From: an uncultured Verrucomicrobiae bacterium
GTDB lineage: Bacteria; Verrucomicrobiota; Verrucomicrobiia; Limisphaerales; UBA11358
Direction of reading: 5' to 3'
Assembly (NCBI GenBank): GCA_963764035.1
Contig: CAVXQV010000004.1
Span: 157,340-221,339, forward strand
Length of the DNA: 64,000 bases
Position 1 is the first letter of the stretch, and every line of letters starts with the position of its first letter. Both the position numbers and the translations under genes were made by a program. Positions 1 to 64,000 of this stretch are shown here, in pieces. The notes beneath the pieces were generated by a model. That model saw only the letters and a program-made list of their open reading frames with translations. It searched no databases and was not told where the DNA came from.

Positions 1-77
1 CGTCGCGCCCGAAACCGCTGGCAGGCGGATGGCTGCTCCAGAATCAAACGTGCCTCTGCAATTCACCTCGCGCGACA

Positions 78-100
78 AAATCCGGCGCGACGCCGGATTT
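78..100 (-). terminator. Rho-independent terminator candidate downstream of the OmpR-type regulator gene
   Basis: Perfect 10-bp stem AAATCCGGCG / CGCCGGATTT with a 3-nt loop. On the minus strand the hairpin is followed by TTTT (77-74). A second GC hairpin ACGGGCG-TGA-CGCCCGT lies at 102-118. Confidence 0.5.
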
Positions 101-153
101 GACGGGCGTGACGCCCGTGCCACCGTGGGACAAAATGAATTCCCGATTTTCAT

Positions 154-804
154 TTATTCGATGCAATAGCCGTGGCCGCGGCGGGTGATGATGAATTCCG
201 CGCCGAGCTTTTTGCGGACATTCGAGACATGAACGTCGAGCAGGTTGGAAACGAGCTTTCGTTTTCGTCGAACAGATGCTCGTAAAGCTGCGTGCGGGTG
301 ACGACTTCGCCGCGATGCAGCGCGAGAAATTCCACCAGCGAATACTCGCGCGCCGTCAGTTCCACCGGCTTGTCCTTGAGCAAAACATTTCGCGCGGCGG
401 TGTCAATTTTCACGTCGCCGATTTCGATGACGTTGGTGGTCTTGTTCGCGCTGCGGCGGATGAGCGCGCGGAGCCGGGCGAACAATTCCGACAAATCGAA
501 CGGCTTGACCACGTAATCATCCGCGCCGGTGTCGAGGCCGCGCACGCGGTCGCGGGACTGGTCGCGCGCGGTGAGCATGAGCACGGGCGTCTTTTTGGTC
601 TTGCGCAGGCGCTTCAGAATTTCCCAGCCGTCCAGTCTTCGGCAGCATCACGTCGAGCACGATGGCGTCGTAGTCGTAGCTTTCGGCGTTGAACAGGCCG
701 TCCTCGCCGTTGTTGGCGGAGTCCACGGCGTAGCCTTCCTCGCGCAGCGCCTGGGCCAGGCTGCGGAGCAAGTCGGGCTCGTCTTCGACAATCAGGATTC
801 TCAT
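154..804 (-). pseudogene. OmpR/PhoB-family response regulator (receiver + winged-helix domain) with interrupted reading frame
   Basis: ORF 517..804 gives [28 protein letters not shown]...[12 protein letters not shown] 150..584 continues [43 protein letters not shown]. The expected C-terminus SNLLDVHVSNVRKKLGAEFIITRRGHGYCIE-stop sits in the third frame and ends at 154. One extra base near 636 and one missing base near 235-245 would restore a single protein. Confidence 0.85.
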
Positions 805-865
805 GTGCTCGTGGCTGCGGCTGGTTTAACACAACCGCAGCCTGCCGTCACTCTCGCAGAGGCAA

Positions 866-947
866 CCTTAAGGGAAGATGAAGCCGCGGGCCGGAAACAA
901 TTTCCGAAAAAATCAGGAATTATTTTCAGCTTCACATTTCCTTAAGG
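866..947. promoter_or_regulatory. Two copies of the palindrome CCTTAAGG in the divergent regulator / EF-hand intergenic region (possible binding sites)
   Basis: CCTTAAGG occurs at 866-873 and 940-947, 74 bp apart, between divergent gene starts at 804 and 1009. Confidence 0.2.
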
Positions 948-1008
948 TTCACCCGCGTAGAGTGGCAGCGTAAAGATTCACACCGGCAAAACAGAAAGAG
1001 AGCACAAA

Positions 1009-1470
1009 ATGAAAACGAACATGAAAACACTGCTGGCGCTGGCGGAATGCTGGCGCTCGGAGCGACGGCGCTCGTCGTCAACGCGCAGGACAACAATGAC
1101 GGGCCGCCCGCTGGCGGTGGTCACGGCGCTCCGGAGCGGTCCGCCCATGCGCGGCGGCCGTCCGCCCGCGCCGGCCATCGTGGCCGCGCTGGACGCCAAC
1201 CATGACGGCGTGATTGACGCCACGGAAATCGCCAATGCGTCCGCCGCGTTGAAGTCGCTGGACAAAAACGGCGACGGCAAATTGACGCCGGACGAATTCA
1301 TGGGGCCGCGTCCACCGCATCCCGGCGGTCCTGGCACCGGCCCGCGTGGTGCGGGCAGGGGTCCCGGCGGCTTTGCCGGTCCCGATGGCGGCAATCGGCC
1401 ACCCGGTCCTCCGCCCGGTCAAGGCAATGGCAACTATCCGCCGCCCGGCCCGCCTCCGGGCGACAACTGA
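1009..1470 (+). CDS. Secreted EF-hand calcium-binding protein with Pro/Gly-rich tail
   Basis: Two canonical EF-hand loops, DANHDGVIDATE and DKNGDGKLTPDE. Residues ~10-45 look out of frame: the alternative frame reads GMLALGATALVVNAQDNNDG, a proper signal peptide. This suggests a compensated indel pair. Confidence 0.75.
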   Translation: MKTNMKTLLALAECWRSERRRSSSTRRTTMTGRPLAVVTALRSGPPMRGGRPPAPAIVAALDANHDGVIDATEIANASAALKSLDKNGDGKLTPDEFMGPRPPHPGGPGTGPRGAGRGPGGFAGPDGGNRPPGPPPGQGNGNYPPPGPPPGDN

Positions 1471-1495
1471 ACTTCCGTTTGTGTGAACGGAAGGC

Positions 1496-1543
1496 GGCGG
1501 GCTGGCCAAGCCCGGTGTGAATGCCAGCCCGCCGCGCGTTTTT
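1496..1543 (+). terminator. Rho-independent terminator candidate after the EF-hand gene
   Basis: 10-bp stem GGCGGGCTGG (1496-1505) / CCAGCCCGCC (1524-1533), followed 5 nt later by TTTTT (1539-1543). Confidence 0.55.
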
Positions 1544-1683
1544 GTGGTGGCACAGGCGTCTCGCCTGTTCCGTCGGGCGTCGCGCCCGACGGCGACGTGG
1601 CGGAAATGTTGGTTGATTCGTGAGGTTTTGTTTGCGGTGCGACTGTCCCGCCGGAAACGACAGGCCGGAGGCCTGTGCCACCA

Positions 1684-2934
1684 TCATTTTCCCACCAGCC
1701 GCAGCGCAGCCAGAATCGCCGCCAGGATGGAGACGCCGCCGCAAACCACATACGGCAGCGCCGGCACGTGGGCGTAGAGTGACGCGGCGAAAATCGGGCC
1801 GAGGATGCGCGCCATGGCTCCGGCGCCCTGGGCCACGCCGATGGTCGCGCCCTGTTCATTCGCCGGCGCGAGGTTCGACAGCAACCCGAAAACGGGCGGA
1901 CGCGTCAGCGCCGAACCGATTGCCAGCAGCGCGAGCGCCAAGAGCATTTTGATCCACGGCCAGTCGGCAAGACGCAGCACCGCCAGCCACTTCAACTGGC
2001 CGTCGCCCTTGACGAACGGCAGCACGGCGAGGCTGATGCCGGTTAATACGAGGCTCAAGGCAATCAGCTTCGGTTCGCCGCACAACTTCACGAGCCGGCC
2101 GATGGCGCCGCCCTGGATGAACGCGCCAATCAGCCCGCAAAAAACAAACAGCGAAATCACCGTCGTGGCGGGCTTGGTTTCGTCCAGGGTGATGCCGAGA
2201 TTGAAATTGTCGCTGACGAGCAGGGGCAGGGTGCTTTCAAAGCAACTGAAGGCGAACGTGGCGAGAAAGAAGATCAAGACCAGCAGGCCGATCTTCGGCT
2301 GCGACAGCGTGTGCAGCCATTGATCCAGGTGCGGGCGATGGTTGGCGTGGGCGGATTCGGGCTTCAGACTTTCGGCGAGGATGAAAAACGCGAGCAGGAA
2401 ATTCGCGGCACAAAGCGCGGCAGCGGTCCAGCCAGGCGCGGTGGCGCCGCCGAATTTCAAGGCGATGCCGCTGATGGCCGGGCCGAAGATGAAGCCCAAC
2501 CCAAACGCCATGCCGATGAGGCCCATCCGTTTCGAGCGGTGCTCCGGCGGGGTGATGTCGGCGATGTAAGCCTGCGCGACGGTGATGTTGCCGGCGAAGC
2601 CGCCGGCGAACATGCGCGAAAGCAGCAGCGCCACCAGCGCGGCGGTGTGATTGGCAAATCCCGACCCGATGGCGAACAGGACATACGAACCCGCCGCGCC
2701 CGCCGTGCTGATGAGCAGAATCGGACGGCGGCCATGCCGGTCGGAGAGGCGGCCCCAAATCGGCGAGAAGATGAATTGCATCGCCGAAAACGACGCGATG
2801 ATGACGCCGATGAGCCAGCCGCTCGCGCCATAATGCCGGGTGTAAATCGGCACCAGCGGCACGACGATGCCAAATCCGATGAGGTCAATGAAGACCGTCA
2901 GGAAAACGACCAACAACGATGGTTTGCGCTCCAT
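1684..2934 (-). CDS. MFS transporter (drug:H+ antiporter / Tet-like family)
   Basis: 416-aa highly hydrophobic ORF. It carries the MFS motif A, WGRLSDRHGRRPILL, after TM2, and an N-terminus LVVFLTVFIDLIGFGIVVPLVP typical of TCR/Tet-type pumps. Confidence 0.9.
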   Translation of the reverse strand: MERKPSLLVVFLTVFIDLIGFGIVVPLVPIYTRHYGASGWLIGVIIASFSAMQFIFSPIWGRLSDRHGRRPILLISTAGAAGSYVLFAIGSGFANHTAALVALLLSRMFAGGFAGNITVAQAYIADITPPEHRSKRMGLIGMAFGLGFIFGPAISGIALKFGGATAPGWTAAALCAANFLLAFFILAESLKPESAHANHRPHLDQWLHTLSQPKIGLLVLIFFLATFAFSCFESTLPLLVSDNFNLGITLDETKPATTVISLFVFCGLIGAFIQGGAIGRLVKLCGEPKLIALSLVLTGISLAVLPFVKGDGQLKWLAVLRLADWPWIKMLLALALLAIGSALTRPPVFGLLSNLAPANEQGATIGVAQGAGAMARILGPIFAASLYAHVPALPYVVCGGVSILAAILAALRLVGK

Positions 2935-3267
2935 TTAAGTCCGGCAAGTCTAGCGGTTCCCGGGCTGGTTGACAAAGGGTTTAAGCATCCTCGTGGCCTC
3001 GACTGGCAGCCGGAACCGGCAAAATGCATTGCGATTTGCGAAACCGGAACCGCGGTGAATCCGTCTAGTCTCGCAATTGTGAATCAGAAAACGGCCCAAT
3101 CAATCCGGCCAGCCCTCCTCACTGGCTCCGCGCGGTGCGCTGCCTGGCATCGAAAAGAGCCAATGCCCGCTGTGACCTGCCCGCTTTTGCCTTTGACACC
3201 GGCGAAATCACACCGCAGACTTGCCTGGATAAATTTCTGATTCTTGAGCCGCCGGCCGGCCGCGACG

Positions 3268-5217
3268 ATGACACCACATACGCTCAAAACGATAGGATTG
3301 TTCTTTGCCGCCGTGCTCGTTTGCTCGGCGGCGGCGGCGCAGCCCGCCATCACCAGCCCGCCGCCGGGTTCGACCCTGACGAACTCGTCGGTGACCTTCC
3401 AATGGAGCAGCGGGGCGGGGGTGACGGAATATTATCTGGCCGTCGGCAGCAGCGTGGGCGCGACGGACATCTACTATCAAAACCAGAATCTGAATCTCTC
3501 CGCCACCGTCACCAATCTGCCGGCGGATGGCAGGACGCTCTACGTTCGATTGTCGTGGCTGACTTCGGGCGGCTGGCAATCCGGCGATTCCACCTACACG
3601 GCGCCCGGCACCAACACGCCGGTCCCCGTGATGATCAGCCCGGTGCCGGGTTCGACCTTGACGAACTCATCCGCGACGTTCCAGTGGACCTACGGCGTGG
3701 GGGCGACGCAATATTATCTTTCCATCGGCAGTGCCCTGGGCGCGACCAACATTTACTCCAGGAACCAGAATCTGAATTCTTCCGTCACCGTCACCAATCT
3801 GCCGACCAACGGCATGACGCTCTACGTGCAATTGTCGTGGCTGGTTGCCGCCGGCTGGCAGTTCACGAATTACACCTACACGATGGTTGGCACCAACACG
3901 CCGGTCCCCGTGATGATCAGCCCGGAGCCGGGTTCAATCTTGACGAACTCATTCGCGACCTTCCAATGGACCTACGGCGAGGGCGTGACGAAATATTATC
4001 TTTCCATCGGCAGCACACTGGGTGCGACCAACATCTACAATCAGAACCAGAATCTGAATTCTTCCGTCACCGTCACCAATCTGCCGACCAATGGCATGAC
4101 GCTCTACGTGCAATTGTCGTGGCTGGTTGCCGCTGGTTGGCAGTCCACGAATTACACCTACACGATGGTTGGCACCAACACGCCGGTCCCCGCGATGACC
4201 AGCCCGGTGCCAGGCTCGGCCTTGACGAACTCATCCGCGACTTTCCAATGGACCTACGGCGTCGGGGTGCTGAAGTATGCGTTTTCCATCGGCAGCACGC
4301 CGGGCGCGACCAACATTTACTATCAGAACCAGAATCTGAATTCTTCCGTCACCATCACCAACCTCCCGACCAACGGCATGACCCTCTACGCGCGGTTGTC
4401 TTGGCTGACCGACTCCGGCTGGCAAACCGGCGATTACACCTACACGGCCTTCGGCGTCGCCACGCCGTTTCCCGCGCTCGTCAATCCGGCCCCGGGTTCG
4501 ACCCTGACGAACTCCTCCGCGGCCTTCCAATGGACCGCCGGCACGGACGTGTCCAAATACTATCTTGCCATCGGGAGCGCCGCCGGGTTGACCGACATTT
4601 ACAATCGCAATCAGAATTTCAACCTCGCCGCCACCGTCACTAATTTGCCGGCGAACGGCATGACCCTTTACGTCCGGTTATCGTGGCTGGTCGGGTCCGG
4701 CTGGCAATTTGGCGATTACACCTTCACGGCCGCCGGCTCCAACACGGCCGTTCCCCAAATGATCAGTCCGTTCCCCGGCTCCACCCTGCCGTCCTCCTCC
4801 GCGACCTTCCACTGGACCTACGGCACCGGCGTGTCGCAATACTATCTCGGGGTGGGCAAGAGCGCGGGCGCGAGCGACATTTATTATCAAAACCAGAATC
4901 TCAATGTCTCCGCCACCGTCACCGGCCTGCCCACCAACGGCGCGCCCGTTTACGTTCAGCTCTGGTGGCTGGACACCGCGTGGCAGTCCACGAATTACAT
5001 TTATCAGGCGGTCGTCCGGCTGGGCGCGCTGCATCAGGGGACAAATTTCATCCTCTCGTGGCCCACGAACGATCCGGACTACTCACTGGAATACGCCACC
5101 GACCTGCCCGCCACCGACTGGTTCACCAATCCCGTCACGCCCGCCATCCTGAACGGGCGCTACACCGTCACCAACGGCACGCCCAATCCCTTCACGGTTT
5201 TCCGGCTGACGAAATAG
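3268..5217 (+). CDS. Secreted protein with six tandem ~94-aa beta-sandwich repeats and a C-terminal tail domain
   Basis: The ATG at 3268 precedes the signal peptide MTPHTLKTIGLFFAAVLVCSAAAAQ. Six repeats follow the pattern PGSTLTNSSxTFQWTxGxGVxxYYLxIGSxxGATNIYxQNQNLNxSxTVTNLPTNGMTLYVxLSWLxxxGWQ. The tail is FILSWPTNDPDYSLEYATDLPATDW...FTVFRLTK. Confidence 0.85.
   Translation: MTPHTLKTIGLFFAAVLVCSAAAAQPAITSPPPGSTLTNSSVTFQWSSGAGVTEYYLAVGSSVGATDIYYQNQNLNLSATVTNLPADGRTLYVRLSWLTSGGWQSGDSTYTAPGTNTPVPVMISPVPGSTLTNSSATFQWTYGVGATQYYLSIGSALGATNIYSRNQNLNSSVTVTNLPTNGMTLYVQLSWLVAAGWQFTNYTYTMVGTNTPVPVMISPEPGSILTNSFATFQWTYGEGVTKYYLSIGSTLGATNIYNQNQNLNSSVTVTNLPTNGMTLYVQLSWLVAAGWQSTNYTYTMVGTNTPVPAMTSPVPGSALTNSSATFQWTYGVGVLKYAFSIGSTPGATNIYYQNQNLNSSVTITNLPTNGMTLYARLSWLTDSGWQTGDYTYTAFGVATPFPALVNPAPGSTLTNSSAAFQWTAGTDVSKYYLAIGSAAGLTDIYNRNQNFNLAATVTNLPANGMTLYVRLSWLVGSGWQFGDYTFTAAGSNTAVPQMISPFPGSTLPSSSATFHWTYGTGVSQYYLGVGKSAGASDIYYQNQNLNVSATVTGLPTNGAPVYVQLWWLDTAWQSTNYIYQAVVRLGALHQGTNFILSWPTNDPDYSLEYATDLPATDWFTNPVTPAILNGRYTVTNGTPNPFTVFRLTK
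3343..5030 (+). repeat. 282-bp tandem coding repeat, six copies
   Basis: The period is 94 codons. Copies 2 and 3 (about 3625-3906 and 3907-4188) are almost identical over their 3-prime ~150 bp (AACCAGAATCTGAATTCTTCCGTCACCGTCACCAATCTGCCGACCAA...). Confidence 0.9.
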
Positions 5218-5635
5218 CTCCGCGCCCTGGCCGGCGTCCCCTCCGCCGTTTAATTGGGCCGTAAGCGCAATTGATTCAACGATTCACGCCCGGTTCTACT
5301 TGCGCAAAACGCCGAATACGGCTTGACCGCTTCCGGGATTTATGGCGAATTGTTAATGCGCCCAAAAAATGGCGCCGTCCCAGATGTCAGCAACCGAACT
5401 ATTCCAAATGACTCCGAGGGCGGATGCATCTGTGGGACGAGTGCAATTATCCGCGGCTTTTGACCGCGCGGCCGAACCCGGGTTGACGCATGATATTGGC
5501 TTGGGTCATGCGGCGGGAGTGCCGGACCGCGCGGTCTTCTTTCCCCGCCACACGCCTCCGGTCTCCGACCGCACCGCTGGAGGCTGCCGCCGTATGCCGT
5601 TCACCCCCGTGCTTGTCCACGGTCCTTTCGGGCGC

Positions 5636-5908
5636 GCCTGCGGGAGGTCCGGGCTTATGGCCGGAACATTTTCCCGCACCTACAGAACATCCGCAGGCGC
5701 CTGCGGCTCGTCCGTGCTCACCTGCGGCTGCTTCGGGCATACCGACGGCTGGTTCGGGCATACCGACGGCTCGTCCGGGCTTATGGCCGGAGCATTCTCC
5801 CATACCTGCGGAGCGTCCGGGCATACCTGCGGCGCCTCCGTGCCCGCCTGCGGCCCGTCCGGGCTTATGCCCGGAACACTCTCCCACACCTGCGGAACTT
5901 CCGCAGGT
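5636..5908. repeat. Degenerate 21-bp tandem repeat, 13 units, with 63-bp higher-order structure
   Basis: Units phase exactly at 21 bp, with consensus roughly ACCTGCGGnnCnTCCGGGCAT. The triplets 5636-5698, 5762-5824 and 5846-5908 resemble each other (GTCCGGGCTTATGGCCGGAaCAtTcTCCCaCACCTGCGG). Confidence 0.7.
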
Positions 5909-5998
5909 CCCCACGGAACGCCCGGGGACGCCCCTTTTTGGCCAAAACAGGCCGAAATACGCAGAAAACATCAACAATGAACCAACGGACATCGAAAT

Positions 5999-6691
5999 AT
6001 GAAAACTGACTTCGTGGATCGCAACGCCATCGCCTTCTCGGCGCAACTCAAACTTGCCCAGGGCGCATTGCCCGGCTATGCCACGCTGCTGAAAATCGCC
6101 ACGGAGGACGTGGCCGCGCTGGGGGCGGACAGCGATTACTTCGAATACTGCCTCAACTGCCAGGCCATCCTCATGCAGGCTGCGCACGAGGCCAGCCATT
6201 GGAAGGACCTCATCCGGGGCGGCGGACAATTGCCGCCCACCGGCTCGCCGGTTGACCCGGTGATGCCCGCGGCGGTGCCGGCGGTGGCCCCCGGCATCGA
6301 GGCGCGCTTCCGCGCGCTCGTCGGCCAGATCAAGGCCAGCAAGAATTACAACGAGGCCATTGGCCAGGCGCTCAAAATTGAAGGGGCCGAGCAAACCCCG
6401 CCGGATTACGCCAGCCTCCAGCCGGTCCTCCGCGTGCGGGTCAGCGGCAACGCGGTCCGGATTGAGTTTGGCTGGCAGGGCTATTCCGCCTGGCTGGACC
6501 TGTGCGAACTCCAGGTGGACCGCGCGGACGGCCACGGCTATGTGCCGCTGGCCTTCGTCTCCACGAACGGCTGCACGGACAACCAGCCGTTTCCGGCCAC
6601 GCCGACGAAGTGGACCTACCGCGCCATTTTCCGGGTGGGCAACGCGCAGGTGGGTCTCTGGAGCCTGCCGGTGAGCGTGAACGTGCCGTGA
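5999..6691 (+). CDS. Hypothetical protein (helical N-terminal half, beta-rich FN3-like C-terminal half)
   Basis: 230-aa ORF with an ATG start and ordinary amino-acid composition. The opposing 450-aa ORF is Arg/Gly/Ala-rich shadow sequence. No motif was recognised. Confidence 0.6.
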   Translation: MKTDFVDRNAIAFSAQLKLAQGALPGYATLLKIATEDVAALGADSDYFEYCLNCQAILMQAAHEASHWKDLIRGGGQLPPTGSPVDPVMPAAVPAVAPGIEARFRALVGQIKASKNYNEAIGQALKIEGAEQTPPDYASLQPVLRVRVSGNAVRIEFGWQGYSAWLDLCELQVDRADGHGYVPLAFVSTNGCTDNQPFPATPTKWTYRAIFRVGNAQVGLWSLPVSVNVP

Positions 6692-6775
6692 GCAGGCAGG
6701 GCCGTGCTGCCGCGCGGGGCCAGACTGAATTCGGGGGCGGCGCGGCAGCGCCGCCCCGCCAGACATGATTGAATT

Positions 6776-8164
6776 ATGAAAATGCGAAGCGTGATTCAAA
6801 TCTTGCTACTGTGTGCCGCGATGCTGCTGCTCGCGCTCACCAGCGGCGCGCAACCCGTGACCCAAATTGCCGCTGGAGGCTACCACAGCCTGTTTCTGAA
6901 AAGCGACGGGAGTCTTTGGGCCATGGGCTTCAATGGCTATGGCCAGTTGGGTGACGGCACAACCAATAATGTCAACCGGCCCGAGCAGATTGTGGCCAGC
7001 AACGTTACGGCGATGGCCGCGGGCGGTTATTACGGTTCTCCTGGTGATGGCTCATACAGCCACAACCTGTTTCTTAAAAGTGACGGCAGTCTATGGGCCA
7101 TGGGCGCCAACAATGCCGGTCAGTTGGGTGACGGCAGTTATACATCCACCAACCGGCCCGAGCAGATTGTGGCGAGCAATGTCATGGCCATCGCCGCAGG
7201 ACGAATCCATAGCTTGTTTCTCAAGAACGACGGCAGTTTATGGGTTATGGGCGACAATGAATATGGCCAGTTGGGTGACGGCACCTACAATAACGCCAAT
7301 CTACCGCAACAGACTGTGGCCAGCAATATCATCGCAATAGCTGCCGGATACGGCCATAGCCTCATTCTCAAGAGCGATGGCAGTTTGTGGGGAATGGGCA
7401 ATAACAGTGTTGGCCAATTGGGTGACGGCACAACCAACAATGCCATCCGTCCGGAGCAGATTGTGGCCAGCAACGTCACGGCCGTGGCTGTAGGAGAATA
7501 CCACAGCCTGTTTCTCAAGCGTGAAGGCAGCCTGTGGGCAATGGGGTTGAACTATTATGGGCAGTTGGGCGACAGCACTTACAACAACACCAACCGGCCG
7601 GAGCAAATCGTCGCCAGCAATGTCACGGCCATTGCCGCGGGATTCTGGCATAGCGTGTTTCTCAAGCAGGATGGCAGTGTGTGGACCATGGGTGACAACA
7701 GGTATGGAGAATTGGCCGATGGCACCTTTGGCGTAGGTTCCTATCCCAAATTTACAACCAATCAGCCCGAACAAGTTGTGGCCAGCGGTGTCAGAGCCAT
7801 TGCCGCTGGACAATTTCACAATCTGTTTCTCAAGAATGATGGCAGCCTGTGGGCTGTGGGCTTTAACGGTGACGGCCAACTCGGCGATGGCACTCTCAAG
7901 ACCATCAATCGCCCAGAACAAATTCTAGCGCCTTACAATCAAGCCGAGAGCACGGGCCAGAGTTTGAACGGCACCAATTTGCTATTCTCTTTCGTCGGCA
8001 TTGCCAATGCCACTTACGCGCTGGACCGCACGTTCAGCCTGTCGCCGCCGATTGACTGGATTCCGCGGCAGACCAATCCCGCCAATTCGTTCGGAGCGAT
8101 GGTGTTCACGAACGCGCCGGACCCCGCCACGAACAATTTCTGGCGCATCCGCTCCGTGCCCTGA
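6776..8164 (+). CDS. Secreted RCC1-repeat beta-propeller protein with C-terminal tail domain
   Basis: Signal peptide MKMRSVIQILLLCAAMLLLALTSGAQP. There are at least seven ~50-aa repeats of IAAGxxHSLFLKSDGSLWAMGxNxYGQLGDGTxxNxNRPEQIVASNV. The tail is ATYALDRTFSLSPPIDW...NNFWRIRSVP. Confidence 0.9.
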   Translation: MKMRSVIQILLLCAAMLLLALTSGAQPVTQIAAGGYHSLFLKSDGSLWAMGFNGYGQLGDGTTNNVNRPEQIVASNVTAMAAGGYYGSPGDGSYSHNLFLKSDGSLWAMGANNAGQLGDGSYTSTNRPEQIVASNVMAIAAGRIHSLFLKNDGSLWVMGDNEYGQLGDGTYNNANLPQQTVASNIIAIAAGYGHSLILKSDGSLWGMGNNSVGQLGDGTTNNAIRPEQIVASNVTAVAVGEYHSLFLKREGSLWAMGLNYYGQLGDSTYNNTNRPEQIVASNVTAIAAGFWHSVFLKQDGSVWTMGDNRYGELADGTFGVGSYPKFTTNQPEQVVASGVRAIAAGQFHNLFLKNDGSLWAVGFNGDGQLGDGTLKTINRPEQILAPYNQAESTGQSLNGTNLLFSFVGIANATYALDRTFSLSPPIDWIPRQTNPANSFGAMVFTNAPDPATNNFWRIRSVP

Positions 8165-8308
8165 CCAATTCTTGGACTGCGGCGGGAAGCGAAGCGCCAC
8201 GCCGCTTTCGGAAACTGATGGCACGCCCAAAGCGGTGTCGCCGCTGCGCTCTGCCACCGCACTCCAAAATCCAAGCCGCACGTAAATCGAATATCTTAAA
8301 TCGTAAAT

Positions 8309-9706
8309 CTATTGCCCGGCGTAGAACGCTTCCACCTTGGCGGAGACGTCCTTGTAGCCGGCGTCCTGTTCGTAAATCTGTTTGTATTGTTCGAGGGCGT
8401 CCTCCTTCTTGCCCATGCTTTCGAGCACGGTGCCGAGGTTGTAAATGAGGTCCTTTTTCTCCTCGTCGAAGGTGGGCTTTTCCTTGATGGCTTCCTGGAG
8501 CGTGCGCGCGGCCATGTCGAACATCTTGCGCTTGGCGAAGCATTGCGCCAGATAGCTCATCGCGCCGAGGCGCTTGTAGGGGTTGCCCTTCGCCTTCTGG
8601 AATTCCTGGATGGCCTCGGTGATCTTGCCGATCTGGAAATAGAGCGCGCCCATCTCGTAGCGGATGGCGAGGTCGGTGGGGTATTTCTCCACGCGCTTCT
8701 GGCATTCGGTCACTTGGTAGGCGAGCTTGTCGGCCTTGAGCTTCTCCACCTGCGCGGCGTGCTCGGGATCGAACGGGTTGAGCTGCTCCAACTGGGAGTC
8801 GAACCGCTTGACGATCGTGTGGGCGATGGCCTGGTCCAGCGACGGGTCGTTGCCCATGTCGGAGGCCTTGACGCGGTCGTAGAGGGAGAGGGCGCGGTCG
8901 AACTGTTTTTTCTGCGTGTAAAGTTCGGCCAGGGACCGGACGAGCTTGAAGTTGTTCGGCTCGGTTTTCAGGCGCGCCTCGTATTCGGCGAGGAGGCGCT
9001 CGACGTTGTCCTCGGATTTCTGGACGCGTTTTTCCTGCTCGAGCGAGGCGGCCTCCTTCTTGTCCTTCAGGATGTCGCGATAGGAGCCGCTGCCGTCGGC
9101 GAGCGCGGAGTAACCGCCCTCGTCCATCGTCTTGCGCGCGGACAAATCCTTGAGCGCGGTCCGCAAATCGCCGTCGCCGGGCAGCTCGCGCATCAGGTCC
9201 ATCAAAATCTTCTCCGCGCGGGAGGCCTCGCCGATGGCGGCGCAGGCTTGGGCGAACTCGATGACCAGTTGCTTGTCCTTGGGCGAATTTTTGACGAGGG
9301 TTTCGTAGGACAGCGCGACCGTGCGGGGCAGTTCCAGCGCGTTGCCGGCGTCCACGATGAGGCGGTGGGCGGTGGCGCTGTTCGGGTCGCCGTTCAGCAT
9401 CTGCTCGGCAATCGCCATCGCCTCGGCGGGGTTTTTGCCCATCGCCATGCGGGCCTTGGCTTCCTGCGGAGAGGAGCCGGCGCGGCTCAACATTTTTTTG
9501 AAGAAGCCCGTCCCGCCCTCGCCGGCCTTGCGGAATTGCGCGTCGCGCAGCGCCCTGCGGCATTCGTAAAAAGCCGGCTCCAGTTCCAGCGCCTGGTTCA
9601 GCAGCGTGATGGCGTAATCGAGGTTTTCACGCGACAGTGCATCCGAGCCGCGCGTGAACAGCACGCGCGCGTCCCGGGAGATTTCATTCAGGTTTTTTTC
9701 AGCCAT
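8309..9706 (-). CDS. TPR-repeat protein
   Basis: 465-aa helical ORF with recurring 34-aa TPR-like units, for example YAITLLNQALELEPAFYECRRAL, MGALYFQIGKITEAIQEFQKA, YNLGTVLESMGKKEDALEQYKQIYE. Confidence 0.85.
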   Translation of the reverse strand: MAEKNLNEISRDARVLFTRGSDALSRENLDYAITLLNQALELEPAFYECRRALRDAQFRKAGEGGTGFFKKMLSRAGSSPQEAKARMAMGKNPAEAMAIAEQMLNGDPNSATAHRLIVDAGNALELPRTVALSYETLVKNSPKDKQLVIEFAQACAAIGEASRAEKILMDLMRELPGDGDLRTALKDLSARKTMDEGGYSALADGSGSYRDILKDKKEAASLEQEKRVQKSEDNVERLLAEYEARLKTEPNNFKLVRSLAELYTQKKQFDRALSLYDRVKASDMGNDPSLDQAIAHTIVKRFDSQLEQLNPFDPEHAAQVEKLKADKLAYQVTECQKRVEKYPTDLAIRYEMGALYFQIGKITEAIQEFQKAKGNPYKRLGAMSYLAQCFAKRKMFDMAARTLQEAIKEKPTFDEEKKDLIYNLGTVLESMGKKEDALEQYKQIYEQDAGYKDVSAKVEAFYAGQ

Positions 9707-9742
9707 AAAATTAAAAATAAGCTCGCCGCGGACGTTGAAAAA

Positions 9743-10822
9743 TCAAGCGCACTGTGCCTTATGCCGCAGGGCGTGGTCAATCAAAACCAGCGCGGTCATC
9801 GCCTCCACCATCGGCACGGCGCGCGGCAGCACGCACGGGTCGTGCCGGCCGCGGCCCTTGAGCGTCGTGTTTTGCAATTTCACGTCCACCGTGTCCTGCT
9901 CGTGCATCACCGTTGCCACCGGCTTGAACGCCGTGCGGAAGAAAATCGTCTGGCCGTTCGAGATGCCGCCCTGGATGCCGCCGGAGCGGTTCATTGTGGT
10001 GAAGACCTTTCTGTCCCGCGCTCGGAACGGGTCGTTGTGCTGCCGGCCCGTGAGCAAAATGCCGCCGAAGCCGGAGCCGACCTCGAACGCCTTCGACGCG
10101 GGCAGACTCAACATCGCCTTGGCCAAATCCGCTTCGAGCTTGTCGAACACAGGCTCGCCCCAGCCCGCCGGCACGCCGCGCGCCACGCCTTCGACGATGC
10201 CGCCGACGGTGTCGCCCGCGTTCCGTATCTTTTTGATGAGCCGGATCATTTTCGCCGCTGCATCGGCGTCCGGGCAGCGGACGATGTTGGATTCGATGTC
10301 GCCGAACTTGACCTTGTCCGGGTCCACGTCGCCGATGATTTTCTGCACCTGCTTGACGTAGGCGAGGATTTCGACGCCGAATTTCTCGCGCAGAATCTTT
10401 TTCGCAATCGCGCCGGCGGCAACGCGACCAACCGTCTCGCGAGCGCTGGCGCGGCCGCCGCCCGGCCAGGCGCGGATGCCGTATTTGGCGAAATAGGTGA
10501 AGTCCGCGTGCGACGGGCGGAATTTGTCCTTCATTTCGTTGTAAGCCTCGGACCGGGCATCCTCGTTCTTGACCCAGAGGCAAATCGGCGTCCCGAGGGT
10601 TTTGCCCTCGAATGTGCCGGAAAGGATTTGCACCGTGTCGGATTCCTTGCGCGGCGTGACGATTTTGGACTGGCCGGGCCGGCGCCGGTCCAAATCCGGC
10701 TGGAGGTCCGCCTCGGTGAGCTTGAGGCGCGGCGGGCAGCCGTCCACGACCACGCCCACGCCGCCGCCGTGGGATTCGCCCCACGTCGTAATGCGGAACA
10801 GTTGCCCGAAGGTGCTGGCCAT
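9743..10822 (-). CDS. aroC: Chorismate synthase
   Basis: [31 protein letters not shown]..., [18 protein letters not shown]. Full length at 359 aa. Confidence 0.95.
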
Positions 10823-10934
10823 GCTTTGATTGTAGGAGCCGAGGTAACGAGGCTCAAATCAAAAAATCAAGACTCCTACGTCGTCTCCTACAAACCGCTT
10901 GAAACTTCAAACCTGAAACCTGAAACTGCCGCGA

Positions 10935-11735
10935 ATGAATCGTATTGAGGAACGCTTCGGGCAATTGCGGCGCGATGGCAAAAAAGCCTTCATCGTCTAT
11001 ATCGGCGCCGGCGACCCGAACCTGACCGCCACGCGCGAACTGGCTTTGGCCTTCGACAGGGCGGGCGTGGACATTCTGGAACTCGGCGTGCCGTCCAGCG
11101 ATCCGCTGGCTGACGGCTTGGTAAACCAGCTTGCTGCACAACGTGGACTTGAGTCAGGCACCACTCCGCCGAAACTGCTGAAAACCGTTTCGGAGATTCG
11201 CCGCGAGTCGCAAATCCCGATTGTCCTCTACGTTTATTTCAATCTCATCCACCGCGTGGGCATGGAGAAATTCATCGCCGCCGGGGCCAAGGCCGGCGTG
11301 GACGGCTTGCTCGTCCTGGATTTACCGCCGGAGGAATCGGACAATTACGAGGCGCTGATGAAGCAGGTTGGGCTATGTCACATTTACCTCGTTGCGCCGA
11401 TGACGCCGGAGGACCGCATGGAACTCATCGTCCGGCGCGGCAGCGGGTTCATTTATTACATCTCGCGCGAGGGCGTGACAGGAATGCAATCGAAGGTCGC
11501 GTCGAACCTCGCGTCGCAGGTTGCCAAAATCCGCGCGCATACGGAGCTGCCCATCGCCGTCGGTTTCGGTATCTCGAATCCCGCGCAGGCGAAGGCCGTG
11601 GCGGCGGACGCAGACGGCTGCGTGGTCGGCAGCGCGGTGGTGAACCAGATTGCCCAGCACGGCAAATCGAAGACGCTGGTGAGGCACGTCGGCAAATTCG
11701 TGAAATCACTGGCCGACGCGGTGAAATCAATTTAG
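10935..11735 (+). CDS. trpA: Tryptophan synthase alpha chain
   Basis: FIVYIGAGDPNLTATRELALAFDRAGVDILELGVPSSDPLADG... and ISREGVTGMQ...LPIAVGFGIS. 266 aa. Confidence 0.93.
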   Translation: MNRIEERFGQLRRDGKKAFIVYIGAGDPNLTATRELALAFDRAGVDILELGVPSSDPLADGLVNQLAAQRGLESGTTPPKLLKTVSEIRRESQIPIVLYVYFNLIHRVGMEKFIAAGAKAGVDGLLVLDLPPEESDNYEALMKQVGLCHIYLVAPMTPEDRMELIVRRGSGFIYYISREGVTGMQSKVASNLASQVAKIRAHTELPIAVGFGISNPAQAKAVAADADGCVVGSAVVNQIAQHGKSKTLVRHVGKFVKSLADAVKSI

Positions 11736-11737
11736 GC

Positions 11738-11787
11738 CACAGATGGACACAGATTCTTACAAATTAAATATCTGTGTTTCATCTGTG
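11738..11787. repeat. Palindromic intergenic repeat / terminator-like hairpin directly after trpA
   Basis: Arms CACAGATGGACACAGAT (11738-11754) and ATCTGTGTTTCATCTGTG (11770-11787). Related CACGGATGAACACGGATTTTCACG motifs occur at 24932-24958 and 23567-23592. Confidence 0.5.
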
Positions 11788-11809
11788 ACAGTCTGCGGCT
11801 GAATTTTTT

Positions 11810-12946
11810 ATGAGCGCAAAAGTTAAATCTGACTCCAAAGACCGGTTCGTCATCATCATGGCCGGAGGGCGCGGGGAGCGTTTCTGGCCGTTGAGCCGCG
11901 AGAAGATGCCCAAACAATTGCTGTCACTGCTCGGCAAGAAATCCTTTCTGCAAGAGGCCGTCGGGCGCGTGCTGTCTCTCGTGCCGGCGAAAAACATTTT
12001 TGTCATCACCAATGAGGCGCAATTGCCGGAAGTCAAAAAGCAGTTGCCGAAAATCCCCAAGGCCAATCTCATTGCCGAGCCGATTGGGCGCGACACCGCC
12101 GCCGCAGTAACGCTGGGTGCGGCGCTGGTGGGGGCGCGCTCGACGACCGGCATCATGGCGGTGCTGCCCGCCGACCATGTCATCCCCGACGAGAAGAAAT
12201 TCCAGCAGGTGTTGAGCGACGCGTTCGATGTCGCCGCGCAAGGGCAGGCGATTGTGACCATCGGCATCAAACCGACCGAGCCGGCGACGGGCTACGGCTA
12301 CATCCACGTCGGACAGGAATTGCCCACGCCGCCCGGTGCGAAAAGAACCAAGACGGCCTTTTTCAAGGCGGAACGGTTCGTGGAGAAACCGAATTTCGAG
12401 ACGGCGCTGGAATACGTCAACAGCGGTCAGTATCGCTGGAATGCTGGCATGTTCGTCTGGAGTTTCGTCACCATCACGAATGGATTGCAGGCGCATCAGC
12501 CGGAAATGTTCACCGCGTGCCAGCGCTGGTTCAAGGTGGCGAACAACCCCGCCAAGCTCGCCAAAGTCCTGGCGCAGGAATATCCCGGCATCAAAAAAAT
12601 CTCGATTGATTTCGCGCTGATGGAGAAGGCGCAGAACGTCATCGTGGCCGACGGCGCATTCGAGTGGGACGACCTTGGTGCATTGCCGGCGCTGGCGCGG
12701 CATTTGAAACAGGACGCAGAGGGCAACGCCGCCGTGGCGGAGTTCATCCACGTGGACGGCGCGCGGAACATCATTTACGACGCGCGGACGAAGAACCGGA
12801 CGCCCATTGCGGTGGTCGGCCTGCGCGACGCGATTCTGGTGCAGACGGACGACGCGGTGCTGCTGGCGCACAAGAGTCAGGCGCAAAAGGTCAAGGAGCT
12901 GGTCAGGCGAATGGGCGAAGACGCGAGGTTGAAGAAGCTCGTTTAG
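11810..12946 (+). CDS. Mannose-1-phosphate guanylyltransferase (nucleotidyltransferase type, no isomerase domain)
   Basis: N-terminal FVIIMAGGRGERFWPLSREKMPKQLL G-rich loop, plus YGYIHVG, RFVEKP and NAGMFVW motifs. 378 aa. Confidence 0.85.
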   Translation: MSAKVKSDSKDRFVIIMAGGRGERFWPLSREKMPKQLLSLLGKKSFLQEAVGRVLSLVPAKNIFVITNEAQLPEVKKQLPKIPKANLIAEPIGRDTAAAVTLGAALVGARSTTGIMAVLPADHVIPDEKKFQQVLSDAFDVAAQGQAIVTIGIKPTEPATGYGYIHVGQELPTPPGAKRTKTAFFKAERFVEKPNFETALEYVNSGQYRWNAGMFVWSFVTITNGLQAHQPEMFTACQRWFKVANNPAKLAKVLAQEYPGIKKISIDFALMEKAQNVIVADGAFEWDDLGALPALARHLKQDAEGNAAVAEFIHVDGARNIIYDARTKNRTPIAVVGLRDAILVQTDDAVLLAHKSQAQKVKELVRRMGEDARLKKLV

Positions 12947-12985
12947 CCTTGAGTCGGGCGGAATCTGGCGGAAGATAACCGCGCC

Positions 12986-14164
12986 ATGTCCAGCGAGAAT
13001 TTCTTTGCGGATTTGCCGGCGCTCACCAGCTTCGAAGCTGTCCTCGACAGCCAGAATTATCATCCGCTGCCTGATGATTGGATGATTTATGTGGCGGACG
13101 TGCGCAATTCCACCGAAGCCATCCGGCGCGGGCTATATCGCGCCGTGAACATGGTTGGCGCCGCCTGCATCACCGCGGTGTTGAACCGTTGTCCCGGCAT
13201 GGCGCTGCCATTTGTGTTCGGCGGCGACGGCACGACCCTCGCTTCGCCCGCCACCCTCGCGCCGCAGATATCACGTGAGTTGGAGGGCGTCGCGGCGATG
13301 GCGAAAAAGCAATTCGCGCTGGAATTAAGGATTGGTCGCATCCCGATCAGCGAATTGCGAGCTTCGGGGTTCACCGTGCTGGTGGCCAAATACCGCATGG
13401 CTGAATCAAACCATCTGGCGATGCTGGGCGGGAATGGTCTCATGGAAGCCGAGCGCAGAATCAAAACGCCCGGCAGCGCCTATTTGATTTTGTCGGAAGA
13501 GCCGGCGCCCGACGCGGATGTCAGTGGGCTTTCCTGCCGCTGGGAGCCATTGCAGTCCGCGCACGGCGAGATTTTGACCTTGCTGGTCCAGTCGCGTTTG
13601 ACCGGGGCGGAGGCGGACCGTTATTACCGGCAATTCTACTCGCGCTTGCTGGAATTGACGGGCCTGACGGATGACAAATTGAATCCGGTAAAACCGTCGG
13701 CCCTGCACACCCGCTGGCCGCCAAAAACCTTGAACCTCGAATCCCGCACCCACGCCGGAAGCGGCGATTGGGGTTCACGTCTCTGGGCGACGTTGCGCAT
13801 ACTGGCCCATTCTCTCGGCGGCGCGTTTGTTTTCAATACGGGCATTGCCACGCCATGGTTTGACCCGAACCGTTACAAGCAAGCCTCGATTCCCCGGTCG
13901 GATTTCCGAAAATTCGACGGTCTGCTGCGGATGGTCATTGACGTTCCCGGCGGTAAAATCCCCGCCATCATTGAATTCCTCGACGGCGAACATCGCCGGG
14001 GCGCCATCTTCTACGGGACGCATCGCTCGGACAGCGCGCTGATGACTTGTGTGGTGTTTTCCCTCAAACGCGACAGCCACGTTCATTTCATTGACGGCAA
14101 CGACGGCGGCTACGCCCTGGCGGCCTTGCAGTTCAAACAGCAGTTAAAAGCCGCTGGGATTTGA
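12986..14164 (+). CDS. DUF3095-like protein (function unknown)
   Basis: 392-aa ORF. The N-terminal pattern FFADLPALTSFEAVLDSQNYHPLPDDWMIYVADVRNSTEAIRRGLYRAVNMVGAACI...FVFGGDGTT matches my recollection of the DUF3095 family. The family assignment was not verified. Confidence 0.6.
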   Translation: MSSENFFADLPALTSFEAVLDSQNYHPLPDDWMIYVADVRNSTEAIRRGLYRAVNMVGAACITAVLNRCPGMALPFVFGGDGTTLASPATLAPQISRELEGVAAMAKKQFALELRIGRIPISELRASGFTVLVAKYRMAESNHLAMLGGNGLMEAERRIKTPGSAYLILSEEPAPDADVSGLSCRWEPLQSAHGEILTLLVQSRLTGAEADRYYRQFYSRLLELTGLTDDKLNPVKPSALHTRWPPKTLNLESRTHAGSGDWGSRLWATLRILAHSLGGAFVFNTGIATPWFDPNRYKQASIPRSDFRKFDGLLRMVIDVPGGKIPAIIEFLDGEHRRGAIFYGTHRSDSALMTCVVFSLKRDSHVHFIDGNDGGYALAALQFKQQLKAAGI

Positions 14165-14249
14165 CGGGAGCGGGGTCTGATTTTGGCGACAACGGCTGAC
14201 CATTCTGAATTGACCGCGCGCTGGCAAGGTGAAAACATTGGCTACCTCT

Positions 14250-14771
14250 ATGAAGCAATTCAGCTTCCTTGCATTGGCCGTTTTGGCCCTGACGTTGGAG
14301 TCGGCTTGGGCGCAGCCAGGCAATCCGGCGAGTTGGAAAATCCTGGCGGAAGGCGGCGCGGCGGTGGAGCTGGCACCCGATACGGCGTCACCCGCGCCCG
14401 GCTGGCTGGGCACCAATACGCTGCGGATCACGGTCAATAAAACCGGGGAGCGCGTCGGCGTCGCATGCACCAACATGGGGCAAATGAAGCTGGCCACCGG
14501 CGACTGGTATGACTTTTCATTCAACGCGTGCTCCGACCCGCCCAAGACCTTTGCGCTGGTAGTTTCGCTGGAAAGCCTGGATGGGAAGAAAGTCCTCGCG
14601 CGAACGACGTTGCCCGAAGTCGGCGGCGACCAGTGGGGGCATTTCAGCGTTGCCCTGTATGTCCGCCAGCCGGCCTCAAAATGCCGGATGGTCATCGCGC
14701 TGGCAGACACGGGGACGCTCTGGCTGAATGACCTTTCGGTCGTTCTCCGCAATGCAACTGATACCCGTTGA
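14250..14771 (+). CDS. Secreted hypothetical protein, possibly a carbohydrate-binding beta-sandwich
   Basis: Signal peptide MKQFSFLALAVLALTLESAWAQ, followed by a beta-rich 150-aa body. It lies directly upstream of the GH43 gene. The function is a guess. Confidence 0.6.
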   Translation: MKQFSFLALAVLALTLESAWAQPGNPASWKILAEGGAAVELAPDTASPAPGWLGTNTLRITVNKTGERVGVACTNMGQMKLATGDWYDFSFNACSDPPKTFALVVSLESLDGKKVLARTTLPEVGGDQWGHFSVALYVRQPASKCRMVIALADTGTLWLNDLSVVLRNATDTR

Positions 14772-14828
14772 AACCAGTGCTGGATACAGTGCGTCATTAA
14801 TAATTAAACAGCCCGCTAATCCAAACCA

Positions 14829-15884
14829 ATGCAAAGAGTCTGGTGCAATCTTCTGGTCAGCGCCGCGGCGGCCACGGTGCTGGTGTCGTGTTCAGAATTG
14901 GGAAAGCCGTCCAAAACGCAAATAACCGCGCCGACGGCTGCGCGGCGTCCGTTGACGGCCGACGACATTGCTCCGTATGTCCGCAACGCGACGGTGCACG
15001 ACCCGTCCACGATCATCAAATGCAAGGATGAGTTCTGGGTTTTTTACACCGGCCGCGGCGTGCCGTCATGGCATTCCAAAGACCTGGCGACTTGGGAGCG
15101 CGGCCCAGGCGTGTTTACCAATGCGCCGCCGTGGGTGGCCAAAGCCGTGCCGGCCAACCGGGGCATGAATTACTGGGCGCCGGATGTGACCTTTTTCAAT
15201 GGCCGTTATCTGCTCTATTACTCGGCCTCGACGTTCGGGAAAAATGTCTCCGGCATCGGCCTGGCCATCGCGCGCACGCTCGACCCGAATGATCCCGCGT
15301 TCGGCTGGACCGACCAGGGACTGGTCATCGCCTCCACGGCGGCGGGCGATTTCAACGCGATTGATCCGGCGATTTTCCACGACAAGAACGGCTCGCTGTG
15401 GCTGACTTTCGGTTCTTTCTGGAGCGGCATCCGTATGATTCAACTGGATCCACGGACCGGGAAACGCATCGCGCCGGATTCGCCGGTGTATTATCTGGCG
15501 CATTCCGATTCCATCGAGGCGTCGTATCTTTACCAGCACGACGGCTATTATTTTCTGTTCGTGAATTGGGGCATGTGCTGCCGGGGCGCCAACAGCACCT
15601 ACAACATCCGCGTCGGGCGCTCGAAAAAAGTCACCGGCCCGTATCTGGACCGGGAGGGGAAGGATCTGCTGCTCGGCGGCGGAACTTTGCTCCTGGATTC
15701 GACCAGGCCGTATATCGGTCCCGGACACGCGGGCATCATCGTGGACAATGGGACCAACTGGTTCAGTTGCCACTACGAGGCCGCCGCCGACGCCGGCAAT
15801 ACCGGGCGGCGCCGGGGCTCGCCACTAGCCGTAATGCCGATGCATTGGACGAAAGACAACTGGCCGGAAATCAGTTTGCAATGA
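14829..15884 (+). CDS. Glycoside hydrolase family 43 (endo-arabinanase-like)
   Basis: VHDPSTIIKCKDEFWVFYTG, YWAPDVTFFNGRYLLYYSAS, DFNAIDPAIFHDKNGSLWLTFGSFWSGI, IEASYLYQHDGYYFLF. These are the GH43 five-bladed propeller catalytic blocks. Confidence 0.9.
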   Translation: MQRVWCNLLVSAAAATVLVSCSELGKPSKTQITAPTAARRPLTADDIAPYVRNATVHDPSTIIKCKDEFWVFYTGRGVPSWHSKDLATWERGPGVFTNAPPWVAKAVPANRGMNYWAPDVTFFNGRYLLYYSASTFGKNVSGIGLAIARTLDPNDPAFGWTDQGLVIASTAAGDFNAIDPAIFHDKNGSLWLTFGSFWSGIRMIQLDPRTGKRIAPDSPVYYLAHSDSIEASYLYQHDGYYFLFVNWGMCCRGANSTYNIRVGRSKKVTGPYLDREGKDLLLGGGTLLLDSTRPYIGPGHAGIIVDNGTNWFSCHYEAAADAGNTGRRRGSPLAVMPMHWTKDNWPEISLQ

Positions 15885-15935
15885 GACGATGGATGCCGCA
15901 AGTGTTCAAATTGTGAAAGACATGAAGGAGAGAAA

Positions 15936-16064
15936 ATGAAACCCACATTGGCATTTATGTCTAGATTGTCAGATCACCCTTGGATTTTTCTTCTTTACCC
16001 GATTGGCGTGATTGTGGTGGTGTTGCTTTTAGCGTGGTGGCTTAACAGCCGAAACAATGATTGA
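15936..16064 (+). CDS. Possible 42-aa single-TM peptide
   Basis: The ATG is preceded by AAGGAGAGAAA (strong SD). Translation MKPTLAFMSRLSDHPWIFLLYPIGVIVVVLLLAWWLNSRNND. AT-richer than the surroundings and below the ORF-track cutoff. Confidence 0.3.
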   Translation: MKPTLAFMSRLSDHPWIFLLYPIGVIVVVLLLAWWLNSRNND

Positions 16065-16143
16065 ATTTCAAATTCGGACACTACCCACTACTTGGTTTCG
16101 TTGCCATTTGCGCGGAATGGTTTAGCTTGTCCGCCAGCAATCT

Positions 16144-17169
16144 ATGACGCGCTTCTACGAGCAACTAGCCGCCGCGCTGGACGAGAACCGGCCATTCGTG
16201 CTGGCGTTGATTTCCGGCACCAAAGGCTCCAGCCCGCAGCGCATCGGCGCCAAGGCGCTGTTCTTTCCCGACGGCAAAATGTCCGGCACGCTCGGCGGCG
16301 GCTGTCTCGAAGCCGAAGTCCATTCGCGCGCGAGAAAGGCGATGAAGACCGGCGAGTCCTCCACGTTTGACATGGTGCTCGACCACGATTTCGGCTGGGA
16401 CGACGGCCTGATCTGCGGCGGCAGCGTCAGCGGCCTGATTCTGCCGCACGCGGCGGAAGCGGCGGAACTCTGGCGCAAACTCGTCGCCGTCACCGAGCCA
16501 ATCCGTTGGGGCGTGAAAAAGGATTTCTCCGTCGCGCTGGTTTCTCCACCAGTCTCGCGTAGCGTAGCCGTCTCGGCTGCGGGTTGCGGCGGCGTCTCGC
16601 CGCCAGCTCAAACACCAGGCGGGACGCCGGGTGAACTCGCAGGCGAGGCCGCCTGCGCTACGCCGCATTGGCTTTACACGGAAACCGTCGCGCCGCCTTC
16701 GGATTTATGGATTGCCGGTTCGGGCCACGTCGCGCAGGCCGTCGCGCCGCTCGCGCTGCAACTGGATTTTGCCGTGACGGTTTTCGACGACCGGCCGGAA
16801 CTGGCGAACCACCAGTTTTTCCCGCCGGAAACAAAACTGCGCGTCGGCGGCTGGCATGAACTGCTGAAAATGCCGCTGCCGAAATCGCCGGCCTTCGGTC
16901 TCATCGTCACCCGCGGCCACCAGCACGACGCGCTGGTGCTGTCCGATTGGATCCGGTTGCCGTTTGCGTTTCTTGGCATGATTGGCAGCCGGCGCAAGGC
17001 GCGCATCATGCGCGAGAATTTCATCAAACAACAAATCGCCACGGCGGAGCACTTCGACAAAATCGCCTGTCCGGTCGGCGTGGACATTGGCGCGGTCGGC
17101 ACGCAGGAAATCGCCGTGAGCGTCATGGCGCAATTCATCCAAAAGCGGGCGGAGAAACGTGACGCGTGA
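16144..17169 (+). CDS. XdhC/CoxI-family molybdoenzyme maturation protein
   Basis: N-terminal FVLALISGTKGSSPQRIGAKALFFPDGKMSGTLGGGCLE, C-terminal Rossmann part LWIAGSGHVAQAVAPLA...GLIVTRGHQHD. Confidence 0.9.
   Translation: MTRFYEQLAAALDENRPFVLALISGTKGSSPQRIGAKALFFPDGKMSGTLGGGCLEAEVHSRARKAMKTGESSTFDMVLDHDFGWDDGLICGGSVSGLILPHAAEAAELWRKLVAVTEPIRWGVKKDFSVALVSPPVSRSVAVSAAGCGGVSPPAQTPGGTPGELAGEAACATPHWLYTETVAPPSDLWIAGSGHVAQAVAPLALQLDFAVTVFDDRPELANHQFFPPETKLRVGGWHELLKMPLPKSPAFGLIVTRGHQHDALVLSDWIRLPFAFLGMIGSRRKARIMRENFIKQQIATAEHFDKIACPVGVDIGAVGTQEIAVSVMAQFIQKRAEKRDA
16557..16663. repeat. GC-rich palindromic repeat-like segment embedded in the XdhC interdomain linker
   Basis: Termini GCGTAGCG (16557-16564) / CGCTACGC (16656-16663), with inner hairpin GGCGGCG-TCT-CGCCGCC. 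Translated as VAVSAAGCGGVSPPAQTPGGTPGELAGEAACAT between the two XdhC domains. Confidence 0.45.
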
Positions 17170-17213
17170 CAAGTGGCGGGTGACCCGAAGTCCCGTCACC
17201 CGTCACTCGTCAC

Positions 17214-17898
17214 ATGCCACTCGTGGAAAATCTCGGCGTCATCATCCTCGGCGCGGGAGCGTCGTCGCGGATGGGACGGCCCAAATTGCTGCTGTCCGTG
17301 GCGCGACACGACCGTCATCGGTCAGATCATCCGGCAATGGCGCGAGCTGGGCGCACGCCAAATCGCCGTCGTCCACCGGCCCAATGATGAAGAGCTGTTT
17401 GCCGAGATAAAGCGTGCCGATGGTGGGGCCGGCAGTCCTCTGCCCGTCGCGGAGCAAACGAATACCGGCGCGCCCGGAGTGACGCGCCCAACCAACACTT
17501 CTACGCATTTGATCCCCAATCCGCACCCGGAGCAGGGGATGTTCAGCTCCGTTGTGTGCGCGGCGAACTGGCCCGGCTGGGAAAAGGAGATTTCAAGCTG
17601 GGTCGTCGGTCTGGGGGATCAACCCCATTTGCAAACCGCCACGCTGCGGTTATTGTTGGAACTCGCAGCAAAAAATCCGGATGCCGTTTGCCAGCCGTTT
17701 TTTGGCGACCATGGCCGGCATCCGGTGATTTTGCCGCGACCGGCGTTTGTGCAGTTGCGGAACACGCGCGCCGGGACGCTGAAAGAATTTTTGAAACTTG
17801 TGGCGTGCCGGAGCGTCCAATGTGCGGTAAATGATTCCGGACTGTCGCTTGACTTGGACACGCCGGAGGATTACAACAGGGCGAAAGCCTCCATTTGA
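17214..17898 (+). pseudogene. MobA/MocA-like molybdenum cofactor nucleotidyltransferase, one frame interruption
   Basis: From ATG 17214 the frame reads MPLVENLGVIILGAGASSRMGRPKLLL. ORF 17173..17898 continues PWRDTTVIGQIIRQWRELGARQIAVV...NPHPEQGMFSSV. An extra base near 17295 separates the two. Confidence 0.75.
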
Positions 17899-17902
17899 TC
17901 GC

Positions 17903-18565
17903 ATGAAAAGAAATAAAACGGAGCCGGAAGATTCCGACGTTTTTGGCCCGCACTCGCGGCGCACCTTCCTGAAAGGCCTCGGCACGGCGGCGGTCACGGC
18001 CGCGACGGCGCAGGTCAAGTCGGTCGCGGCGGAACTGGAAAAGGTCAACGCCGAAAAAGTCGTCGGCCCCGGCGCGGTGCCGGTCACGCTCAAGGTCAAC
18101 GGCGAGACGCTCAAGCTGGACCTGGAGCCGCGCGTGACGCTGCTCGACGCCTTGCGGAATTATTCAAGCATCACCGGCCCAAAGGAGGGTTGCGACCGCG
18201 CCTCCTGCGGCGCCTGCACGGTGTTGCTGGACGATTTGCCGATTTATTCCTGCCAGAAACTCGCCATCGAGGCGCAGGGCCACGAAATCACGACCGTCGA
18301 GGGGCTGGCCCAGGACGGGAAATTGTCGGCGGTGCAGCAGGCGTTCGTGGACCGCGACGCGATGCAATGCGGTTATTGCACGCCGGGTTTCATCATGAGC
18401 ATCACCGGATTGCTGAAATGGAATCCCAAGCCGACCGTCGCGGAAACCCTTCATGCCTGTTCGGGAAATCTCTGCCGCTGCGGCACGCATCCGCACATTT
18501 TGCAGGCGGTGGCCCAGGCGTCGGGCGCGGAAGTCACAAGCAAAACGGAGGTGATCAATGCCTAG
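17903..18565 (+). CDS. (2Fe-2S)-binding small subunit of a xanthine-dehydrogenase-family oxidoreductase, Tat signal
   Basis: Twin-arginine motif HSRRTFLKGLGTAAV. Cysteine clusters CDRASCGACTV, CGYCTPGF, CRCGTHP. Confidence 0.9.
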   Translation: MKRNKTEPEDSDVFGPHSRRTFLKGLGTAAVTAATAQVKSVAAELEKVNAEKVVGPGAVPVTLKVNGETLKLDLEPRVTLLDALRNYSSITGPKEGCDRASCGACTVLLDDLPIYSCQKLAIEAQGHEITTVEGLAQDGKLSAVQQAFVDRDAMQCGYCTPGFIMSITGLLKWNPKPTVAETLHACSGNLCRCGTHPHILQAVAQASGAEVTSKTEVINA

Positions 18566-20621
18566 CTGGCCGACAGAAACCAAATACATCAGCCACGCCA
18601 CCAAGCGCGTGGACGGGCCGGCCAAGGCCACGGGCAGCGCGCGTTACGCGTCCGACATCCAGGCCGACGGCTGGCTTTACGGCATGATTCTCCGGTCGAA
18701 ATGGCCGGCGGCGAAAATCACCGACATCAATTTGGACAAGGCGCTGCAAGTGCCCGGCATCAAGGCCGCCGTCAAGGCGCGCGAGGGCGAATTCACCGTC
18801 CGCTTTTACGGCGAGGAAATTGCGGCGGTCTGCGGCGCGACCAAACAGGCGTGCCTGGACGCGTTGCGCGAGATCGAGGTCAAGGCCCAGCCGTTGCCGT
18901 TTGTTGTCCGCGAAGACGACGCCAAAAAGGACGGCGCGCCGGTCGTTTGGGAAGGACAGCCGAATATTTCGCCGGGCCGCCCCAGCGCGCGGGGCGACGT
19001 GGACCAGGCCTTCGGCGAATGCGACGCCGTCATCGAGGGATTTTACTCCACGCCGATCCAGATTCATCACCCGATGGAGACGCACGGCAGCACGACTTCG
19101 TGGACGGACGACGGCGTGACGTCGTGGGCCTCCACGCAGGCGATTTCCGCCGTCCGGAACAACCTCGCCGGCGCGCTGCAATTGGATCACAGCAAGGTGC
19201 GGGTGCTGACCGAATTCATGGGCGGCGGTTTCGGCGCCAAGCTCGACAACAGCCTGGACACCGTGCTCGCGGCAAAGCTCTCGCGCCAGGCAAAAGCGCC
19301 GGTCCGGATGATGTTGACGCGCTTCGACAATGCCCTCGCCGTCGGCAACCGGCCTTCCTCTTTTCAAAAGATCAAAATCGGGGCCAAGGCCGACGGAACG
19401 CTGCACGCGTTCACGATGGAAAATTACGGAACGGCGGGCATCAACGGCGGCGCGAACATTCCCGCACCTTACATTTACGCCGTGCTGAACACACGGGTGA
19501 GCCAGTTCACCGTGCGCGTGAATGCCGGCGCGTCCCGCGCTTTCCGCGCGCCCAGCCATCCACCCGCTTCCGCCGGCATGGAGGCCGCGATGGACGACCT
19601 CGCCGCCAAGCTCGGCATTGACCCGCTGGAATTCCGGCTGAAGAATGATTCCAACGAGGTCCGCCAGCGCGAATACAAGATCGGCGCGGAAAAATTCGGC
19701 TGGAAGGACAAATATAAGAAACCCGGCAGTTCGCCCGGCATTGTGAAAACCGGCATCGGCTGCGCGGGCGCCGCGTGGCCCGGCGGTGGCGGCAGCCGCC
19801 AAACGCAGGGCGAGGCGCAAATCAATCCCGACGGCAGCATCGAGTTCCGCCTCGGCGTGCAGGACATTGGCACCGGCACCAAGACCGTCATCGCCGTCGT
19901 CGCGGCGGAAATGCTGGGCCTCAAGCCGGAACAGATCACCGTGAAGGTTGGTGACACCAATTTCCCGCCCGGCCCCGGCAGCGGCGGCAGCACGACTTGC
20001 GCCTCGGTTTCGCCGACGGTTTTTGACATTTGCACGAAGGCGCTGGATCAATTGCAGACGCAGAGCGGCATCGCCGACGCGCGCGGCGACAATTGGTTTG
20101 CTGCGTGCAAAAAACTCGGCGTCACCCCGCTCGTCGTCCACGGCGATTGGTTGCGGGAGCTTCAATCCAGCCCGGCTTACGGCGTGCAATTCGCCGAGGT
20201 GGACGTGGACACGGAAACTGGCCTGGTAACGGTGAAGAAGATTGTCGCCGTCCACGACTGCGGCCTCATCGTGGACACGCTCACGCTCGAAAGCCAGATC
20301 AACGGCGGCATCATCATGGGCATGGGCTACGCGCTTTACGAGGAGCGCGTGATGGACGATTTGTCCGGCGTGGTGCTCAATCCGAATTTTGAGACCTACA
20401 AGCTCTCCGGCATCGCCGACGTGCCGGACATCCAGCTTGTCCTGCTCAACATGCCCGAACGCGGCGTCATTGGCATCGGCGAACCGGCCACCGTGCCGAC
20501 CGCCGCCGCCATCGGCAATGCCGTGGCCAACGCCATCGGCGCACGCGTCGGCAGCATGCCCATCACGCCGGCAAAAGTTCTCGCCGCATTGGGGAAGGTT
20601 CCGCCGGTGGTAAAAGCCTGA
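18558..20621 (+). CDS. Molybdopterin-binding large subunit (xanthine dehydrogenase / aldehyde oxidase family)
   Basis: 687 aa with GGGFGAKLD, RAPSHPPASAGMEAAMD, VHDCGLIVDTLTLESQINGGIIMGMGYAL and GIGEPATVPTAAAIGNAVANA. The start overlaps the small-subunit stop by 8 nt. Confidence 0.92.
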   Translation: MPSWPTETKYISHATKRVDGPAKATGSARYASDIQADGWLYGMILRSKWPAAKITDINLDKALQVPGIKAAVKAREGEFTVRFYGEEIAAVCGATKQACLDALREIEVKAQPLPFVVREDDAKKDGAPVVWEGQPNISPGRPSARGDVDQAFGECDAVIEGFYSTPIQIHHPMETHGSTTSWTDDGVTSWASTQAISAVRNNLAGALQLDHSKVRVLTEFMGGGFGAKLDNSLDTVLAAKLSRQAKAPVRMMLTRFDNALAVGNRPSSFQKIKIGAKADGTLHAFTMENYGTAGINGGANIPAPYIYAVLNTRVSQFTVRVNAGASRAFRAPSHPPASAGMEAAMDDLAAKLGIDPLEFRLKNDSNEVRQREYKIGAEKFGWKDKYKKPGSSPGIVKTGIGCAGAAWPGGGGSRQTQGEAQINPDGSIEFRLGVQDIGTGTKTVIAVVAAEMLGLKPEQITVKVGDTNFPPGPGSGGSTTCASVSPTVFDICTKALDQLQTQSGIADARGDNWFAACKKLGVTPLVVHGDWLRELQSSPAYGVQFAEVDVDTETGLVTVKKIVAVHDCGLIVDTLTLESQINGGIIMGMGYALYEERVMDDLSGVVLNPNFETYKLSGIADVPDIQLVLLNMPERGVIGIGEPATVPTAAAIGNAVANAIGARVGSMPITPAKVLAALGKVPPVVKA

Positions 20622-20629
20622 ACTATGAA

Positions 20630-20726
20630 GAACATTCAACATTCAACATTCAACATCGAACATCCAATGGCCGGTGCATTGGAAATTGTTGAGCGTTGGG
20701 CGTTGAATGTTGAATGTTGAATGTTT
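20630..20726. repeat. Long imperfect hairpin built from TTCAACA heptamers, between the large and FAD subunit genes
   Basis: GAACATTCAACATTCAACATTCAACATCGAACATCCAATG pairs with CATTGGAAATTGTTGAGCGTTGGGCGTTGAATGTTGAATGTTGAATGTT. Confidence 0.7.
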
Positions 20727-20737
20727 CTTTTCGACAA

Positions 20738-21703
20738 ATGAAAGCCTTTCAATACGCCACCGCCCATTCGACCGACAGCGCCCGCGACCTGGCCGCCGGC
20801 CACGGCGCCTACATCGCCGGCGGCAACGACCTGCTCGGCCTGCTCAAGGATTATCTCGTTCCCGCGCCGGACATCCTCGTCAACATCAAGTCGCTGCCCG
20901 GCCTGAACCAGGTTCAACCCGGCGACAAAACCTGGACCATCGGCGCGCTTGTCACCGTCGGCGAAATCGAGCGCCACGCGGAAATCGCCAAGGCCTTTCC
21001 CGGCCTGCGCGACGCCGTGATGGAAATCGCCTCGCCGCAAATCCGCAACGTCGCCACCGTGGGCGGCGACCTCGCGCAGCATTCGCGCTGCTGGTATTTC
21101 CGCCAGCGCGACGTGCCGTGCATGAAGAAAGGCGGCGACCTCTGCTACGCCCGCAACAGCGAGAACCGCTACCACAGCCTGTTCACCGGCACCGACTGCA
21201 TCAGCCCGGTCGTGTCGTCCCTGGCCGTGATTTTTGCCGCGCTCGACGCCACCGCCATCGTGCTGCGCGACGGCAAGGAGACGCCCATGAAAATGGCCGA
21301 TCTTTACCAGAAAGCGTTCACCGATACGCTCGCGCACAATTCGCTCAACCCCGGCGATTTGATTGTCCGCGTGGAAATCCCCGCCGCGCGCAACCGCAGC
21401 GCTTATTTGCAGGCCAGCGACAAACACACGTTCGACTGGGCGCTGGTCAGTTGCGCCGCCGCGGCGAATGTCGTGGACGGAAAATTAAGCCAGCCTCGCG
21501 TGGCGCTTGGCAGCATTTCGCCCGTGCCGCATCAGGTCGAGGCCGCGAACCAGTTTCTCGACGGCAAGACGCTGGACGACGCCACCGCGTCGCAGGCGGC
21601 GGACATGATCCTGGCCGGGGCGAAGCCGCTCGAATTCAACGGTTACAAGGTGCCGATGGCGCACGCGCTCATCCGGCGCGCGCTGCTCAAACTGAAAGCT
21701 TGA
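20738..21703 (+). CDS. FAD-binding medium subunit (CoxM/XdhB/PaoB-like)
   Basis: MKAFQYATAHS...AYIAGGNDLLGLLKDYL, IRNVATVGGDLAQ. The ORF-track start at 20714 lies inside the heptamer repeat, so I prefer ATG 20738. Confidence 0.9.
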   Translation: MKAFQYATAHSTDSARDLAAGHGAYIAGGNDLLGLLKDYLVPAPDILVNIKSLPGLNQVQPGDKTWTIGALVTVGEIERHAEIAKAFPGLRDAVMEIASPQIRNVATVGGDLAQHSRCWYFRQRDVPCMKKGGDLCYARNSENRYHSLFTGTDCISPVVSSLAVIFAALDATAIVLRDGKETPMKMADLYQKAFTDTLAHNSLNPGDLIVRVEIPAARNRSAYLQASDKHTFDWALVSCAAAANVVDGKLSQPRVALGSISPVPHQVEAANQFLDGKTLDDATASQAADMILAGAKPLEFNGYKVPMAHALIRRALLKLKA

Positions 21704-21707
21704 CGCC

Positions 21708-21911
21708 ATGAAAACGACTTTTTGCAGACATTTGCGGACCAAGGCCATGTTTGTCGGTGCCACGCCGGAGGAGGCGTTTGCCGAGAAACCCGACGGGGAA
21801 GACCGGTCGTGCCATTTCTGGTGCAACCGCACGCAGACCGTCGCCGGCCTGGACGACCAGCCCGTTCACAAGGACGCCTGCCGGCCGGGTCGCAATTGCT
21901 TCGAGGAATAA
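21708..21911 (+). CDS. Small Cys-rich protein (67 aa), unknown function
   Basis: MKTTFCRHLRTKAMFVGATPEEAF...CHFWCNRTQTVAGLDDQPVHKDACRPGRNCFEE. Starts 5 nt after the FAD-subunit stop and has five Cys. I recall similar small ORFs in related phyla but did not verify this. Confidence 0.5.
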   Translation: MKTTFCRHLRTKAMFVGATPEEAFAEKPDGEDRSCHFWCNRTQTVAGLDDQPVHKDACRPGRNCFEE

Positions 21912-22039
21912 ACGGTGAGGCGCGCCGCTCCGCGTGCGTCGTTCGGGGTTTCTGCAAACGTCGGTGGCAAGGCCCCTGACCGCGGACTGATTGTGCCAGA
22001 TTGGCGCACGGAGATTCATTTTACCCGCCAGTAAAGTCT

Positions 22040-22354
22040 CACGAGACGCGCGTCTCGCGTCACGAGACGCGGATCAAACGTCACGAGAGGCGCGTCTCGC
22101 GCCACGAGACGCGGATCAAACGTCACGAGACGCGCGTCTCGCGCCACGAAACGCGGAACAAACGTCACGAAACGCGCGTCTCATGCCACGAGACGCGGAA
22201 CAAACGTCACGAGACGCGCGTCTCATGCCACGAGACGCGGAACAAACGCCACGAGATTCGCGTCTCGCGTCACGAGACGCGGAACAAACGCCACGAGATT
22301 CGCGTCTCGCGTCACGAAATTATCGTCTCGCGTCGCGAGATCCGCGTCTCGTCA
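22040..22354. repeat. Tandem array of 15 x 21 bp (7.5 x 42 bp) with a 16-bp palindromic core
   Basis: Type A units (CACGAGACGCGCGTCTCGCGT, core CGAGACGCGCGTCTCG) alternate with type B units (CACGAGACGCGGAaCAAACGT) in exact 21-bp phase. 22229-22270 and 22271-22312 are identical 42-mers. Confidence 0.95.
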
Positions 22355-22570
22355 CGCAAATTTCCCGCTTTTCTTGGCAAAATGGGCATAAGCCTGATAC
22401 CGCTGTGCCAAATGTGTGCCACCCGGCGGGAGTCTGGCCTTGGTGAATGCGGCAGTCGTTTCGTGTCTCAAATTGACACGAATGCCGTCAAACGTCGCCT
22501 CGCGGTCCCGCGCGCCGTTGCTGCCGGAAATCAATCAACCGTCTGGCCGCCGCCGATGAGATTGCGCGGA

Positions 22571-22620
22571 TGATTTACGGCGCGGCCACCGACGGCGCGA
22601 ACCGGCTGCGTTACTCTTGC
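22571..22620 (+). repeat. 50-bp dispersed repeat, copy 1 (upstream of the SseB-like gene)
   Basis: TGATTTACGGCGCGGCCACCGACGGCGCGAACCGGCTGCGTTACTCTTGC. 47/50 identical to 23594-23643, same orientation. Confidence 0.85.
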
Positions 22621-22757
22621 TGCGAAGACACCGGCGGCCTGGTCAGAGGCAGACGCGAAATGAGCCGTTTGGGAAACGGCGAAAGGAATTTGGCGAAACA
22701 TCCCGGTTTTTTAGTTGATTGTTTTCAAAGGCAGGCACATTTTGCCCCTGCTGGGTT

Positions 22758-23564
22758 ATGTGGAAATCGAATGCCGAACTCGAAGAAGCCTTTGCCAACG
22801 CCCACCAGGGCATGGAACAAACGGTGAACTTTTTCCGGCTGTTGCTCGAACGCAACCTGACTTTCACGGCGCCTTATCATCCGGAAATTGAAGGCCAGCA
22901 TCAGATCGGCAGCGACGGCACCCTGATTGTCACCACGTGGAAGATCGGCGGCGAGGAAATCATTCCCATTTTCACTTCGCCGGAGCGGCTGGACGAGGCG
23001 ATGCAAGGCCGCGCCAAACCGGGCGAACGTTATGCCGCCGGCGAGATGATTGGCCGCGAACTGCTCAAAGGTTTTGCCGCGCCCGGCAACCGGTTGCGCG
23101 TGGCCATCAATCCCGGATGCTCCTGCGGCACCCATTTTCTCGACCCGCAACGCGTGCAAGCCATCCTTGACGGCTCGGCGCTGGTCATTCCCACGCCGGG
23201 CGAACTCGCGATGAATGGGCTGGTCATCTCGCTGCCGGACCGGCTGCCGGTGTCGTTACGGGAGCCGTTGAGTAAATTTTTCGCGGGCCTTCCGGAAGTC
23301 AAGGCGGCGTGGCTGTTTTACGAGGAAGAACCCAGGAAACCGTTTGAGCAGGTCTATGTGTTGGGAATAGCGACTGCCGGCGGCGACGCGCACGAAATCC
23401 GCCATGAAGCCGAACTGGCCATTGCCGGACTATGCCCGCCGGAATGGAGTTCGCGCGCCATCATCATGGACGCGGCCGATCCCGGCTTTGTTGACATCAT
23501 GCGTTGCCAGCCATTTTATGCGGCGGCGGATTTTCAACCACCGCCGAAACCTCCGGCGACCTAA
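22758..23564 (+). CDS. SseB-family protein (two-domain, function unknown)
   Basis: N-terminal part LIVTTWKIGGEEIIPIFTSPERLDEA, C-terminal part LPEVKAAWLFYEEEP...VYVLGIATAG. The layout resembles SseB_N + SseB_C. Start chosen at ATG 22758. Confidence 0.6.
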   Translation: MWKSNAELEEAFANAHQGMEQTVNFFRLLLERNLTFTAPYHPEIEGQHQIGSDGTLIVTTWKIGGEEIIPIFTSPERLDEAMQGRAKPGERYAAGEMIGRELLKGFAAPGNRLRVAINPGCSCGTHFLDPQRVQAILDGSALVIPTPGELAMNGLVISLPDRLPVSLREPLSKFFAGLPEVKAAWLFYEEEPRKPFEQVYVLGIATAGGDAHEIRHEAELAIAGLCPPEWSSRAIIMDAADPGFVDIMRCQPFYAAADFQPPPKPPAT

Positions 23565-23593
23565 TCCACGAATTTCACGGATGAACGCGCAGG

Positions 23594-23643
23594 TGATTTA
23601 CGGCACGGCCACCGACGGCACGAACCGGCTGCGTTACTTTTGC
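23594..23643 (+). repeat. 50-bp dispersed repeat, copy 2 (downstream of the SseB-like gene)
   Basis: TGATTTACGGCACGGCCACCGACGGCACGAACCGGCTGCGTTACTTTTGC. Confidence 0.85.
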
Positions 23644-23836
23644 ACGAAGGCATGGCGATTTGGTCAAAGCAAGGCGCGTCTTTCCGATTTCCCCAACTGC
23701 CATCTCCCATCTCCTATCTCCCAATTGACCTCATGCGCTCACGTTTTTCGGTCGGAAATCAATAAACCGCTTGGCGCGAGGAAGTGAAGAAAACAACTCA
23801 ACCCTTGCACACTTTTGCTTGCCAATCCTGCGCCGC

Positions 23837-23857
23837 TGTGGTAATTGTATTACCACA
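23837..23857. promoter_or_regulatory. Candidate operator: perfect palindrome upstream of the XRE gene
   Basis: TGTGGTAAT-TGT-ATTACCACA, with 9-bp arms, ends 12 nt before ATG 23870. A weak TTGCCA (23819-23824) - 17 nt - TAATTG arrangement overlaps it. Confidence 0.5.
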
Positions 23858-23869
23858 ATACACAAAACT

Positions 23870-24238
23870 ATGTTCGGAACCTTCATCAAAGAATTAAGGG
23901 CGCGAAAGCGCCTCGGCCTGCGCGAATTCTGCCTGGAGCACGGCCACGACCCCAGCAATTGGAGCAAAATCGAACGCGAGGTGCTGTCGCCGCCGCGTGA
24001 CGAGGAAACGCTCCGCAAGTGGGCCAGGCAACTCGGCGTCAAACCCGGCTCGGATGACTGGCACAAATTCCACGACTACGCCGCCGTGGACGCCGGGCGC
24101 ATCCCCGGCCACGTCATGGACAATGAGGAACTGCTTGCCAAACTCCCCGCCTTCTTCCGCACGCTCTCCGGCCACAAACCCTCGCGGAAAGATTTGGAAA
24201 AACTGATTAAAATCATCAGAAGCGCCAACCAATCTTGA
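23870..24238 (+). CDS. XRE-family helix-turn-helix transcriptional regulator
   Basis: MFGTFIKELRARKRLGLREFCLEHGHDPSNWSKIEREVLSP is a Cro/C1-type HTH. Its stop overlaps the next gene's start. Confidence 0.85.
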   Translation: MFGTFIKELRARKRLGLREFCLEHGHDPSNWSKIEREVLSPPRDEETLRKWARQLGVKPGSDDWHKFHDYAAVDAGRIPGHVMDNEELLAKLPAFFRTLSGHKPSRKDLEKLIKIIRSANQS

Positions 24239-24921
24239 ATCACCCGGCAAAATTCAAAGCCCCATTCATCCCCAAGGAACGAATCTGGCAGGAAACCGAA
24301 AAGCTGCGCGCAGCCCATCCGGCGGCTCGCCCCCTCCGCGTCGGACGGGGAGAGGGTGGTCAACGACCGGGTGAGGTGTCGTCTTGCATCGTTCCAATCC
24401 TCGAACTCGCCGAATTTGATCTCGGCCTCGAACTGATTCCGGCGGAAAGCTTGCGCGAAGAACTGGAAATGGACGCGCTGCTTATGGGCGATTTGAAATC
24501 CGTTCTGGTGGACCGGCGCGCCTTCATGAACCCGCGCATGGAATACCGCCTGCGCTTCTCCGTCGCGCACGAAATCGGCCATCTCATTTTGCACCGGGAC
24601 ATCTACGGCGGGCGGAAACACGCCAGCGCCCGGGAATGGTTCGATTACATCGCCGCCATTCCCGACGTGGAATACGGCTGGGTGGAATGGCAGGCTTACG
24701 AATTTGCCGGACGCCTGCTCGTCCCGCCCGATGCGTTGCGCCAGGCCTTTCAATCCGCCATCAAATCCGCGCAAGCCGCCGGCTATTCCGATTGGCAGGC
24801 TGCCGACGAAGCGGCGCTAGACTATATCGCCACGCGCATCGCGCCCAAATTCGGCGTCTCGGCGGACGTGATTGCCAAACGGTTGCGCGTGGAAAAACTT
24901 TGGCCGCCAGTCAATTCTTAA
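24235..24921 (+). CDS. ImmA/IrrE-family zinc metallopeptidase
   Basis: HEXXH motif in RFSVAHEIGHLILH, and downstream EWQAYEFAGRLLVP. The TTG start overlaps the XRE stop (TTGA). Confidence 0.85.
   Translation: MNHPAKFKAPFIPKERIWQETEKLRAAHPAARPLRVGRGEGGQRPGEVSSCIVPILELAEFDLGLELIPAESLREELEMDALLMGDLKSVLVDRRAFMNPRMEYRLRFSVAHEIGHLILHRDIYGGRKHASAREWFDYIAAIPDVEYGWVEWQAYEFAGRLLVPPDALRQAFQSAIKSAQAAGYSDWQAADEAALDYIATRIAPKFGVSADVIAKRLRVEKLWPPVNS
24329..24378. repeat. GGAGAGGG/GGTGAGG-type repeat-like segment inside the ImmA/IrrE coding region
   Basis: CCCCTCCGCGTCGGACGGGGAGAGGGTGGTCAACGACCGGGTGAGGTG is translated as ARPLRVGRGEGGQRPGEVSS. It resembles the intergenic hairpin family at 25031, 28742, 34053, 34166, 60098 and 60162. 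Confidence 0.45.
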
Positions 24922-25030
24922 CCACGGAAGCGCACGGATGAACACGGATTTTCACGAATTCAAATGCGCTGAAGGCGCTACGGAAATTAGCCCGGTGTTG
25001 CCCCGAAAGCATTCGGGGCTACGCCGGGAA

Positions 25031-25091
25031 AACGTCCCACAAAATAATTCTCCCTCTCCTCGCCGAACGAGGAGAGGGCCGGGGTGAGGAG
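25031..25091. repeat. Hairpin repeat element, left flank of the methyltransferase/Z1 cassette
   Basis: CGTCCCACAAAATAATTCTCCCTCTCCTCGCCGAACGAGGAGAGGGCCGGGGTGAGGAG. The last 30 nt (25062-25091) are the exact reverse complement of 28742-28771. Confidence 0.9.
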
Positions 25092-25097
25092 TCAGAA

Positions 25098-26480
25098 TTA
25101 TTCTTTAACCAAAGTAAGAATGACTTCCTCGCGCATCCGTTTGTGAAGTGCTGCACCTGCGCCGCGCTTGCCGGGCGGTGGAAGATAGCGGCGGTTTTGT
25201 GGCAACGGACGCCGCCGGGCCGGTCGAACGGTGAATCCTGCTTCAGCGGCCAAGGCAATTACACATTCAGAATTTTCCACGAAGGTGTCGCGAAGATTGC
25301 AATTGCCGATAACATATACAGCCTTGCCGCCGGGACGAAGCACACGATAATTTTCACACACACACCTACGTAAGTCCCGCACATAGCGCCGAAGCATCCC
25401 GCGACTCCGGTTTTGCAAGTGGCCATCGCACATTTGCTCGATGATATTCTCCGTGGCTTTATCATTGTCATCGGCATCAGCCGAAACTTCCGCGCCCACA
25501 TTTGTTGAGCGCAATTCGCGAGTTTCTTCAACGTCGTGCCCCATCCACACCAAGGAAAATCTGTGGCCTCGCAAATAATCAATTGCATTTAGATATGGTG
25601 GCGAGGTTATCACCATGTCCACACTTTCATCATCCAATGGCAATTCGCGAGCATCGGCATTTTTGACCGAAGCTTGCGGACGGTTCGGCGCGATGCCGAT
25701 AAACGGTGCAGCTTTCGTGATTTGCTTCACCGCCCGCTCGAAATGGTCAAAGGCAATCAATGGTGCTTTGTCGTAGGTTTTGTGTGGGCGACTGTGCGAA
25801 ACGTCCATTGCAAGGGACACGCCCGATTGTTTTGTAATAATGAGGCGTGAAAATGCGCACCAAAGTAGCCGTTTGATTTGCTGGTCGTGCGTGCGCGAAA
25901 TGCTTTCGGCCAAGGCTGCCAGTTGCTTTCGATTTGTGTCGTCGAACCAATACCGCACAAAAATTTTTGTTTCCTCATCAGCGCCGCGCGGATAGGCATC
26001 TCGCTGTTTTATTTTTGTCGCACGTTCCCTGGCTCGGTCCAAAACTTGACCAGCCTTTTTTTCCGTGGCAGCAACATCCACATCTGAAGACCAAGCGCCA
26101 GCAATGAGAACAGCAAGCGGATCACGGTCGAATCCAATGGCCTCGTGGCCGCGCAGCCGCGCAGTGACGAGCGTTGTGCCAGAGCCGGTCATTGGGTCGA
26201 GGACGCATAGTCGTGCGCCATCGTCGGGCAGTTCACGCCAAACGATCTCCGACGCCATGCGCGCTGGAAACGGATGAATTGGGCGGAGTCGGTTCATTCT
26301 TTGCATCATTAAGACAGTCGCCTTTTGGTGGCGCAAGTTTAGTTTTACAATTCTCGCAGGAATGCAATCATGCAAGGCACCCAGTCGAATTTCTGGGATC
26401 GCCATATCAGGCTTTTGAAGATTAACCGCCATTGCCATGTTCAATCTTAACGAACTGAAAAAAGAAACAACAAACGACAA
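25098..26480 (-). CDS. DNA amino-methyltransferase (N6-adenine or N4-cytosine), SPPY type
   Basis: AdoMet motif I VLDPMTGSGTTLV, preceded by IHPFPARMASEI. Catalytic motif IV VITSPPYLNAIDY lies ~190 aa downstream. The start may be at 26441 or 26435 (internal Met codons), and the 5-prime end overlaps the divergent Z1 gene. Lower GC than the flanks. Confidence 0.88.
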   Translation of the reverse strand: MSFVVSFFSSLRLNMAMAVNLQKPDMAIPEIRLGALHDCIPARIVKLNLRHQKATVLMMQRMNRLRPIHPFPARMASEIVWRELPDDGARLCVLDPMTGSGTTLVTARLRGHEAIGFDRDPLAVLIAGAWSSDVDVAATEKKAGQVLDRARERATKIKQRDAYPRGADEETKIFVRYWFDDTNRKQLAALAESISRTHDQQIKRLLWCAFSRLIITKQSGVSLAMDVSHSRPHKTYDKAPLIAFDHFERAVKQITKAAPFIGIAPNRPQASVKNADARELPLDDESVDMVITSPPYLNAIDYLRGHRFSLVWMGHDVEETRELRSTNVGAEVSADADDNDKATENIIEQMCDGHLQNRSRGMLRRYVRDLRRCVCENYRVLRPGGKAVYVIGNCNLRDTFVENSECVIALAAEAGFTVRPARRRPLPQNRRYLPPPGKRGAGAALHKRMREEVILTLVKE

Positions 26481-28287
26481 CCGTTACGAACGGCGGCTGG
26501 CAAAATTGGTTTCGTTGGGCCAGCAGGTTGACCGCATCAAGGGCGTTGTTGAAAACGCAGTCACGAACATCCAAGCCGGACAAAAATCTTTTGTCATCTA
26601 TGGCGAACCGCAGAGCGGCAAAACCGAGATGATGATTGCCCTGACCGCGAAGTTGCTGGATGTCGGTTTCAAATTGGTGATAGTGTTGCTAAACGACAGC
26701 GTGCAACTGCTCGGTCAAAACCTGGAGCGATTTCAGCGATCCGGTTTAGCGCCGCTGCCAAAAAAGTTTAGCGAGATACTGCCGTCCGAAGTGAGCATCG
26801 GCGACCACCAGTGGGTTATCTTCTGCAAAAAGAATTCCAGCGACCTGCAAAAGCTCTTGGAAAAGATCGAGGGCCATCCGAACCGCGTTATCATTGACGA
26901 TGAGGCTGACTACGCCACGCCGAATTCCAAGGTGAATAAAAATGAAAAAAGCAAAATCAACAAATTAACCGGTGACTTGATTGGCGATCAAGGCACATAC
27001 ATCGGCGTCACCGCCACTCCAGCCCGCCTCGATTTGAACAAGACGCATCAAAATCAAAATGAGCACTGGATAGACTTTCCGCCGCATTCAAACTACACCG
27101 GCCAAGATTTATTTTTCCCCGTTTCAACCGAAAATCTGCCCTACCGGCTGACCTTCCTGCCAGATGCCGGCGACGATCCTAAGTATTTGCGAGAAGCTCT
27201 TTTTAGTTTCATGGTGAACGCTGCCTACTTGAACGAGGTCATCAATGAAGCGGAGAAAAATTATTCAATTCTGATCCACACAAGCGGCAAAAAGGCAGAC
27301 CACTCGGTTGATTACACGAACATCGTCAAAATCTTTGAGGCGTTGAAGGCCGAGAAAAACTCCAATCATGCCGGCTATTTCAAAAGAATTTGGGAAATTG
27401 CCCATGAGCGATACCCAGAACACGCCGACGACATCACGAAATACATCATCACCAATCGCGACAGAAATAACCTCGTAGTGATGAACAGTGACAAGGAGGT
27501 CAACACCGCCGAAAACAGGACTGCAACCGACCCGACAGCGCCATTCACGATCGTCATCGGTGGCAACATCGTTTCACGCGGAGTGACATTCAATAACCTG
27601 CTCTCCATGTTTTTCACGCGCGACGTGAAGCACAAGCTCCAACAAGACACTTACATTCAACGCGCCCGCATGTTTGGCTCGCGCGGGGACTATCTGAACT
27701 ATTTTGAACTCACGATACCGAAGCATTTGTATCTCGATTGGCAACAATGCTTCATTTTTCACCGGCTCTCACTTGAATCGCGGAAGCTAAATAAAAAATC
27801 TCCCGTCTGGCTCGACGGCGAACGCATCACCGCCGTCGCCAGCGCGAGCATAGACAATGCGAATGTTTTGGTGGACAAAGGGGAGATGAGCTTTGCACTT
27901 TTCGATTTCGACGAACAAACCATCGAGGACATCATCAGTCAGGACATCAAACCAATTCAGAAGGTCAAAGCTCTCGCAGAGCTTTTGGGGAAAAACTGTT
28001 TGCCGGGTTACCTGATCAATTACATTGAGAGCTTTTGTCCGGCTGGCGACAAGTCCATCGCGGTTCACCCGCCAAACTCAATTGGCAATTATACCGACAA
28101 AGAAGGAGAAGTGGACAAGGCCACAATCACGCGCACAAAAGGATTCATCGGCAAGAGTCAGATGGAAGTCAACAAATACCCTGACGCGGTTCACCACATC
28201 AATGTGGTTTACAATGATACCGGTAAAGCCCGTGTCTTCTATAAATACGAAGGAAGCATTCGGTTTTTGAAAACTGGCAAAAAATGA
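26437..28287 (+). CDS. Z1-domain P-loop ATPase (helicase-like), restriction/defence-associated family
   Basis: Walker A IYGEPQSGKTEMM, Walker B/DEAD-like VIIDDEADYATPNS, GVTATPARL. The Z1 signature is GGNIVSRGVTFNNLLSMFFTRDVKHKLQQDTYIQRARMFGSRGDY. 616 aa and clearly AT-richer than the host. Confidence 0.85.
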   Translation: MFNLNELKKETTNDNRYERRLAKLVSLGQQVDRIKGVVENAVTNIQAGQKSFVIYGEPQSGKTEMMIALTAKLLDVGFKLVIVLLNDSVQLLGQNLERFQRSGLAPLPKKFSEILPSEVSIGDHQWVIFCKKNSSDLQKLLEKIEGHPNRVIIDDEADYATPNSKVNKNEKSKINKLTGDLIGDQGTYIGVTATPARLDLNKTHQNQNEHWIDFPPHSNYTGQDLFFPVSTENLPYRLTFLPDAGDDPKYLREALFSFMVNAAYLNEVINEAEKNYSILIHTSGKKADHSVDYTNIVKIFEALKAEKNSNHAGYFKRIWEIAHERYPEHADDITKYIITNRDRNNLVVMNSDKEVNTAENRTATDPTAPFTIVIGGNIVSRGVTFNNLLSMFFTRDVKHKLQQDTYIQRARMFGSRGDYLNYFELTIPKHLYLDWQQCFIFHRLSLESRKLNKKSPVWLDGERITAVASASIDNANVLVDKGEMSFALFDFDEQTIEDIISQDIKPIQKVKALAELLGKNCLPGYLINYIESFCPAGDKSIAVHPPNSIGNYTDKEGEVDKATITRTKGFIGKSQMEVNKYPDAVHHINVVYNDTGKARVFYKYEGSIRFLKTGKK

Positions 28288-28727
28288 TTCGGGATTTTGA
28301 ATTCTATCACGGCCTTGTGTTCGCGCGGATTCTCCACGGAACGCAACGTCCGTTGTATCTTCGACCTTTTCAGTCAGTTTCAAACGCCTCCTATATCGTG
28401 AACGATACGGTCGGCATCTACATCAAGTATTCGTCAAAGCGTATGACGCCGTGGCGATTTACTTTCATGAAAGAGCATCAGGAAGAAATTGATTTGCTGA
28501 AATCTAATTTTGAGAAAGTGTTTCTGGTCTTGGTGTGCAGCGATGATGGTGTGGTTTGTTTGAATTATGCGGAACTAAAACGAATCCTCGACAACCAGCA
28601 CGACCCAATCGAATGGATTAGCGCGACGCGGCACAAACGGGAAATGTATTTGGTCAGAGGATCAAACGGAAAATTGGATTTCAAAATTGGTCAGAGTGAG
28701 TTTCCGAGCAAATTATTTGCCGACTGA
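28284..28727 (+). CDS. 147-aa protein of unknown function, translationally coupled to the Z1 gene
   Basis: ATGA start/stop overlap at 28284-28287 and the same low GC. Sequence MIRDFEFYHGLVFARILHG...SYIVNDTVGIYIKYSS...KVFLVLVCSDDGVVCLNYAELKRIL. No motif was recognised. Confidence 0.7.
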   Translation: MIRDFEFYHGLVFARILHGTQRPLYLRPFQSVSNASYIVNDTVGIYIKYSSKRMTPWRFTFMKEHQEEIDLLKSNFEKVFLVLVCSDDGVVCLNYAELKRILDNQHDPIEWISATRHKREMYLVRGSNGKLDFKIGQSEFPSKLFAD

Positions 28728-28741
28728 CTTACCTTGATTGG

Positions 28742-28830
28742 CTCCTCACCCCGGCCCTCTCCTCGTTCGGCCCGCCTACGTCCGACTTCAGCGTGACGAG
28801 CAAGGAGAGGGAGATTTGTTTTGTGGGACG
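28742..28830. repeat. Hairpin repeat element, right flank of the methyltransferase/Z1 cassette (inverted relative to 25031-25091)
   Basis: CTCCTCACCCCGGCCCTCTCCTCGTTCGGC (28742-28771), then a 29-nt extra loop, then CAAGGAGAGGGAGATTTGTTTTGTGGGACG (28801-28830). The reverse complement of the last block matches 25033-25062 at 27/30. Confidence 0.9.
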
Positions 28831-28994
28831 CAAACCCAGGGTATTCGCTGCGCTCAAACCCTGGGCTAATATCTTTCGCCCCGATGGGGCTTTTAATTTG
28901 CATTGCCCTTAGCGTCTCTGCGTCTTTGCGTTGAAAATCTTTTCGTGTAGTTCGTGTGTTTCGCGGTTAAAGCTCCGCGCTTCGTGGCCCAATT

Positions 28995-29690
28995 TTATTC
29001 CCCGCCTTCCATGTGGTAATACATGGATTGCAGGGCGATTTTGCCCGGGCCGGTGAACCGGTTCCAAACAATGTTCCCGGCGCTGGCAAAGAAGCCCGTC
29101 GAGAGTTTCTGGAACATCGTCTGCATCTGCACGGAGCGGTCTTTGTAAATCCAGCCGCCCGGCTCGATGTCTATCTCCTCGCCCGCCGCGAGCGTCACTT
29201 CAAACACGTTGCCGAAGCCGTGCAGCCACAGGATGCCCTCGCGTTGCGGGCAGGAAAAGGTGTCAATGAAAAAGCCGGTGCCGCCGAGCAGCATGTTGGC
29301 CGCGCCTTTCACGCGGGTGAAGGTGTAATCCACGTTGTCGGTGGCGGCGAGCCATTGATGTTCGCGCACGTCTACGCTTTGCCCGGGCGCCAGGTGCAAT
29401 CCCAGGACGTGGCCCGCGCCGTCGCGGCTGAAGGCGATGCGGCCCGGTCCGGTCGCGCCGGTGAGCAGGAAGGGCATGCCGGCGAGCATCCGCTTGAGGC
29501 CGCCTTTCACCGGATGAATGGCGATCTGCACGGACGGGTCTTTCCACAGCAAAATGTGGTGCTCGAAATAGACGCCGGTGTTGCTCAATTCAATCTGCAA
29601 CGCGGGCACCAGTTCGCCCTGGATGTGGTAGGTGACGCCGCCGAAAGTTTCGTCCTGTTTGTTGGTCGGTAATAAGATTGGAACGGCCAT
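28995..29690 (-). CDS. AIM24-family protein (DUF124/TIGR00266-like)
   Basis: 231 aa with LLGGTGFFIDTFSCPQREGILWLHGFGNVFEVTLAAGEEIDIEPGGWIYKD, characteristic of the AIM24 beta-helix family. Confidence 0.8.
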   Translation of the reverse strand: MAVPILLPTNKQDETFGGVTYHIQGELVPALQIELSNTGVYFEHHILLWKDPSVQIAIHPVKGGLKRMLAGMPFLLTGATGPGRIAFSRDGAGHVLGLHLAPGQSVDVREHQWLAATDNVDYTFTRVKGAANMLLGGTGFFIDTFSCPQREGILWLHGFGNVFEVTLAAGEEIDIEPGGWIYKDRSVQMQTMFQKLSTGFFASAGNIVWNRFTGPGKIALQSMYYHMEGGE

Positions 29691-29749
29691 GATTTTGCCT
29701 TTGGTTGATGGATTGGTTATTCGTTTCTTTTCGACTTAAAATTTAGCAT

Positions 29750-29974
29750 TTAGCCTCTGGCCTTTCGCGCGTAAGGCGTCGGTGTTTCGCGCAGCGCCAT
29801 GGCTTCCGTGGCGGGCATCCAGACGGCGGCGCCATCGCGCCATACGGCCAGTGGACGGCCGCGCCGCCGATGGTCTTCCACCACTTTGGCGACGGCTTCC
29901 GTCAGCGCCCGCATTGCCTGTTGCGTGAGCGATGGCTTGGTTGTTTTCTTCATGGCGTCAGGTATGCGCGGCAT
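29750..29974 (-). CDS. Small hypothetical protein (74 aa)
   Basis: MKKTTKPSLTQQAMRALTEAVAKVVEDHRRRGRPLAVWRDGAAVWMP. Ordinary composition with alternative starts at 29974 or 29953. No motif was recognised. Confidence 0.4.
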   Translation of the reverse strand: MPRIPDAMKKTTKPSLTQQAMRALTEAVAKVVEDHRRRGRPLAVWRDGAAVWMPATEAMALRETPTPYARKARG

Positions 29975-30443
29975 ACGTCAATTCCTTTGACCCCACTTGC
30001 CCAAACATTTTTCAGCATGGCGTTTTAGGAACTCCGTGTCAGGCGCAAATTTCCTCGGAAGCAACAGCGGGGCGAAGGCTGAAGGCTGACGTCTAAAATT
30101 CATTTCCGGGAAAAGCGGATGACGCGGCGCAGCCGTCGCGGCTGCGGGTTCCAGCACCGTCCCGGTGCGCGTTCCAACTGGCGGCGGGACACCCCCTTAA
30201 CCGAATCCATGCAGTTGAAAAGCGGCGTGGCGCTCTGCGTGGCTGCGACGCCCCCGTCGCAAAGCGTGCCGGCGACGCCTCGTCGCCGGAAATGGCCGAC
30301 AAACCAAACGGTGCGCCATCCATTTCGCGCGGCGAAGACGCCGCGCCCACTTTCTGCGACGGGGCGTCGCAGCCACGCGTTCCTTGCCATGCGCGCGAGT
30401 GTGCGCCGGAATTTTATTGGCGTCAATTTGTGAAATTCGTGTC

Positions 30444-32303
30444 TCAGTCCTCTTTCTTTTCCTCCGGGATTTCCTCGTCGGGCTGGCGGCCCATCAAATA
30501 AACCGCCAGGTCGCGGTGATGCGTGAAGAACCAGATTTCGTCCAGTGTCAGGTGCGCCATGAGGTTGTATTGGACGGCCAGCGGGTGTTCGTTTTCGTCA
30601 AACCACATGGGCGGCGGGTCGGGTTTTTTCTTCACCGCCACGTCGCCGGAATTGGGATCGTCAGCATCGTCATCGGTCCCGTTCTCGTCGTCCTCGCGTT
30701 CCCACGGCGGCGGGGGCAGGGGTTCCTGTTGGGCGGGGGCGAATTCCTCGGGTTTGATCGGCTCGCCGAGCTGTTTTTTCAATTCGTAGTCGTGCAGGCG
30801 CTCGATGTGTTCGGCCTGCTCGCGCCGGCTGCGCTCATATTCCGCCTCGTCCTGCTCATTCCGGAATTGTTCGGCGAGCTTCTGTTGGGCGGGCGTGGGG
30901 ACGAGCTTGGGCGCCTTCAGGCCAATGCTGATTTGGGCCTCATAATCGTGGCGCAGGCGGGCAAGACATTCGCGCGCGGCTTCGACGATTTGCGGCAGCT
31001 TCTCCACGTCGGCGTAGGATTCAATGGTCACGGTGAACTGCCGGTAGGTTCCGTTGGCCGCGGCGGCGCCCCAATCGGACGCGCCGAGCCGGGCGGAAAC
31101 GGTTTTCTCCACGAAGCGTCCGACCCACCGGCCTTCGCATTCGCGCAGGCCGGCGTCGGGCAGGCCGGCGTCGCCGGGGTCGCATTGCACTTCGCGGCGG
31201 CTGGGGACCTTCCCCGGCGGCGCGGTGATCATGCGCAATTTCGCCGGCAGCGGCCGCGGCGTGGCGGCCAGCAACGCGTCGTCCCACGGCGGCAGGGTGG
31301 CGTTGAGGGCGGCCACCTCCAATTCCACCGGCGGACAATCGGTGACGTGAAGTTCGCGCAGTTTGGGCGCGCCGCCGAGTTGCGCGAAATCGCGCGGCTG
31401 AACGGGGGCATAGGCGAATCTAAATCTGGCGTCGAACGTGGCGCATTGGAGTTGCGGCAGCCGGGTGAGCGGGCGCAGGTCGAGCGGCTGGAAGGCCGAG
31501 CAGGTGAAGCAGGTGAGTTTTTCCAGCGCGGCCAGCGGCGCGAAGTCGCGCACATCGGTTTCGAGCCTGAAATTGCGCAGGCGCGGGAACGCCTCGATGC
31601 CGTCCAGCCGTTCCACGCCGGCGAGCGTCAGGAATTCGCACGCGGGCAGCCGCGGCAGTTCGCGCAGGCTGCGGGCGGCCAGCGGCTGGCACTTCAACAC
31701 GGCCGTGCGCACTTTGGGCCAAGTGACGGGTGCGCGGAACGCCAGAAGATTGCCTTCCAGCACCAGCGTTTCCAGTTGGTCGAGTTGTTCCAAGCCGGAG
31801 AAATCCGGCCACATCGGAACGCCGTGGGCATATTGGCGCCAGTGGACAAGGGTGAGCGAGCGCAATTGCCGGCAACGCGCAATGGCGCGATAATCTTCAG
31901 ACGCGGAGAGTGTCAGATCCCGCAATTTCGGCAGATCGCCAAGCACTTCGAGGTTAACGCCGCCGCTGGTGTCCACCTTTTCCAGCGCAGGCAAAAACCG
32001 GAGCACTGAAATGTCGCGGACCGGGCGGTCGTGCCAGCCGCCATGGACCGGCCACCAGGTGAACTTGTGGAGTTGCCCGGCCGCCTTACGCACGGCGTCC
32101 TCGGTGTAATGCGGCTCGTAGGCGGGATTCAGGGCGCGCTGGCGCACCCGTTCCTGCCGGACTTCGTAGCTTTCGTGGTTATAATTTTTGCGATCCACGT
32201 GCCACCACGTCACGCCCATTTCCACGACCAGTTCCGTGGCGAACCGTTCTTCCAGCGTGCGCGCCGGATCAAGCGCCCAGCGAATGAAGGCTTCTGAATC
32301 CAT
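30444..32303 (-). CDS. Cytoplasmic leucine-rich-repeat protein with acidic C-terminal region
   Basis: 619 aa with no signal peptide. Irregular LRR units: LPKLRDLTLSAS, CRQLRSLTLVHW, LDQLETLVLEGN, FPRLRNFRLETD, LEKLTCFTCSAF, APKLRELHVTDC. The C-terminus is WEREDDENGTDDDADDPNSG...EEIPEEKKED. Confidence 0.75.
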   Translation of the reverse strand: MDSEAFIRWALDPARTLEERFATELVVEMGVTWWHVDRKNYNHESYEVRQERVRQRALNPAYEPHYTEDAVRKAAGQLHKFTWWPVHGGWHDRPVRDISVLRFLPALEKVDTSGGVNLEVLGDLPKLRDLTLSASEDYRAIARCRQLRSLTLVHWRQYAHGVPMWPDFSGLEQLDQLETLVLEGNLLAFRAPVTWPKVRTAVLKCQPLAARSLRELPRLPACEFLTLAGVERLDGIEAFPRLRNFRLETDVRDFAPLAALEKLTCFTCSAFQPLDLRPLTRLPQLQCATFDARFRFAYAPVQPRDFAQLGGAPKLRELHVTDCPPVELEVAALNATLPPWDDALLAATPRPLPAKLRMITAPPGKVPSRREVQCDPGDAGLPDAGLRECEGRWVGRFVEKTVSARLGASDWGAAAANGTYRQFTVTIESYADVEKLPQIVEAARECLARLRHDYEAQISIGLKAPKLVPTPAQQKLAEQFRNEQDEAEYERSRREQAEHIERLHDYELKKQLGEPIKPEEFAPAQQEPLPPPPWEREDDENGTDDDADDPNSGDVAVKKKPDPPPMWFDENEHPLAVQYNLMAHLTLDEIWFFTHHRDLAVYLMGRQPDEEIPEEKKED

Positions 32304-32405
32304 GCTGGCAGTCTTGCAGAAACAAGCCCACCGCGCAAGCGGCGGCGCGGTTTGTCATGTGTTTCCGCCCGGCGGGTTGGAAGCGGTCAATCCGGTGAGA
32401 TTTTT

Positions 32406-33381
32406 TCACCCGCCGATGGCGGTCATCGGGCGGCAGGGCTGGTATTGATTGCGGAACTGGTGTTCCTGCGGCTTCAAGCGCAAGCGCGGTTTCCAGCAAC
32501 TCCTTCAACGCGCCATCGTCGGCGCCGTGCCGCAACGCCGCGCGCAAATCCACCTCGATGTGATTGCCCAGGCACGGACGCACCTTGCCGTCGGCGGTGA
32601 GGCGCATCTTGTTGCAATTGTCGCAGAAATGCTGGTTCGTCAGCGCGCCGATGAAGCCGACAAGCGCGCCGATCTGTTTCAGCAGATAATATTGCGCCGG
32701 GCCGTTGCCGAGCCGGAGGTCGGGCTGCGGCACCAGTTCGTCCTTTTGCGCCAGCAATTGCATCGCCTCGCCGCACGGCAGGAAATTTTTCTCCGTCAAA
32801 ACGTCCGTCGTCGTCAGCGGCATCAATTCGATGAGCCGCAGCGGCAGGCCGTGCTCGGCGGCGAACAACACCAGCGGCCAGAGTTCCTGCTCGTTCACGC
32901 CGCGCATCAGCACGCAGTTCAATTTCACGCGTTCAAATCCCGCCGCCACCGCCGCGCGGATGCCGGCCAGCACGCGCGCCACATCGCCGCCGGTGATGCG
33001 GTGATAAATCGCCGGGTCCAGCGCGTCGAGGCTCACGTTCACCGTGCGCAAACCGGCGTCGCGCAGCGTTTGCGCCAGCGCGGCCATTTTCATTCCGTTG
33101 GTGGAAAGCGCGACCGTTTCGACGCCGGAAATCGCGGTCATGGCGCGGACGATTTCCGGCACGTCGCCGCGCACGAGCGGTTCGCCGCCGGTCAGCCGGA
33201 ATTTGCGGAAGCCCAGTCCCGCCGCCACGCGCGCGACGCGGATGATTTCGTCGGCGGTCAGATGGTCGGGCTTGCTTTCCCAGCCCTTGTAACCCTCCGG
33301 CATGCAATAGAGACACCGCTCGTTGCACCGGTCGGTGACCGAGATTCGCAGGTAATCAATTTTGCGTCCAAACGGATCCAT
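32406..33381 (-). pseudogene. moaA: GTP 3',8-cyclase MoaA (radical SAM), frame interruption near the C-terminus
   Basis: CNERCLYCMP radical-SAM cluster, and CDNCNKMRLTADGKVRPCL second cluster. After ...ETALAL the true tail KPQEHQFRNQYQPCRPMTAIGG-stop (ending at 32406) is in another frame. The ORF track instead runs on to 32269. Confidence 0.88.
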
Positions 33382-33421
33382 GACGGCTCACTTTAATTTA
33401 ACCAGGAAACACGCAAAAAAC

Positions 33422-33488
33422 CGGAACGCCGGGCACCGTCCCGGCTTGATTCCAGTGGTTTCGCTCCGAGGCGGTGCCCGGCGCTCCG
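33422..33488 (-). terminator. Long hairpin plus U-tract between mogA and moaA (terminator or attenuator)
   Basis: 17-bp arms CGGAACGCCGGGCACCG (33422-33438) / CGGTGCCCGGCGCTCCG (33472-33488), with one G-U. On the minus strand it is followed by GTTTTTTG (33421-33414). It sits 35 nt after the mogA stop and 40 nt before the moaA start. Confidence 0.5.
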
Positions 33489-33522
33489 TTCAATTGTTTT
33501 CGCGTATTTCGCGGTTCTTATT

Positions 33523-34014
33523 TTATTTCCTTTCATGCGGATTTTCCCCGCGCAAATGCGCCAGTCCTTCGACAATCGCCGGTGTCAAAATTTCCAGGCA
33601 TTCGCGCACCGCCGACGGTTTGCCGGGCAAATTGATGATCAACGTTGCCCCGCGCGTTCCGGCCACCGCCCGCGACAGGACCGCCGTCTTCACCCTGGCG
33701 AACGACTGCATCCGCATGATTTCACCGAATCCGGGCAATTCCTTTTCCAGCACGGCGCGCGTTGCCTCCGGGGTGACATCCCGCGGTGAAATGCCCGTGC
33801 CTCCCGTCGTCACAACCATATCGCATTTCAGGTCATCGGCAAATTTTTTCAGCGCGGCGGAAATCTGTTCCACCTCGTCCGGCACAATGAACGGTTCAAA
33901 TTTGGCGTCGCTGCCAAGATATTCGCGCAGGACGCTTTCAATCTCCGGCCCGCTGCGGTCGGCGTAAATCCCCGCCGACGCCCGGTCGCTGATGGTGAGC
34001 CGTCCGATTTTCAT
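33523..34014 (-). CDS. mogA: Molybdopterin adenylyltransferase MogA (MoaB/MogA family)
   Basis: MKIGRLTISDRASAGIYADRSGP..., VVTTGGTGISPRDVTPEAT, PGFGEIMRMQSF...TAVLSRAVAG. A close match to the E. coli MogA pattern. Confidence 0.9.
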   Translation of the reverse strand: MKIGRLTISDRASAGIYADRSGPEIESVLREYLGSDAKFEPFIVPDEVEQISAALKKFADDLKCDMVVTTGGTGISPRDVTPEATRAVLEKELPGFGEIMRMQSFARVKTAVLSRAVAGTRGATLIINLPGKPSAVRECLEILTPAIVEGLAHLRGENPHERK

Positions 34015-34052
34015 GAGGCAGCTGCTCCGGTTAATATATTCGTCTCGTTCTC

Positions 34053-34088
34053 CCTCGCCCTGACCCTCTCCCGCTGGGAGAGGGAAAA
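34053..34088. repeat. GGAGAGGG hairpin repeat (mogA-moaC spacer, copy 1)
   Basis: Perfect 9-bp stem CCCTCTCCC (34064-34072) / GGGAGAGGG (34076-34084) with a 3-nt loop. Confidence 0.8.
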
Positions 34089-34165
34089 GCTGGCGAAGCT
34101 TTTGAGGATTCTCAACCCACGTCCGGCAAATCCGGGCGCGCGATTTTTCGTGGGACTGAAAGCCT

Positions 34166-34220
34166 TTCTCCCTCTCCGCTCCCGCAGCGGGAGGGGAGAG
34201 GGCCGGCGTGAGGTGAGGGC
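34166..34220. repeat. GGAGAGGG hairpin repeat with GGTGAGG tail (mogA-moaC spacer, copy 2)
   Basis: CTCCCTCTCCGCTCCCGCAGCGGGAGGGGAGAGGGCCGGCGTGAGGTGAGGGCGG. Confidence 0.8.
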
Positions 34221-34240
34221 GGTTGATGATTTCTGGCCAA

Positions 34241-34696
34241 TCATTCTTTCACCTTCTCGATCACTCGGATGCCTTCGATCCGCATTTTTTTGTCCACCGC
34301 CTTGCACATGTCGTAAAGCGTGAGCGCCGCCACGCTCACACCGGTGAGCGCCTCCATTTCGACGCCAGTCTGCGCGCTGGTTTCGGCGGTGCAAACGATT
34401 TCAATCGCCGCCGACCGCACCCGGAAACTGATTTCAACATGATTCAACGGCAGCGGATGGCAAAGCGGAATCAATTCCGCCGTCCGCTTTGCCGCCTGAA
34501 TGCCGGCGATTTGCGCCACGGTCAACACGTCGCCCTTCGGCAGTGCGTTCTTCTTGAGCGCGCGAATCGTGGCCGGCGCGCAGACCAATTTGCCTTCCGC
34601 CACCGCGCGCCGGCGTTGCACCGGCTTGTGGCCAACGTTGACCATGCGCGCCTCACCAGCCGCGTTCAGGTGCGAAAATGTTTTCTTCCGTGTCAT
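34241..34696 (-). CDS. moaC: Cyclic pyranopterin monophosphate synthase MoaC
   Basis: VNVGHKPVQRRRAVAEG..., IAGIQAAKRTAELIPLCHPLPL, MEALTGVSVAALTLYDMCKA. I prefer the start at MTRKK (34696) because the upstream MNHETHE codons fall in a repeat motif. Confidence 0.92.
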   Translation of the reverse strand: MTRKKTFSHLNAAGEARMVNVGHKPVQRRRAVAEGKLVCAPATIRALKKNALPKGDVLTVAQIAGIQAAKRTAELIPLCHPLPLNHVEISFRVRSAAIEIVCTAETSAQTGVEMEALTGVSVAALTLYDMCKAVDKKMRIEGIRVIEKVKE

Positions 34697-34713
34697 TTCG
34701 TGTGTTTCGTGGT

Positions 34714-36414
34714 TCAAAAATCCGTGGTCCAGAAATCAACTTCCATGCCGGCTTCAATCGAGCCGTGATTCGCCGGCACGCGAATGAGCGCGTTCGTATT
34801 TGCCAGACAGGTCACGTCGCCGGAACTCGCCCATTTCAGCGGCGTCAAAGCAGGACAGGCGTCGCGCCTGTCTCTGATTCTCTGTTCCGCTTGAGCGGGA
34901 GATTTAATTGGAGACAGGCGCGACGCCTGTCCTGCGTTGAGCCGCGCGGGCCAGAGCGTTTCGCGGGGATTCGGCGCGTCGTCCAACTTCGCCGCCAGTC
35001 GTCCGCGCAGAAATTGCTTCGGTTCCACGCCGACGAGTTTCGCCAGCGCAGTGGCGACAAACAAATGAAAACAGACGAAATGCGACAGCGGGTTGCCCGG
35101 CAATCCGAATGCAATGCGATTTCCGTTCACGCCGAAAATCAAAGGCCGGCCCGGGCGGACATTGATTTGGCCGAAAACAATTTCAAAGCCGAGCCATTCC
35201 AGCAGCGGCCGGGTAAAATCCTTATCGCCCACGCTGGCGCCGCCGGAAACGAGCAATAGGTCGAAGGCTGAAGGCTGAAGGCTGAAGGCTGAAATCAAGC
35301 GTTTGGCCTGCTCGAAATTTTCCGGCAAATGGTGATGCGTCTGTTCACACGGAAAACGTTGGAGCAAACCGCGAATCAAGAATGAATTGCTGTCGCGGAT
35401 TTGGCCGGGCCTCGGCTTCTGGTCCGGCGGAATGATTTCATCGCCGGTTGTGAAATGGACCACGCGCAAACGCGGGCTGACGAGCGGGTTGGCATTTCCC
35501 GCCGTCGCCAGCAACGTCAGCGCGCCGGCGTCCAGTCTTGCGCCGGCTTCCAGCAACGTTTCTCCCGCGGGCAAATCTTCGCCGCGAACGCTGACATTTC
35601 GCCCGGTTTCGCGCGTCACGATGCGGATTTGGTCGCCGGTGCGCCCGACATTTTCCTGCATGACGACGCGCAGATCTTCGCACGGCAGCGACGCGCCGGT
35701 TGCCACGCGCACGGCTTCCCCGGTTTTCAATTGGCGCGGTCTCCAGTCGGCGGCGTGAAGCGTGTCCACGACTTGGAATTGCTCGGAGGTGTCGTCCTCT
35801 AAAATTGCGTAGCCGTCGCGAGTTGACCGGTCGAAGGGCGGCATGTCTTCCGGCGCATTGACGATTTCGCGCAGCACGCGGCCGAAGGCTTCGGCCAGCG
35901 GCACGCGCACGGCGGGCAACGGCTGGCAGCGCGATTGGATTTCGGAGAGCGCCTCGTCGAGCGAAAGGAGCGTCGAACTCCGATTCGGCTCGCTGCAATT
36001 TTTCTGATTCGCGCCGAATCGGAGTCCGGCGCTCCGGCCGCCGCGTTTCCAAATCGGCACGTCCTGCTTGAGCCGGTCCATGAATTCGGCGAGCAGCGCG
36101 ATGGCTTCAGCGCGATGCGCCGAGGCGACACCGACGTAAATCGCCGTGTCACCGACCGGAATGTCGCCGACGCGGTGAACCACTTTCGCCGCGAGACAGG
36201 GATGCCGCGTGGCAATTTCCTGAAGCAGCCGGCGGATTTCCCGTTCAGCCATTTCGGGATAGGCTTCATATTCGAGAGCGGAAATGGCCTGCCCATTTTC
36301 CTCGCCGCGGACGACGCCGCGAAATTCCAGCCAGGCGCCTGTGGACGTTGAAGCGTCCGTTGGCAGAATCTTTTCCGCAATCGGCTCGTTCGTGAGTTGG
36401 AATTCAATTTCCAT
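34714..36414 (-). CDS. moeA: MoaE (molybdopterin synthase catalytic subunit) fused to MoeA (molybdopterin molybdenumtransferase)
   Basis: Residues 1-125 are MoaE-like (WLEFRGVVRGEENG...YEAYPEMAEREI...AIYVGVASAHRAEA...DVPIWKR). The remainder is MoeA (LLSLDEALSEI..., MPPFDRSTRDGYA, LLLVSGGASVGDKDF, QINVRPGRPLIFG). The result is one 566-aa open frame with no in-frame start codon at the junction. Confidence 0.85.
   Translation of the reverse strand: MEIEFQLTNEPIAEKILPTDASTSTGAWLEFRGVVRGEENGQAISALEYEAYPEMAEREIRRLLQEIATRHPCLAAKVVHRVGDIPVGDTAIYVGVASAHRAEAIALLAEFMDRLKQDVPIWKRGGRSAGLRFGANQKNCSEPNRSSTLLSLDEALSEIQSRCQPLPAVRVPLAEAFGRVLREIVNAPEDMPPFDRSTRDGYAILEDDTSEQFQVVDTLHAADWRPRQLKTGEAVRVATGASLPCEDLRVVMQENVGRTGDQIRIVTRETGRNVSVRGEDLPAGETLLEAGARLDAGALTLLATAGNANPLVSPRLRVVHFTTGDEIIPPDQKPRPGQIRDSNSFLIRGLLQRFPCEQTHHHLPENFEQAKRLISAFSLQPSAFDLLLVSGGASVGDKDFTRPLLEWLGFEIVFGQINVRPGRPLIFGVNGNRIAFGLPGNPLSHFVCFHLFVATALAKLVGVEPKQFLRGRLAAKLDDAPNPRETLWPARLNAGQASRLSPIKSPAQAEQRIRDRRDACPALTPLKWASSGDVTCLANTNALIRVPANHGSIEAGMEVDFWTTDF
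34851..34934. repeat. 84-bp palindromic element inserted in frame inside moeA
   Basis: Arms CAGGACAGGCGTCGCGCCTGTCTC (34851-34874) and GAGACAGGCGCGACGCCTGTCCTG (34911-34934). Translated as a 28-aa insert (..GQASRLSPIKSPAQAEQRIRDRRDACPA..) in MoeA domain IV. A sibling lies at 57854-57940. Confidence 0.85.
35263..35290. repeat. (GAAGGCT)x4 heptanucleotide microsatellite inside moeA
   Basis: Four perfect tandem GAAGGCT units are translated as SAFSLQPSAF. Two further units occur in non-coding DNA at ~30076-30089. Confidence 0.85.
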
Positions 36415-36426
36415 AGCGCAAATCTC

Positions 36427-36666
36427 CTAACCGCCGGACACGGGTGGGATCAAGGCGACTTCGTCCGTGTCCGCGAATTGCGCGTCTGGCGCGGCGTATT
36501 CCCAATTCTTCGCCAGCCGCACGTTGGCGCGATGCGCGGCCAGCTTTGGAAACTGCTTCAACAGTTCCGACCAAAGCCGTCCCACATCCAGCGGCGAGGC
36601 TGGCGCGAGTTCGACCGAATCGCAGCCGGTCACATCCTTGAGTTGGGCAAAAAACAAAACGCGCAT
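36427..36666 (-). CDS. moaD: Molybdopterin synthase sulfur-carrier subunit MoaD
   Basis: 79-aa ubiquitin-like ThiS/MoaD protein ending ...VALIPPVSGG, with the diagnostic C-terminal GG. Lies 12 nt upstream of moaE-moeA. Confidence 0.88.
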   Translation of the reverse strand: MRVLFFAQLKDVTGCDSVELAPASPLDVGRLWSELLKQFPKLAAHRANVRLAKNWEYAAPDAQFADTDEVALIPPVSGG

Positions 36667-36721
36667 CTTTAAATATATGACGAACCAAGCGTTGCCGTTG
36701 AGACAAACATTTTCCCAAGGA

Positions 36722-37483
36722 TCAGCTCATCGCTTCAATCAACAATTTTCCGCCGGAAAAAATCAGGATGCCCGCCAGCACGCGGCTGAAAATGACGCTG
36801 CTCCAGCGCCGCGCGCCGAAATGCGTGCCGAGCAGCGCGCCGGTGACGGCGGGCAACGTCAGCCAGAGCAGGGGACCGGCGTGGGTGATTTTCTCCCAGC
36901 CGGTGCCGACGAGTCCGGCGAGAGAATTGAGCACGATGAATCCCGCCGCAATGCCGCCGGTGGTTTTCGGTTTCACCCAGCGGAATACATAAAGAATCGG
37001 GCTTAGGAAAACGCCGCCGCCGATGCCGGTCAGGCCCGCCAGAAATCCGAGCACCGCGCCGATGAGCAGGGCGAGCGGCAGAAAAAATTGTTGGATCGGC
37101 ACGTCGTCCGTCTGCCAACGCGCGCGAAACAGCAGAGTCACGCCGGCGGCAGCCAGGACCCCTCCCAGAATAGTTTCATAAACCTCCTTGCTGATATGAA
37201 CCCGGCTGCCGAGCCACGCGCACGGCATGGAAATGACAACGAACGAAAGCAGCACCCGCCAGTCAAAGTGTCCGGCACGCCAGAACTGCCACCACGCGAT
37301 GCCCGCCACGAGAATGTTTGCGATCAAGACGGCCACGCGCGCGGACACGGGCGCGATACCCAGCAACGCGAGCGCGGCGAGGTAGCCGGTCGCGCCGCCG
37401 TGGCCGACGGATGAATAAAAGAACGCCACCGCGAAAACTGCGGCCAGCAAAATAATCCAGTTGAGCGCGGTCAGGTCGTGCAT
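36722..37483 (-). CDS. TauE/SafE-family (DUF81) anion exporter
   Basis: 253-aa polytopic membrane protein with internal duplication: SSVGHGGATGYLAALALLG and LTGIGGGVFLSPIL. Confidence 0.85.
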   Translation of the reverse strand: MHDLTALNWIILLAAVFAVAFFYSSVGHGGATGYLAALALLGIAPVSARVAVLIANILVAGIAWWQFWRAGHFDWRVLLSFVVISMPCAWLGSRVHISKEVYETILGGVLAAAGVTLLFRARWQTDDVPIQQFFLPLALLIGAVLGFLAGLTGIGGGVFLSPILYVFRWVKPKTTGGIAAGFIVLNSLAGLVGTGWEKITHAGPLLWLTLPAVTGALLGTHFGARRWSSVIFSRVLAGILIFSGGKLLIEAMS

Positions 37484-37501
37484 GAACGGCGGGAGTTTGG
37501 A

Positions 37502-38407
37502 CTATTGCACCTGGAGAATAAAGAATTGCGGCATGGATGCGGCGGCGTTGGTGGCGGTGACGGTAAAGTTCCCGTTGGCGGTCAAAACATTGGTTGCCAC
37601 GGGAGCCCATTGGTGTAACGGCAGAGCGGCATTGGTGCTGCCAAGAATGCAGCAGGTCACGCCCGCTCCGCCGTTCGTGGCCGAAATGGCCACGTTGTTT
37701 CCGGATAAGTTGACGGCGGTGATGCCAGGCGTGGGTGCGGCGGAGATTTCCAGAAACGGCCGGGCCGAGGCGGTCCCAAAAGTGCGCGAGTTAAAGGTGA
37801 AACCGGTTTGTGAAGCCGTGGCCGTGAGGAACAGCGTGACTTCGCCGCCCGCCCGCGCATCGCTGGTGAGAACCGCAGGCAGCGCCAGCGGGAAAAGCAA
37901 CGTCACGCTGGCGGCAGTATTGGTAAACATGCCGAGACCAGCGGTATTGGTCAACAACGTCGGCTCGTTGGTATAAACGATGCCGTCGGTCGTTGGCGAA
38001 TTGGGAGTGCCGGAGCCTTCGATCCAGTAGTCGTCGGCCACCCAGTAGAGGCCAAACGCACCTTTGCCTTGGTCGAAGATGTTGTTGTTGGGCGTGCCGA
38101 CTTCCGTGACTTGCAGCCTGGCGCCGGTGATGCTCCAGTTGTTGGTGCCGAAGAGCGTGTTGAAATTGGCCACCATCGAAGCCGTGTTGAAGCGGATGAA
38201 CGTGTCCGCGATGCCGTTGGTCAGGCCCGAAAGCGTGTTGGTCGAGGTGGAGCCAGAAACGGACAGCGCGCCCGCGCCGCCGTAATTTTCCATCGGCGCA
38301 TTGGACCGGACCAACGCATCGGCGTCCACGCTGTTGGTGAAATATACAATCCCCCGCGCGGAGGCGGCGAAGACGATGCAGGACAGGAACGGGAGAAGGT
38401 ATTTCAT
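37502..38407 (-). CDS. Secreted hypothetical protein with C-terminal tail domain
   Basis: Signal peptide MKYLLPFLSCIVFAASARG and a beta-rich body. The tail NNVAISATNGGAGVTCCILGSTNAALPLHQW...MPQFFILQVQ resembles the tails at 5020-5217 and 7960-8164. Confidence 0.7.
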   Translation of the reverse strand: MKYLLPFLSCIVFAASARGIVYFTNSVDADALVRSNAPMENYGGAGALSVSGSTSTNTLSGLTNGIADTFIRFNTASMVANFNTLFGTNNWSITGARLQVTEVGTPNNNIFDQGKGAFGLYWVADDYWIEGSGTPNSPTTDGIVYTNEPTLLTNTAGLGMFTNTAASVTLLFPLALPAVLTSDARAGGEVTLFLTATASQTGFTFNSRTFGTASARPFLEISAAPTPGITAVNLSGNNVAISATNGGAGVTCCILGSTNAALPLHQWAPVATNVLTANGNFTVTATNAAASMPQFFILQVQ

Positions 38408-38427
38408 GAGATGAATCGGGTGGAGGG

Positions 38428-39277
38428 TCACGGATTGGCGGCGGGGATGGGGAAAAAGAGCGGGCCGGGACCATTGGTCTGCGCGCCGAATTCGAGCAGG
38501 AAATTCTGCACTTTGGCGGACAGCAGAAAGTCGGACAACGCCCTGGCGCCGGCAGAATTCACGCCGGGAAATTTCTTCGGATTGGTTTCCATGACGATGA
38601 ACGGACGCCGCATGACCGGATCGCCTTGGACCAGGATTTCCATTCCTTGCGCCGGCATCTTGCCCATCTGTGCGGGAATATAGCCGACCACGACGTAGGC
38701 ATCGTTGCTGCGGGCAAATTGCAGGATGTTGAACTTGGAGACCGTGTCGTCCTTGAGCACCCAGTCGCCTTTTGGCTCCAAGTCCGCCAGCCGCCAGAGG
38801 GTATGAACCAACTCGCGGCTGCCGATGCCTTCAAAATCCACAAAGTGCGCCTTGGCCCCGGCAATCTTGCGCAAGCGCGGCGGCGCCATTGGTCATGCCG
38901 CGAACATGGGCCGGGTCGTCCGGCGGGCCGACGATGCAAAGTTCATTGCGCGTCCAGGGTCGCATGTTGATGCCGTAACCGTCGGCGACGAGGTCGGTCG
39001 TGATGTCGCCGGAGTGCATGGTCAGCAGGTCCACCTTGCCGGCGCGCATCGCGGTGTCGAGGATCGGCCGCGGGCCGGTGGCCACAACTTCAATTTGATA
39101 GCCGGTGTCCGCCTCGAACATTTTGGCAATCTCCGGCCACAGACCGGTCATGGTCATGCCGCCGATGACGGCGCAGCGAATAGCATGATTGTCAGCGGGC
39201 GCTTCAACCTTCCGGCTGCATGAGACCGCGAACAGCAATGAAATCAAGACCGAACAGATTTGGATTTTACTTTTCAT
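38428..39277 (-). pseudogene. TupA-like periplasmic oxyanion (tungstate/molybdate)-binding protein, one frame interruption
   Basis: ORF 38831..39277 has the lipoprotein-like start MKSKIQICSVLISLLFAVSC and then ...KVDLLTMHSGDITTDLVADGYGINMRPWTRNELCIVGPPDDPAHV. ORF 38428..38889 continues LRKIAGAKAHFVDFEGIGS.... The frames join near 38880. Confidence 0.7.
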
Positions 39278-39295
39278 GGATTCTTCCCAGGTTCG

Positions 39296-40032
39296 TCAAT
39301 AATGGTCACTGGCGTCGCTGGCCGTGCCGGTGAGCCAGCGGACGTCGTCCAGTTTGGGATCGCCCACGCCGCAACCGACATAAGCGCCGGCATAAGCCTG
39401 TGCCTGACCGCCCACGAACAGCAGATTCACCATGCCGGCATGGCGCGCAACGACGCTGTAAGGCTGCGAGGGACGGATAGGTGGACGCGTATTGGCCCGG
39501 CGCATCAGCCATCGCCACGACTGACGCGGGCTGGACCACCTGGCTGAACTTTGGTGGCGACCGGCAGGTTCCACGGGCAAAGATTCATGTTCATCCCGTA
39601 AGGCAGGAAATACGTGCCGCCCGGATTCGCCGCAGCCGGGCAAATGAACACGGATTGGGTGTGCGCGGCGGGCTGCGTGTTGTTTGTGACCATCAATTGA
39701 AAGGAGGATTGGCCGAAATAACGTGGCAGGCAGTTGAACCAGTCTTCCGGCCGGTCAATTTGCGCCAACACCTGCACGCCCTGGCCGCGGCGCGGAAGAA
39801 AGTCATCATTATCGCTGGCATACATCTGGTAGGCCAGCCCCCACTGATGCAGATTGCCGGCGCATTGGGTGGAGCGCGCCTTTACCCCGGCGCTGGCCAG
39901 CGCTGGCAGGAGCAACGCCGCCAGGATGGCGACGATGCCAATGACCACCAGCAGTTCGATGAGCGTGAAACCATCTCTCCTCACGCGCCAGAAATAAGCA
40001 CAGCCGTTATATTTTGTCAAATATAACGGCAC
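39296..40032 (-). pseudogene. Prepilin-type N-terminal cleavage/methylation protein (H-X9-DG / DUF1559-like), frame interrupted
   Basis: [29 protein letters not shown] in ORF 39505..40032. The C-terminal ARHAGMVNLLFVGGQAQAY block is in ORF 39296..39643. One or two indels lie around 39530-39640. Confidence 0.75.
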
Positions 40033-40068
40033 AAACCCCGGGCATGAGCCGGAACCGCTGGTTTCAAT

Positions 40069-40440
40069 TCAGCCGCGGAGGAGTTTCTGAAACGCCCGCC
40101 AGTCGGGCTGGACGCTTTCCAAGCCGAGATCCTCCATCCGCCGATAAAGCTTCAGCACGCGCCGGCCGGTTTCTGTCAACTCCGCGCCACCCCCGCCTTC
40201 GCCGCCGTGCGTGGCGGCGACGAGCGGGTGTTTGAAGCAGCGGTTCATGGTCTGGACCAGCGACCACGCCCGCATATAGGACATTTTCATGCGCGACGCG
40301 GCCTTGCCGATGGAGCCGGTTTGGCCGATGAGTTCCAGCAGGTCCGCCTTGCCCGGACCGAAGGCAATTTCCTTCCCGGATTCGATGCGGAACCGCGGAT
40401 GCACGGTGGGCGAAGAGGTTGAACTGGTTTTTCTTTTCAT
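40069..40440 (-). CDS. ModE-N-terminal-like winged-helix regulator (no Mop domains)
   Basis: FGPGKADLLELIGQTGSIGKAASRMKMSYMRAWSLVQTMNRCF...GGAELTETGRRVLKLYRRME matches the ModE/LysR-type N-terminal HTH domain. I prefer ATG 40440. Confidence 0.75.
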   Translation of the reverse strand: MKRKTSSTSSPTVHPRFRIESGKEIAFGPGKADLLELIGQTGSIGKAASRMKMSYMRAWSLVQTMNRCFKHPLVAATHGGEGGGGAELTETGRRVLKLYRRMEDLGLESVQPDWRAFQKLLRG

Positions 40441-40660
40441 AGCGAGGCCGGCGGTGTCATTTGGAGCGGCTGGTTCACGCGGCAAAGATAATTTTTATTT
40501 TCACCGGAGGCAATTGCCGTTGCAACCGGAAGAAAGCCATGTGGTCAAGCAACCGCACTTTGTCCGTCCGCAAAATCGGGCAAGTTTTTGCTTCACGGTG
40601 GTATTTTTCCGCGTGCGGAGGTATGCTTCCAGCGTGCAGTGCCGAATATTTCCATTGCCG

Positions 40661-43600
40661 ATGAGTCGTCTCGTTTCCGCCGTGGCTGCATTTGGGCTGT
40701 TCCTGCGCACGATTCCGACGGCGGCGGCGCCGGCGGATTATCTCGTGGATGTCTGGGACACGGAGAACGGCCTGCCCGGCAGCACGGTCACGGCCATCGC
40801 GCAGACGCCGGACGGCTATCTTTGGGTGGGCACTTACGCCGGGCTGGCGCGGTTCGACGGCGTCGCGGTTTGTCACCTTCGATCCGGCCAACACGCCGGA
40901 GTTGAGCCAGCCGCGCGTGCAGGGGCTTTTTCTCGACGCCAACGGCACGCTGTGGATCAACACGTTTCGCGGCGGGCTGACGTCGTATCGCAACGGCGTG
41001 TTCCGCAACGAATTGCCGGACCAGGCGGCGTATGATTTGCACACCACGCTCGTGGTCTCGTCGTCCAAACTCGTCACGTTCGTCACGCAATCCGGCGAAG
41101 TGCTGCAGCGCGATCCGGTCGAACACCAACGCCGACTGGCAGGTGGTGCCGCCGCCGGCGGGTTCGCGTCCGATTTTTCAATGCGCCGACCGCGAAGGCC
41201 GGCTGTGGTTTTTGACGCGCGACGGGCACATTCTGCAATTCGCGGACGGCGAATTCAAGGAGTCTGCCGGGAGACGGCGGTCTGGCCGGCAGACAGATTT
41301 ACACGCTGGTGGCGGATCCGCGCGGACAGGTCTGGGCCGGGGCGGAAAATGAAATCGCCCGCTGGAACGGCAGCCAGTTTGAAGCGATGACGCCGACGAA
41401 CGGCGCGGCGGACATCCGGCCGCTGCAATTGTATCCCGATGAGGTCGGGCGCGATGTGGGTGCTGGACGGCGACCGTTTCCGCAAAATGGAAGGCCGCAA
41501 ATGGGTGGCGGAAATAGCCGAATGGCGCGGCCTGCTGGGGTCCGCGTCGGGCCGCGCGATGGGCGCGCATGAGGACCGCGACGGCGGCATGTGGTTCAAT
41601 CATTATGGCAACGGGCTGTTTCACATCACGCCGGACGGACAATATCAGCGGCTCACGACCGCAGAACGGCCTGCCGGGCGACCGCGTGGGCGCGTGGTTT
41701 CAAAGCCGGGACGGCGGCATCTGGGTGGGCATGGATCACGGCGGGCTGGCGCGCCTGCGCGAACGGCGTTTTCATGTCATCGGCGCGGCCGAAGGCTTGC
41801 CGGCGCGGACGGCGTTGTCGGTCTGCGAGGACGGCGACGGCGCGGTCTGGATTGGCACCAGCGGCGGCGGGTTGTGCCGCTGGAGCGACGGAAAAATCAC
41901 CCGCTTTCCGGTGGGCGCCAGCGCGTCGGCGAATTTTGTTTTTTCCATTGCTCCGCGCGCCGGACGGCGGTCGTGTGGTTGAGCGCGGCGGAAGGCGAGG
42001 ATTTGTATCAGTTCCACGACGGCCGGATGCAGCGCGCGTCGTGGGACGTGCATGGCATCAAATCCATTTTGACCGACCGCGCGGGCCGGATGTGGATGGG
42101 AACGAAGACGGGCATCGCGTTGTGGGCGGGCAACGAGCGGCGGATTTTGGGCACGAACGACAACGCCGCGTTGCCGGCGGTGCGGGCGCTGGCGGAAACG
42201 CCGGATGGAACCGTCTGGGCGGGCGCGGACGACGGCACGATTTATCGCTGCCGAACGAACGGGCTGGAGGCGTTCCGGCCCAGCGGACGCGCTGGCCGGG
42301 CAGCCGATTTATTCCCTGTATGCGGACGCGGCAGGGCGTCATCTGGGCGGGAACGTTTCGCGGCGGGCTGTTGCGGTTCCAGAACGGCAATTTTCCGGCG
42401 CATCACCGCCAAGCAGGGATTGCCGGTGGACGTCATCAGCCAGATTCTGGAGGACGACGACGGCCGGCTGTGGCTGGGCACGCACCAGGGAATTTACTGC
42501 GTTGCCAAATCGGCGCTGAACGCCTGCGCGGACGGCCGGACCAACACGGTGGATTATGTGGCCTACGGCCGGCACGACGGCCTGCCGGCGCTGGAATGTT
42601 CCGACGGCTACCAGCCCGGCGTGCTGGCGCGGCGCGGAACGGACGAGCTGTGGTTCACCACCATCCGCGGCGTGGTGTGGGTCAATCCGGACGAACTGAC
42701 GGCCAAGTCCGCCGCCGCCGCCGGTGCTCATCGAGGAATTGCGCGTGGACGGCGAACCGGTGCCGTTGCGCGGCGAAAAAATCATCGTGCCGCCGGGACA
42801 CACGCAGTTTGATTTCCGCTTCACCGCGTTGAGTTTTGATGCGGGCGACAAGGCGCGGTTCCGTTACCGGATGGACGGGTTGGACGCGGACTGGGTGGAC
42901 GCCGAGACGCGGCGCACGGCGCATTACGGGCCGCTGCCGCCGCGCAACTATCGTTTTCACGTCATCGCCTGCAACAGCGAGGGCGATCTGGAATGACACC
43001 GGCGCGGCGATTGACTTTCACCGTCGAGCCGTATTTTTACCAGACGTCGTGGTTTTTGATTCTGGCCTGGCGCGGCGGTCATCGGCGGCGTCGGTGTTCG
43101 CCGCGCGCCGGATCGGCCACGCGCAAATACCGCCGCAAGCTGGCGCGGCTGGAGACAGCAGCACGCCATCGAACGCGACCGCGCCCGCATCGCCAAGGAC
43201 ATCCACGACGACGTCGGCGCCGGGCTGACGCAAATCACGCTGCTGACCGAACTGGCGCGGCGCGAGCCGGAGCAGACCGGCAAACATCTGGAACGCATCG
43301 CCGGCTCCGCGCGGCAACTGACCAAGGCGATGGACGAAATCGTCTGGGCGGTGGATCCGCAGCACGACACGTTTGAAGGGCTTGATGGATTACATCTCCG
43401 CCTACGCCGAGGATTTTCTGCGCGTGGCGGGCATCCGCTGCCGCATGGATTTGCCGGTGGCGCTGCCGGCGGTGCGCGTGGAGGCCGAGCTGCGCTACAA
43501 TCTGTTCCTCGCGTTGAAGGAGGCGTTGAACAACGTGGTCAAGCACGCCCAGGCCACCGAGGTCTGGCTGCGGCTGCGGATCGAAGCCGAAAACTTTCAC

Positions 43601-43933
43601 GCTGGTCGTCGAGGACAACGGCCGGGGCCTGCCGGGCGCCGGACGGCAGCGCGCCGGTCACTCGACGCGGACCGCATCGCCTCCGGTTCCGGCCTGGCGA
43701 ATCTGGAGAAACGGCTGGCGGCCGTCGGCGGCCGTTGCGACATCCACAGCCGGCCCGGGCACGGCACGCGGGTGGAAATGACGGTGGCACTCAAACCCGG
43801 CGGCATCGCCAGTTGTGGCGATTGGCCGGACGACGATGCCGGATTAGATTCAGCCATGACACGAGCGATCCAGAATGTTCCGGCGACACATGCGACGCGA
43901 ACCAGTTCGGAAGAATTTTGCGCATTGACATGA
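40661..43933 (+). pseudogene. Sensor histidine kinase with Reg_prop beta-propellers, Y_Y_Y, HisKA_3 and HATPase_c; reading frame broken many times
   Basis: Signal peptide MSRLVSAVAAFGLFL. Propeller motifs GLPGSTVTAIAQTPDGYLWVGT, IWVGMDHGGLARL, VWIGTSGGGLCRW, MWMGTKTGIALW, LWLGTHQGIYCV. Y_Y_Y-like FDFRFTALSFDAGDKARFRYRMDGLDADW. HisKA_3 ERDRARIAKDIHDDVGAGLTQI. ATPase LKEALNNVVKHAQA...GSGLANLEKRLAAVGGRCDIHSRPGHGTRVEM. The pieces are scattered over all three forward frames (ORFs 40289, 40692, 41032, 41309, 41439, 41569, 42205, 42724, 42993, 43330, 43373), so well over ten frame changes are needed. Confidence 0.85.
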
Positions 43934-44590
43934 GCATTTCCGTTTCCATCGTCGAAGACGACCCGCAGGTGCGGGCGAGCCTGGCCAAGCTGATTGACAG
44001 TTCGCCGGGCTTCCGCTGCGTGAGCCGGCACGGCAGCGCGGAAAATGCGCTGGCAGGAAATTCCCGGAATCAAGCCGGACGTGGTGCTGATGGACATCAA
44101 CCTGCCGGGCATCAACGGCGTGGAATGCGTGCGCCGGCTCAAGCCGCTGTTGCCCGCGCACGCAGATCATCATGCTGACGGTGTATCAGAACACGGAACA
44201 CATTTTCAACGCGCTGGCGGCGGGCGCCACCGGCTATCTGCTCAAGCAGACGCCGCCGGCGGAATTGCTGGCGGCCATCCAGGAGGTCCATGCCGGCGGT
44301 TCGCCCATGAGCAGCCACATCGCGCGCAAAATCGTGCAGTCGTTCCAGCGGCCGGCGGCGCCTGCCGTCCGAGGCGCAGAGCCTCTCGCCGCGCGAGGCG
44401 GAGGTGCTGGATCTGCTGGCGAAGGGATTTCTCTACAAGGAAATCGCCGAGATGAAAGGTGACCTACGCCACCGTGCACACCCACATCCGGCACATTTAC
44501 GAAAAACTCCACGTGCGCTCGCGCACGGAGGCGGTGGCCAAGCACCTCGGCCAGGCCGCCGCGGCGGCGAAACGGCGGTTTCCGGATTGA
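43930..44590 (+). pseudogene. NarL/LuxR-family response regulator, reading frame broken about four times
   Basis: The segments are MSISVSIVEDDPQVRASLAKLIDSSPGF..., QEIPGIKPDVVLMDINLPGINGVECVRRLKPLLP, QIIMLTVYQNTEHIFNALAAGATGYLLKQTPP, LSPREAEVLDLLAKGFLYKEIAE and VTYATVHTHIRHIYEKLHVRSRTEAVAKHL. They lie in different frames. The start overlaps the kinase stop (ATGA). Confidence 0.85.
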
Positions 44591-44876
44591 CGGTCGGTTG
44601 AGGCCGGTGTCACCAGAATTGGCGATGGCCTCGGATTGCAGATGTAGTATATTGACCCGCGTAAACCACGAGCAAAGCCGCCGGATTGCGGAATGCATGT
44701 CCGTTGCGGAGTGGATTTAACCACTATGCGAACCAGGTCAACCTTGCAAGCCACTGTCCTTCGGAAGCCGCGGCCGGCGCGCGGCGCGGTTCCGGCGGAT
44801 TGGATGCCATGTTTTTTTGTTGACTTGGTTTAAGAACTTGCGCGAAACTCACCCAGCACACAACACACAAACACTC

Positions 44877-45677
44877 ATGAAAAAAACAATCAAGTTAGCC
44901 AAAGCATTCACCCTCATCGAACTTCTGGTGGTGATCGCCATCATCGCCATTCTGGCCGCCCTGCTGTTGCCGGCGCTGGCCAAGGCCAAAAAAGCCGCGC
45001 GCCGCGCGGCATGCATCAACAACATCAAACAGGCCGGACTCGCCTTCAAAATCTGGCAAAACGATCATGGCGACAAGTATCCCACCGCCGTCAGCACCGC
45101 CCGCTGGGGCGCGATGGAGAACATCTTCAGTCAGGTTGGCGGTCCCGCGCCAGCCGGATATGGCGTGACCAACGTCTTTTGTGTCATGTCCAACGAAATC
45201 GTCAACCCCAAGATTTTGACCTGCCCCGCCGACCTCTCCAAAACGGCATATCCCAATGAAACCGGCTCCACGGCGACGGGACCGTTGATGCAATCGGCAA
45301 CGAACTGGGCCGGATTCGGCAACCAGAATTTGAGTTATTTTGTCGAGGGGAACGCGTATGACAAATTTCCGGCGATGATCCTCTTTGGGGACCGCAATAT
45401 TGGGACCGCGACCGCGAACACGTCGCCGGCCGTTACCATGAACATGTATAACAACGGCTATGCCGAAGTTGCGGTTGCCGGCTTGACTCCCAAGGTCCAG
45501 CTAAAATCATTTCCGTGGAATTGGTCGGATTTGGATATCCACGAGGGGGCCGGTAATCTTGGCTTGGCCGACGGCAGTGCCCAGCAGTCGTCGCTGGGCG
45601 GCCTGCAACAATCGCTCAATGCCACGGTCAACGCCAGAGGCAAAGGCAATTTGAACACCATCATAAACATGCCGTAA
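44877..45677 (+). CDS. Prepilin-type N-terminal cleavage/methylation domain protein (pseudopilin-like)
   Basis: [40 protein letters not shown]-terminal [15 protein letters not shown] (H-X9-DG-like). Confidence 0.85.
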
Positions 45678-45933
45678 GCGGTGATGCGGCTTGCCTGAAA
45701 TAAGAGAATTGCGGTTCGGGGTTGGCGTGCTTTTCAGCAAGCCAACTTTTTTTGAGAAGGGAGACCAGCCGGCAATGACGCTGGCCTGACGAGCACTCTT
45801 TTGTCCGCCCCGCCGATATTTTCAAAACAGACGGAAAGTTTTCTTTCTTTGGGAATTTCGCGAAAAAGTCAAAATTTGACATGCGGTGGTCAAGAATGGA
45901 CATTGCTGGGGTGGAAATCTGTGATAGCGTGAG

Positions 45934-46863
45934 ATGAACGATTTCAACGATAATGTCATGGTCATGAAAAGCATATATGGCGACAAAATCCCGCGGCGGC
46001 GGGAAGGTTTTACCCTCATTGAGTTGCTGGTGGTCATCGCCATCATCGCCATTCTGGCGGCGTTGCTGCTGCCGGCGCTGGCCAGCGCAAAAATGAAGGC
46101 CACGGAAGCGGCCTGTATCAGCAATCAGAAGCAGTTGACGCTGGCCGCCCTCATGTATTCCAGCCAATACGACGATAAGATTGTAGATTATGGCGAACCG
46201 GCGGGGATATCTGATATGGATGGTTACATCAGAGTCACTCCAGCAACGGCAACATGGCTCAATCCGGTAGCGACGACGCCGGACCAAGCTCAAAATGAGT
46301 TGTTCGCGCAATTGCGGGCTCCAGGGATTGATCCGCTTTACCGGTATGCCAATAACATTCAAGTCATTCATTGTCCCGGTGATACCCGATACAAATTCAG
46401 AACTCCAGGCAATGGTTGGGCTTTCGACAGTTATTCAAAAAGTCAAAACGTCGCCGGGGACCCTCAAGGTTCGGGATCAGGCCCCGGGTATCCGACGATA
46501 AGTTCAGTTCTCAATCCTGTTTCCACATTCTTGTTCAGGGAGGATGATGATTCCCGGGGTTTCAATCTGGGCACTTGGGAATTGAATTGGCAGCCTAACA
46601 CCGCGACCTCGGCGCCATATCCACACACCCAATCGTTCACTTGGGTGGATCCCATTCCCATGTATCATGGAAATGTAAGCACGGCTTCATTTGTGGACGG
46701 TCATGCTGAAGCTTATACGTGGGGCGATGGGGCCATCATCAAATACGGCAAATTAATTGCGGCGGGAGGCACGACTGTGTTCAACCCACCAAATCCACCC
46801 AATATAACGGCGGATTACGATTACGTTTATGAAAACTATCGTTTCCCGGGATGGAAGGAATAA
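45934..46863 (+). CDS. Prepilin-type N-terminal cleavage/methylation domain protein (pseudopilin-like)
   Basis: [33 protein letters not shown]-terminal [17 protein letters not shown] (H-X9-DG). The start is uncertain (45934, 45958 or 45964). Confidence 0.85.
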
Positions 46864-47077
46864 GCCTGGGCCAAATTAGCGCCGAAGGGTCGGAAGCCGG
46901 AAGCAGGATTTCGAGCAGGCGATGGTTTGTCTCCGGCAGTTGGGACGCAATAGTTGTAAACGGATGCCAGTGGAGTATATTGGCACGGCTCTGGTGGCAG
47001 ACAAATCTGCACACTCTGGTTCCTCCGATGTTCAGGTTTCAGCCTGTTATCAGGGCCGAACGTGTGACGCGCTCCGG

Positions 47078-48403
47078 TTAATTCCCCAAAGGCTTTTCAC
47101 CGGAACTGACCGGGCTGGCCGGCATCTGGAAATCGGCGACGGAGTCCGGATGTGATGGATTGAAACCCTTGAAATCATTCACGATGAGTTTCGCCAGCGG
47201 CAATTTCGCCTGCTTGATGCCTTCCACGACACATTGTGCAAGCTCATAGCTGCCGTAATCGTTGTGGTGCGTCCCGTCCTGAAACGCCTTGCCGAGATCG
47301 CCGCCGAGCGCCTTGTATAACGCCAGGCTCATGGTGTTCAGGTCAATCAGCGCGCAGTTTTCCTGCTTCGCCACTTCGCGGACGGCATCGGGATAACCCA
47401 TAAGTGTCGGCGCGTTGACGCCGGCCTCGCGTTCCATTGAGGTTACCAGCACGGGCGTGGCGCCGCACGAGCGGGTTCGCGCGATCACCGTCTTCAGATC
47501 CGCTTTGTATGTCTCCAATGCATTCGCCGCGCGCGATTTCATGTCGTTGTGGCCGAACTGGACGAACAGGTAATCGCCCGGCTTCAGCAGGCTGAAAATC
47601 TTCTCAAACCGCTGCGCCCGCAGGGAATCGGCGACCGTCTCGCCGGATTCGGCGTGGTTGGCCACGGCAACCTCCGGCTTGAAAAAACGCGGCAGCATCT
47701 GGCCCCAACTGTTCCACGGCTCGGCCGGCTGGTCGCAAACCGTGGAGTCGCCCATTAGAAAGACCGTCGGCACATCCACTTTTTCAATCTCCAATCCCCG
47801 GAGACAGGGATGCGTGCCGTTGAATTCGAGAGTAAGTTTTTCATCCCACGCCCGCCATTCGTTCGTGGTTTCGCGCGGTTTCAGATGCACGCGGTTGCTC
47901 TCGGAAATGAACGGCGTGCGGATGTTGACAATGAATGTGCGCGACACTTTTCCGCCGGTCGGGACCGCGACCTTTTCCAACATCAGCCGCCGCAACTCGG
48001 CCTTCACCGTCATGACCGGCTGGCCGGGGCCATCGCCAAACAAAGTTGTGACCCGGTAATTTCCTTCCGGCACTTTGACTGAAAAATAGAACGGCCGGTC
48101 GCTCGCCACGTAATTGCCGCCGGCAGGCGCCGACACACTCGCGCCCGGTTCGTAGCCGTATCCCGATCTGGCGGAATACAGATTGGTTGGCGAAACTTGG
48201 ATCCAACCCGGCTCAACTTGCTGGCCAAACGCAAATTTGAAAGTGATCTGGGCGCTCCCGGCCGGGCCGGCAACCGCCAGAGTTGCGACGAGGAGGCAAA
48301 AGGCGATTCCGCCGGCAACCTGGCGAGCGTTGGCTTTGGGCTGTCCGGAACCCATAGTATTCAACCTCAAGGGCTTGATTTTTTGAGACATGGTTGCAGC
48401 CAT
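47078..48403 (-). CDS. SGNH/GDSL hydrolase, rhamnogalacturonan acetylesterase-like (CE12), with N-terminal beta domain
   Basis: SGNH blocks VFLMGDSTV (I), FVQFGHNDMK (III) and DGTHHNDYG (V). Signal-like N-terminus with an uncertain start. Confidence 0.85.
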   Translation of the reverse strand: MAATMSQKIKPLRLNTMGSGQPKANARQVAGGIAFCLLVATLAVAGPAGSAQITFKFAFGQQVEPGWIQVSPTNLYSARSGYGYEPGASVSAPAGGNYVASDRPFYFSVKVPEGNYRVTTLFGDGPGQPVMTVKAELRRLMLEKVAVPTGGKVSRTFIVNIRTPFISESNRVHLKPRETTNEWRAWDEKLTLEFNGTHPCLRGLEIEKVDVPTVFLMGDSTVCDQPAEPWNSWGQMLPRFFKPEVAVANHAESGETVADSLRAQRFEKIFSLLKPGDYLFVQFGHNDMKSRAANALETYKADLKTVIARTRSCGATPVLVTSMEREAGVNAPTLMGYPDAVREVAKQENCALIDLNTMSLALYKALGGDLGKAFQDGTHHNDYGSYELAQCVVEGIKQAKLPLAKLIVNDFKGFNPSHPDSVADFQMPASPVSSGEKPLGN

Positions 48404-48473
48404 TTGAAATCAGACGCGGATCGTCCGGGAAAAGTGACAAAAACGCAATCGCCCAAAGAAGCGAAGGCAATCG

Positions 48474-50966
48474 TCAACGACTTTGCAGGGTCAAGTTCGC
48501 GGCTGCCTGACCGGGGGTCGAGGCTTGCAAAGAAATGCCGCCGGGCGACGTGGTGGTTTGCAATATTACCAAACCTCGGCCTTGGAAGGCGTGGTGCTTG
48601 CTCGCTTTGCAGTCCTCGGTGTTGTTTACGTCCCCATTGCCGATACCGAGCAGCTTGGCTGGACCGGTCATTTCAAAAGTCACCTCCGGCGCGGCATTTA
48701 CCACGCGCACGCCGTTTTCGTCCACGATCCGGAATTCAATCTGGCAGACATCCTTGCCATCGGCATGCAGGACCTGCGTGTCTGGGAGCAATTCAATCCG
48801 GCTGGCCGGCCCGGCGGTCTGCAAAACACAATCGCAAACGTCCTGCCCGTTTGCGCGGCCGACGGCTTTGAGCTTCCCCGGCTCGAAGGGCACCTGCCAC
48901 CGCAACACACCGTTGACGGCCTCGGAAGATTGTTTCGTGCCGATGACCTTGCCGTTGAGGGACAATTCGACTTCAGGACAATTGGCGTTGCAGTTGACGG
49001 TGATGGTTGAGTTCGGCGGCCAATTCCAACTTTCCAAGCCGCCGGAGCCACGCCGTCCTCCGCCGAAGCTGCTCCCGCCGGAGGCGCAGAGATAAACCAT
49101 CGGTTTGTCACTCCAGAGACTTTGCCGGAACCAGGCGAGCGGTTTCTTGAAACTGCACAGGTCGAGCAGGCCGGCGCCGCTGGCGCGATTTGGCCAGCGG
49201 CCGGCTTCGCCAAGATAGTCCGCGCCGGTCCAGAGAAACTGGCCGGAGATATAGGCATTCGTCTTCACCGCGAGCCACGCGCCGTATTGCGTGCTGTTCT
49301 CGCTGCCATAAATGATCCGTCGCGGGTATTTCCTGTGGTCGGCGGCGTAGCGCTGTTCCTGGTAATTGTAGCCGTCCGCGTCGAGCAGCGCCGCCAGCCC
49401 GACGGCGTCGGACATCGAGACGGTCGCCAGCGCCGCCGTCACCGGGCGGGTGCGGTCGAGCGCTTTCACTGCTGCAATCAACGGCTTGGCAAGCGTCACC
49501 ATGTTTTTCGCCGGCGGATTTTGCGGGCGATATTCCGCGCCGAGCACCGGATCCGAAAACGGGTCGTTTGCGAAATCAATCTCGTTGCCGATGCTCCAGA
49601 GAATGATGCTGGGATGATTGCGGTCGCGGCGGACCATGTCCTGCAGGTCCGCTACTCCCCATTGATCAAAGTTTTCGCCGTAGCCGAAGTGGGCAGGTTC
49701 GCCGTCGTTCCGGCCGGTGACCCATTTGTTCTTCATCGGCGTCCATTCGTCAAACGCCTCGTCCATCACGAGGAAGCCCATGTGGTCGCAAAAGTCCAGC
49801 AACGCCGGGTCGGGTGGATTGTGGCTGGTGCGGATGGCGTTCACGCCGATTTCCTTGAGCGTGAGCAGCCGGCGTTCCAGCACCTTGTCCGGCACGGCAG
49901 CGCCAATCGGGCCGGCGTCGTGGTGCAGGCAAACGCCCTTGATTTTCAAATTTTTGCCGTTGAGGGAAAATCCCCTCGCCGGGTCGAAGACCGCAGTGCG
50001 GATGCCGAACGGCGTGGTCGCCTCGTCGAGAATTTTGCCGTCGGAAATGATTTTGCTGATAACGCGGTAGAGTTTCGGGTCGTCGAGGTTCCAGAGTTGA
50101 GGATTGTGAACGACAAGTTCCTGGGTGATTTCGCGCGACGGAGCGCCGAGCACCGGCTCGGCTCGGATAGAATTCCGGAAACGCGCCGAGCCGGTGCTTG
50201 GCGCTCCAATCGCTGAAATTTTAGCCGCAGTTTTGGTTGTTGCCACGACGCTACCGTCCGGCGCGACGAGCGCCGTTTCCAGCGCAAACGATTTTTCCGC
50301 GCCCGAGACGTTTTCAATCGTGGTGGCGACACGAATGACGGCTGAAGCCGCTTTTATTTTCGGCGTGGTCACGGACACGCCCCAGTGCGCGATCCGCAAT
50401 TTGTCCGAGATGACCAGCCGGACATTTCGGTAAATGCCCGAGCCGGTGTAAAAACGTGAATCGGCAAACCGGGAATGGTCCACGCGCACGGCGATGACAT
50501 TGTCGCCGCCGAACTTGATGAACGGTGTCAGGTCGTATTGAAAGCTCGAATAGCCGTAAGGCCGCTCGCCGACGAACTGGCCGTTGATCCAGACCTCCGA
50601 CCAGTCATACACGCCGTCGAATTCAATCGCGACCGCCCGGCTTTTTTGGACCGCATCCAGCCTGAAATGTTTCCGATACCATCCGAAGCCGCCGGGCGCG
50701 TAACCGTTGCCGCTGCCGTAATCGGCGGTAAACGGCCCGTCGCTGCTCCAATCATGCGGCACGTTCACCGGACGCCAGCCGCGGTCATTGAATGCCGGCA
50801 TCATCGCCGACGCGAAATCGCCCTTGCTGAAAAGCCAGTTGGCGTCGAAATCCATCGTAGCCCGTGCTTCAGCCTCCGCGGCACGGGCCGGCGTCGGCCA
50901 AAAGTTGATGGCTAGTGTCGCCGCGACTAAGACCGCGGCCCGCGCGAAAAAGGAGCGATGGGCCAT
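48474..50966 (-). CDS. Glycoside hydrolase family 2 (beta-galactosidase-like)
   Basis: 830 aa with a signal peptide. Motifs [47 protein letters not shown] (acid/base Glu). Confidence 0.9.
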
Positions 50967-51119
50967 GTGATTGTCAGAGTTGTTCGCGCAGCCTACGCCA
51001 TTTGCAAACCGGCAACAAGTCCGGGCTTCGCGACAGGGCTGTGCGGGTATTTCACCGGCTTGCGCAAAGCATTGAATAGGGCAAATTGTTTCCGGTTCGC
51101 ATCGCTAAAATGGATTGAT

Positions 51120-52106
<987 letters not shown>

Positions 52107-52131
52107 AATCCACGTCATCCGCGCTGGATTC

Positions 52132-53554
<1,423 letters not shown>

Positions 53555-53656
53555 AATTTTCGATTGTTGGAGTTTTCGGAGCGCCGGTCTCCGACCCGGC
53601 GCGTTTCAATACATGTTACCAACACGCCGGCTCGAGAGCGGCGCTCAGCGTTACGT

Positions 53657-54979
53657 CTACGCCACCAGCCGTTTCCAAAGCTCGATGTCCTCAAGTTTTT
53701 GTTTGATGGCGTTGACGAACTTCGCGCCGAGCGCGCCGTCCACGATGCGATGGTCGCACGAAAGCGTCAGCTTCATCATGTGGCGCACGACGATTTTGTC
53801 GTCGCGCACGACCGGCTGCGGTTTGATGCTCGCGACGCCAAGGATGGCGCTGCCGCCCGGATTGATGATGGGTCCGAAGCTTTCTACGTCCATCATGCCC
53901 ATGTTGGAGATGGTGAACGTGCCGCCGCTCATTTCGTCCGGCGTGGCCTTTCCGGCGCGCGCCTTTTCAATCAGCACCTTCGATTGCCGGCAAAGTTCCA
54001 TCAGCGGCAATTGTTCCGCCGCGCGGATGACGGGCACGAGCACGCCCTCGTCCACCGTCACGGCGATGCCGAGGTTGACGTGGCTGTTCCAACGCATGAT
54101 CCGGCCGTCGGTCGAGCTGTTGATCTCGGGGAATTCCTGCAATTTCATCACCACCGCCTGGGAAATGAAATCGGTGACGGTGTAGGGCGCGCCCGCGGCC
54201 TTCAGCTCGTTGCGGTAGGCGAGCAGGTCCGTCATGTCCACAGAAATGGTGAGGTAGAAATGCGGCGTGTCGCGGAAACTCTGCGTGAGCCGTTGCGCGA
54301 TGACCTGGCGCATGTTGCTCATCAGCTTCGGCCGCTCGGCGATGGCGCGCTCGACGTCGGCCACGGTGATGCGGCCGTCCGCGGGTTGAATCAGCAGCAC
54401 GTCGAATTTTTCCTTCGCCGCCAGTTCCTTCGCGGCGGGGGTGATGCGCAACTGGTGGTAGCCCTGCTGCTGCAAAAATGATTGCACGTCCTTTTCCACG
54501 ACGCGGCCTTCCGGCCCAGTGCCGGGGATGCGCGTGGCGTTAATGACGGAATCGTCCGCCAGCGCCGCCGCGCGCGGGCTGATGCGGAACACTGCCGGAG
54601 CCGCCGGAGCGACCGGCGTGGCAACTGGCGGCACGCCTGGAACGGGAACCGCCGCCTGAATGATGGCCGCACGCACAGCCGACGCAATCGCGGATTTGGG
54701 CGCGGCAGTCGCCGGCACGGGGATGGCCGGAATCGGTTCGCCCGGTTGGCCGAGAAAACCGACCGTGCTTTGCACCGGCACGCTGATGCCCGCCGGCACG
54801 CCGATTTTTAGCAACGTGCCTTCCTCGAAACATTCCACCTCCATGATCGATTTGTCGGTTTCGACGGTGAATAGGATGTCACCCTTGGCGACCTGGTCGC
54901 CTTCCTTCTTGAGCCATTCGACGATGGCGCTTTCTTCGGTCATCTGACCAAACTTCGGCATGATGATTGGAGTAGACAT
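53657..54979 (-). CDS. Dihydrolipoamide acyltransferase (E2) of a 2-oxoacid dehydrogenase complex
   Basis: Lipoyl domain ILFTVETDKSIMEVECFEEGTLLKI, a peripheral subunit-binding region, and the catalytic LSCDHRIVDGALGAKF. Confidence 0.92.
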   Translation of the reverse strand: MSTPIIMPKFGQMTEESAIVEWLKKEGDQVAKGDILFTVETDKSIMEVECFEEGTLLKIGVPAGISVPVQSTVGFLGQPGEPIPAIPVPATAAPKSAIASAVRAAIIQAAVPVPGVPPVATPVAPAAPAVFRISPRAAALADDSVINATRIPGTGPEGRVVEKDVQSFLQQQGYHQLRITPAAKELAAKEKFDVLLIQPADGRITVADVERAIAERPKLMSNMRQVIAQRLTQSFRDTPHFYLTISVDMTDLLAYRNELKAAGAPYTVTDFISQAVVMKLQEFPEINSSTDGRIMRWNSHVNLGIAVTVDEGVLVPVIRAAEQLPLMELCRQSKVLIEKARAGKATPDEMSGGTFTISNMGMMDVESFGPIINPGGSAILGVASIKPQPVVRDDKIVVRHMMKLTLSCDHRIVDGALGAKFVNAIKQKLEDIELWKRLVA

Positions 54980-54986
54980 AAATTTA

Positions 54987-55442
54987 TTAGCCGCGAGAGA
55001 ACACAAAGAACGCAAAGAAAAAAGGCATGAGGCAGGCCAAACGACCAAGACCCTCTTCCTTTACCTTGCCCTGACTCAACACATATTTCCGAATTTGAAA
55101 ACGATACGAGCCGAAATTGATCAGCAGCCCGTGTTCGATCCGCGAGGCTTTCAAATAGCCAAGCGTCTGCGCAACGTGTTCGTCGGCGATGGTTTTGGCC
55201 GCTTTCAATTCCACGATGAGCCGGTTTTCAACCAGCAGGTCTGCAAAATAATCACCAATTTCCGTGCCGTCCTCGTCATAAACTTTCAACGGATGCTGTT
55301 GCTTCACATCGAGGCCTGCCTTGCAAAGTCGGTGTGCAAGAGCGTTCTCATAAACTTTTTCCAAGTGCCCATTGCCATGATAGACATGGATTTCATACGC
55401 CGTCTGCCGCACGAAGTCGCACAGATCGTTTATGGTTTTCAT
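54987..55442 (-). CDS. GxxExxY protein (PD-(D/E)XK-superfamily, TIGR04256-like) inserted between the E1 and E2 genes
   Basis: HVYHGNGHLEKVYENALAHRL carries G-x-x-E-x-x-Y. Also ADLLVENRLIVELKA and GLLINFG. Lower GC than its neighbours. The C-terminal ~25 codons run into a flanking repeat. Confidence 0.8.
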   Translation of the reverse strand: MKTINDLCDFVRQTAYEIHVYHGNGHLEKVYENALAHRLCKAGLDVKQQHPLKVYDEDGTEIGDYFADLLVENRLIVELKAAKTIADEHVAQTLGYLKASRIEHGLLINFGSYRFQIRKYVLSQGKVKEEGLGRLACLMPFFFAFFVFSRG

Positions 55443-55481
55443 AAATGATTTCTTTGTGTTCTCTGCGTTCTTTTGCGGCGA

Positions 55482-57834
55482 TTAAAGAATTTCTTTGGCG
55501 GCGGCAATAAGGTCGTTGACGTTCGGGAGGAACGCCGCTTCGAGAATGTGCGATTGCGGCGCGATGCCGTTCTTGGCGCCGACGCGTTTGACCGGGGCGT
55601 CGAGGTAATCAAAAATCGCGTCCGAAATCGTCGAGGCGATTTCTCCGGTGTAACTGCCGATGTGAATGGCCTGGCTGGCGACGACACAGCGGCCGGTCTT
55701 TTGCACCGAGCGCAAAATCGTGTCGAGGTCGAGCGGCACGAGCGAGCGCAGGTCAATGACCTCGGCGTTCACATTTTTCTCCGCCTTCAATTTGTCCGCC
55801 GCCTTCAAGCAATCGTTGACGAGTGGTCCCCACGTCACAAAAGTGATGTCCGAGCCTTCGCGTTTCACGTCGGCCACGCCGAGCGGAACGAGATATTCCT
55901 CCGTCGGCACCGGGCCTTTCATGCCATACAAGCCCTGCGACTCGATGAACATGATTGGATTGTTGTCGCGGATCGCGGACTTCAGCATTCCCTTCGCATC
56001 GTAGGGCGTTGCGGGATAAACCACGTAGAGGCCGGGGATGTGGCAGAACATGGATTCAAGCGTCTGCGAATGCTGGCCGCCGTAGCCCTTGCCCGCGCCC
56101 GCCGATACGCGGAGCACCAGCGGCACCTCGGTTTGCGCGCCGCTCATGTAATGCCACTTCGCGGCCTGGTTGCTGATCTGGTCGGACGACATCAGCGCGA
56201 AATCGAAATACATCAATTCCATGACCGGCCGCAGGCCGATCATCGCCAGCCCGATGCCGGTGCCACAGATGCACGCCTCGGAAATCGGCGTATTGAAAAC
56301 GCGGTCGCGCCCGAAGGATTCCATCAAGCCCTTCGTCGCCTTGAACGCGCCGCCGTAATCGGCCACGTCTTCGCCGTAAAAGAGCACGCGCTGGTCGCGC
56401 TTCATTTCCTCCATGAGCGCCTCGCGGATGGCGTCCTTGTAGGTGATCTCGCCGTTGACGCGCTTGATTTCCGGCAGCGGCTCGATGATTTCGACCTTCG
56501 CAAACTCCGCCGGCACGGTTTCGCTCTTCGTGTCGGTATACATGTATTTGATGACGTCTTCGGCGGCGGGATCGGCGGCAGCAGCGGCGCGCTTGGCCGC
56601 GCGGGCGTTGCGGTCGCGCACGGCAGCCTCCACAGCGGCGAGTTCCTTCGCACTCACAACCTTGCTTTCCAGAAGTTGCGCCTTGAAGGTTTCGATGGGG
56701 TCAACGGATTTCCACGCGGCTTCTTCTTCCTTCGTGCGATATTCGTTGCGCGGGTCGCTCAACGAGTGGCCCCAATAGCGGTAGGTGTCGCAATCAAGCA
56801 GCACCGGGCCTTCGCCTTTGCGGCAAAGCTCGGCGGCGCGCTGGACGGCGTCGCGGACGGCGAGCGGGTCCATGCCGTTGACGATTTCAGCGTGCATGTT
56901 GTTGTCGGCAAAACCGGCGGCACGGCGCGCGATGCGGCTCACGCCCATCACTTCGTCGTCGGTGCGATGGGTCATGCCGTAGTGATTGTTGATGATGAGG
57001 AAAATCATCGGGATGCCGAACTTGCGGTCGGCCAGATGGTTGGTGAACTGCGCCTGCGTCGCAAAATTCATGGATTCGAGCACCACGCCGTTGGCGTAGG
57101 CGCCGTCGCCGGCGAAACAGCAGACCACCGCGTCCTTTTTCTGATAGCGCAAGCCAATCGCCGCGCCGGTGGCAATCGGCACGCCGCCGCCGACAATCGC
57201 GTTGGCGCCGAGATGGCCGACGGTGAAATCCGCGATGTGCATCGAGCCGCCGCGGCCTTTGCAATAGCCGTCTTCCTTGCCGAACAATTCGCAAATCATG
57301 CGATAGACATGCTGTTCCAGCGCGGCTTCAAGCAATTCCTCGTGCTTGTTCGATTTGCAATGCGGCACGCGCTGCGTTCAGTTGCTCGTCGCTCATTTCG
57401 CGGATGGCGACGGTGCCTTTCGCGAGGCTTTCGCCGTGGCCGCGGTGCGTGCTGGTGATTTTGTCGGCGATGTGCAGCACGGAGCATGCGCCCGCCGCCG
57501 TGCCTTCCTGGCCGACCGAGACGTGCGTCGGGCCGCGATAATTGAATTCGCGGATCGGCTCATACGCGCCGGAGCGGAGCTTGACGATCATTTCCTCCAG
57601 TTCGCGGATCATCAGCATGTCCTCGAACAGGTTGACCGCCTCGGCCTTGGTGATTTTTTTCGCGGCCAGCTCCTGTTTCAGGTTGCCCTTGAAGCGATAG
57701 GCGGAAATCTTGCCGCAATCGATTTCAAACGGCTCGAACTTGGGCCGCATGTCGCTCAAATAGGTCGCGGATTTCTTTTTTTTCGGCTTGTCAGCCTTTT
57801 TCTCGATGGATTTTTCCAATGTTGCTGTTGTCAT
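55482..57834 (-). pseudogene. 2-oxoacid dehydrogenase E1 component, fused alpha+beta subunits, one frame interruption
   Basis: Alpha part: MIRELEEMIVKL...ITSTHRGHGESLAKG (ORF 57328..57897) and GRGGSMHIADF...GANAIVGGGVPIATGAA. Beta part: ISEACICGTGIGLAMIGLRPVMELMYFDF (ORF 55482..57368). The frames join near 57360. Confidence 0.88.
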
Positions 57835-57853
57835 AATTTCAATTTGTTCTTTC

Positions 57854-57940
57854 GTAGGACAGGCGTCGCGCCTGTCTCTGACTAATTTGCCCGCCAAGGC
57901 GGAATATTTATTTTTGAAACAGGCGCGACGCCTGTCCTAC
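57854..57940. repeat. 87-bp palindromic element (sibling of 34851-34934) between the DeoR and E1 genes
   Basis: GTAGGACAGGCGTCGCGCCTGTCTC ... GAAACAGGCGCGACGCCTGTCCTAC, with a small inner hairpin GCCCGCCAAGGCGG. Confidence 0.85.
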
Positions 57941-57948
57941 GCGCAAAT

Positions 57949-58671
57949 TCACACTTTCACCACCTTGATTCCCTTCTTTGTCAGTTCTTTCGCGAAAGTT
58001 TTGTCCAGGGACTTGTCGGTGACGAGTGCGTGGACGTGTTCCAGTCCGCCGGCGCGGGCGAAGGCCACCTTGCCCGCCTTGCCCGAGTCGGCCAGCAGAA
58101 TCACCTGCCGCGCCCGGCTCATCACCAGTTCCTTCGTGTAAGCCTCGCTGGGGTCGGTCGTCGTGAGACCTTCCTTCAGCGCCAGCCCGATGGTGCCCAT
58201 GAACGCCTTGTCCAGGTGCAATTCCGCAAAAGGCAGCGCGTCAACGGGCCGACCATCGTCTGGCTCAAGCGGCGCAGTTCGCCGCCGATCAAAATCAACC
58301 GCGGCCCGCGCCCGGCCAGTTCCTGCGCCGCGCGCAGCGAATTGGTCACCACCGTGAGATTGGTGCGGTCGTGCAACAGCCGCGCGAACTCCAGCACCGT
58401 GCTGCCGCCATCCAGATAAATCGTGTCGCCCGGGCTCGACGAATTGCAGCGCCGCCTCGGCAATGCGCTGCTTTTCCCGCGCCGCAATCGAGGCCTTGTC
58501 GTCAAACAGCGGCTCCTCCAGCCGGCTTTCGACGCTGACCGCGCCGCCGTGGACGCGCCGGATGGCGCCGGCCTTTTCAAGCTGGTCCAGGTCCCGGCGC
58601 ACCGTGGCGGGGGAGACCCGGAGCTGCCGGCAGATTTCCTCGATGCGGATCACGCCCTTGCCGCGGATCAA
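57949..58671 (-). pseudogene. DeoR/GlpR-family transcriptional regulator, two frame interruptions
   Basis: HTH ICRQLRVSPATVRRDLDQLEKAGAIRRVHGGA. The middle of the DeoRC domain (GDTIYLDGGSTVLEFARLL...VVTNSLRAAQEL...LILIGGELR) is in ORF 58176..58580. The ends are in ORF 57949..58671. Confidence 0.85.
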
Positions 58672-58833
58672 TTCGCGCAGGTTGTCGTGGCGTTGGTGCG
58701 CCAGATCTTTATGATCGGCCGTTCAGCATGGGCTGATTGAAATTGATTGAATATAATCAAATGATGATTGAAATCAATCAAAATCGCTCAATTCGGAATC
58801 GCGAAGACCCCCGGCGATTTTGGGGCGAAAGAT

Positions 58834-59946
58834 TCAATGCTCCGACTCGCCCGGAGCTTCGGGAATGCCGGGATCATCCAGCATTTGCACGGCGGTCGCC
58901 GGGCCGAGGTCGTTCCAATCGTGCAGAACCCACACGGCCTTTTTGTCCGGTGAGACTTCGACCAGTTGCGGGCCTTTGCCGTCGCCGCCGCGGGAGCAGA
59001 CGACGGTGTTGCCGTTGGCCAGCCGGGTGCAGGTCTGGGTGTCGAGGTAGCGGTAAGGCTCGGGCAGATCTTTCGGCGTGAGGCTCCAGACGATCTGCTT
59101 GTCCGGGGTGACCTCCAGTTGCGATTTTCCGGATTCATTCGTGATGAGCGTGTGGCCGTTCTTGAGCCGGATGGCGGCCCACGGCGAGAATTTCGTTCCC
59201 GCCGGCAGATCATTTGTGCCAAAAGTCCAAATCGCGTTGAAATGTTCATCATACTCGATCACTTGCTGCATGGTGAGGAACGCGCAGAGATAAGTTCCCT
59301 GCGCCGTGCAACGCACGCGGCGGAATTCCCCATGCACGTTCCGGCGGTCGGGCGGCTGGACGAACGGCAAATCATGCTGCACGACGATGTCCCCGGTCCC
59401 GATGTTCACCACCTTCAACACCGGCGGCAAGCCGTTCTCAATGAACAGGACCTCGTTCGTGCCGATGGGCTGGCAGCAATGAATCTCCGTGCCGGCGGGC
59501 GCATCGTAATGCCAGACGACCTTTTTCTCCGGGGTGACTTCGGCGGCGTATTGCATCCGGCTGAAAAGGACGTTGCCATTGGAAAGCATCCAGACATCGT
59601 CGAATTCGCCGCCACTGCCGGTCTGATAGGTCCAGATGACCTTGCCGTTGTTGACGACGAACAGCTTGTTGTAACCCTCGCCGGCATAAAGCATCGGATG
59701 CTGCGCCAAACCCCGGCCGGGCAGATCGGCGGGCGGGGCATTGGTGTAGGGTTTGCGCGGCCTGACTTCGGTTTCACCCGGGCCGAGCGCCGGCACATCG
59801 GGGGCGGTGAATTTGTAAAGCACATCCAGGCACGGCGTCGCGGAACGAGATTGGGTGGCGGGCGCCATTTGTGCTGACGCACTGCCGGTGAACCACGCCG
59901 CAGTTGCGGCAAGGACAAAAATCGGGATCGTAATTTTAATGCGCAT
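58834..59946 (-). CDS. Secreted beta-propeller protein (PQQ/BamB-like repeats), function unknown
   Basis: Signal peptide MRIKITIPIFVLAATAAWFTGSASAQ. Recurring VIWTY / VVWHY / AIWTF / IVWSL / AVWVL strand motifs. Confidence 0.7.
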   Translation of the reverse strand: MRIKITIPIFVLAATAAWFTGSASAQMAPATQSRSATPCLDVLYKFTAPDVPALGPGETEVRPRKPYTNAPPADLPGRGLAQHPMLYAGEGYNKLFVVNNGKVIWTYQTGSGGEFDDVWMLSNGNVLFSRMQYAAEVTPEKKVVWHYDAPAGTEIHCCQPIGTNEVLFIENGLPPVLKVVNIGTGDIVVQHDLPFVQPPDRRNVHGEFRRVRCTAQGTYLCAFLTMQQVIEYDEHFNAIWTFGTNDLPAGTKFSPWAAIRLKNGHTLITNESGKSQLEVTPDKQIVWSLTPKDLPEPYRYLDTQTCTRLANGNTVVCSRGGDGKGPQLVEVSPDKKAVWVLHDWNDLGPATAVQMLDDPGIPEAPGESEH

Positions 59947-60097
59947 ATTGTTCCGCAGGTTTGGAATCCGTCGTCTGATAACGCAATGACGCCGGACGCA
60001 CAATAAAATTCAACTGTCGCGTTTGACCGGTGAACATGAAAAATGCGCCGAATCAACGCCCGGGAAAATCCAGGGCGCAATTCGGCACTGCCGCCAC

Positions 60098-60140
60098 TCC
60101 CTCTCCCCGCCCAAGCGGGGAGAGGGTTGGGGTGAGGGGA
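60098..60140. repeat. GGAGAGGG hairpin repeat with GGTGAGGGG tail
   Basis: CTCCCTCTCCCCGCCCAAGCGGGGAGAGGGTTGGGGTGAGGGGA. Confidence 0.8.
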
Positions 60141-60161
60141 TTTGAGCTTGAAATTAACGCG

Positions 60162-60206
60162 CCTCCTCACCCCGGCCCTCTCCTCCACTCCGCGGAGGAG
60201 AGGGAG
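60162..60206. repeat. GGAGAGGG hairpin repeat, inverted relative to 60098-60140
   Basis: CCTCCTCACCCCGGCCCTCTCCTCCACTCCGCGGAGGAGAGGGAG. The first 23 nt are identical to 28742-28764. Confidence 0.8.
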
Positions 60207-60301
60207 AAAAATGGTGGTGGTGCGAAGTTCCGCCCCAAAATCCATCGCCGCCGACGGTTGCTTTGACTTTTTGCCGCAATTTTCTAAAGTGTGGCCACCC
60301 G

Positions 60302-61289
60302 ATGGTTCACGTGGTCTTTCTCAAAATCGCGGCGATGTTCCTCGTGATCGTCGCCGGCTGGCTGGCGCGGCGGCGCGGGTTCCTGGCGGCGGATTTCACG
60401 GCCACGTTGAGCCGGCTGGTGGTGGACGTTGCGTTTCCCGCGCTGGTGTTCACGCAAATGCTGCGGACGGTGGACGCGGCGGCGCTGCGCGACGGCTGGC
60501 TCGGCCCGGTGCTGTGCGGGCTGGTGATCATCATCGCCTATTTGGTCGGACTGCTGATGTCGCCGATGTTCAGCGGGCAAGTCGCAGCGCAATACCTTCA
60601 TTTTTCTGGTCGCCATTCCCAACTGGGTTTTCCTGCCGCTGCCGATTGCCCAGGCGCTCTACGGCGACGCCGGCGTCCGCACCGTGCTGCTGTGCAACGT
60701 CGGCGCGCAATTGGTCCTGTGGTCGTTCGGCGTCTGGATTCTGCACGGTTCAATCCGGCAGGCGGCGAAAAATCTCCTGACGAACATCGGCCTGTGGGCG
60801 ACGGCGGCGGGTATTGCCGCGGCGTTGCTGTTTCCCGCCGCGCGCAATTTGGAGACGGTCAATCCGGCGCCGCGCCGCTGGGCCTGATGCTGCCCGGCGC
60901 GCTGGTGCAGGCGCTGGCAATGGTCGGCAGCCTGACGATACCGTTGTCACTGCTGGCCATCGGCGCGCAACTCGGCGAACTGACCATCGCCGTGCATCGC
61001 TTTCCCAAAGTGTTGTGGGGCGTGCTGCTGTCACGCCTGTTGTTCGCGCCGCTGGTGACGGTGGCCCTCGGGTTTGCGTTGTTGAAAATGGGTTTCGTCA
61101 TTCCCGGAGGAAACCCGGATGATCATTTATTTGATCGCGACAATGCCGGTGGCCATCAGTTGCAGCGTCATGGCCGACCGGTTTCACGGCGACGTCACCC
61201 TGGCCGCCGAGGGGATTTTTTACAGCACGTTCTTCAGCCTGCTGACCGTGCCCGCGATTTTCTTTCTGATCCAGCGGTTTGGCTTGTAG
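60302..61289 (+). pseudogene. AEC-family (auxin efflux carrier-like) membrane transporter, about three frame interruptions
   Basis: The segments are MVHVVFLKIAAMFLVIVAGWLARRRGF..., KSQRNTFIFLVAIPNWVFLPLPIAQALYGDAGVRTVLLCNVGAQL, GLMLPGALVQALAMVGSLTIPLSLLAIGAQL and IIYLIATMPVAISCSVMADRF...FFLIQRFGL. They lie in alternating frames with shifts near 60570, 60860 and 61105. Confidence 0.8.
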
Positions 61290-61310
61290 CGGATTTGCCA
61301 CAAAAAAGAA

Positions 61311-61333
61311 CGCGCCGGATTGAGTCCGGCGCG
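61311..61333. terminator. Bidirectional terminator candidate between convergent genes
   Basis: Stem CGCGCCGGA / TCCGGCGCG with loop TTGAG, flanked by AAAAAAG upstream and GATTTTG downstream. Confidence 0.6.
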
Positions 61334-61363
61334 CCCTGATTTTGAAAGGTTGGGGATTTGAGT

Positions 61364-61984
61364 TTAATCGGCGGTCAGGCTGGCCGCGTCGCTCCAATCC
61401 GTCAGGCCGGCGGTGCCCAGCACTTGGACAGCGAAGGTATAGCACACCCCGGCCGTCAGGCCGGTGAAGACATGGGTGGCAGCCGTGTCCTGCACGATGA
61501 CCGGCGCGGCCCCGGGCAGGTTGGCAATGATCCGCCAGTTGTAATTGGCCGCGCCCTTGACCGGCTTGACCCGGGCCGTCAGGTCGCCCCGTTGCGGGCC
61601 GTGTTTGACGGTCAGTCCCCGCGGTTTCGACAACGGGCCGACCGGTTCACGCACCGGCTTGTGCGTGGGAAATCCGCTCAAGATGAGGCTGGCCAGGTCG
61701 CCCTTGCAGGCCACCGACACATAGCTGGCCAGTTGGCGCACCAAACCGGTGAGCACCTTGCGCGCATTCTTCTTGGCCACCGTGGCGAACCTGCCGCCAT
61801 CCGCCGCCAGCCCGATGGTGCCGATAAAACCGTCCAAGGCCGTCTGCACCTGGGCCAGGGGTGGCGACGGGTCATCATAGATGTCGGCATTCTCGGCCAT
61901 CATCATCAGGATGGTGGCGGTTTTGTTTCGCAATTCCGCGTCATCCACGCGGTTGAGCCAGGTTATGGCGGGCTTGACGATCAT
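61364..61984 (-). CDS. Hypothetical protein with C-terminal fibronectin type III-like domain
   Basis: 206 aa with a helical N-terminal half. The C-terminal GLTVKHGPQRGDLTARVKPVKGAANYNWRI...FTGLTAGVCYTFAVQVLGTAGLTDWS is FN3-like. Confidence 0.65.
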   Translation of the reverse strand: MIVKPAITWLNRVDDAELRNKTATILMMMAENADIYDDPSPPLAQVQTALDGFIGTIGLAADGGRFATVAKKNARKVLTGLVRQLASYVSVACKGDLASLILSGFPTHKPVREPVGPLSKPRGLTVKHGPQRGDLTARVKPVKGAANYNWRIIANLPGAAPVIVQDTAATHVFTGLTAGVCYTFAVQVLGTAGLTDWSDAASLTAD

Positions 61985-62144
61985 AATTTTGATGCTTGCT
62001 TTGGTTTCAGGTCCGGGCTGGGTTGCATGGCCAGACCGATAATATCAAGCAGTAACCGTGCCGGTAAGGTTTGCGAAGCCGGTTTTAGATGTTTCATGGG
62101 ATTATCCACTTGACAAACCAATAATGGCGGGTTAGGTTGGCGGC

Positions 62145-63095
62145 ATGAAAACGAAATCGCCGCTGAAAGATTTAACGCTCATTCAAATCATAGACCGCTT
62201 CCCCGATGACGAGACGGCGCGGAAACACCTTGAAGCCGTGCTTTGGAAAGACGGCCCGGTTTGTCCGCATTGCAAAAACCACAAGGAAAAGCCGATTTAC
62301 AAACTCGAACCGCGCGCCGACAGCAAAAAGGCAGTCCGCGCTGGCGTCTATAAATGCGGCGCGTGCCTGAAACAATTCTCGGTGATGGTCGGCACGATAT
62401 TCGAGGACAGCCATATCCCGTTGCGGAAATGGCTCATTGCTTGGTATCTGCTTTGCAGTTCCAAAAAGGGGATTAGCTCGCTCCAACTGAAGCGCATTCT
62501 GGAAATCGGCAGCTATGGCACGGCTCTCTTTATGTCGCACAGAATCCGCCATGCGTTGCGGGAAACCGGATACACCGAAAAACTATCCGGCACAATCGAG
62601 GCCGACGAAACCCTGATTGGCGGCGCGACCAGTGGCAAGGGGTCACGATTTCTTGGAAACAAAATTCCGGTGATAGCAATGGTTCAACGCGGTGGCACGG
62701 TGCGCAGTAAAATCATGCCGACGGTCAACGGCGCAAACCTGAAACAAGCCATCCGCGAAAACGTGAAATCGGCTCCGAATCTCCACACCGACCAGCATCC
62801 CGGCTACACCGGTTTGAAATTTGAATATGAACACAAATCAGTCAAGCACATGGCCGGAGAATACAGCCGCCATGAAGGGGAAAACGTAGTAACGACGGCC
62901 CATGTCGAGGGGTTCTTCAGCTTGTTAAAAAGAGGCGTAATGGGGACTTTCCATCACATTAGCGCACAGCATTTGCCGCTGTATCTGGCCGAGTTTGAAC
63001 ACCGCCACAACTGCCGTAAAATCAGCGACGGCGAGCGCACAGATTTTGGTTTGACCAAGGCCGTTGGAAAGCGTTTGATTTACAAAACGGCATGA
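62145..63095 (+). mobile_element. IS1595-family (ISXO2-like) transposase gene; element ends not identified
   Basis: N-terminal zinc ribbon CPHCKNHKEKPIYKL...YKCGACLKQFS, then KWLIAWYLLCSSKKGISSLQL, and DDE-type core IEADETLIGG...LHTDQHPGYTGL...AHVEGFFSLLKRG. Lower GC than the host genes. Confidence 0.85.
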
Positions 63096-63128
63096 ATTTA
63101 TGGCAATATCGAAACGTTTAAGAGCCAT

Positions 63129-63491
63129 TTGGGAGGCAGAGGCAAAGGCAGCAGAAGAACGCCTGCCAAAAGAGCCGCCCGCGCCATTGCCGCCGTGAGG
63201 GAGGACGAGTTAAAAAAGTTTGACCGGATGGACGAGATTTTGAATCAGGCCACTTATGACATGTCACAAGACATAGATTTGGTGTTTGAATTATTGGGAT
63301 ACGGACACCTTTTAGAATACAGCCTGCGGATGGCAGATTTAAGCATCAAAGCAAAGCGTTATAGAAAATTAACCCAATATGCCGCCAAAGAGAAATTGTG
63401 GGAGAAAATTCACGGCATTCTCTACGGTTTGAAAACCGAGGTTGCTTTAGCTAGGAACAGCAGGGATCGCGGGGGAACCAAAGTCCAATAA
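63129..63491 (+). CDS. Hypothetical protein (120 aa), low GC
   Basis: Open frame with a TTG start and a basic N-terminus GGRGKGSRRTPAKRAARA followed by a helical region. No motif was recognised. It overlaps the convergent ORF 63422..63652. Confidence 0.3.
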   Translation: MGGRGKGSRRTPAKRAARAIAAVREDELKKFDRMDEILNQATYDMSQDIDLVFELLGYGHLLEYSLRMADLSIKAKRYRKLTQYAAKEKLWEKIHGILYGLKTEVALARNSRDRGGTKVQ

Positions 63492-63652
63492 AGAACGGGG
63501 GTTTTCCACCTTGAAACAAACTCTCTGCGACCGTCATATATCCCGACGCTCCATGCGAAAACCTCGTCATGGAATAAAAGCAGTTCGGCATCTTTCGGGG
63601 GAATTTGTTTGCTGGCATCATAAATCCGCCCTAGTTTTGGTTTGACTGACAT
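63422..63652 (-). CDS. Hypothetical protein (76 aa), low GC
   Basis: ATG start. IPPKDAELLLFHDEVFAWSVGIYDGRREFVSRW is vaguely reminiscent of small phage-associated proteins. Not verified. Confidence 0.3.
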   Translation of the reverse strand: MSVKPKLGRIYDASKQIPPKDAELLLFHDEVFAWSVGIYDGRREFVSRWKTPVLYWTLVPPRSLLFLAKATSVFKP

Positions 63653-63675
63653 TCGTTAATAGCCGCCAGTCAAAC

Positions 63676-63834
63676 ATGCCCAAGACCAAAACAAACACGC
63701 CGGACTGGAAAGACGAGCCGCTGAAGTTCGCTTTCCATCCTGACGGGGCGTTGCGGCGGGGGGCTTTTGCCAACCCGCCGAAAGTCCAGGCTCTCAAAAA
63801 GTCCATCCGCGCCAGCAGCAGGGGACGCAGATAA
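63676..63834 (+). CDS. Possible 52-aa basic peptide
   Basis: MPKTKTNTPDWKDEPLKFAFHPDGALRRGAFANPPKVQALKKSIRASSRGRR. Below the ORF-track cutoff, with no supporting motif. Confidence 0.2.
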   Translation: MPKTKTNTPDWKDEPLKFAFHPDGALRRGAFANPPKVQALKKSIRASSRGRR

Positions 63835-64000
63835 TCCACAATTAAGCCAGATTCAACGGCTTGCGGCTATTTTGGTTTGTCATCTGGATAATCCCATGTT
63901 TCAAAATCATTTTTGAATATCACAAAACGGCGGCGACATGTCACAGCCAGGCCGTGTAATATCACAATGAAGACGCGCGATATCGCATCAAAACTTTGCC

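Follow-up and report, generated by a model that had tools for sequence, protein, structure and literature searches.

Type III antitoxins (toxI, cptI and tenpI) consist of tandem repeats that precede a nuclease gene and share its strand, with a terminator-like structure between the two, and the repeats of the ToxI and CptI antitoxins measure about 34–45 nt. The pneumococcal BOX element is organised as boxA-(boxB)n-boxC, in which the number of boxB modules varies and hairpins are formed (PMC3049150). REP sequences are GC-rich stem-loops, with an 8-bp stem and a 4–6-nt loop, which cluster in intergenic regions, often between convergent genes, and REP-rich Verrucomicrobia have been described, for example Opitutus terrae (PMC3733652). 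In the sopC site of the F plasmid a 43-bp unit is repeated 12 times, and SopB binds the 16-bp inverted repeat within each unit (PMC3177203). Here we describe an array of 21-bp units in a 64-kb stretch of DNA (the window), for which a sequence-only reading had proposed the function of a centromere, an iteron array or a regulator landing pad. Alignment with homologous loci shows that the array is the variable, rapidly evolving centre of a non-coding element of about 0.5 kb (window 21979–22484) whose flanks are conserved. The explanation that we favour overall, with a probability of roughly 45%, is a conserved non-coding element that is linked to vsr and would be used as a single-stranded nucleic acid of the minus strand. 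The parts of the element, and the island that adjoins it, are as follows.

21979–22039, minus strand: left flank of the element, conserved, by BLAST and nhmmer homology to the related loci L143, L118, L142, L144 and L146.
21992–22009, minus strand: L motif TGTGCCAGATTGGCGCAC, by pattern match; its family form is TGTGCCAGATTGkCGCAC.
About 22021–22036, minus strand: small A/T-stem palindrome TTTACCCGCCAGTAAA in the left flank.
22040–22354, minus strand: tandem array of 15 exact 21-bp units in the order AbAbAbAbAbAbAAA, by repeat analysis, pairing and strand asymmetry.
22334–22354, minus strand: terminal unit CGCGAGATCCGCGTCTCGTCA, by locus alignment and pattern matches.
22355–22403, minus strand: right-flank spacer, conserved, by locus alignment.
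22364–22386, minus strand: small palindrome CCCGCTTTT-CTTGGC-AAAATGGG in the right-flank spacer; a perfect 11-bp inverted repeat in L144.
22404–22421, minus strand: R motif TGTGCCAAATGTGTGCCA (TGGCACACATTTGGCACA on the minus strand), more strongly conserved than any other part of the element.
22460–22482, no strand assigned: inverted repeat TTCGTGTC-N7-GACACGAA, the last block common to the window and L143.
22485–32405, no strand assigned: strain-specific island of 9.9 kb, an insertion on the right side of the element when compared with L143, gene content by Pfam, PADLOC and NCBIfam; context, outside the element.

On the window's + strand the element runs from the L motif through about 30 nt, 6–15 units depending on the locus, the conserved terminal unit and about 50 nt containing the small palindrome to the R motif and repeats of the GACACGAA type. 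Cutting from 22040 confirmed 15 units of 21 bp in the window, and TRF returned a period of 42 (6.6 copies, 93% matches, score 432) at 22039–22317 and a period of 21 (14.9 copies) at 22039–22350. The A units are of the hairpin type (CACGAGAC-GCGC-GTCTCGCG), and the 5' core of the b unit, GAGACGCG, can pair with the 3' core of the A unit on either side. The strict alternation of two unit types that had been claimed for the array holds for the first 12 units and breaks down in the last three, which are all of the palindromic type. The 16-bp palindrome ascribed to type A is exact (CGAGACGCGCGTCTCG) at 22042 and 22126, the other A units departing from it by 1–2 bases or more, and the half-site said to open every unit occurs in its exact form, CGAGACGC, in only 8 of 15. 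The two adjacent 42-mers at 22229–22270 and 22271–22312 are identical, as reported, and the array thus includes a very recent 42-bp duplication. At one mismatch or fewer, CACGAGACGCG has 19 sites in the 64-kb window, every one of them inside 22040–22353, where 3.19 are expected per 64 kb and 19 was reached in 0 of 100 shuffles; the array motif is found nowhere else in the window outside 22040–22354. The 9-mer GACACGAAT is not enriched in the window. The interior of the array is locus-specific, unlike the terminal unit, which is conserved between loci with the consensus CGCGAGATyCGCGTCTCGTCA. The R motif is made of two TGGCACA direct repeats 11 bp apart (7+4+7); it has no second site in the window, recurs unchanged on five further contigs representing four distinct loci, and differs by one base in L118. 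The L and R motifs are similar to each other and in direct orientation, and 2–3 GACACGAA-like repeats lie at the equivalent relative place in related loci.

Both long + strand ORFs across the array (21991–22446 and 22001–22573) are open, as had been noted from the sequence, and translation of the array into a heptad-repeat protein (frame ...RHETRVS RHETRNK...) had been named as an alternative. A period that is a multiple of 3, a frame open across the array in every locus and the ORFs called there by gene callers would all fit such a protein. However, none of the three + frames of the window has a stop across the array, the pseudo-ORFs share neither N-termini nor start codons, and in L118 the frame is closed by a TAG between the array and the conserved right flank. 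In the right flank the three codon positions have changed about equally often (16/36, 17/36 and 16/35), no Pfam match exceeds the cut-off, and the complementary covariation of adjacent units described below is a constraint on nucleic acid, not on protein. The stop codon, the even substitutions and the unconserved starts lead us to regard the array as non-coding, and a translated repeat protein as scarcely credible.

The window copy lies between the 3' end of an XDH-type operon and the 9.9-kb restriction-modification (R-M) island; its placement between a molybdoenzyme operon and an SseB-like gene, at the edge of accessory DNA, had been recognised correctly. The island contains dehydrogenase-like gene fragments, the SseB-like gene, HTH-XRE and an ImmA/M78 peptidase, a type II DNA methyltransferase with a Z1/ResIII helicase, AIM24 and an LRR protein, and has the 3' end of moaA at its right end. 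Its right boundary is given by L143 5435–5542, which matches window 32406–32570 at 94–96%, and also by L107 9253–9367, which matches window 32399–32514. The flanking chromosomal housekeeping genes (chorismate synthase, TrpA, XDH, MoaA and MoeA) are kept in relatives, and no tRNA or tmRNA is present in the window. An exact-protein look-up of the FAD subunit, taken with its 329-aa start, gave no recorded match. The window copy lies amid gene fragments and other small repeats. The SseB-like gene was considered as a partner of the array and rejected, its 70%-identity homologues lying in unrelated housekeeping contexts without an array.

Homologous copies of the element were recovered on seven other metagenomic contigs, representing six distinct loci and five genomic contexts besides that of the window, and about 25 further copies are known as array-derived pseudo-ORFs. 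L118 and L121 were found by a metagenome pattern scan and L142, L143, L144/L145, L146 and L168 through array-derived pseudo-ORFs; an HMM search of 1.84 billion cluster representatives gave 28 pseudo-proteins of this kind (E ≤ 1e-3). Samples with the element include JGI 3300042090 and ENA ERZ27249931, ERZ27245399 and ERZ27249819. The hosts of the recovered copies are uncultured Verrucomicrobiota. Each recovered locus has one copy of the element; the 64-kb window contains no other, nor do related Verrucomicrobial loci totalling about 100 kb, and the contigs of the four nearest relatives (L106–L109) have none. A scan of the genome collection for the phased half-site returned 105 stretches, all of them chance or unrelated GC-rich tandem repeats and 0 homologous; a metagenome scan with the pattern of A core plus b unit gave 0 matches; and in a viral scan the array pattern gave 0 matches and the 16-bp palindrome alone isolated single sites only. 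All 90 of the 90 units in eight arrays are exactly 21 bp long and the A/b order is kept, while the number of units per array ranges from 6 to 15, with 6 versus 12 in the close relatives L146 and L142.

These comparisons bear directly on the proposal of a plasmid centromere (sopC/parC-like) or of replication iterons, working with a ParB/ParR or a Rep protein. The formal resemblance to sopC is real, 42-bp tandem units with a 16-bp inverted repeat standing here against 43-bp units with a 16-bp inverted repeat there (PMC3177203), and a 21-bp period is typical of iterons. Nevertheless, Pfam scans of the neighbouring and larger ORFs of the window found no ParA, ParB, ParR or Rep domain, upholding the earlier remark that no ParA/ParB or Rep is encoded next to the array, and no par or rep genes lie near the related copies. 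Chromosomal housekeeping genes flank the array, there is no plasmid or phage signal, in line with the empty viral scan, and the region is 58–64% GC, with no AT-rich unwinding stretch in 21900–22760. Unit sequence is not conserved between homologous arrays. Since the array is absent in L106–L109, and since its sequence and copy number (6–15) vary freely in L143 and five other loci with no associated binding-protein gene, the centromere or iteron reading fails the refutation test that had been set for it beforehand, and we consider it very improbable. With the chromosomal context, the missing ParA/ParB/Rep and the strand-asymmetric G·U pairs set out below, none of the functions first proposed, the landing pad included, is supported. 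That the array is not CRISPR is borne out: the b-unit 'spacers' are themselves repeated, the units are 21 bp long, and there are no cas domains among the scanned neighbours.

Elsewhere the element is linked to vsr, which encodes the very-short-patch repair endonuclease. Going out from the L side of the element, the start codon of vsr is reached after about 50–115 nt in L142/L146 and in L144/L145, two independent contexts, and vsr reads on what is the window's minus strand. Next to the element, Pfam identifies Vsr in L142 and in L144/L145, the L142 gene also scoring above the NCBIfam cut-off for vsr, and L142 and L144 can be aligned all the way from the L motif to the start of vsr. Most contexts of the element are restriction-modification or DNA-modification islands, and the neighbours of vsr in related loci are Dcm-type methylases and EcoRII-C. 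There is no vsr in the 64-kb window and no gene downstream of the window element, on either strand, within its reach; comparison with L143 and L142 indicates that the window element is cut off just left of 21979, where the vsr-start-proximal segment of L142, L144 and L146 is missing. Across the loci compared, the element usually sits just upstream of vsr in R-M islands, directly so in the most complete copies, and the window copy is a shortened, vsr-less orphan. Because the flanks are conserved in the window and in L143 without a downstream vsr, a pure vsr-leader role is an insufficient explanation.

A tandem array ahead of a nuclease gene also recalls type III toxin-antitoxin systems, and the repeat RNA could in principle be processed to units that neutralise or control the nuclease. 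The layout of L142 and L144 agrees with this, having a motif on the promoter side, 3–7 repeats of 42 nt, hairpin/U-rich modules and a same-strand nuclease gene, and so do a unit length inside the ToxI/CptI range and the setting in a defence island. Yet the downstream gene is a bona fide Vsr (by Pfam, and above the NCBIfam cut-off) and not a ToxN/CptN/TenpN endoribonuclease, and its position beside Dcm-type methylases and EcoRII-C is the one expected for repair. PADLOC found no toxin-antitoxin match for the window neighbours, the window and L143 copies are without any downstream gene, and the unit sequences are unconserved, whereas antitoxin repeats must fit their toxin. An antitoxin role therefore strikes us as highly implausible.

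The way in which the arrays evolve can be seen from L143, the orthologous locus, where the XDH genes and the 67-aa ORF to the left of the window element are found again. Between the window and L143 the two flanks of the element are 85.6% and 81.2% identical and the coding genes 79.5–81.9%, the remaining spacer is unalignable and the array interior is entirely different, and the homology ends at 22484. More generally, interior units are homogenised within each array and different between arrays and edge units are ancestral, which together with the varying unit number is the signature of slippage or unequal exchange. If functional, the element would be an example of an array whose length changes by slippage while its flanks and its hairpin potential are kept.

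An alternative is a selfish or neutral repeat, either a low-copy, non-autonomous sequence of the BOX or REP/BIME kind or a minisatellite in a decaying mobile vsr/R-M cassette, with no host function and with the window copy as a relic. Conserved ends around variable tandem internal modules match pneumococcal BOX (PMC3049150). The changing copy number (6–15, and 6 versus 12 in the close pair), the absence from the contigs of the four nearest relatives, the mobile defence islands in which the element is found and a window copy that lacks its vsr-proximal part, amid gene fragments and small repeats, speak for the same conclusion. On the other hand, BOX and REP number 100+ copies per genome, whereas here there is one copy per locus, with none further in the window or the related loci, and 28 pseudo-ORF representatives among 1.84 billion proteins; the flank motifs are in direct orientation, and neither terminal inverted repeats nor a target-site duplication came to light. 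In addition, the flank identity between the window and L143 equals that of the coding genes where the surrounding spacer is unalignable, and the complementary cores co-vary. We regard a selfish or neutral origin as possible but rather doubtful.

Base pairing bears on the form in which the array would be used. The core of each unit is 6–10 bp long and alternates in orientation, so that each unit is complementary to its neighbours, and the complementary cores co-vary between loci (GACGCG/CGCGTC in the window versus GACGGTAA/TTACCGTC in L142-type arrays). The b core pairs with both adjacent A cores in 88.4% of cells, compared with 78–79% in shuffles (0/500) and 24–56% when the partner is slid, and two core columns switch between CG and AU and between GC and CG, with 10–12 cells each. 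The non-Watson-Crick positions of A-type stems comprise 39 that read as A·C on the + strand, hence as G·U on the minus strand, versus 12 of the opposite kind, fully paired units number 21 on the minus strand versus 3 on the + strand, and columns 3/20 and 4/19 read on the minus strand as GU, GC or AU, with unpaired cells in 0–1 of 31. Stem mismatches that are A·C on one strand and G·U on the other favour use of the minus strand in single-stranded form, as RNA, rather than as duplex DNA. Because the units within an array are copies of each other, both signals come from few independent events, about 7 one way versus 2–3 the other for the asymmetry and 1–2 switches for the covariation.

Folding predictions point to the same strand. 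The more stable fold is that of the minus strand in 6 of 8 arrays, and the array with its right flank folds with z = –4.8 and –5.9; the minus strand is G+U-rich, and better folding is expected from this composition alone. The earlier prediction that the array would form a chain of hairpins if transcribed agrees with our analysis: a hairpin with a U-rich tail is called on the minus strand, in the same unit register, in the arrays of the window, L142, L143 and L144. A loose scan of the minus strand gave 4, 3, 2 and 1 terminator-like sites in the window, L142, L143 and L144, respectively, which is barely above shuffles. In these modules a 3-nt spacer (ACG) precedes the U run, which would make them poor intrinsic terminators, and the interior units of L143 are without them. 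RNAalifold on both flanks, including the right-flank palindrome, gave no covariation support, with positive (unfavourable) terms, and Rfam gave 0 matches in the window at the gathering score and, at E ≤ 5, generic miRNA-hairpin noise far below threshold.

A consensus scan called no sigma-70-type promoter in any locus, and a TTGAAA-N17-GGTAAT sequence read by eye upstream of vsr fails the criteria of that scan. On the minus strand the R motif (TGGCACACATTTGGCA) has a sigma-54-like GG-N10-GC spacing, but its –12 element is TGGC and not TTGC. With the consensus TGGCAC-N5-TTGC (invariant GG and GC 10 nt apart), 1-mismatch matches number 3 in the window versus 7.6 expected, which is within chance for the window.

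The regularity of the units can also be explained by a platform of duplex DNA, on which a dimeric protein would polymerise along alternating half-sites two helical turns apart, or which would act as a phase-preserving, A-tract-bent spacer between L and R that loops the DNA to control the adjacent promoter. This is a non-plasmid version of the 'regulator landing pad' suggested earlier. Units of exactly 21 bp (two turns) throughout the eight arrays, despite heavy sequence turnover, and the likeness of L to R, with its 7+4+7 direct repeat, fit such a platform no less well than they fit an RNA. The L-to-R distance varies from 223 to 413 bp yet stays modulo 10.5 within 1.5–3.5, a phasing statistic that comes from about 3 independent indels. 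A-rich runs (AAAC/AAAAC) at a fixed unit position and the location upstream of vsr in L142 and L144 also speak for it. However, a duplex platform gives no reason for A·C mismatches on one strand only, and the period is also explained by common descent and concerted evolution. The interiors of the window and L143 arrays are wholly different with no co-varying regulator gene beside either, and no DNA-binding gene is consistently adjacent to the element, HTH genes being found in some contexts only. We consider a duplex-DNA function unlikely.

Taken together, pairing and strand asymmetry suggest that the array probably functions at the RNA level. If the element is a vsr-linked, minus-strand single-stranded nucleic acid, as we favour, the minus strand would be transcribed, most likely towards vsr, and the array would fold into stacked hairpins with a U-rich stretch after each. 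Ahead of vsr, this stack could serve as a structured leader, an insulator or a leaky terminator stack; otherwise it may be an independent repeat RNA. We propose that the array is free to drift in unit number since the constraint is on having hairpins and not on their exact sequence. The window copy would be either a relic or a copy that retains the insulator role alone. A far-reaching version, which we advance as a speculation and think improbable, is a new class of tandem-repeat regulatory RNA. The minus strand would be transcribed from the R-motif side and the hairpin-plus-U modules would set the transcription or translation that reaches vsr, or the RNA of an orphan copy would act in trans, and unit number would be a slippage-tunable rheostat for very-short-patch repair in mobile R-M islands. 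Control of vsr would matter because Vsr endonuclease in excess is mutagenic.

If functional, the element would represent a cis-regulatory or RNA module not described before, one associated with the vsr gene of mobile R-M cassettes, in a phylum, Verrucomicrobiota, with almost no characterised non-coding elements; if it is merely a selfish or decaying repeat, the finding is an ordinary one. In either case, gene callers mistake such arrays for genes of 'hypothetical proteins', and public databases contain at least 28 cluster representatives of this spurious kind; the same array-derived pseudo-ORFs offer a means to trace such arrays. A sopC-like architecture alone is no evidence for a centromere.

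Among known systems, CRISPR arrays share with the element regularly spaced palindromic repeats and a conserved flank on one side, but the element has no unique spacers, its 21-bp units are too short (CRISPR repeats measure at least 23 bp), and its degenerate units adjoin the conserved flank rather than being distal to it. The units of sopC are near-identical, conserved with their own ParB and located beside sopAB on a plasmid, whereas the element is chromosomal and without par genes, its units vary between homologous arrays and their mismatches are strand-asymmetric. In comparison with type III antitoxins, the related loci also have a tandem array, of repeats about 36–45 nt long, upstream of a same-strand nuclease gene in a defence island, with terminator-like structure in between, but Vsr is a DNA mismatch endonuclease and not a ToxN-fold RNase, and the window copy has no downstream gene. 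Like REP/BIME sequences, the element is a cluster of short GC-rich intergenic stem-loops, for which roles in termination and mRNA stabilisation have been proposed (PMC3733652). REPs, however, have an unpaired GTAG or CGTC tag and tens to thousands of copies, mostly as head-to-head dimers, head-to-tail tandem arrays being rare among them, whereas the element keeps a strictly head-to-tail 21-bp register and has a non-palindromic b unit, conserved unique flanks, a single copy in the window and no terminal tag. No RAYT transposase was seen in the loci examined. BOX elements are scattered in many copies, end in inverted repeats and are bordered by target-site duplications, and they have no sequence similarity to the element, which occurs once per locus near vsr/R-M genes, with direct flank motifs, 21-bp units with alternating cores and neither kind of terminal repeat or duplication (the repeat search found no terminal inverted repeat bracketing 21979–22484). 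The element nevertheless shares with BOX a non-coding, intergenic character, conserved end modules around a variable number of tandem internal modules, hairpins predicted if transcribed and proposed effects on the expression of neighbouring genes (PMC3049150).

The tandem array that the sequence-only reading had proposed was recovered both by reading 21700-22800 and by TRF, which reports a period of 42 over 22039-22317 (6.6 copies, 93% matches, score 432) and a period of 21 over 22039-22350 (14.9 copies). Cutting from 22040 yields the 15 units claimed, each exactly 21 bp, and the adjacent 42-mers 22229-22270 and 22271-22312 are indeed identical. There are two unit types, a palindromic type A (CACGAGACGCGCGTCTCGCGT) and a type b (CACGAGACGCGGAaCAAACGT), in the order AbAbAbAbAbAbAAA, so that the proposed alternation stands except for the last three units, which are all A. 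With at most one mismatch, the 11-mer CACGAGACGCG occurs 19 times in the window against 3.2 expected, each time inside 22040-22353. The half-site CGAGACGC, thought to be in every unit, is exact in only 8 of 15, and the 16-bp palindrome is present but has only 2 exact copies.

The window DNA is chromosomal and comes from an uncultured Verrucomicrobiota bacterium; among named homologues, the closest are MAG proteins annotated 'Verrucomicrobiae bacterium' or 'Verrucomicrobiota bacterium'. The array is set as follows.

Left of array: XdhC / Fer2 / MoCoBD / FAD-binding (YagS-like) operon
Ending at 21911, after this XDH-type operon: conserved 67-aa ORF
21979-22484: limits of the element (array plus conserved flanks)
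22758-23564, right of array: SseB-like gene
Further right, in order: HTH-XRE and ImmA/M78 pair; type II DNA methyltransferase with Z1/ResIII helicase; AIM24; LRR protein; moaA; moeA

No ParA/ParB/Rep, cas or ToxN-like gene was found among the window ORFs scanned, and a type III TA-like system is disfavoured as highly improbable. The window has no tRNA gene and no match to an Rfam family, and the element is without counterpart in Rfam 15. The SseB-like gene is bracketed by a 57-nt direct repeat (22564-22620 and 23587-23643, 91% identical) and lies within a second repeat pair (22518-22547 and 23746-23775). Because both 57-nt copies resemble, as read from sequence, a dehydrogenase-type gene at its C-terminal end (..IYGAATDGxNRLRY..), this gene looks like a cassette inserted with a duplicated gene 3' fragment. 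Inverted repeats at 25020-25094 and 28739-28843 (33 nt at 97% plus 44 nt at 80%) flank a low-GC block (47-53%) in which a 147-aa ORF accompanies the type II methyltransferase and Z1/ResIII helicase; this R-M-like pair therefore looks like a separately acquired cassette.

The array is absent from the four nearest relatives' contigs recovered (L106, 87-90% nucleotide identity to the window; L107-L109, 84-85%), in which similarity stops at the small-ORF end, an outcome that the sequence-only reading had named in advance as counting against it. With a chromosomal context and partner genes missing as well, the plasmid centromere or iteron suggested by the sequence-only reading fails, and we give it very little credence. 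A more distant relative, L143 (XDH genes 80-82% identical), has the same operon and 67-aa ORF, then a homologous element. At this orthologous locus the flanks are as conserved as genes, with 85.6% identity over 97 nt on the left and 81.2% over 154 nt on the right, reaching window 22484, compared with 79.5-81.9% for coding genes; the remaining spacer is unalignable, and the array interior is wholly different, the L143 units being mostly CGCGTGTTGCGCTGCAAACGG. Because L143 matches window 32406-32570 (moaA 3' end, 94-96%) about 320 nt past the element, the window holds a 9.9-kb island (22485-32405) inserted to its right. The moaA 3' end persists as a remnant in L107. It is an isolated fragment (window 32399-32570; L107 9253-9367; L143 5435-5542), 89-96% conserved, which relatives keep at that place without the remainder of moaA, and it is the right-hand anchor of a variable region in which each sequence carries its own cargo: L107 has a D12 methylase, L143 a PRK-family gene and the window the 9.9-kb island.

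A metagenome pattern scan found homologous arrays with homologous flanks on two contigs, L118 and L121. Because gene callers translate such arrays, querying proteins with the spurious ORF 22001-22573 returned four 'proteins', whose contigs are L142, L143, L144/L145 and L146. Among 1.84 billion cluster representatives, a profile search gave 28 pseudo-proteins (E<=1e-3) with two right-flank subtypes; one of these proteins led to the contig L168. The anatomy is identical in all copies, listed here in order on the window + strand.

21992-22009, + strand: L motif, TGTGCCAGATTGkCGCAC
Between L motif and array: ~30 nt holding a small A/T-stem palindrome
22040-22354 in the window: array, 6-15 units across copies, exactly 21 bp each
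Conserved terminal unit: CGCGAGATyCGCGTCTCGTCA
After terminal unit: ~50 nt holding a second small palindrome
22404-22421: R motif, TGTGCCAAATGTGTGCCA, unchanged on five further contigs that represent four distinct loci
After R motif: GACACGAA-type repeats

All 90 units in eight arrays are exactly 21 bp, with no indel. First and last units are kept between loci; the interior units of any one array have been homogenised and diverge from those of other arrays; and a close pair differs in unit number (6 in L146, 12 in L142), a turnover that slippage or unequal exchange (concerted evolution) would be expected to produce. Each locus has a single copy: nhmmer, run with profiles of the two flanks, detected no further one in the window or elsewhere in the recovered sequences. 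Presence/absence polymorphism and varying copy number would suit a selfish or neutral BOX/REP-like repeat or relic, but we find this rather unlikely: there is only one copy at each locus, neither TIR nor TSD is seen, and the flanks are conserved at the orthologous locus. Our data describe a conserved, low-copy, non-coding element built on a concertedly evolving 21-bp hairpin array.

A translated-protein reading was disfavoured to the point of near dismissal. All three + frames of the window array are open; the 'N-termini' of the pseudo-proteins are mutually unrelated, an in-frame TAG separates array from conserved right flank in L118, right-flank substitutions are even across codon positions (16/36, 17/36 and 16/35), and Pfam gave only sub-threshold matches. 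The R motif has sigma-54-like GG-N10-GC spacing, an upstream inverted repeat and TGGC as -12 element; with one mismatch the sigma-54 consensus was found 3 times in the window against 7.6 expected, which is not above chance, and we would treat the R motif only as a conserved motif. No sigma-70 promoter was called by consensus scan at the window, L142, L143 or L144. Extended to GTGTGCCAAATGTGTGCCAA, the R-motif sequence recurs directly after terminators in AT-rich viral or prophage contigs (viral L148-L151, L153, L155, L158 and L161; for example L149 81-96 and L150 13361-13376). The L149 and L150 copies follow a tyrosine-type integrase gene (read from sequence), 70-180 nt past its stop codon, and adjoin immR/immA-like genes, suggesting a position at or near an attachment site. 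This recurrence may be coincidental: 16-mer matches are expected by chance, the 3 additional matching bases are not.

Each unit contains a 6-10-bp core whose orientation flips from one unit to the next, each b core being complementary to both neighbouring A cores. The window, L118 and L121 share the pair GACGCG/CGCGTC; in L142, L144, L146 and L168 it is GACGGTAA(G)/(C)TTACCGTC, and the complementary cores co-vary. Across 31 A-b-A triplets, pairing cells reach 88.4%, compared with 78-79% in shuffles (0/500) and 24-56% with a slid partner, and two columns switch jointly (CG<->AU and GC<->CG, 10-12 cells each). This covariation is suggestive and not conclusive, as it reflects one or two independent switches only. 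At non-Watson-Crick positions of the intra-A stem, A·C on the + strand (G·U on the - strand) outnumbers the opposite 39 to 12. Columns 3/20 and 4/19 read GU, GC and AU on the - strand, with 0-1 of 31 cells unpaired. Together with this G·U bias, the count of fully paired units (21 on the - strand versus 3 on the + strand), the more stable - strand folding in 6 of 8 arrays, and the hairpins with a U-rich tail that a consensus scan called on that strand (window, L142, L143 and L144, all in one unit register), point to single-stranded use of the minus strand. The hairpin/U-rich modules are poor canonical terminators, since a 3-nt spacer precedes the U run, and no RNA covariation was found in either flank. 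A duplex-DNA protein platform or phase-preserving spacer would fit the exact two-turn period and the likeness of the two flank motifs; the strand asymmetry and a unit sequence that turns over freely without a co-varying regulator speak against it, making it unlikely.

The element recurs directly upstream of vsr, the very-short-patch repair endonuclease gene. In two different contexts (L142/L146 and L144/L145) its L side leads, through a conserved minus-strand stretch of ~50-115 nt, to the vsr start codon, the gene being supported by Pfam Vsr matches, an NCBIfam vsr score of 103.8 (cut-off 97.85) and alignment. L144 additionally carries EcoRII-C, two Dcm-type methylases and two HTH genes, and L118 adjoins a Gp37/Gp68-like gene (read from sequence) and a TcmP gene (NCBIfam match); from such neighbours, 4 of 6 contexts are restriction-modification or DNA-modification islands. 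We favour, at a probability of about 0.45, a model of minus-strand transcription in which the array acts through its hairpins. It could serve as a structured leader, insulator or leaky terminator stack ahead of vsr or, alternatively, as an independent repeat RNA. The window copy stops just left of the L motif, without the vsr-proximal stretch, and tblastn found no vsr gene in the window; this copy is therefore orphan and truncated, and may well be a relic. L143 retains slightly more of that stretch and likewise has no vsr gene. Several short 5' vsr fragments (M-A/P/S-D-V/I-F-S/T-K-x-K-R-S-E..) lie on both sides of the element (L142 10019-10110 and 10640-10690; L144 ~1230-1372 and 1823; L146 ~190-300 and ~630-680), one supplying the first codons of an unrelated 155-aa gene. 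From this scatter, it seems that recombination or insertion junctions in these islands form repeatedly at the vsr start region.

Other repeats were noticed in the same sequences. A second, unrelated and non-coding-looking array of the same 21/42-bp period lies at window 5700-5895, upstream of the gene 5999-6691; its units resemble CCTGCGGCnCGTCCGGGCATA, with TCCGGGCTTATGCCCGGA palindromes, and after them comes CCCCTTTTTGGCCAAAAC, similar to the small palindrome of the element's right flank. The presence of two palindromic 21-bp arrays within 64 kb suggests that the tendency is lineage-wide. Unrelated 21-bp-period arrays on the same GAGACGCGCGTCTC palindrome occur on L117 (~1155-1290, GGAGAnGCGCGTCTCC...) and L124 (~2625-2850, GAGACGCGCGTCTCAGAGTTG...), contigs selected by the search pattern. 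The short GC-rich repeat GGAGAGGGCCGGGGTGAGG is found in both orientations in the window (25071-25089, 28744-28762 and 34195-34213) and relatives (L107 5775-5944, within an extra 283-bp spacer separating XDH subunit genes; L146 1-17), and an in-frame stretch of the L142 vsr gene (..SPRPSPQRGEG..) resembles it. A dispersed ~105-bp repeat is common to the window (16558-16663 and 30127-30193, palindrome arms 30237-30254 / 30361-30378), L118 (196-305 and 6257-6360) and L121 (411-433), indicating that the latter two contigs come from related organisms. Heptamer tandem repeats occupy short spacers (window 20631-20725, 30074-30089 and 35263-35293; L144 8996-9026), with AACATTC x5 and GTTGAAT x3 between two XDH subunit genes and GAAGGCT x2-4 elsewhere; the AACATTC/GTTGAAT set is also in L144, and a GAAGGCT-type repeat sits beside the vsr start in L142. 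Coding repeats comprise a 282-bp unit (x5.7, 3343-4941) in a 657-aa protein with no Pfam match above curated cut-offs and a 147-bp unit (x4.4, 7059-7707) corresponding to the RCC1 repeats of a 462-aa protein (6776-8164).

Among known kinds, the element comes closest to the modular intergenic repeat, represented by pneumococcal BOX, boxA-(boxB)n-boxC (PMC3049150), and by REP/BIME clusters (PMC3733652). It differs from both in copy number, its strict head-to-tail 21-bp register, its alternating cores, its direct-type flank motifs and its association with vsr. Its likeness to sopC (PMC3177203) is architectural only.
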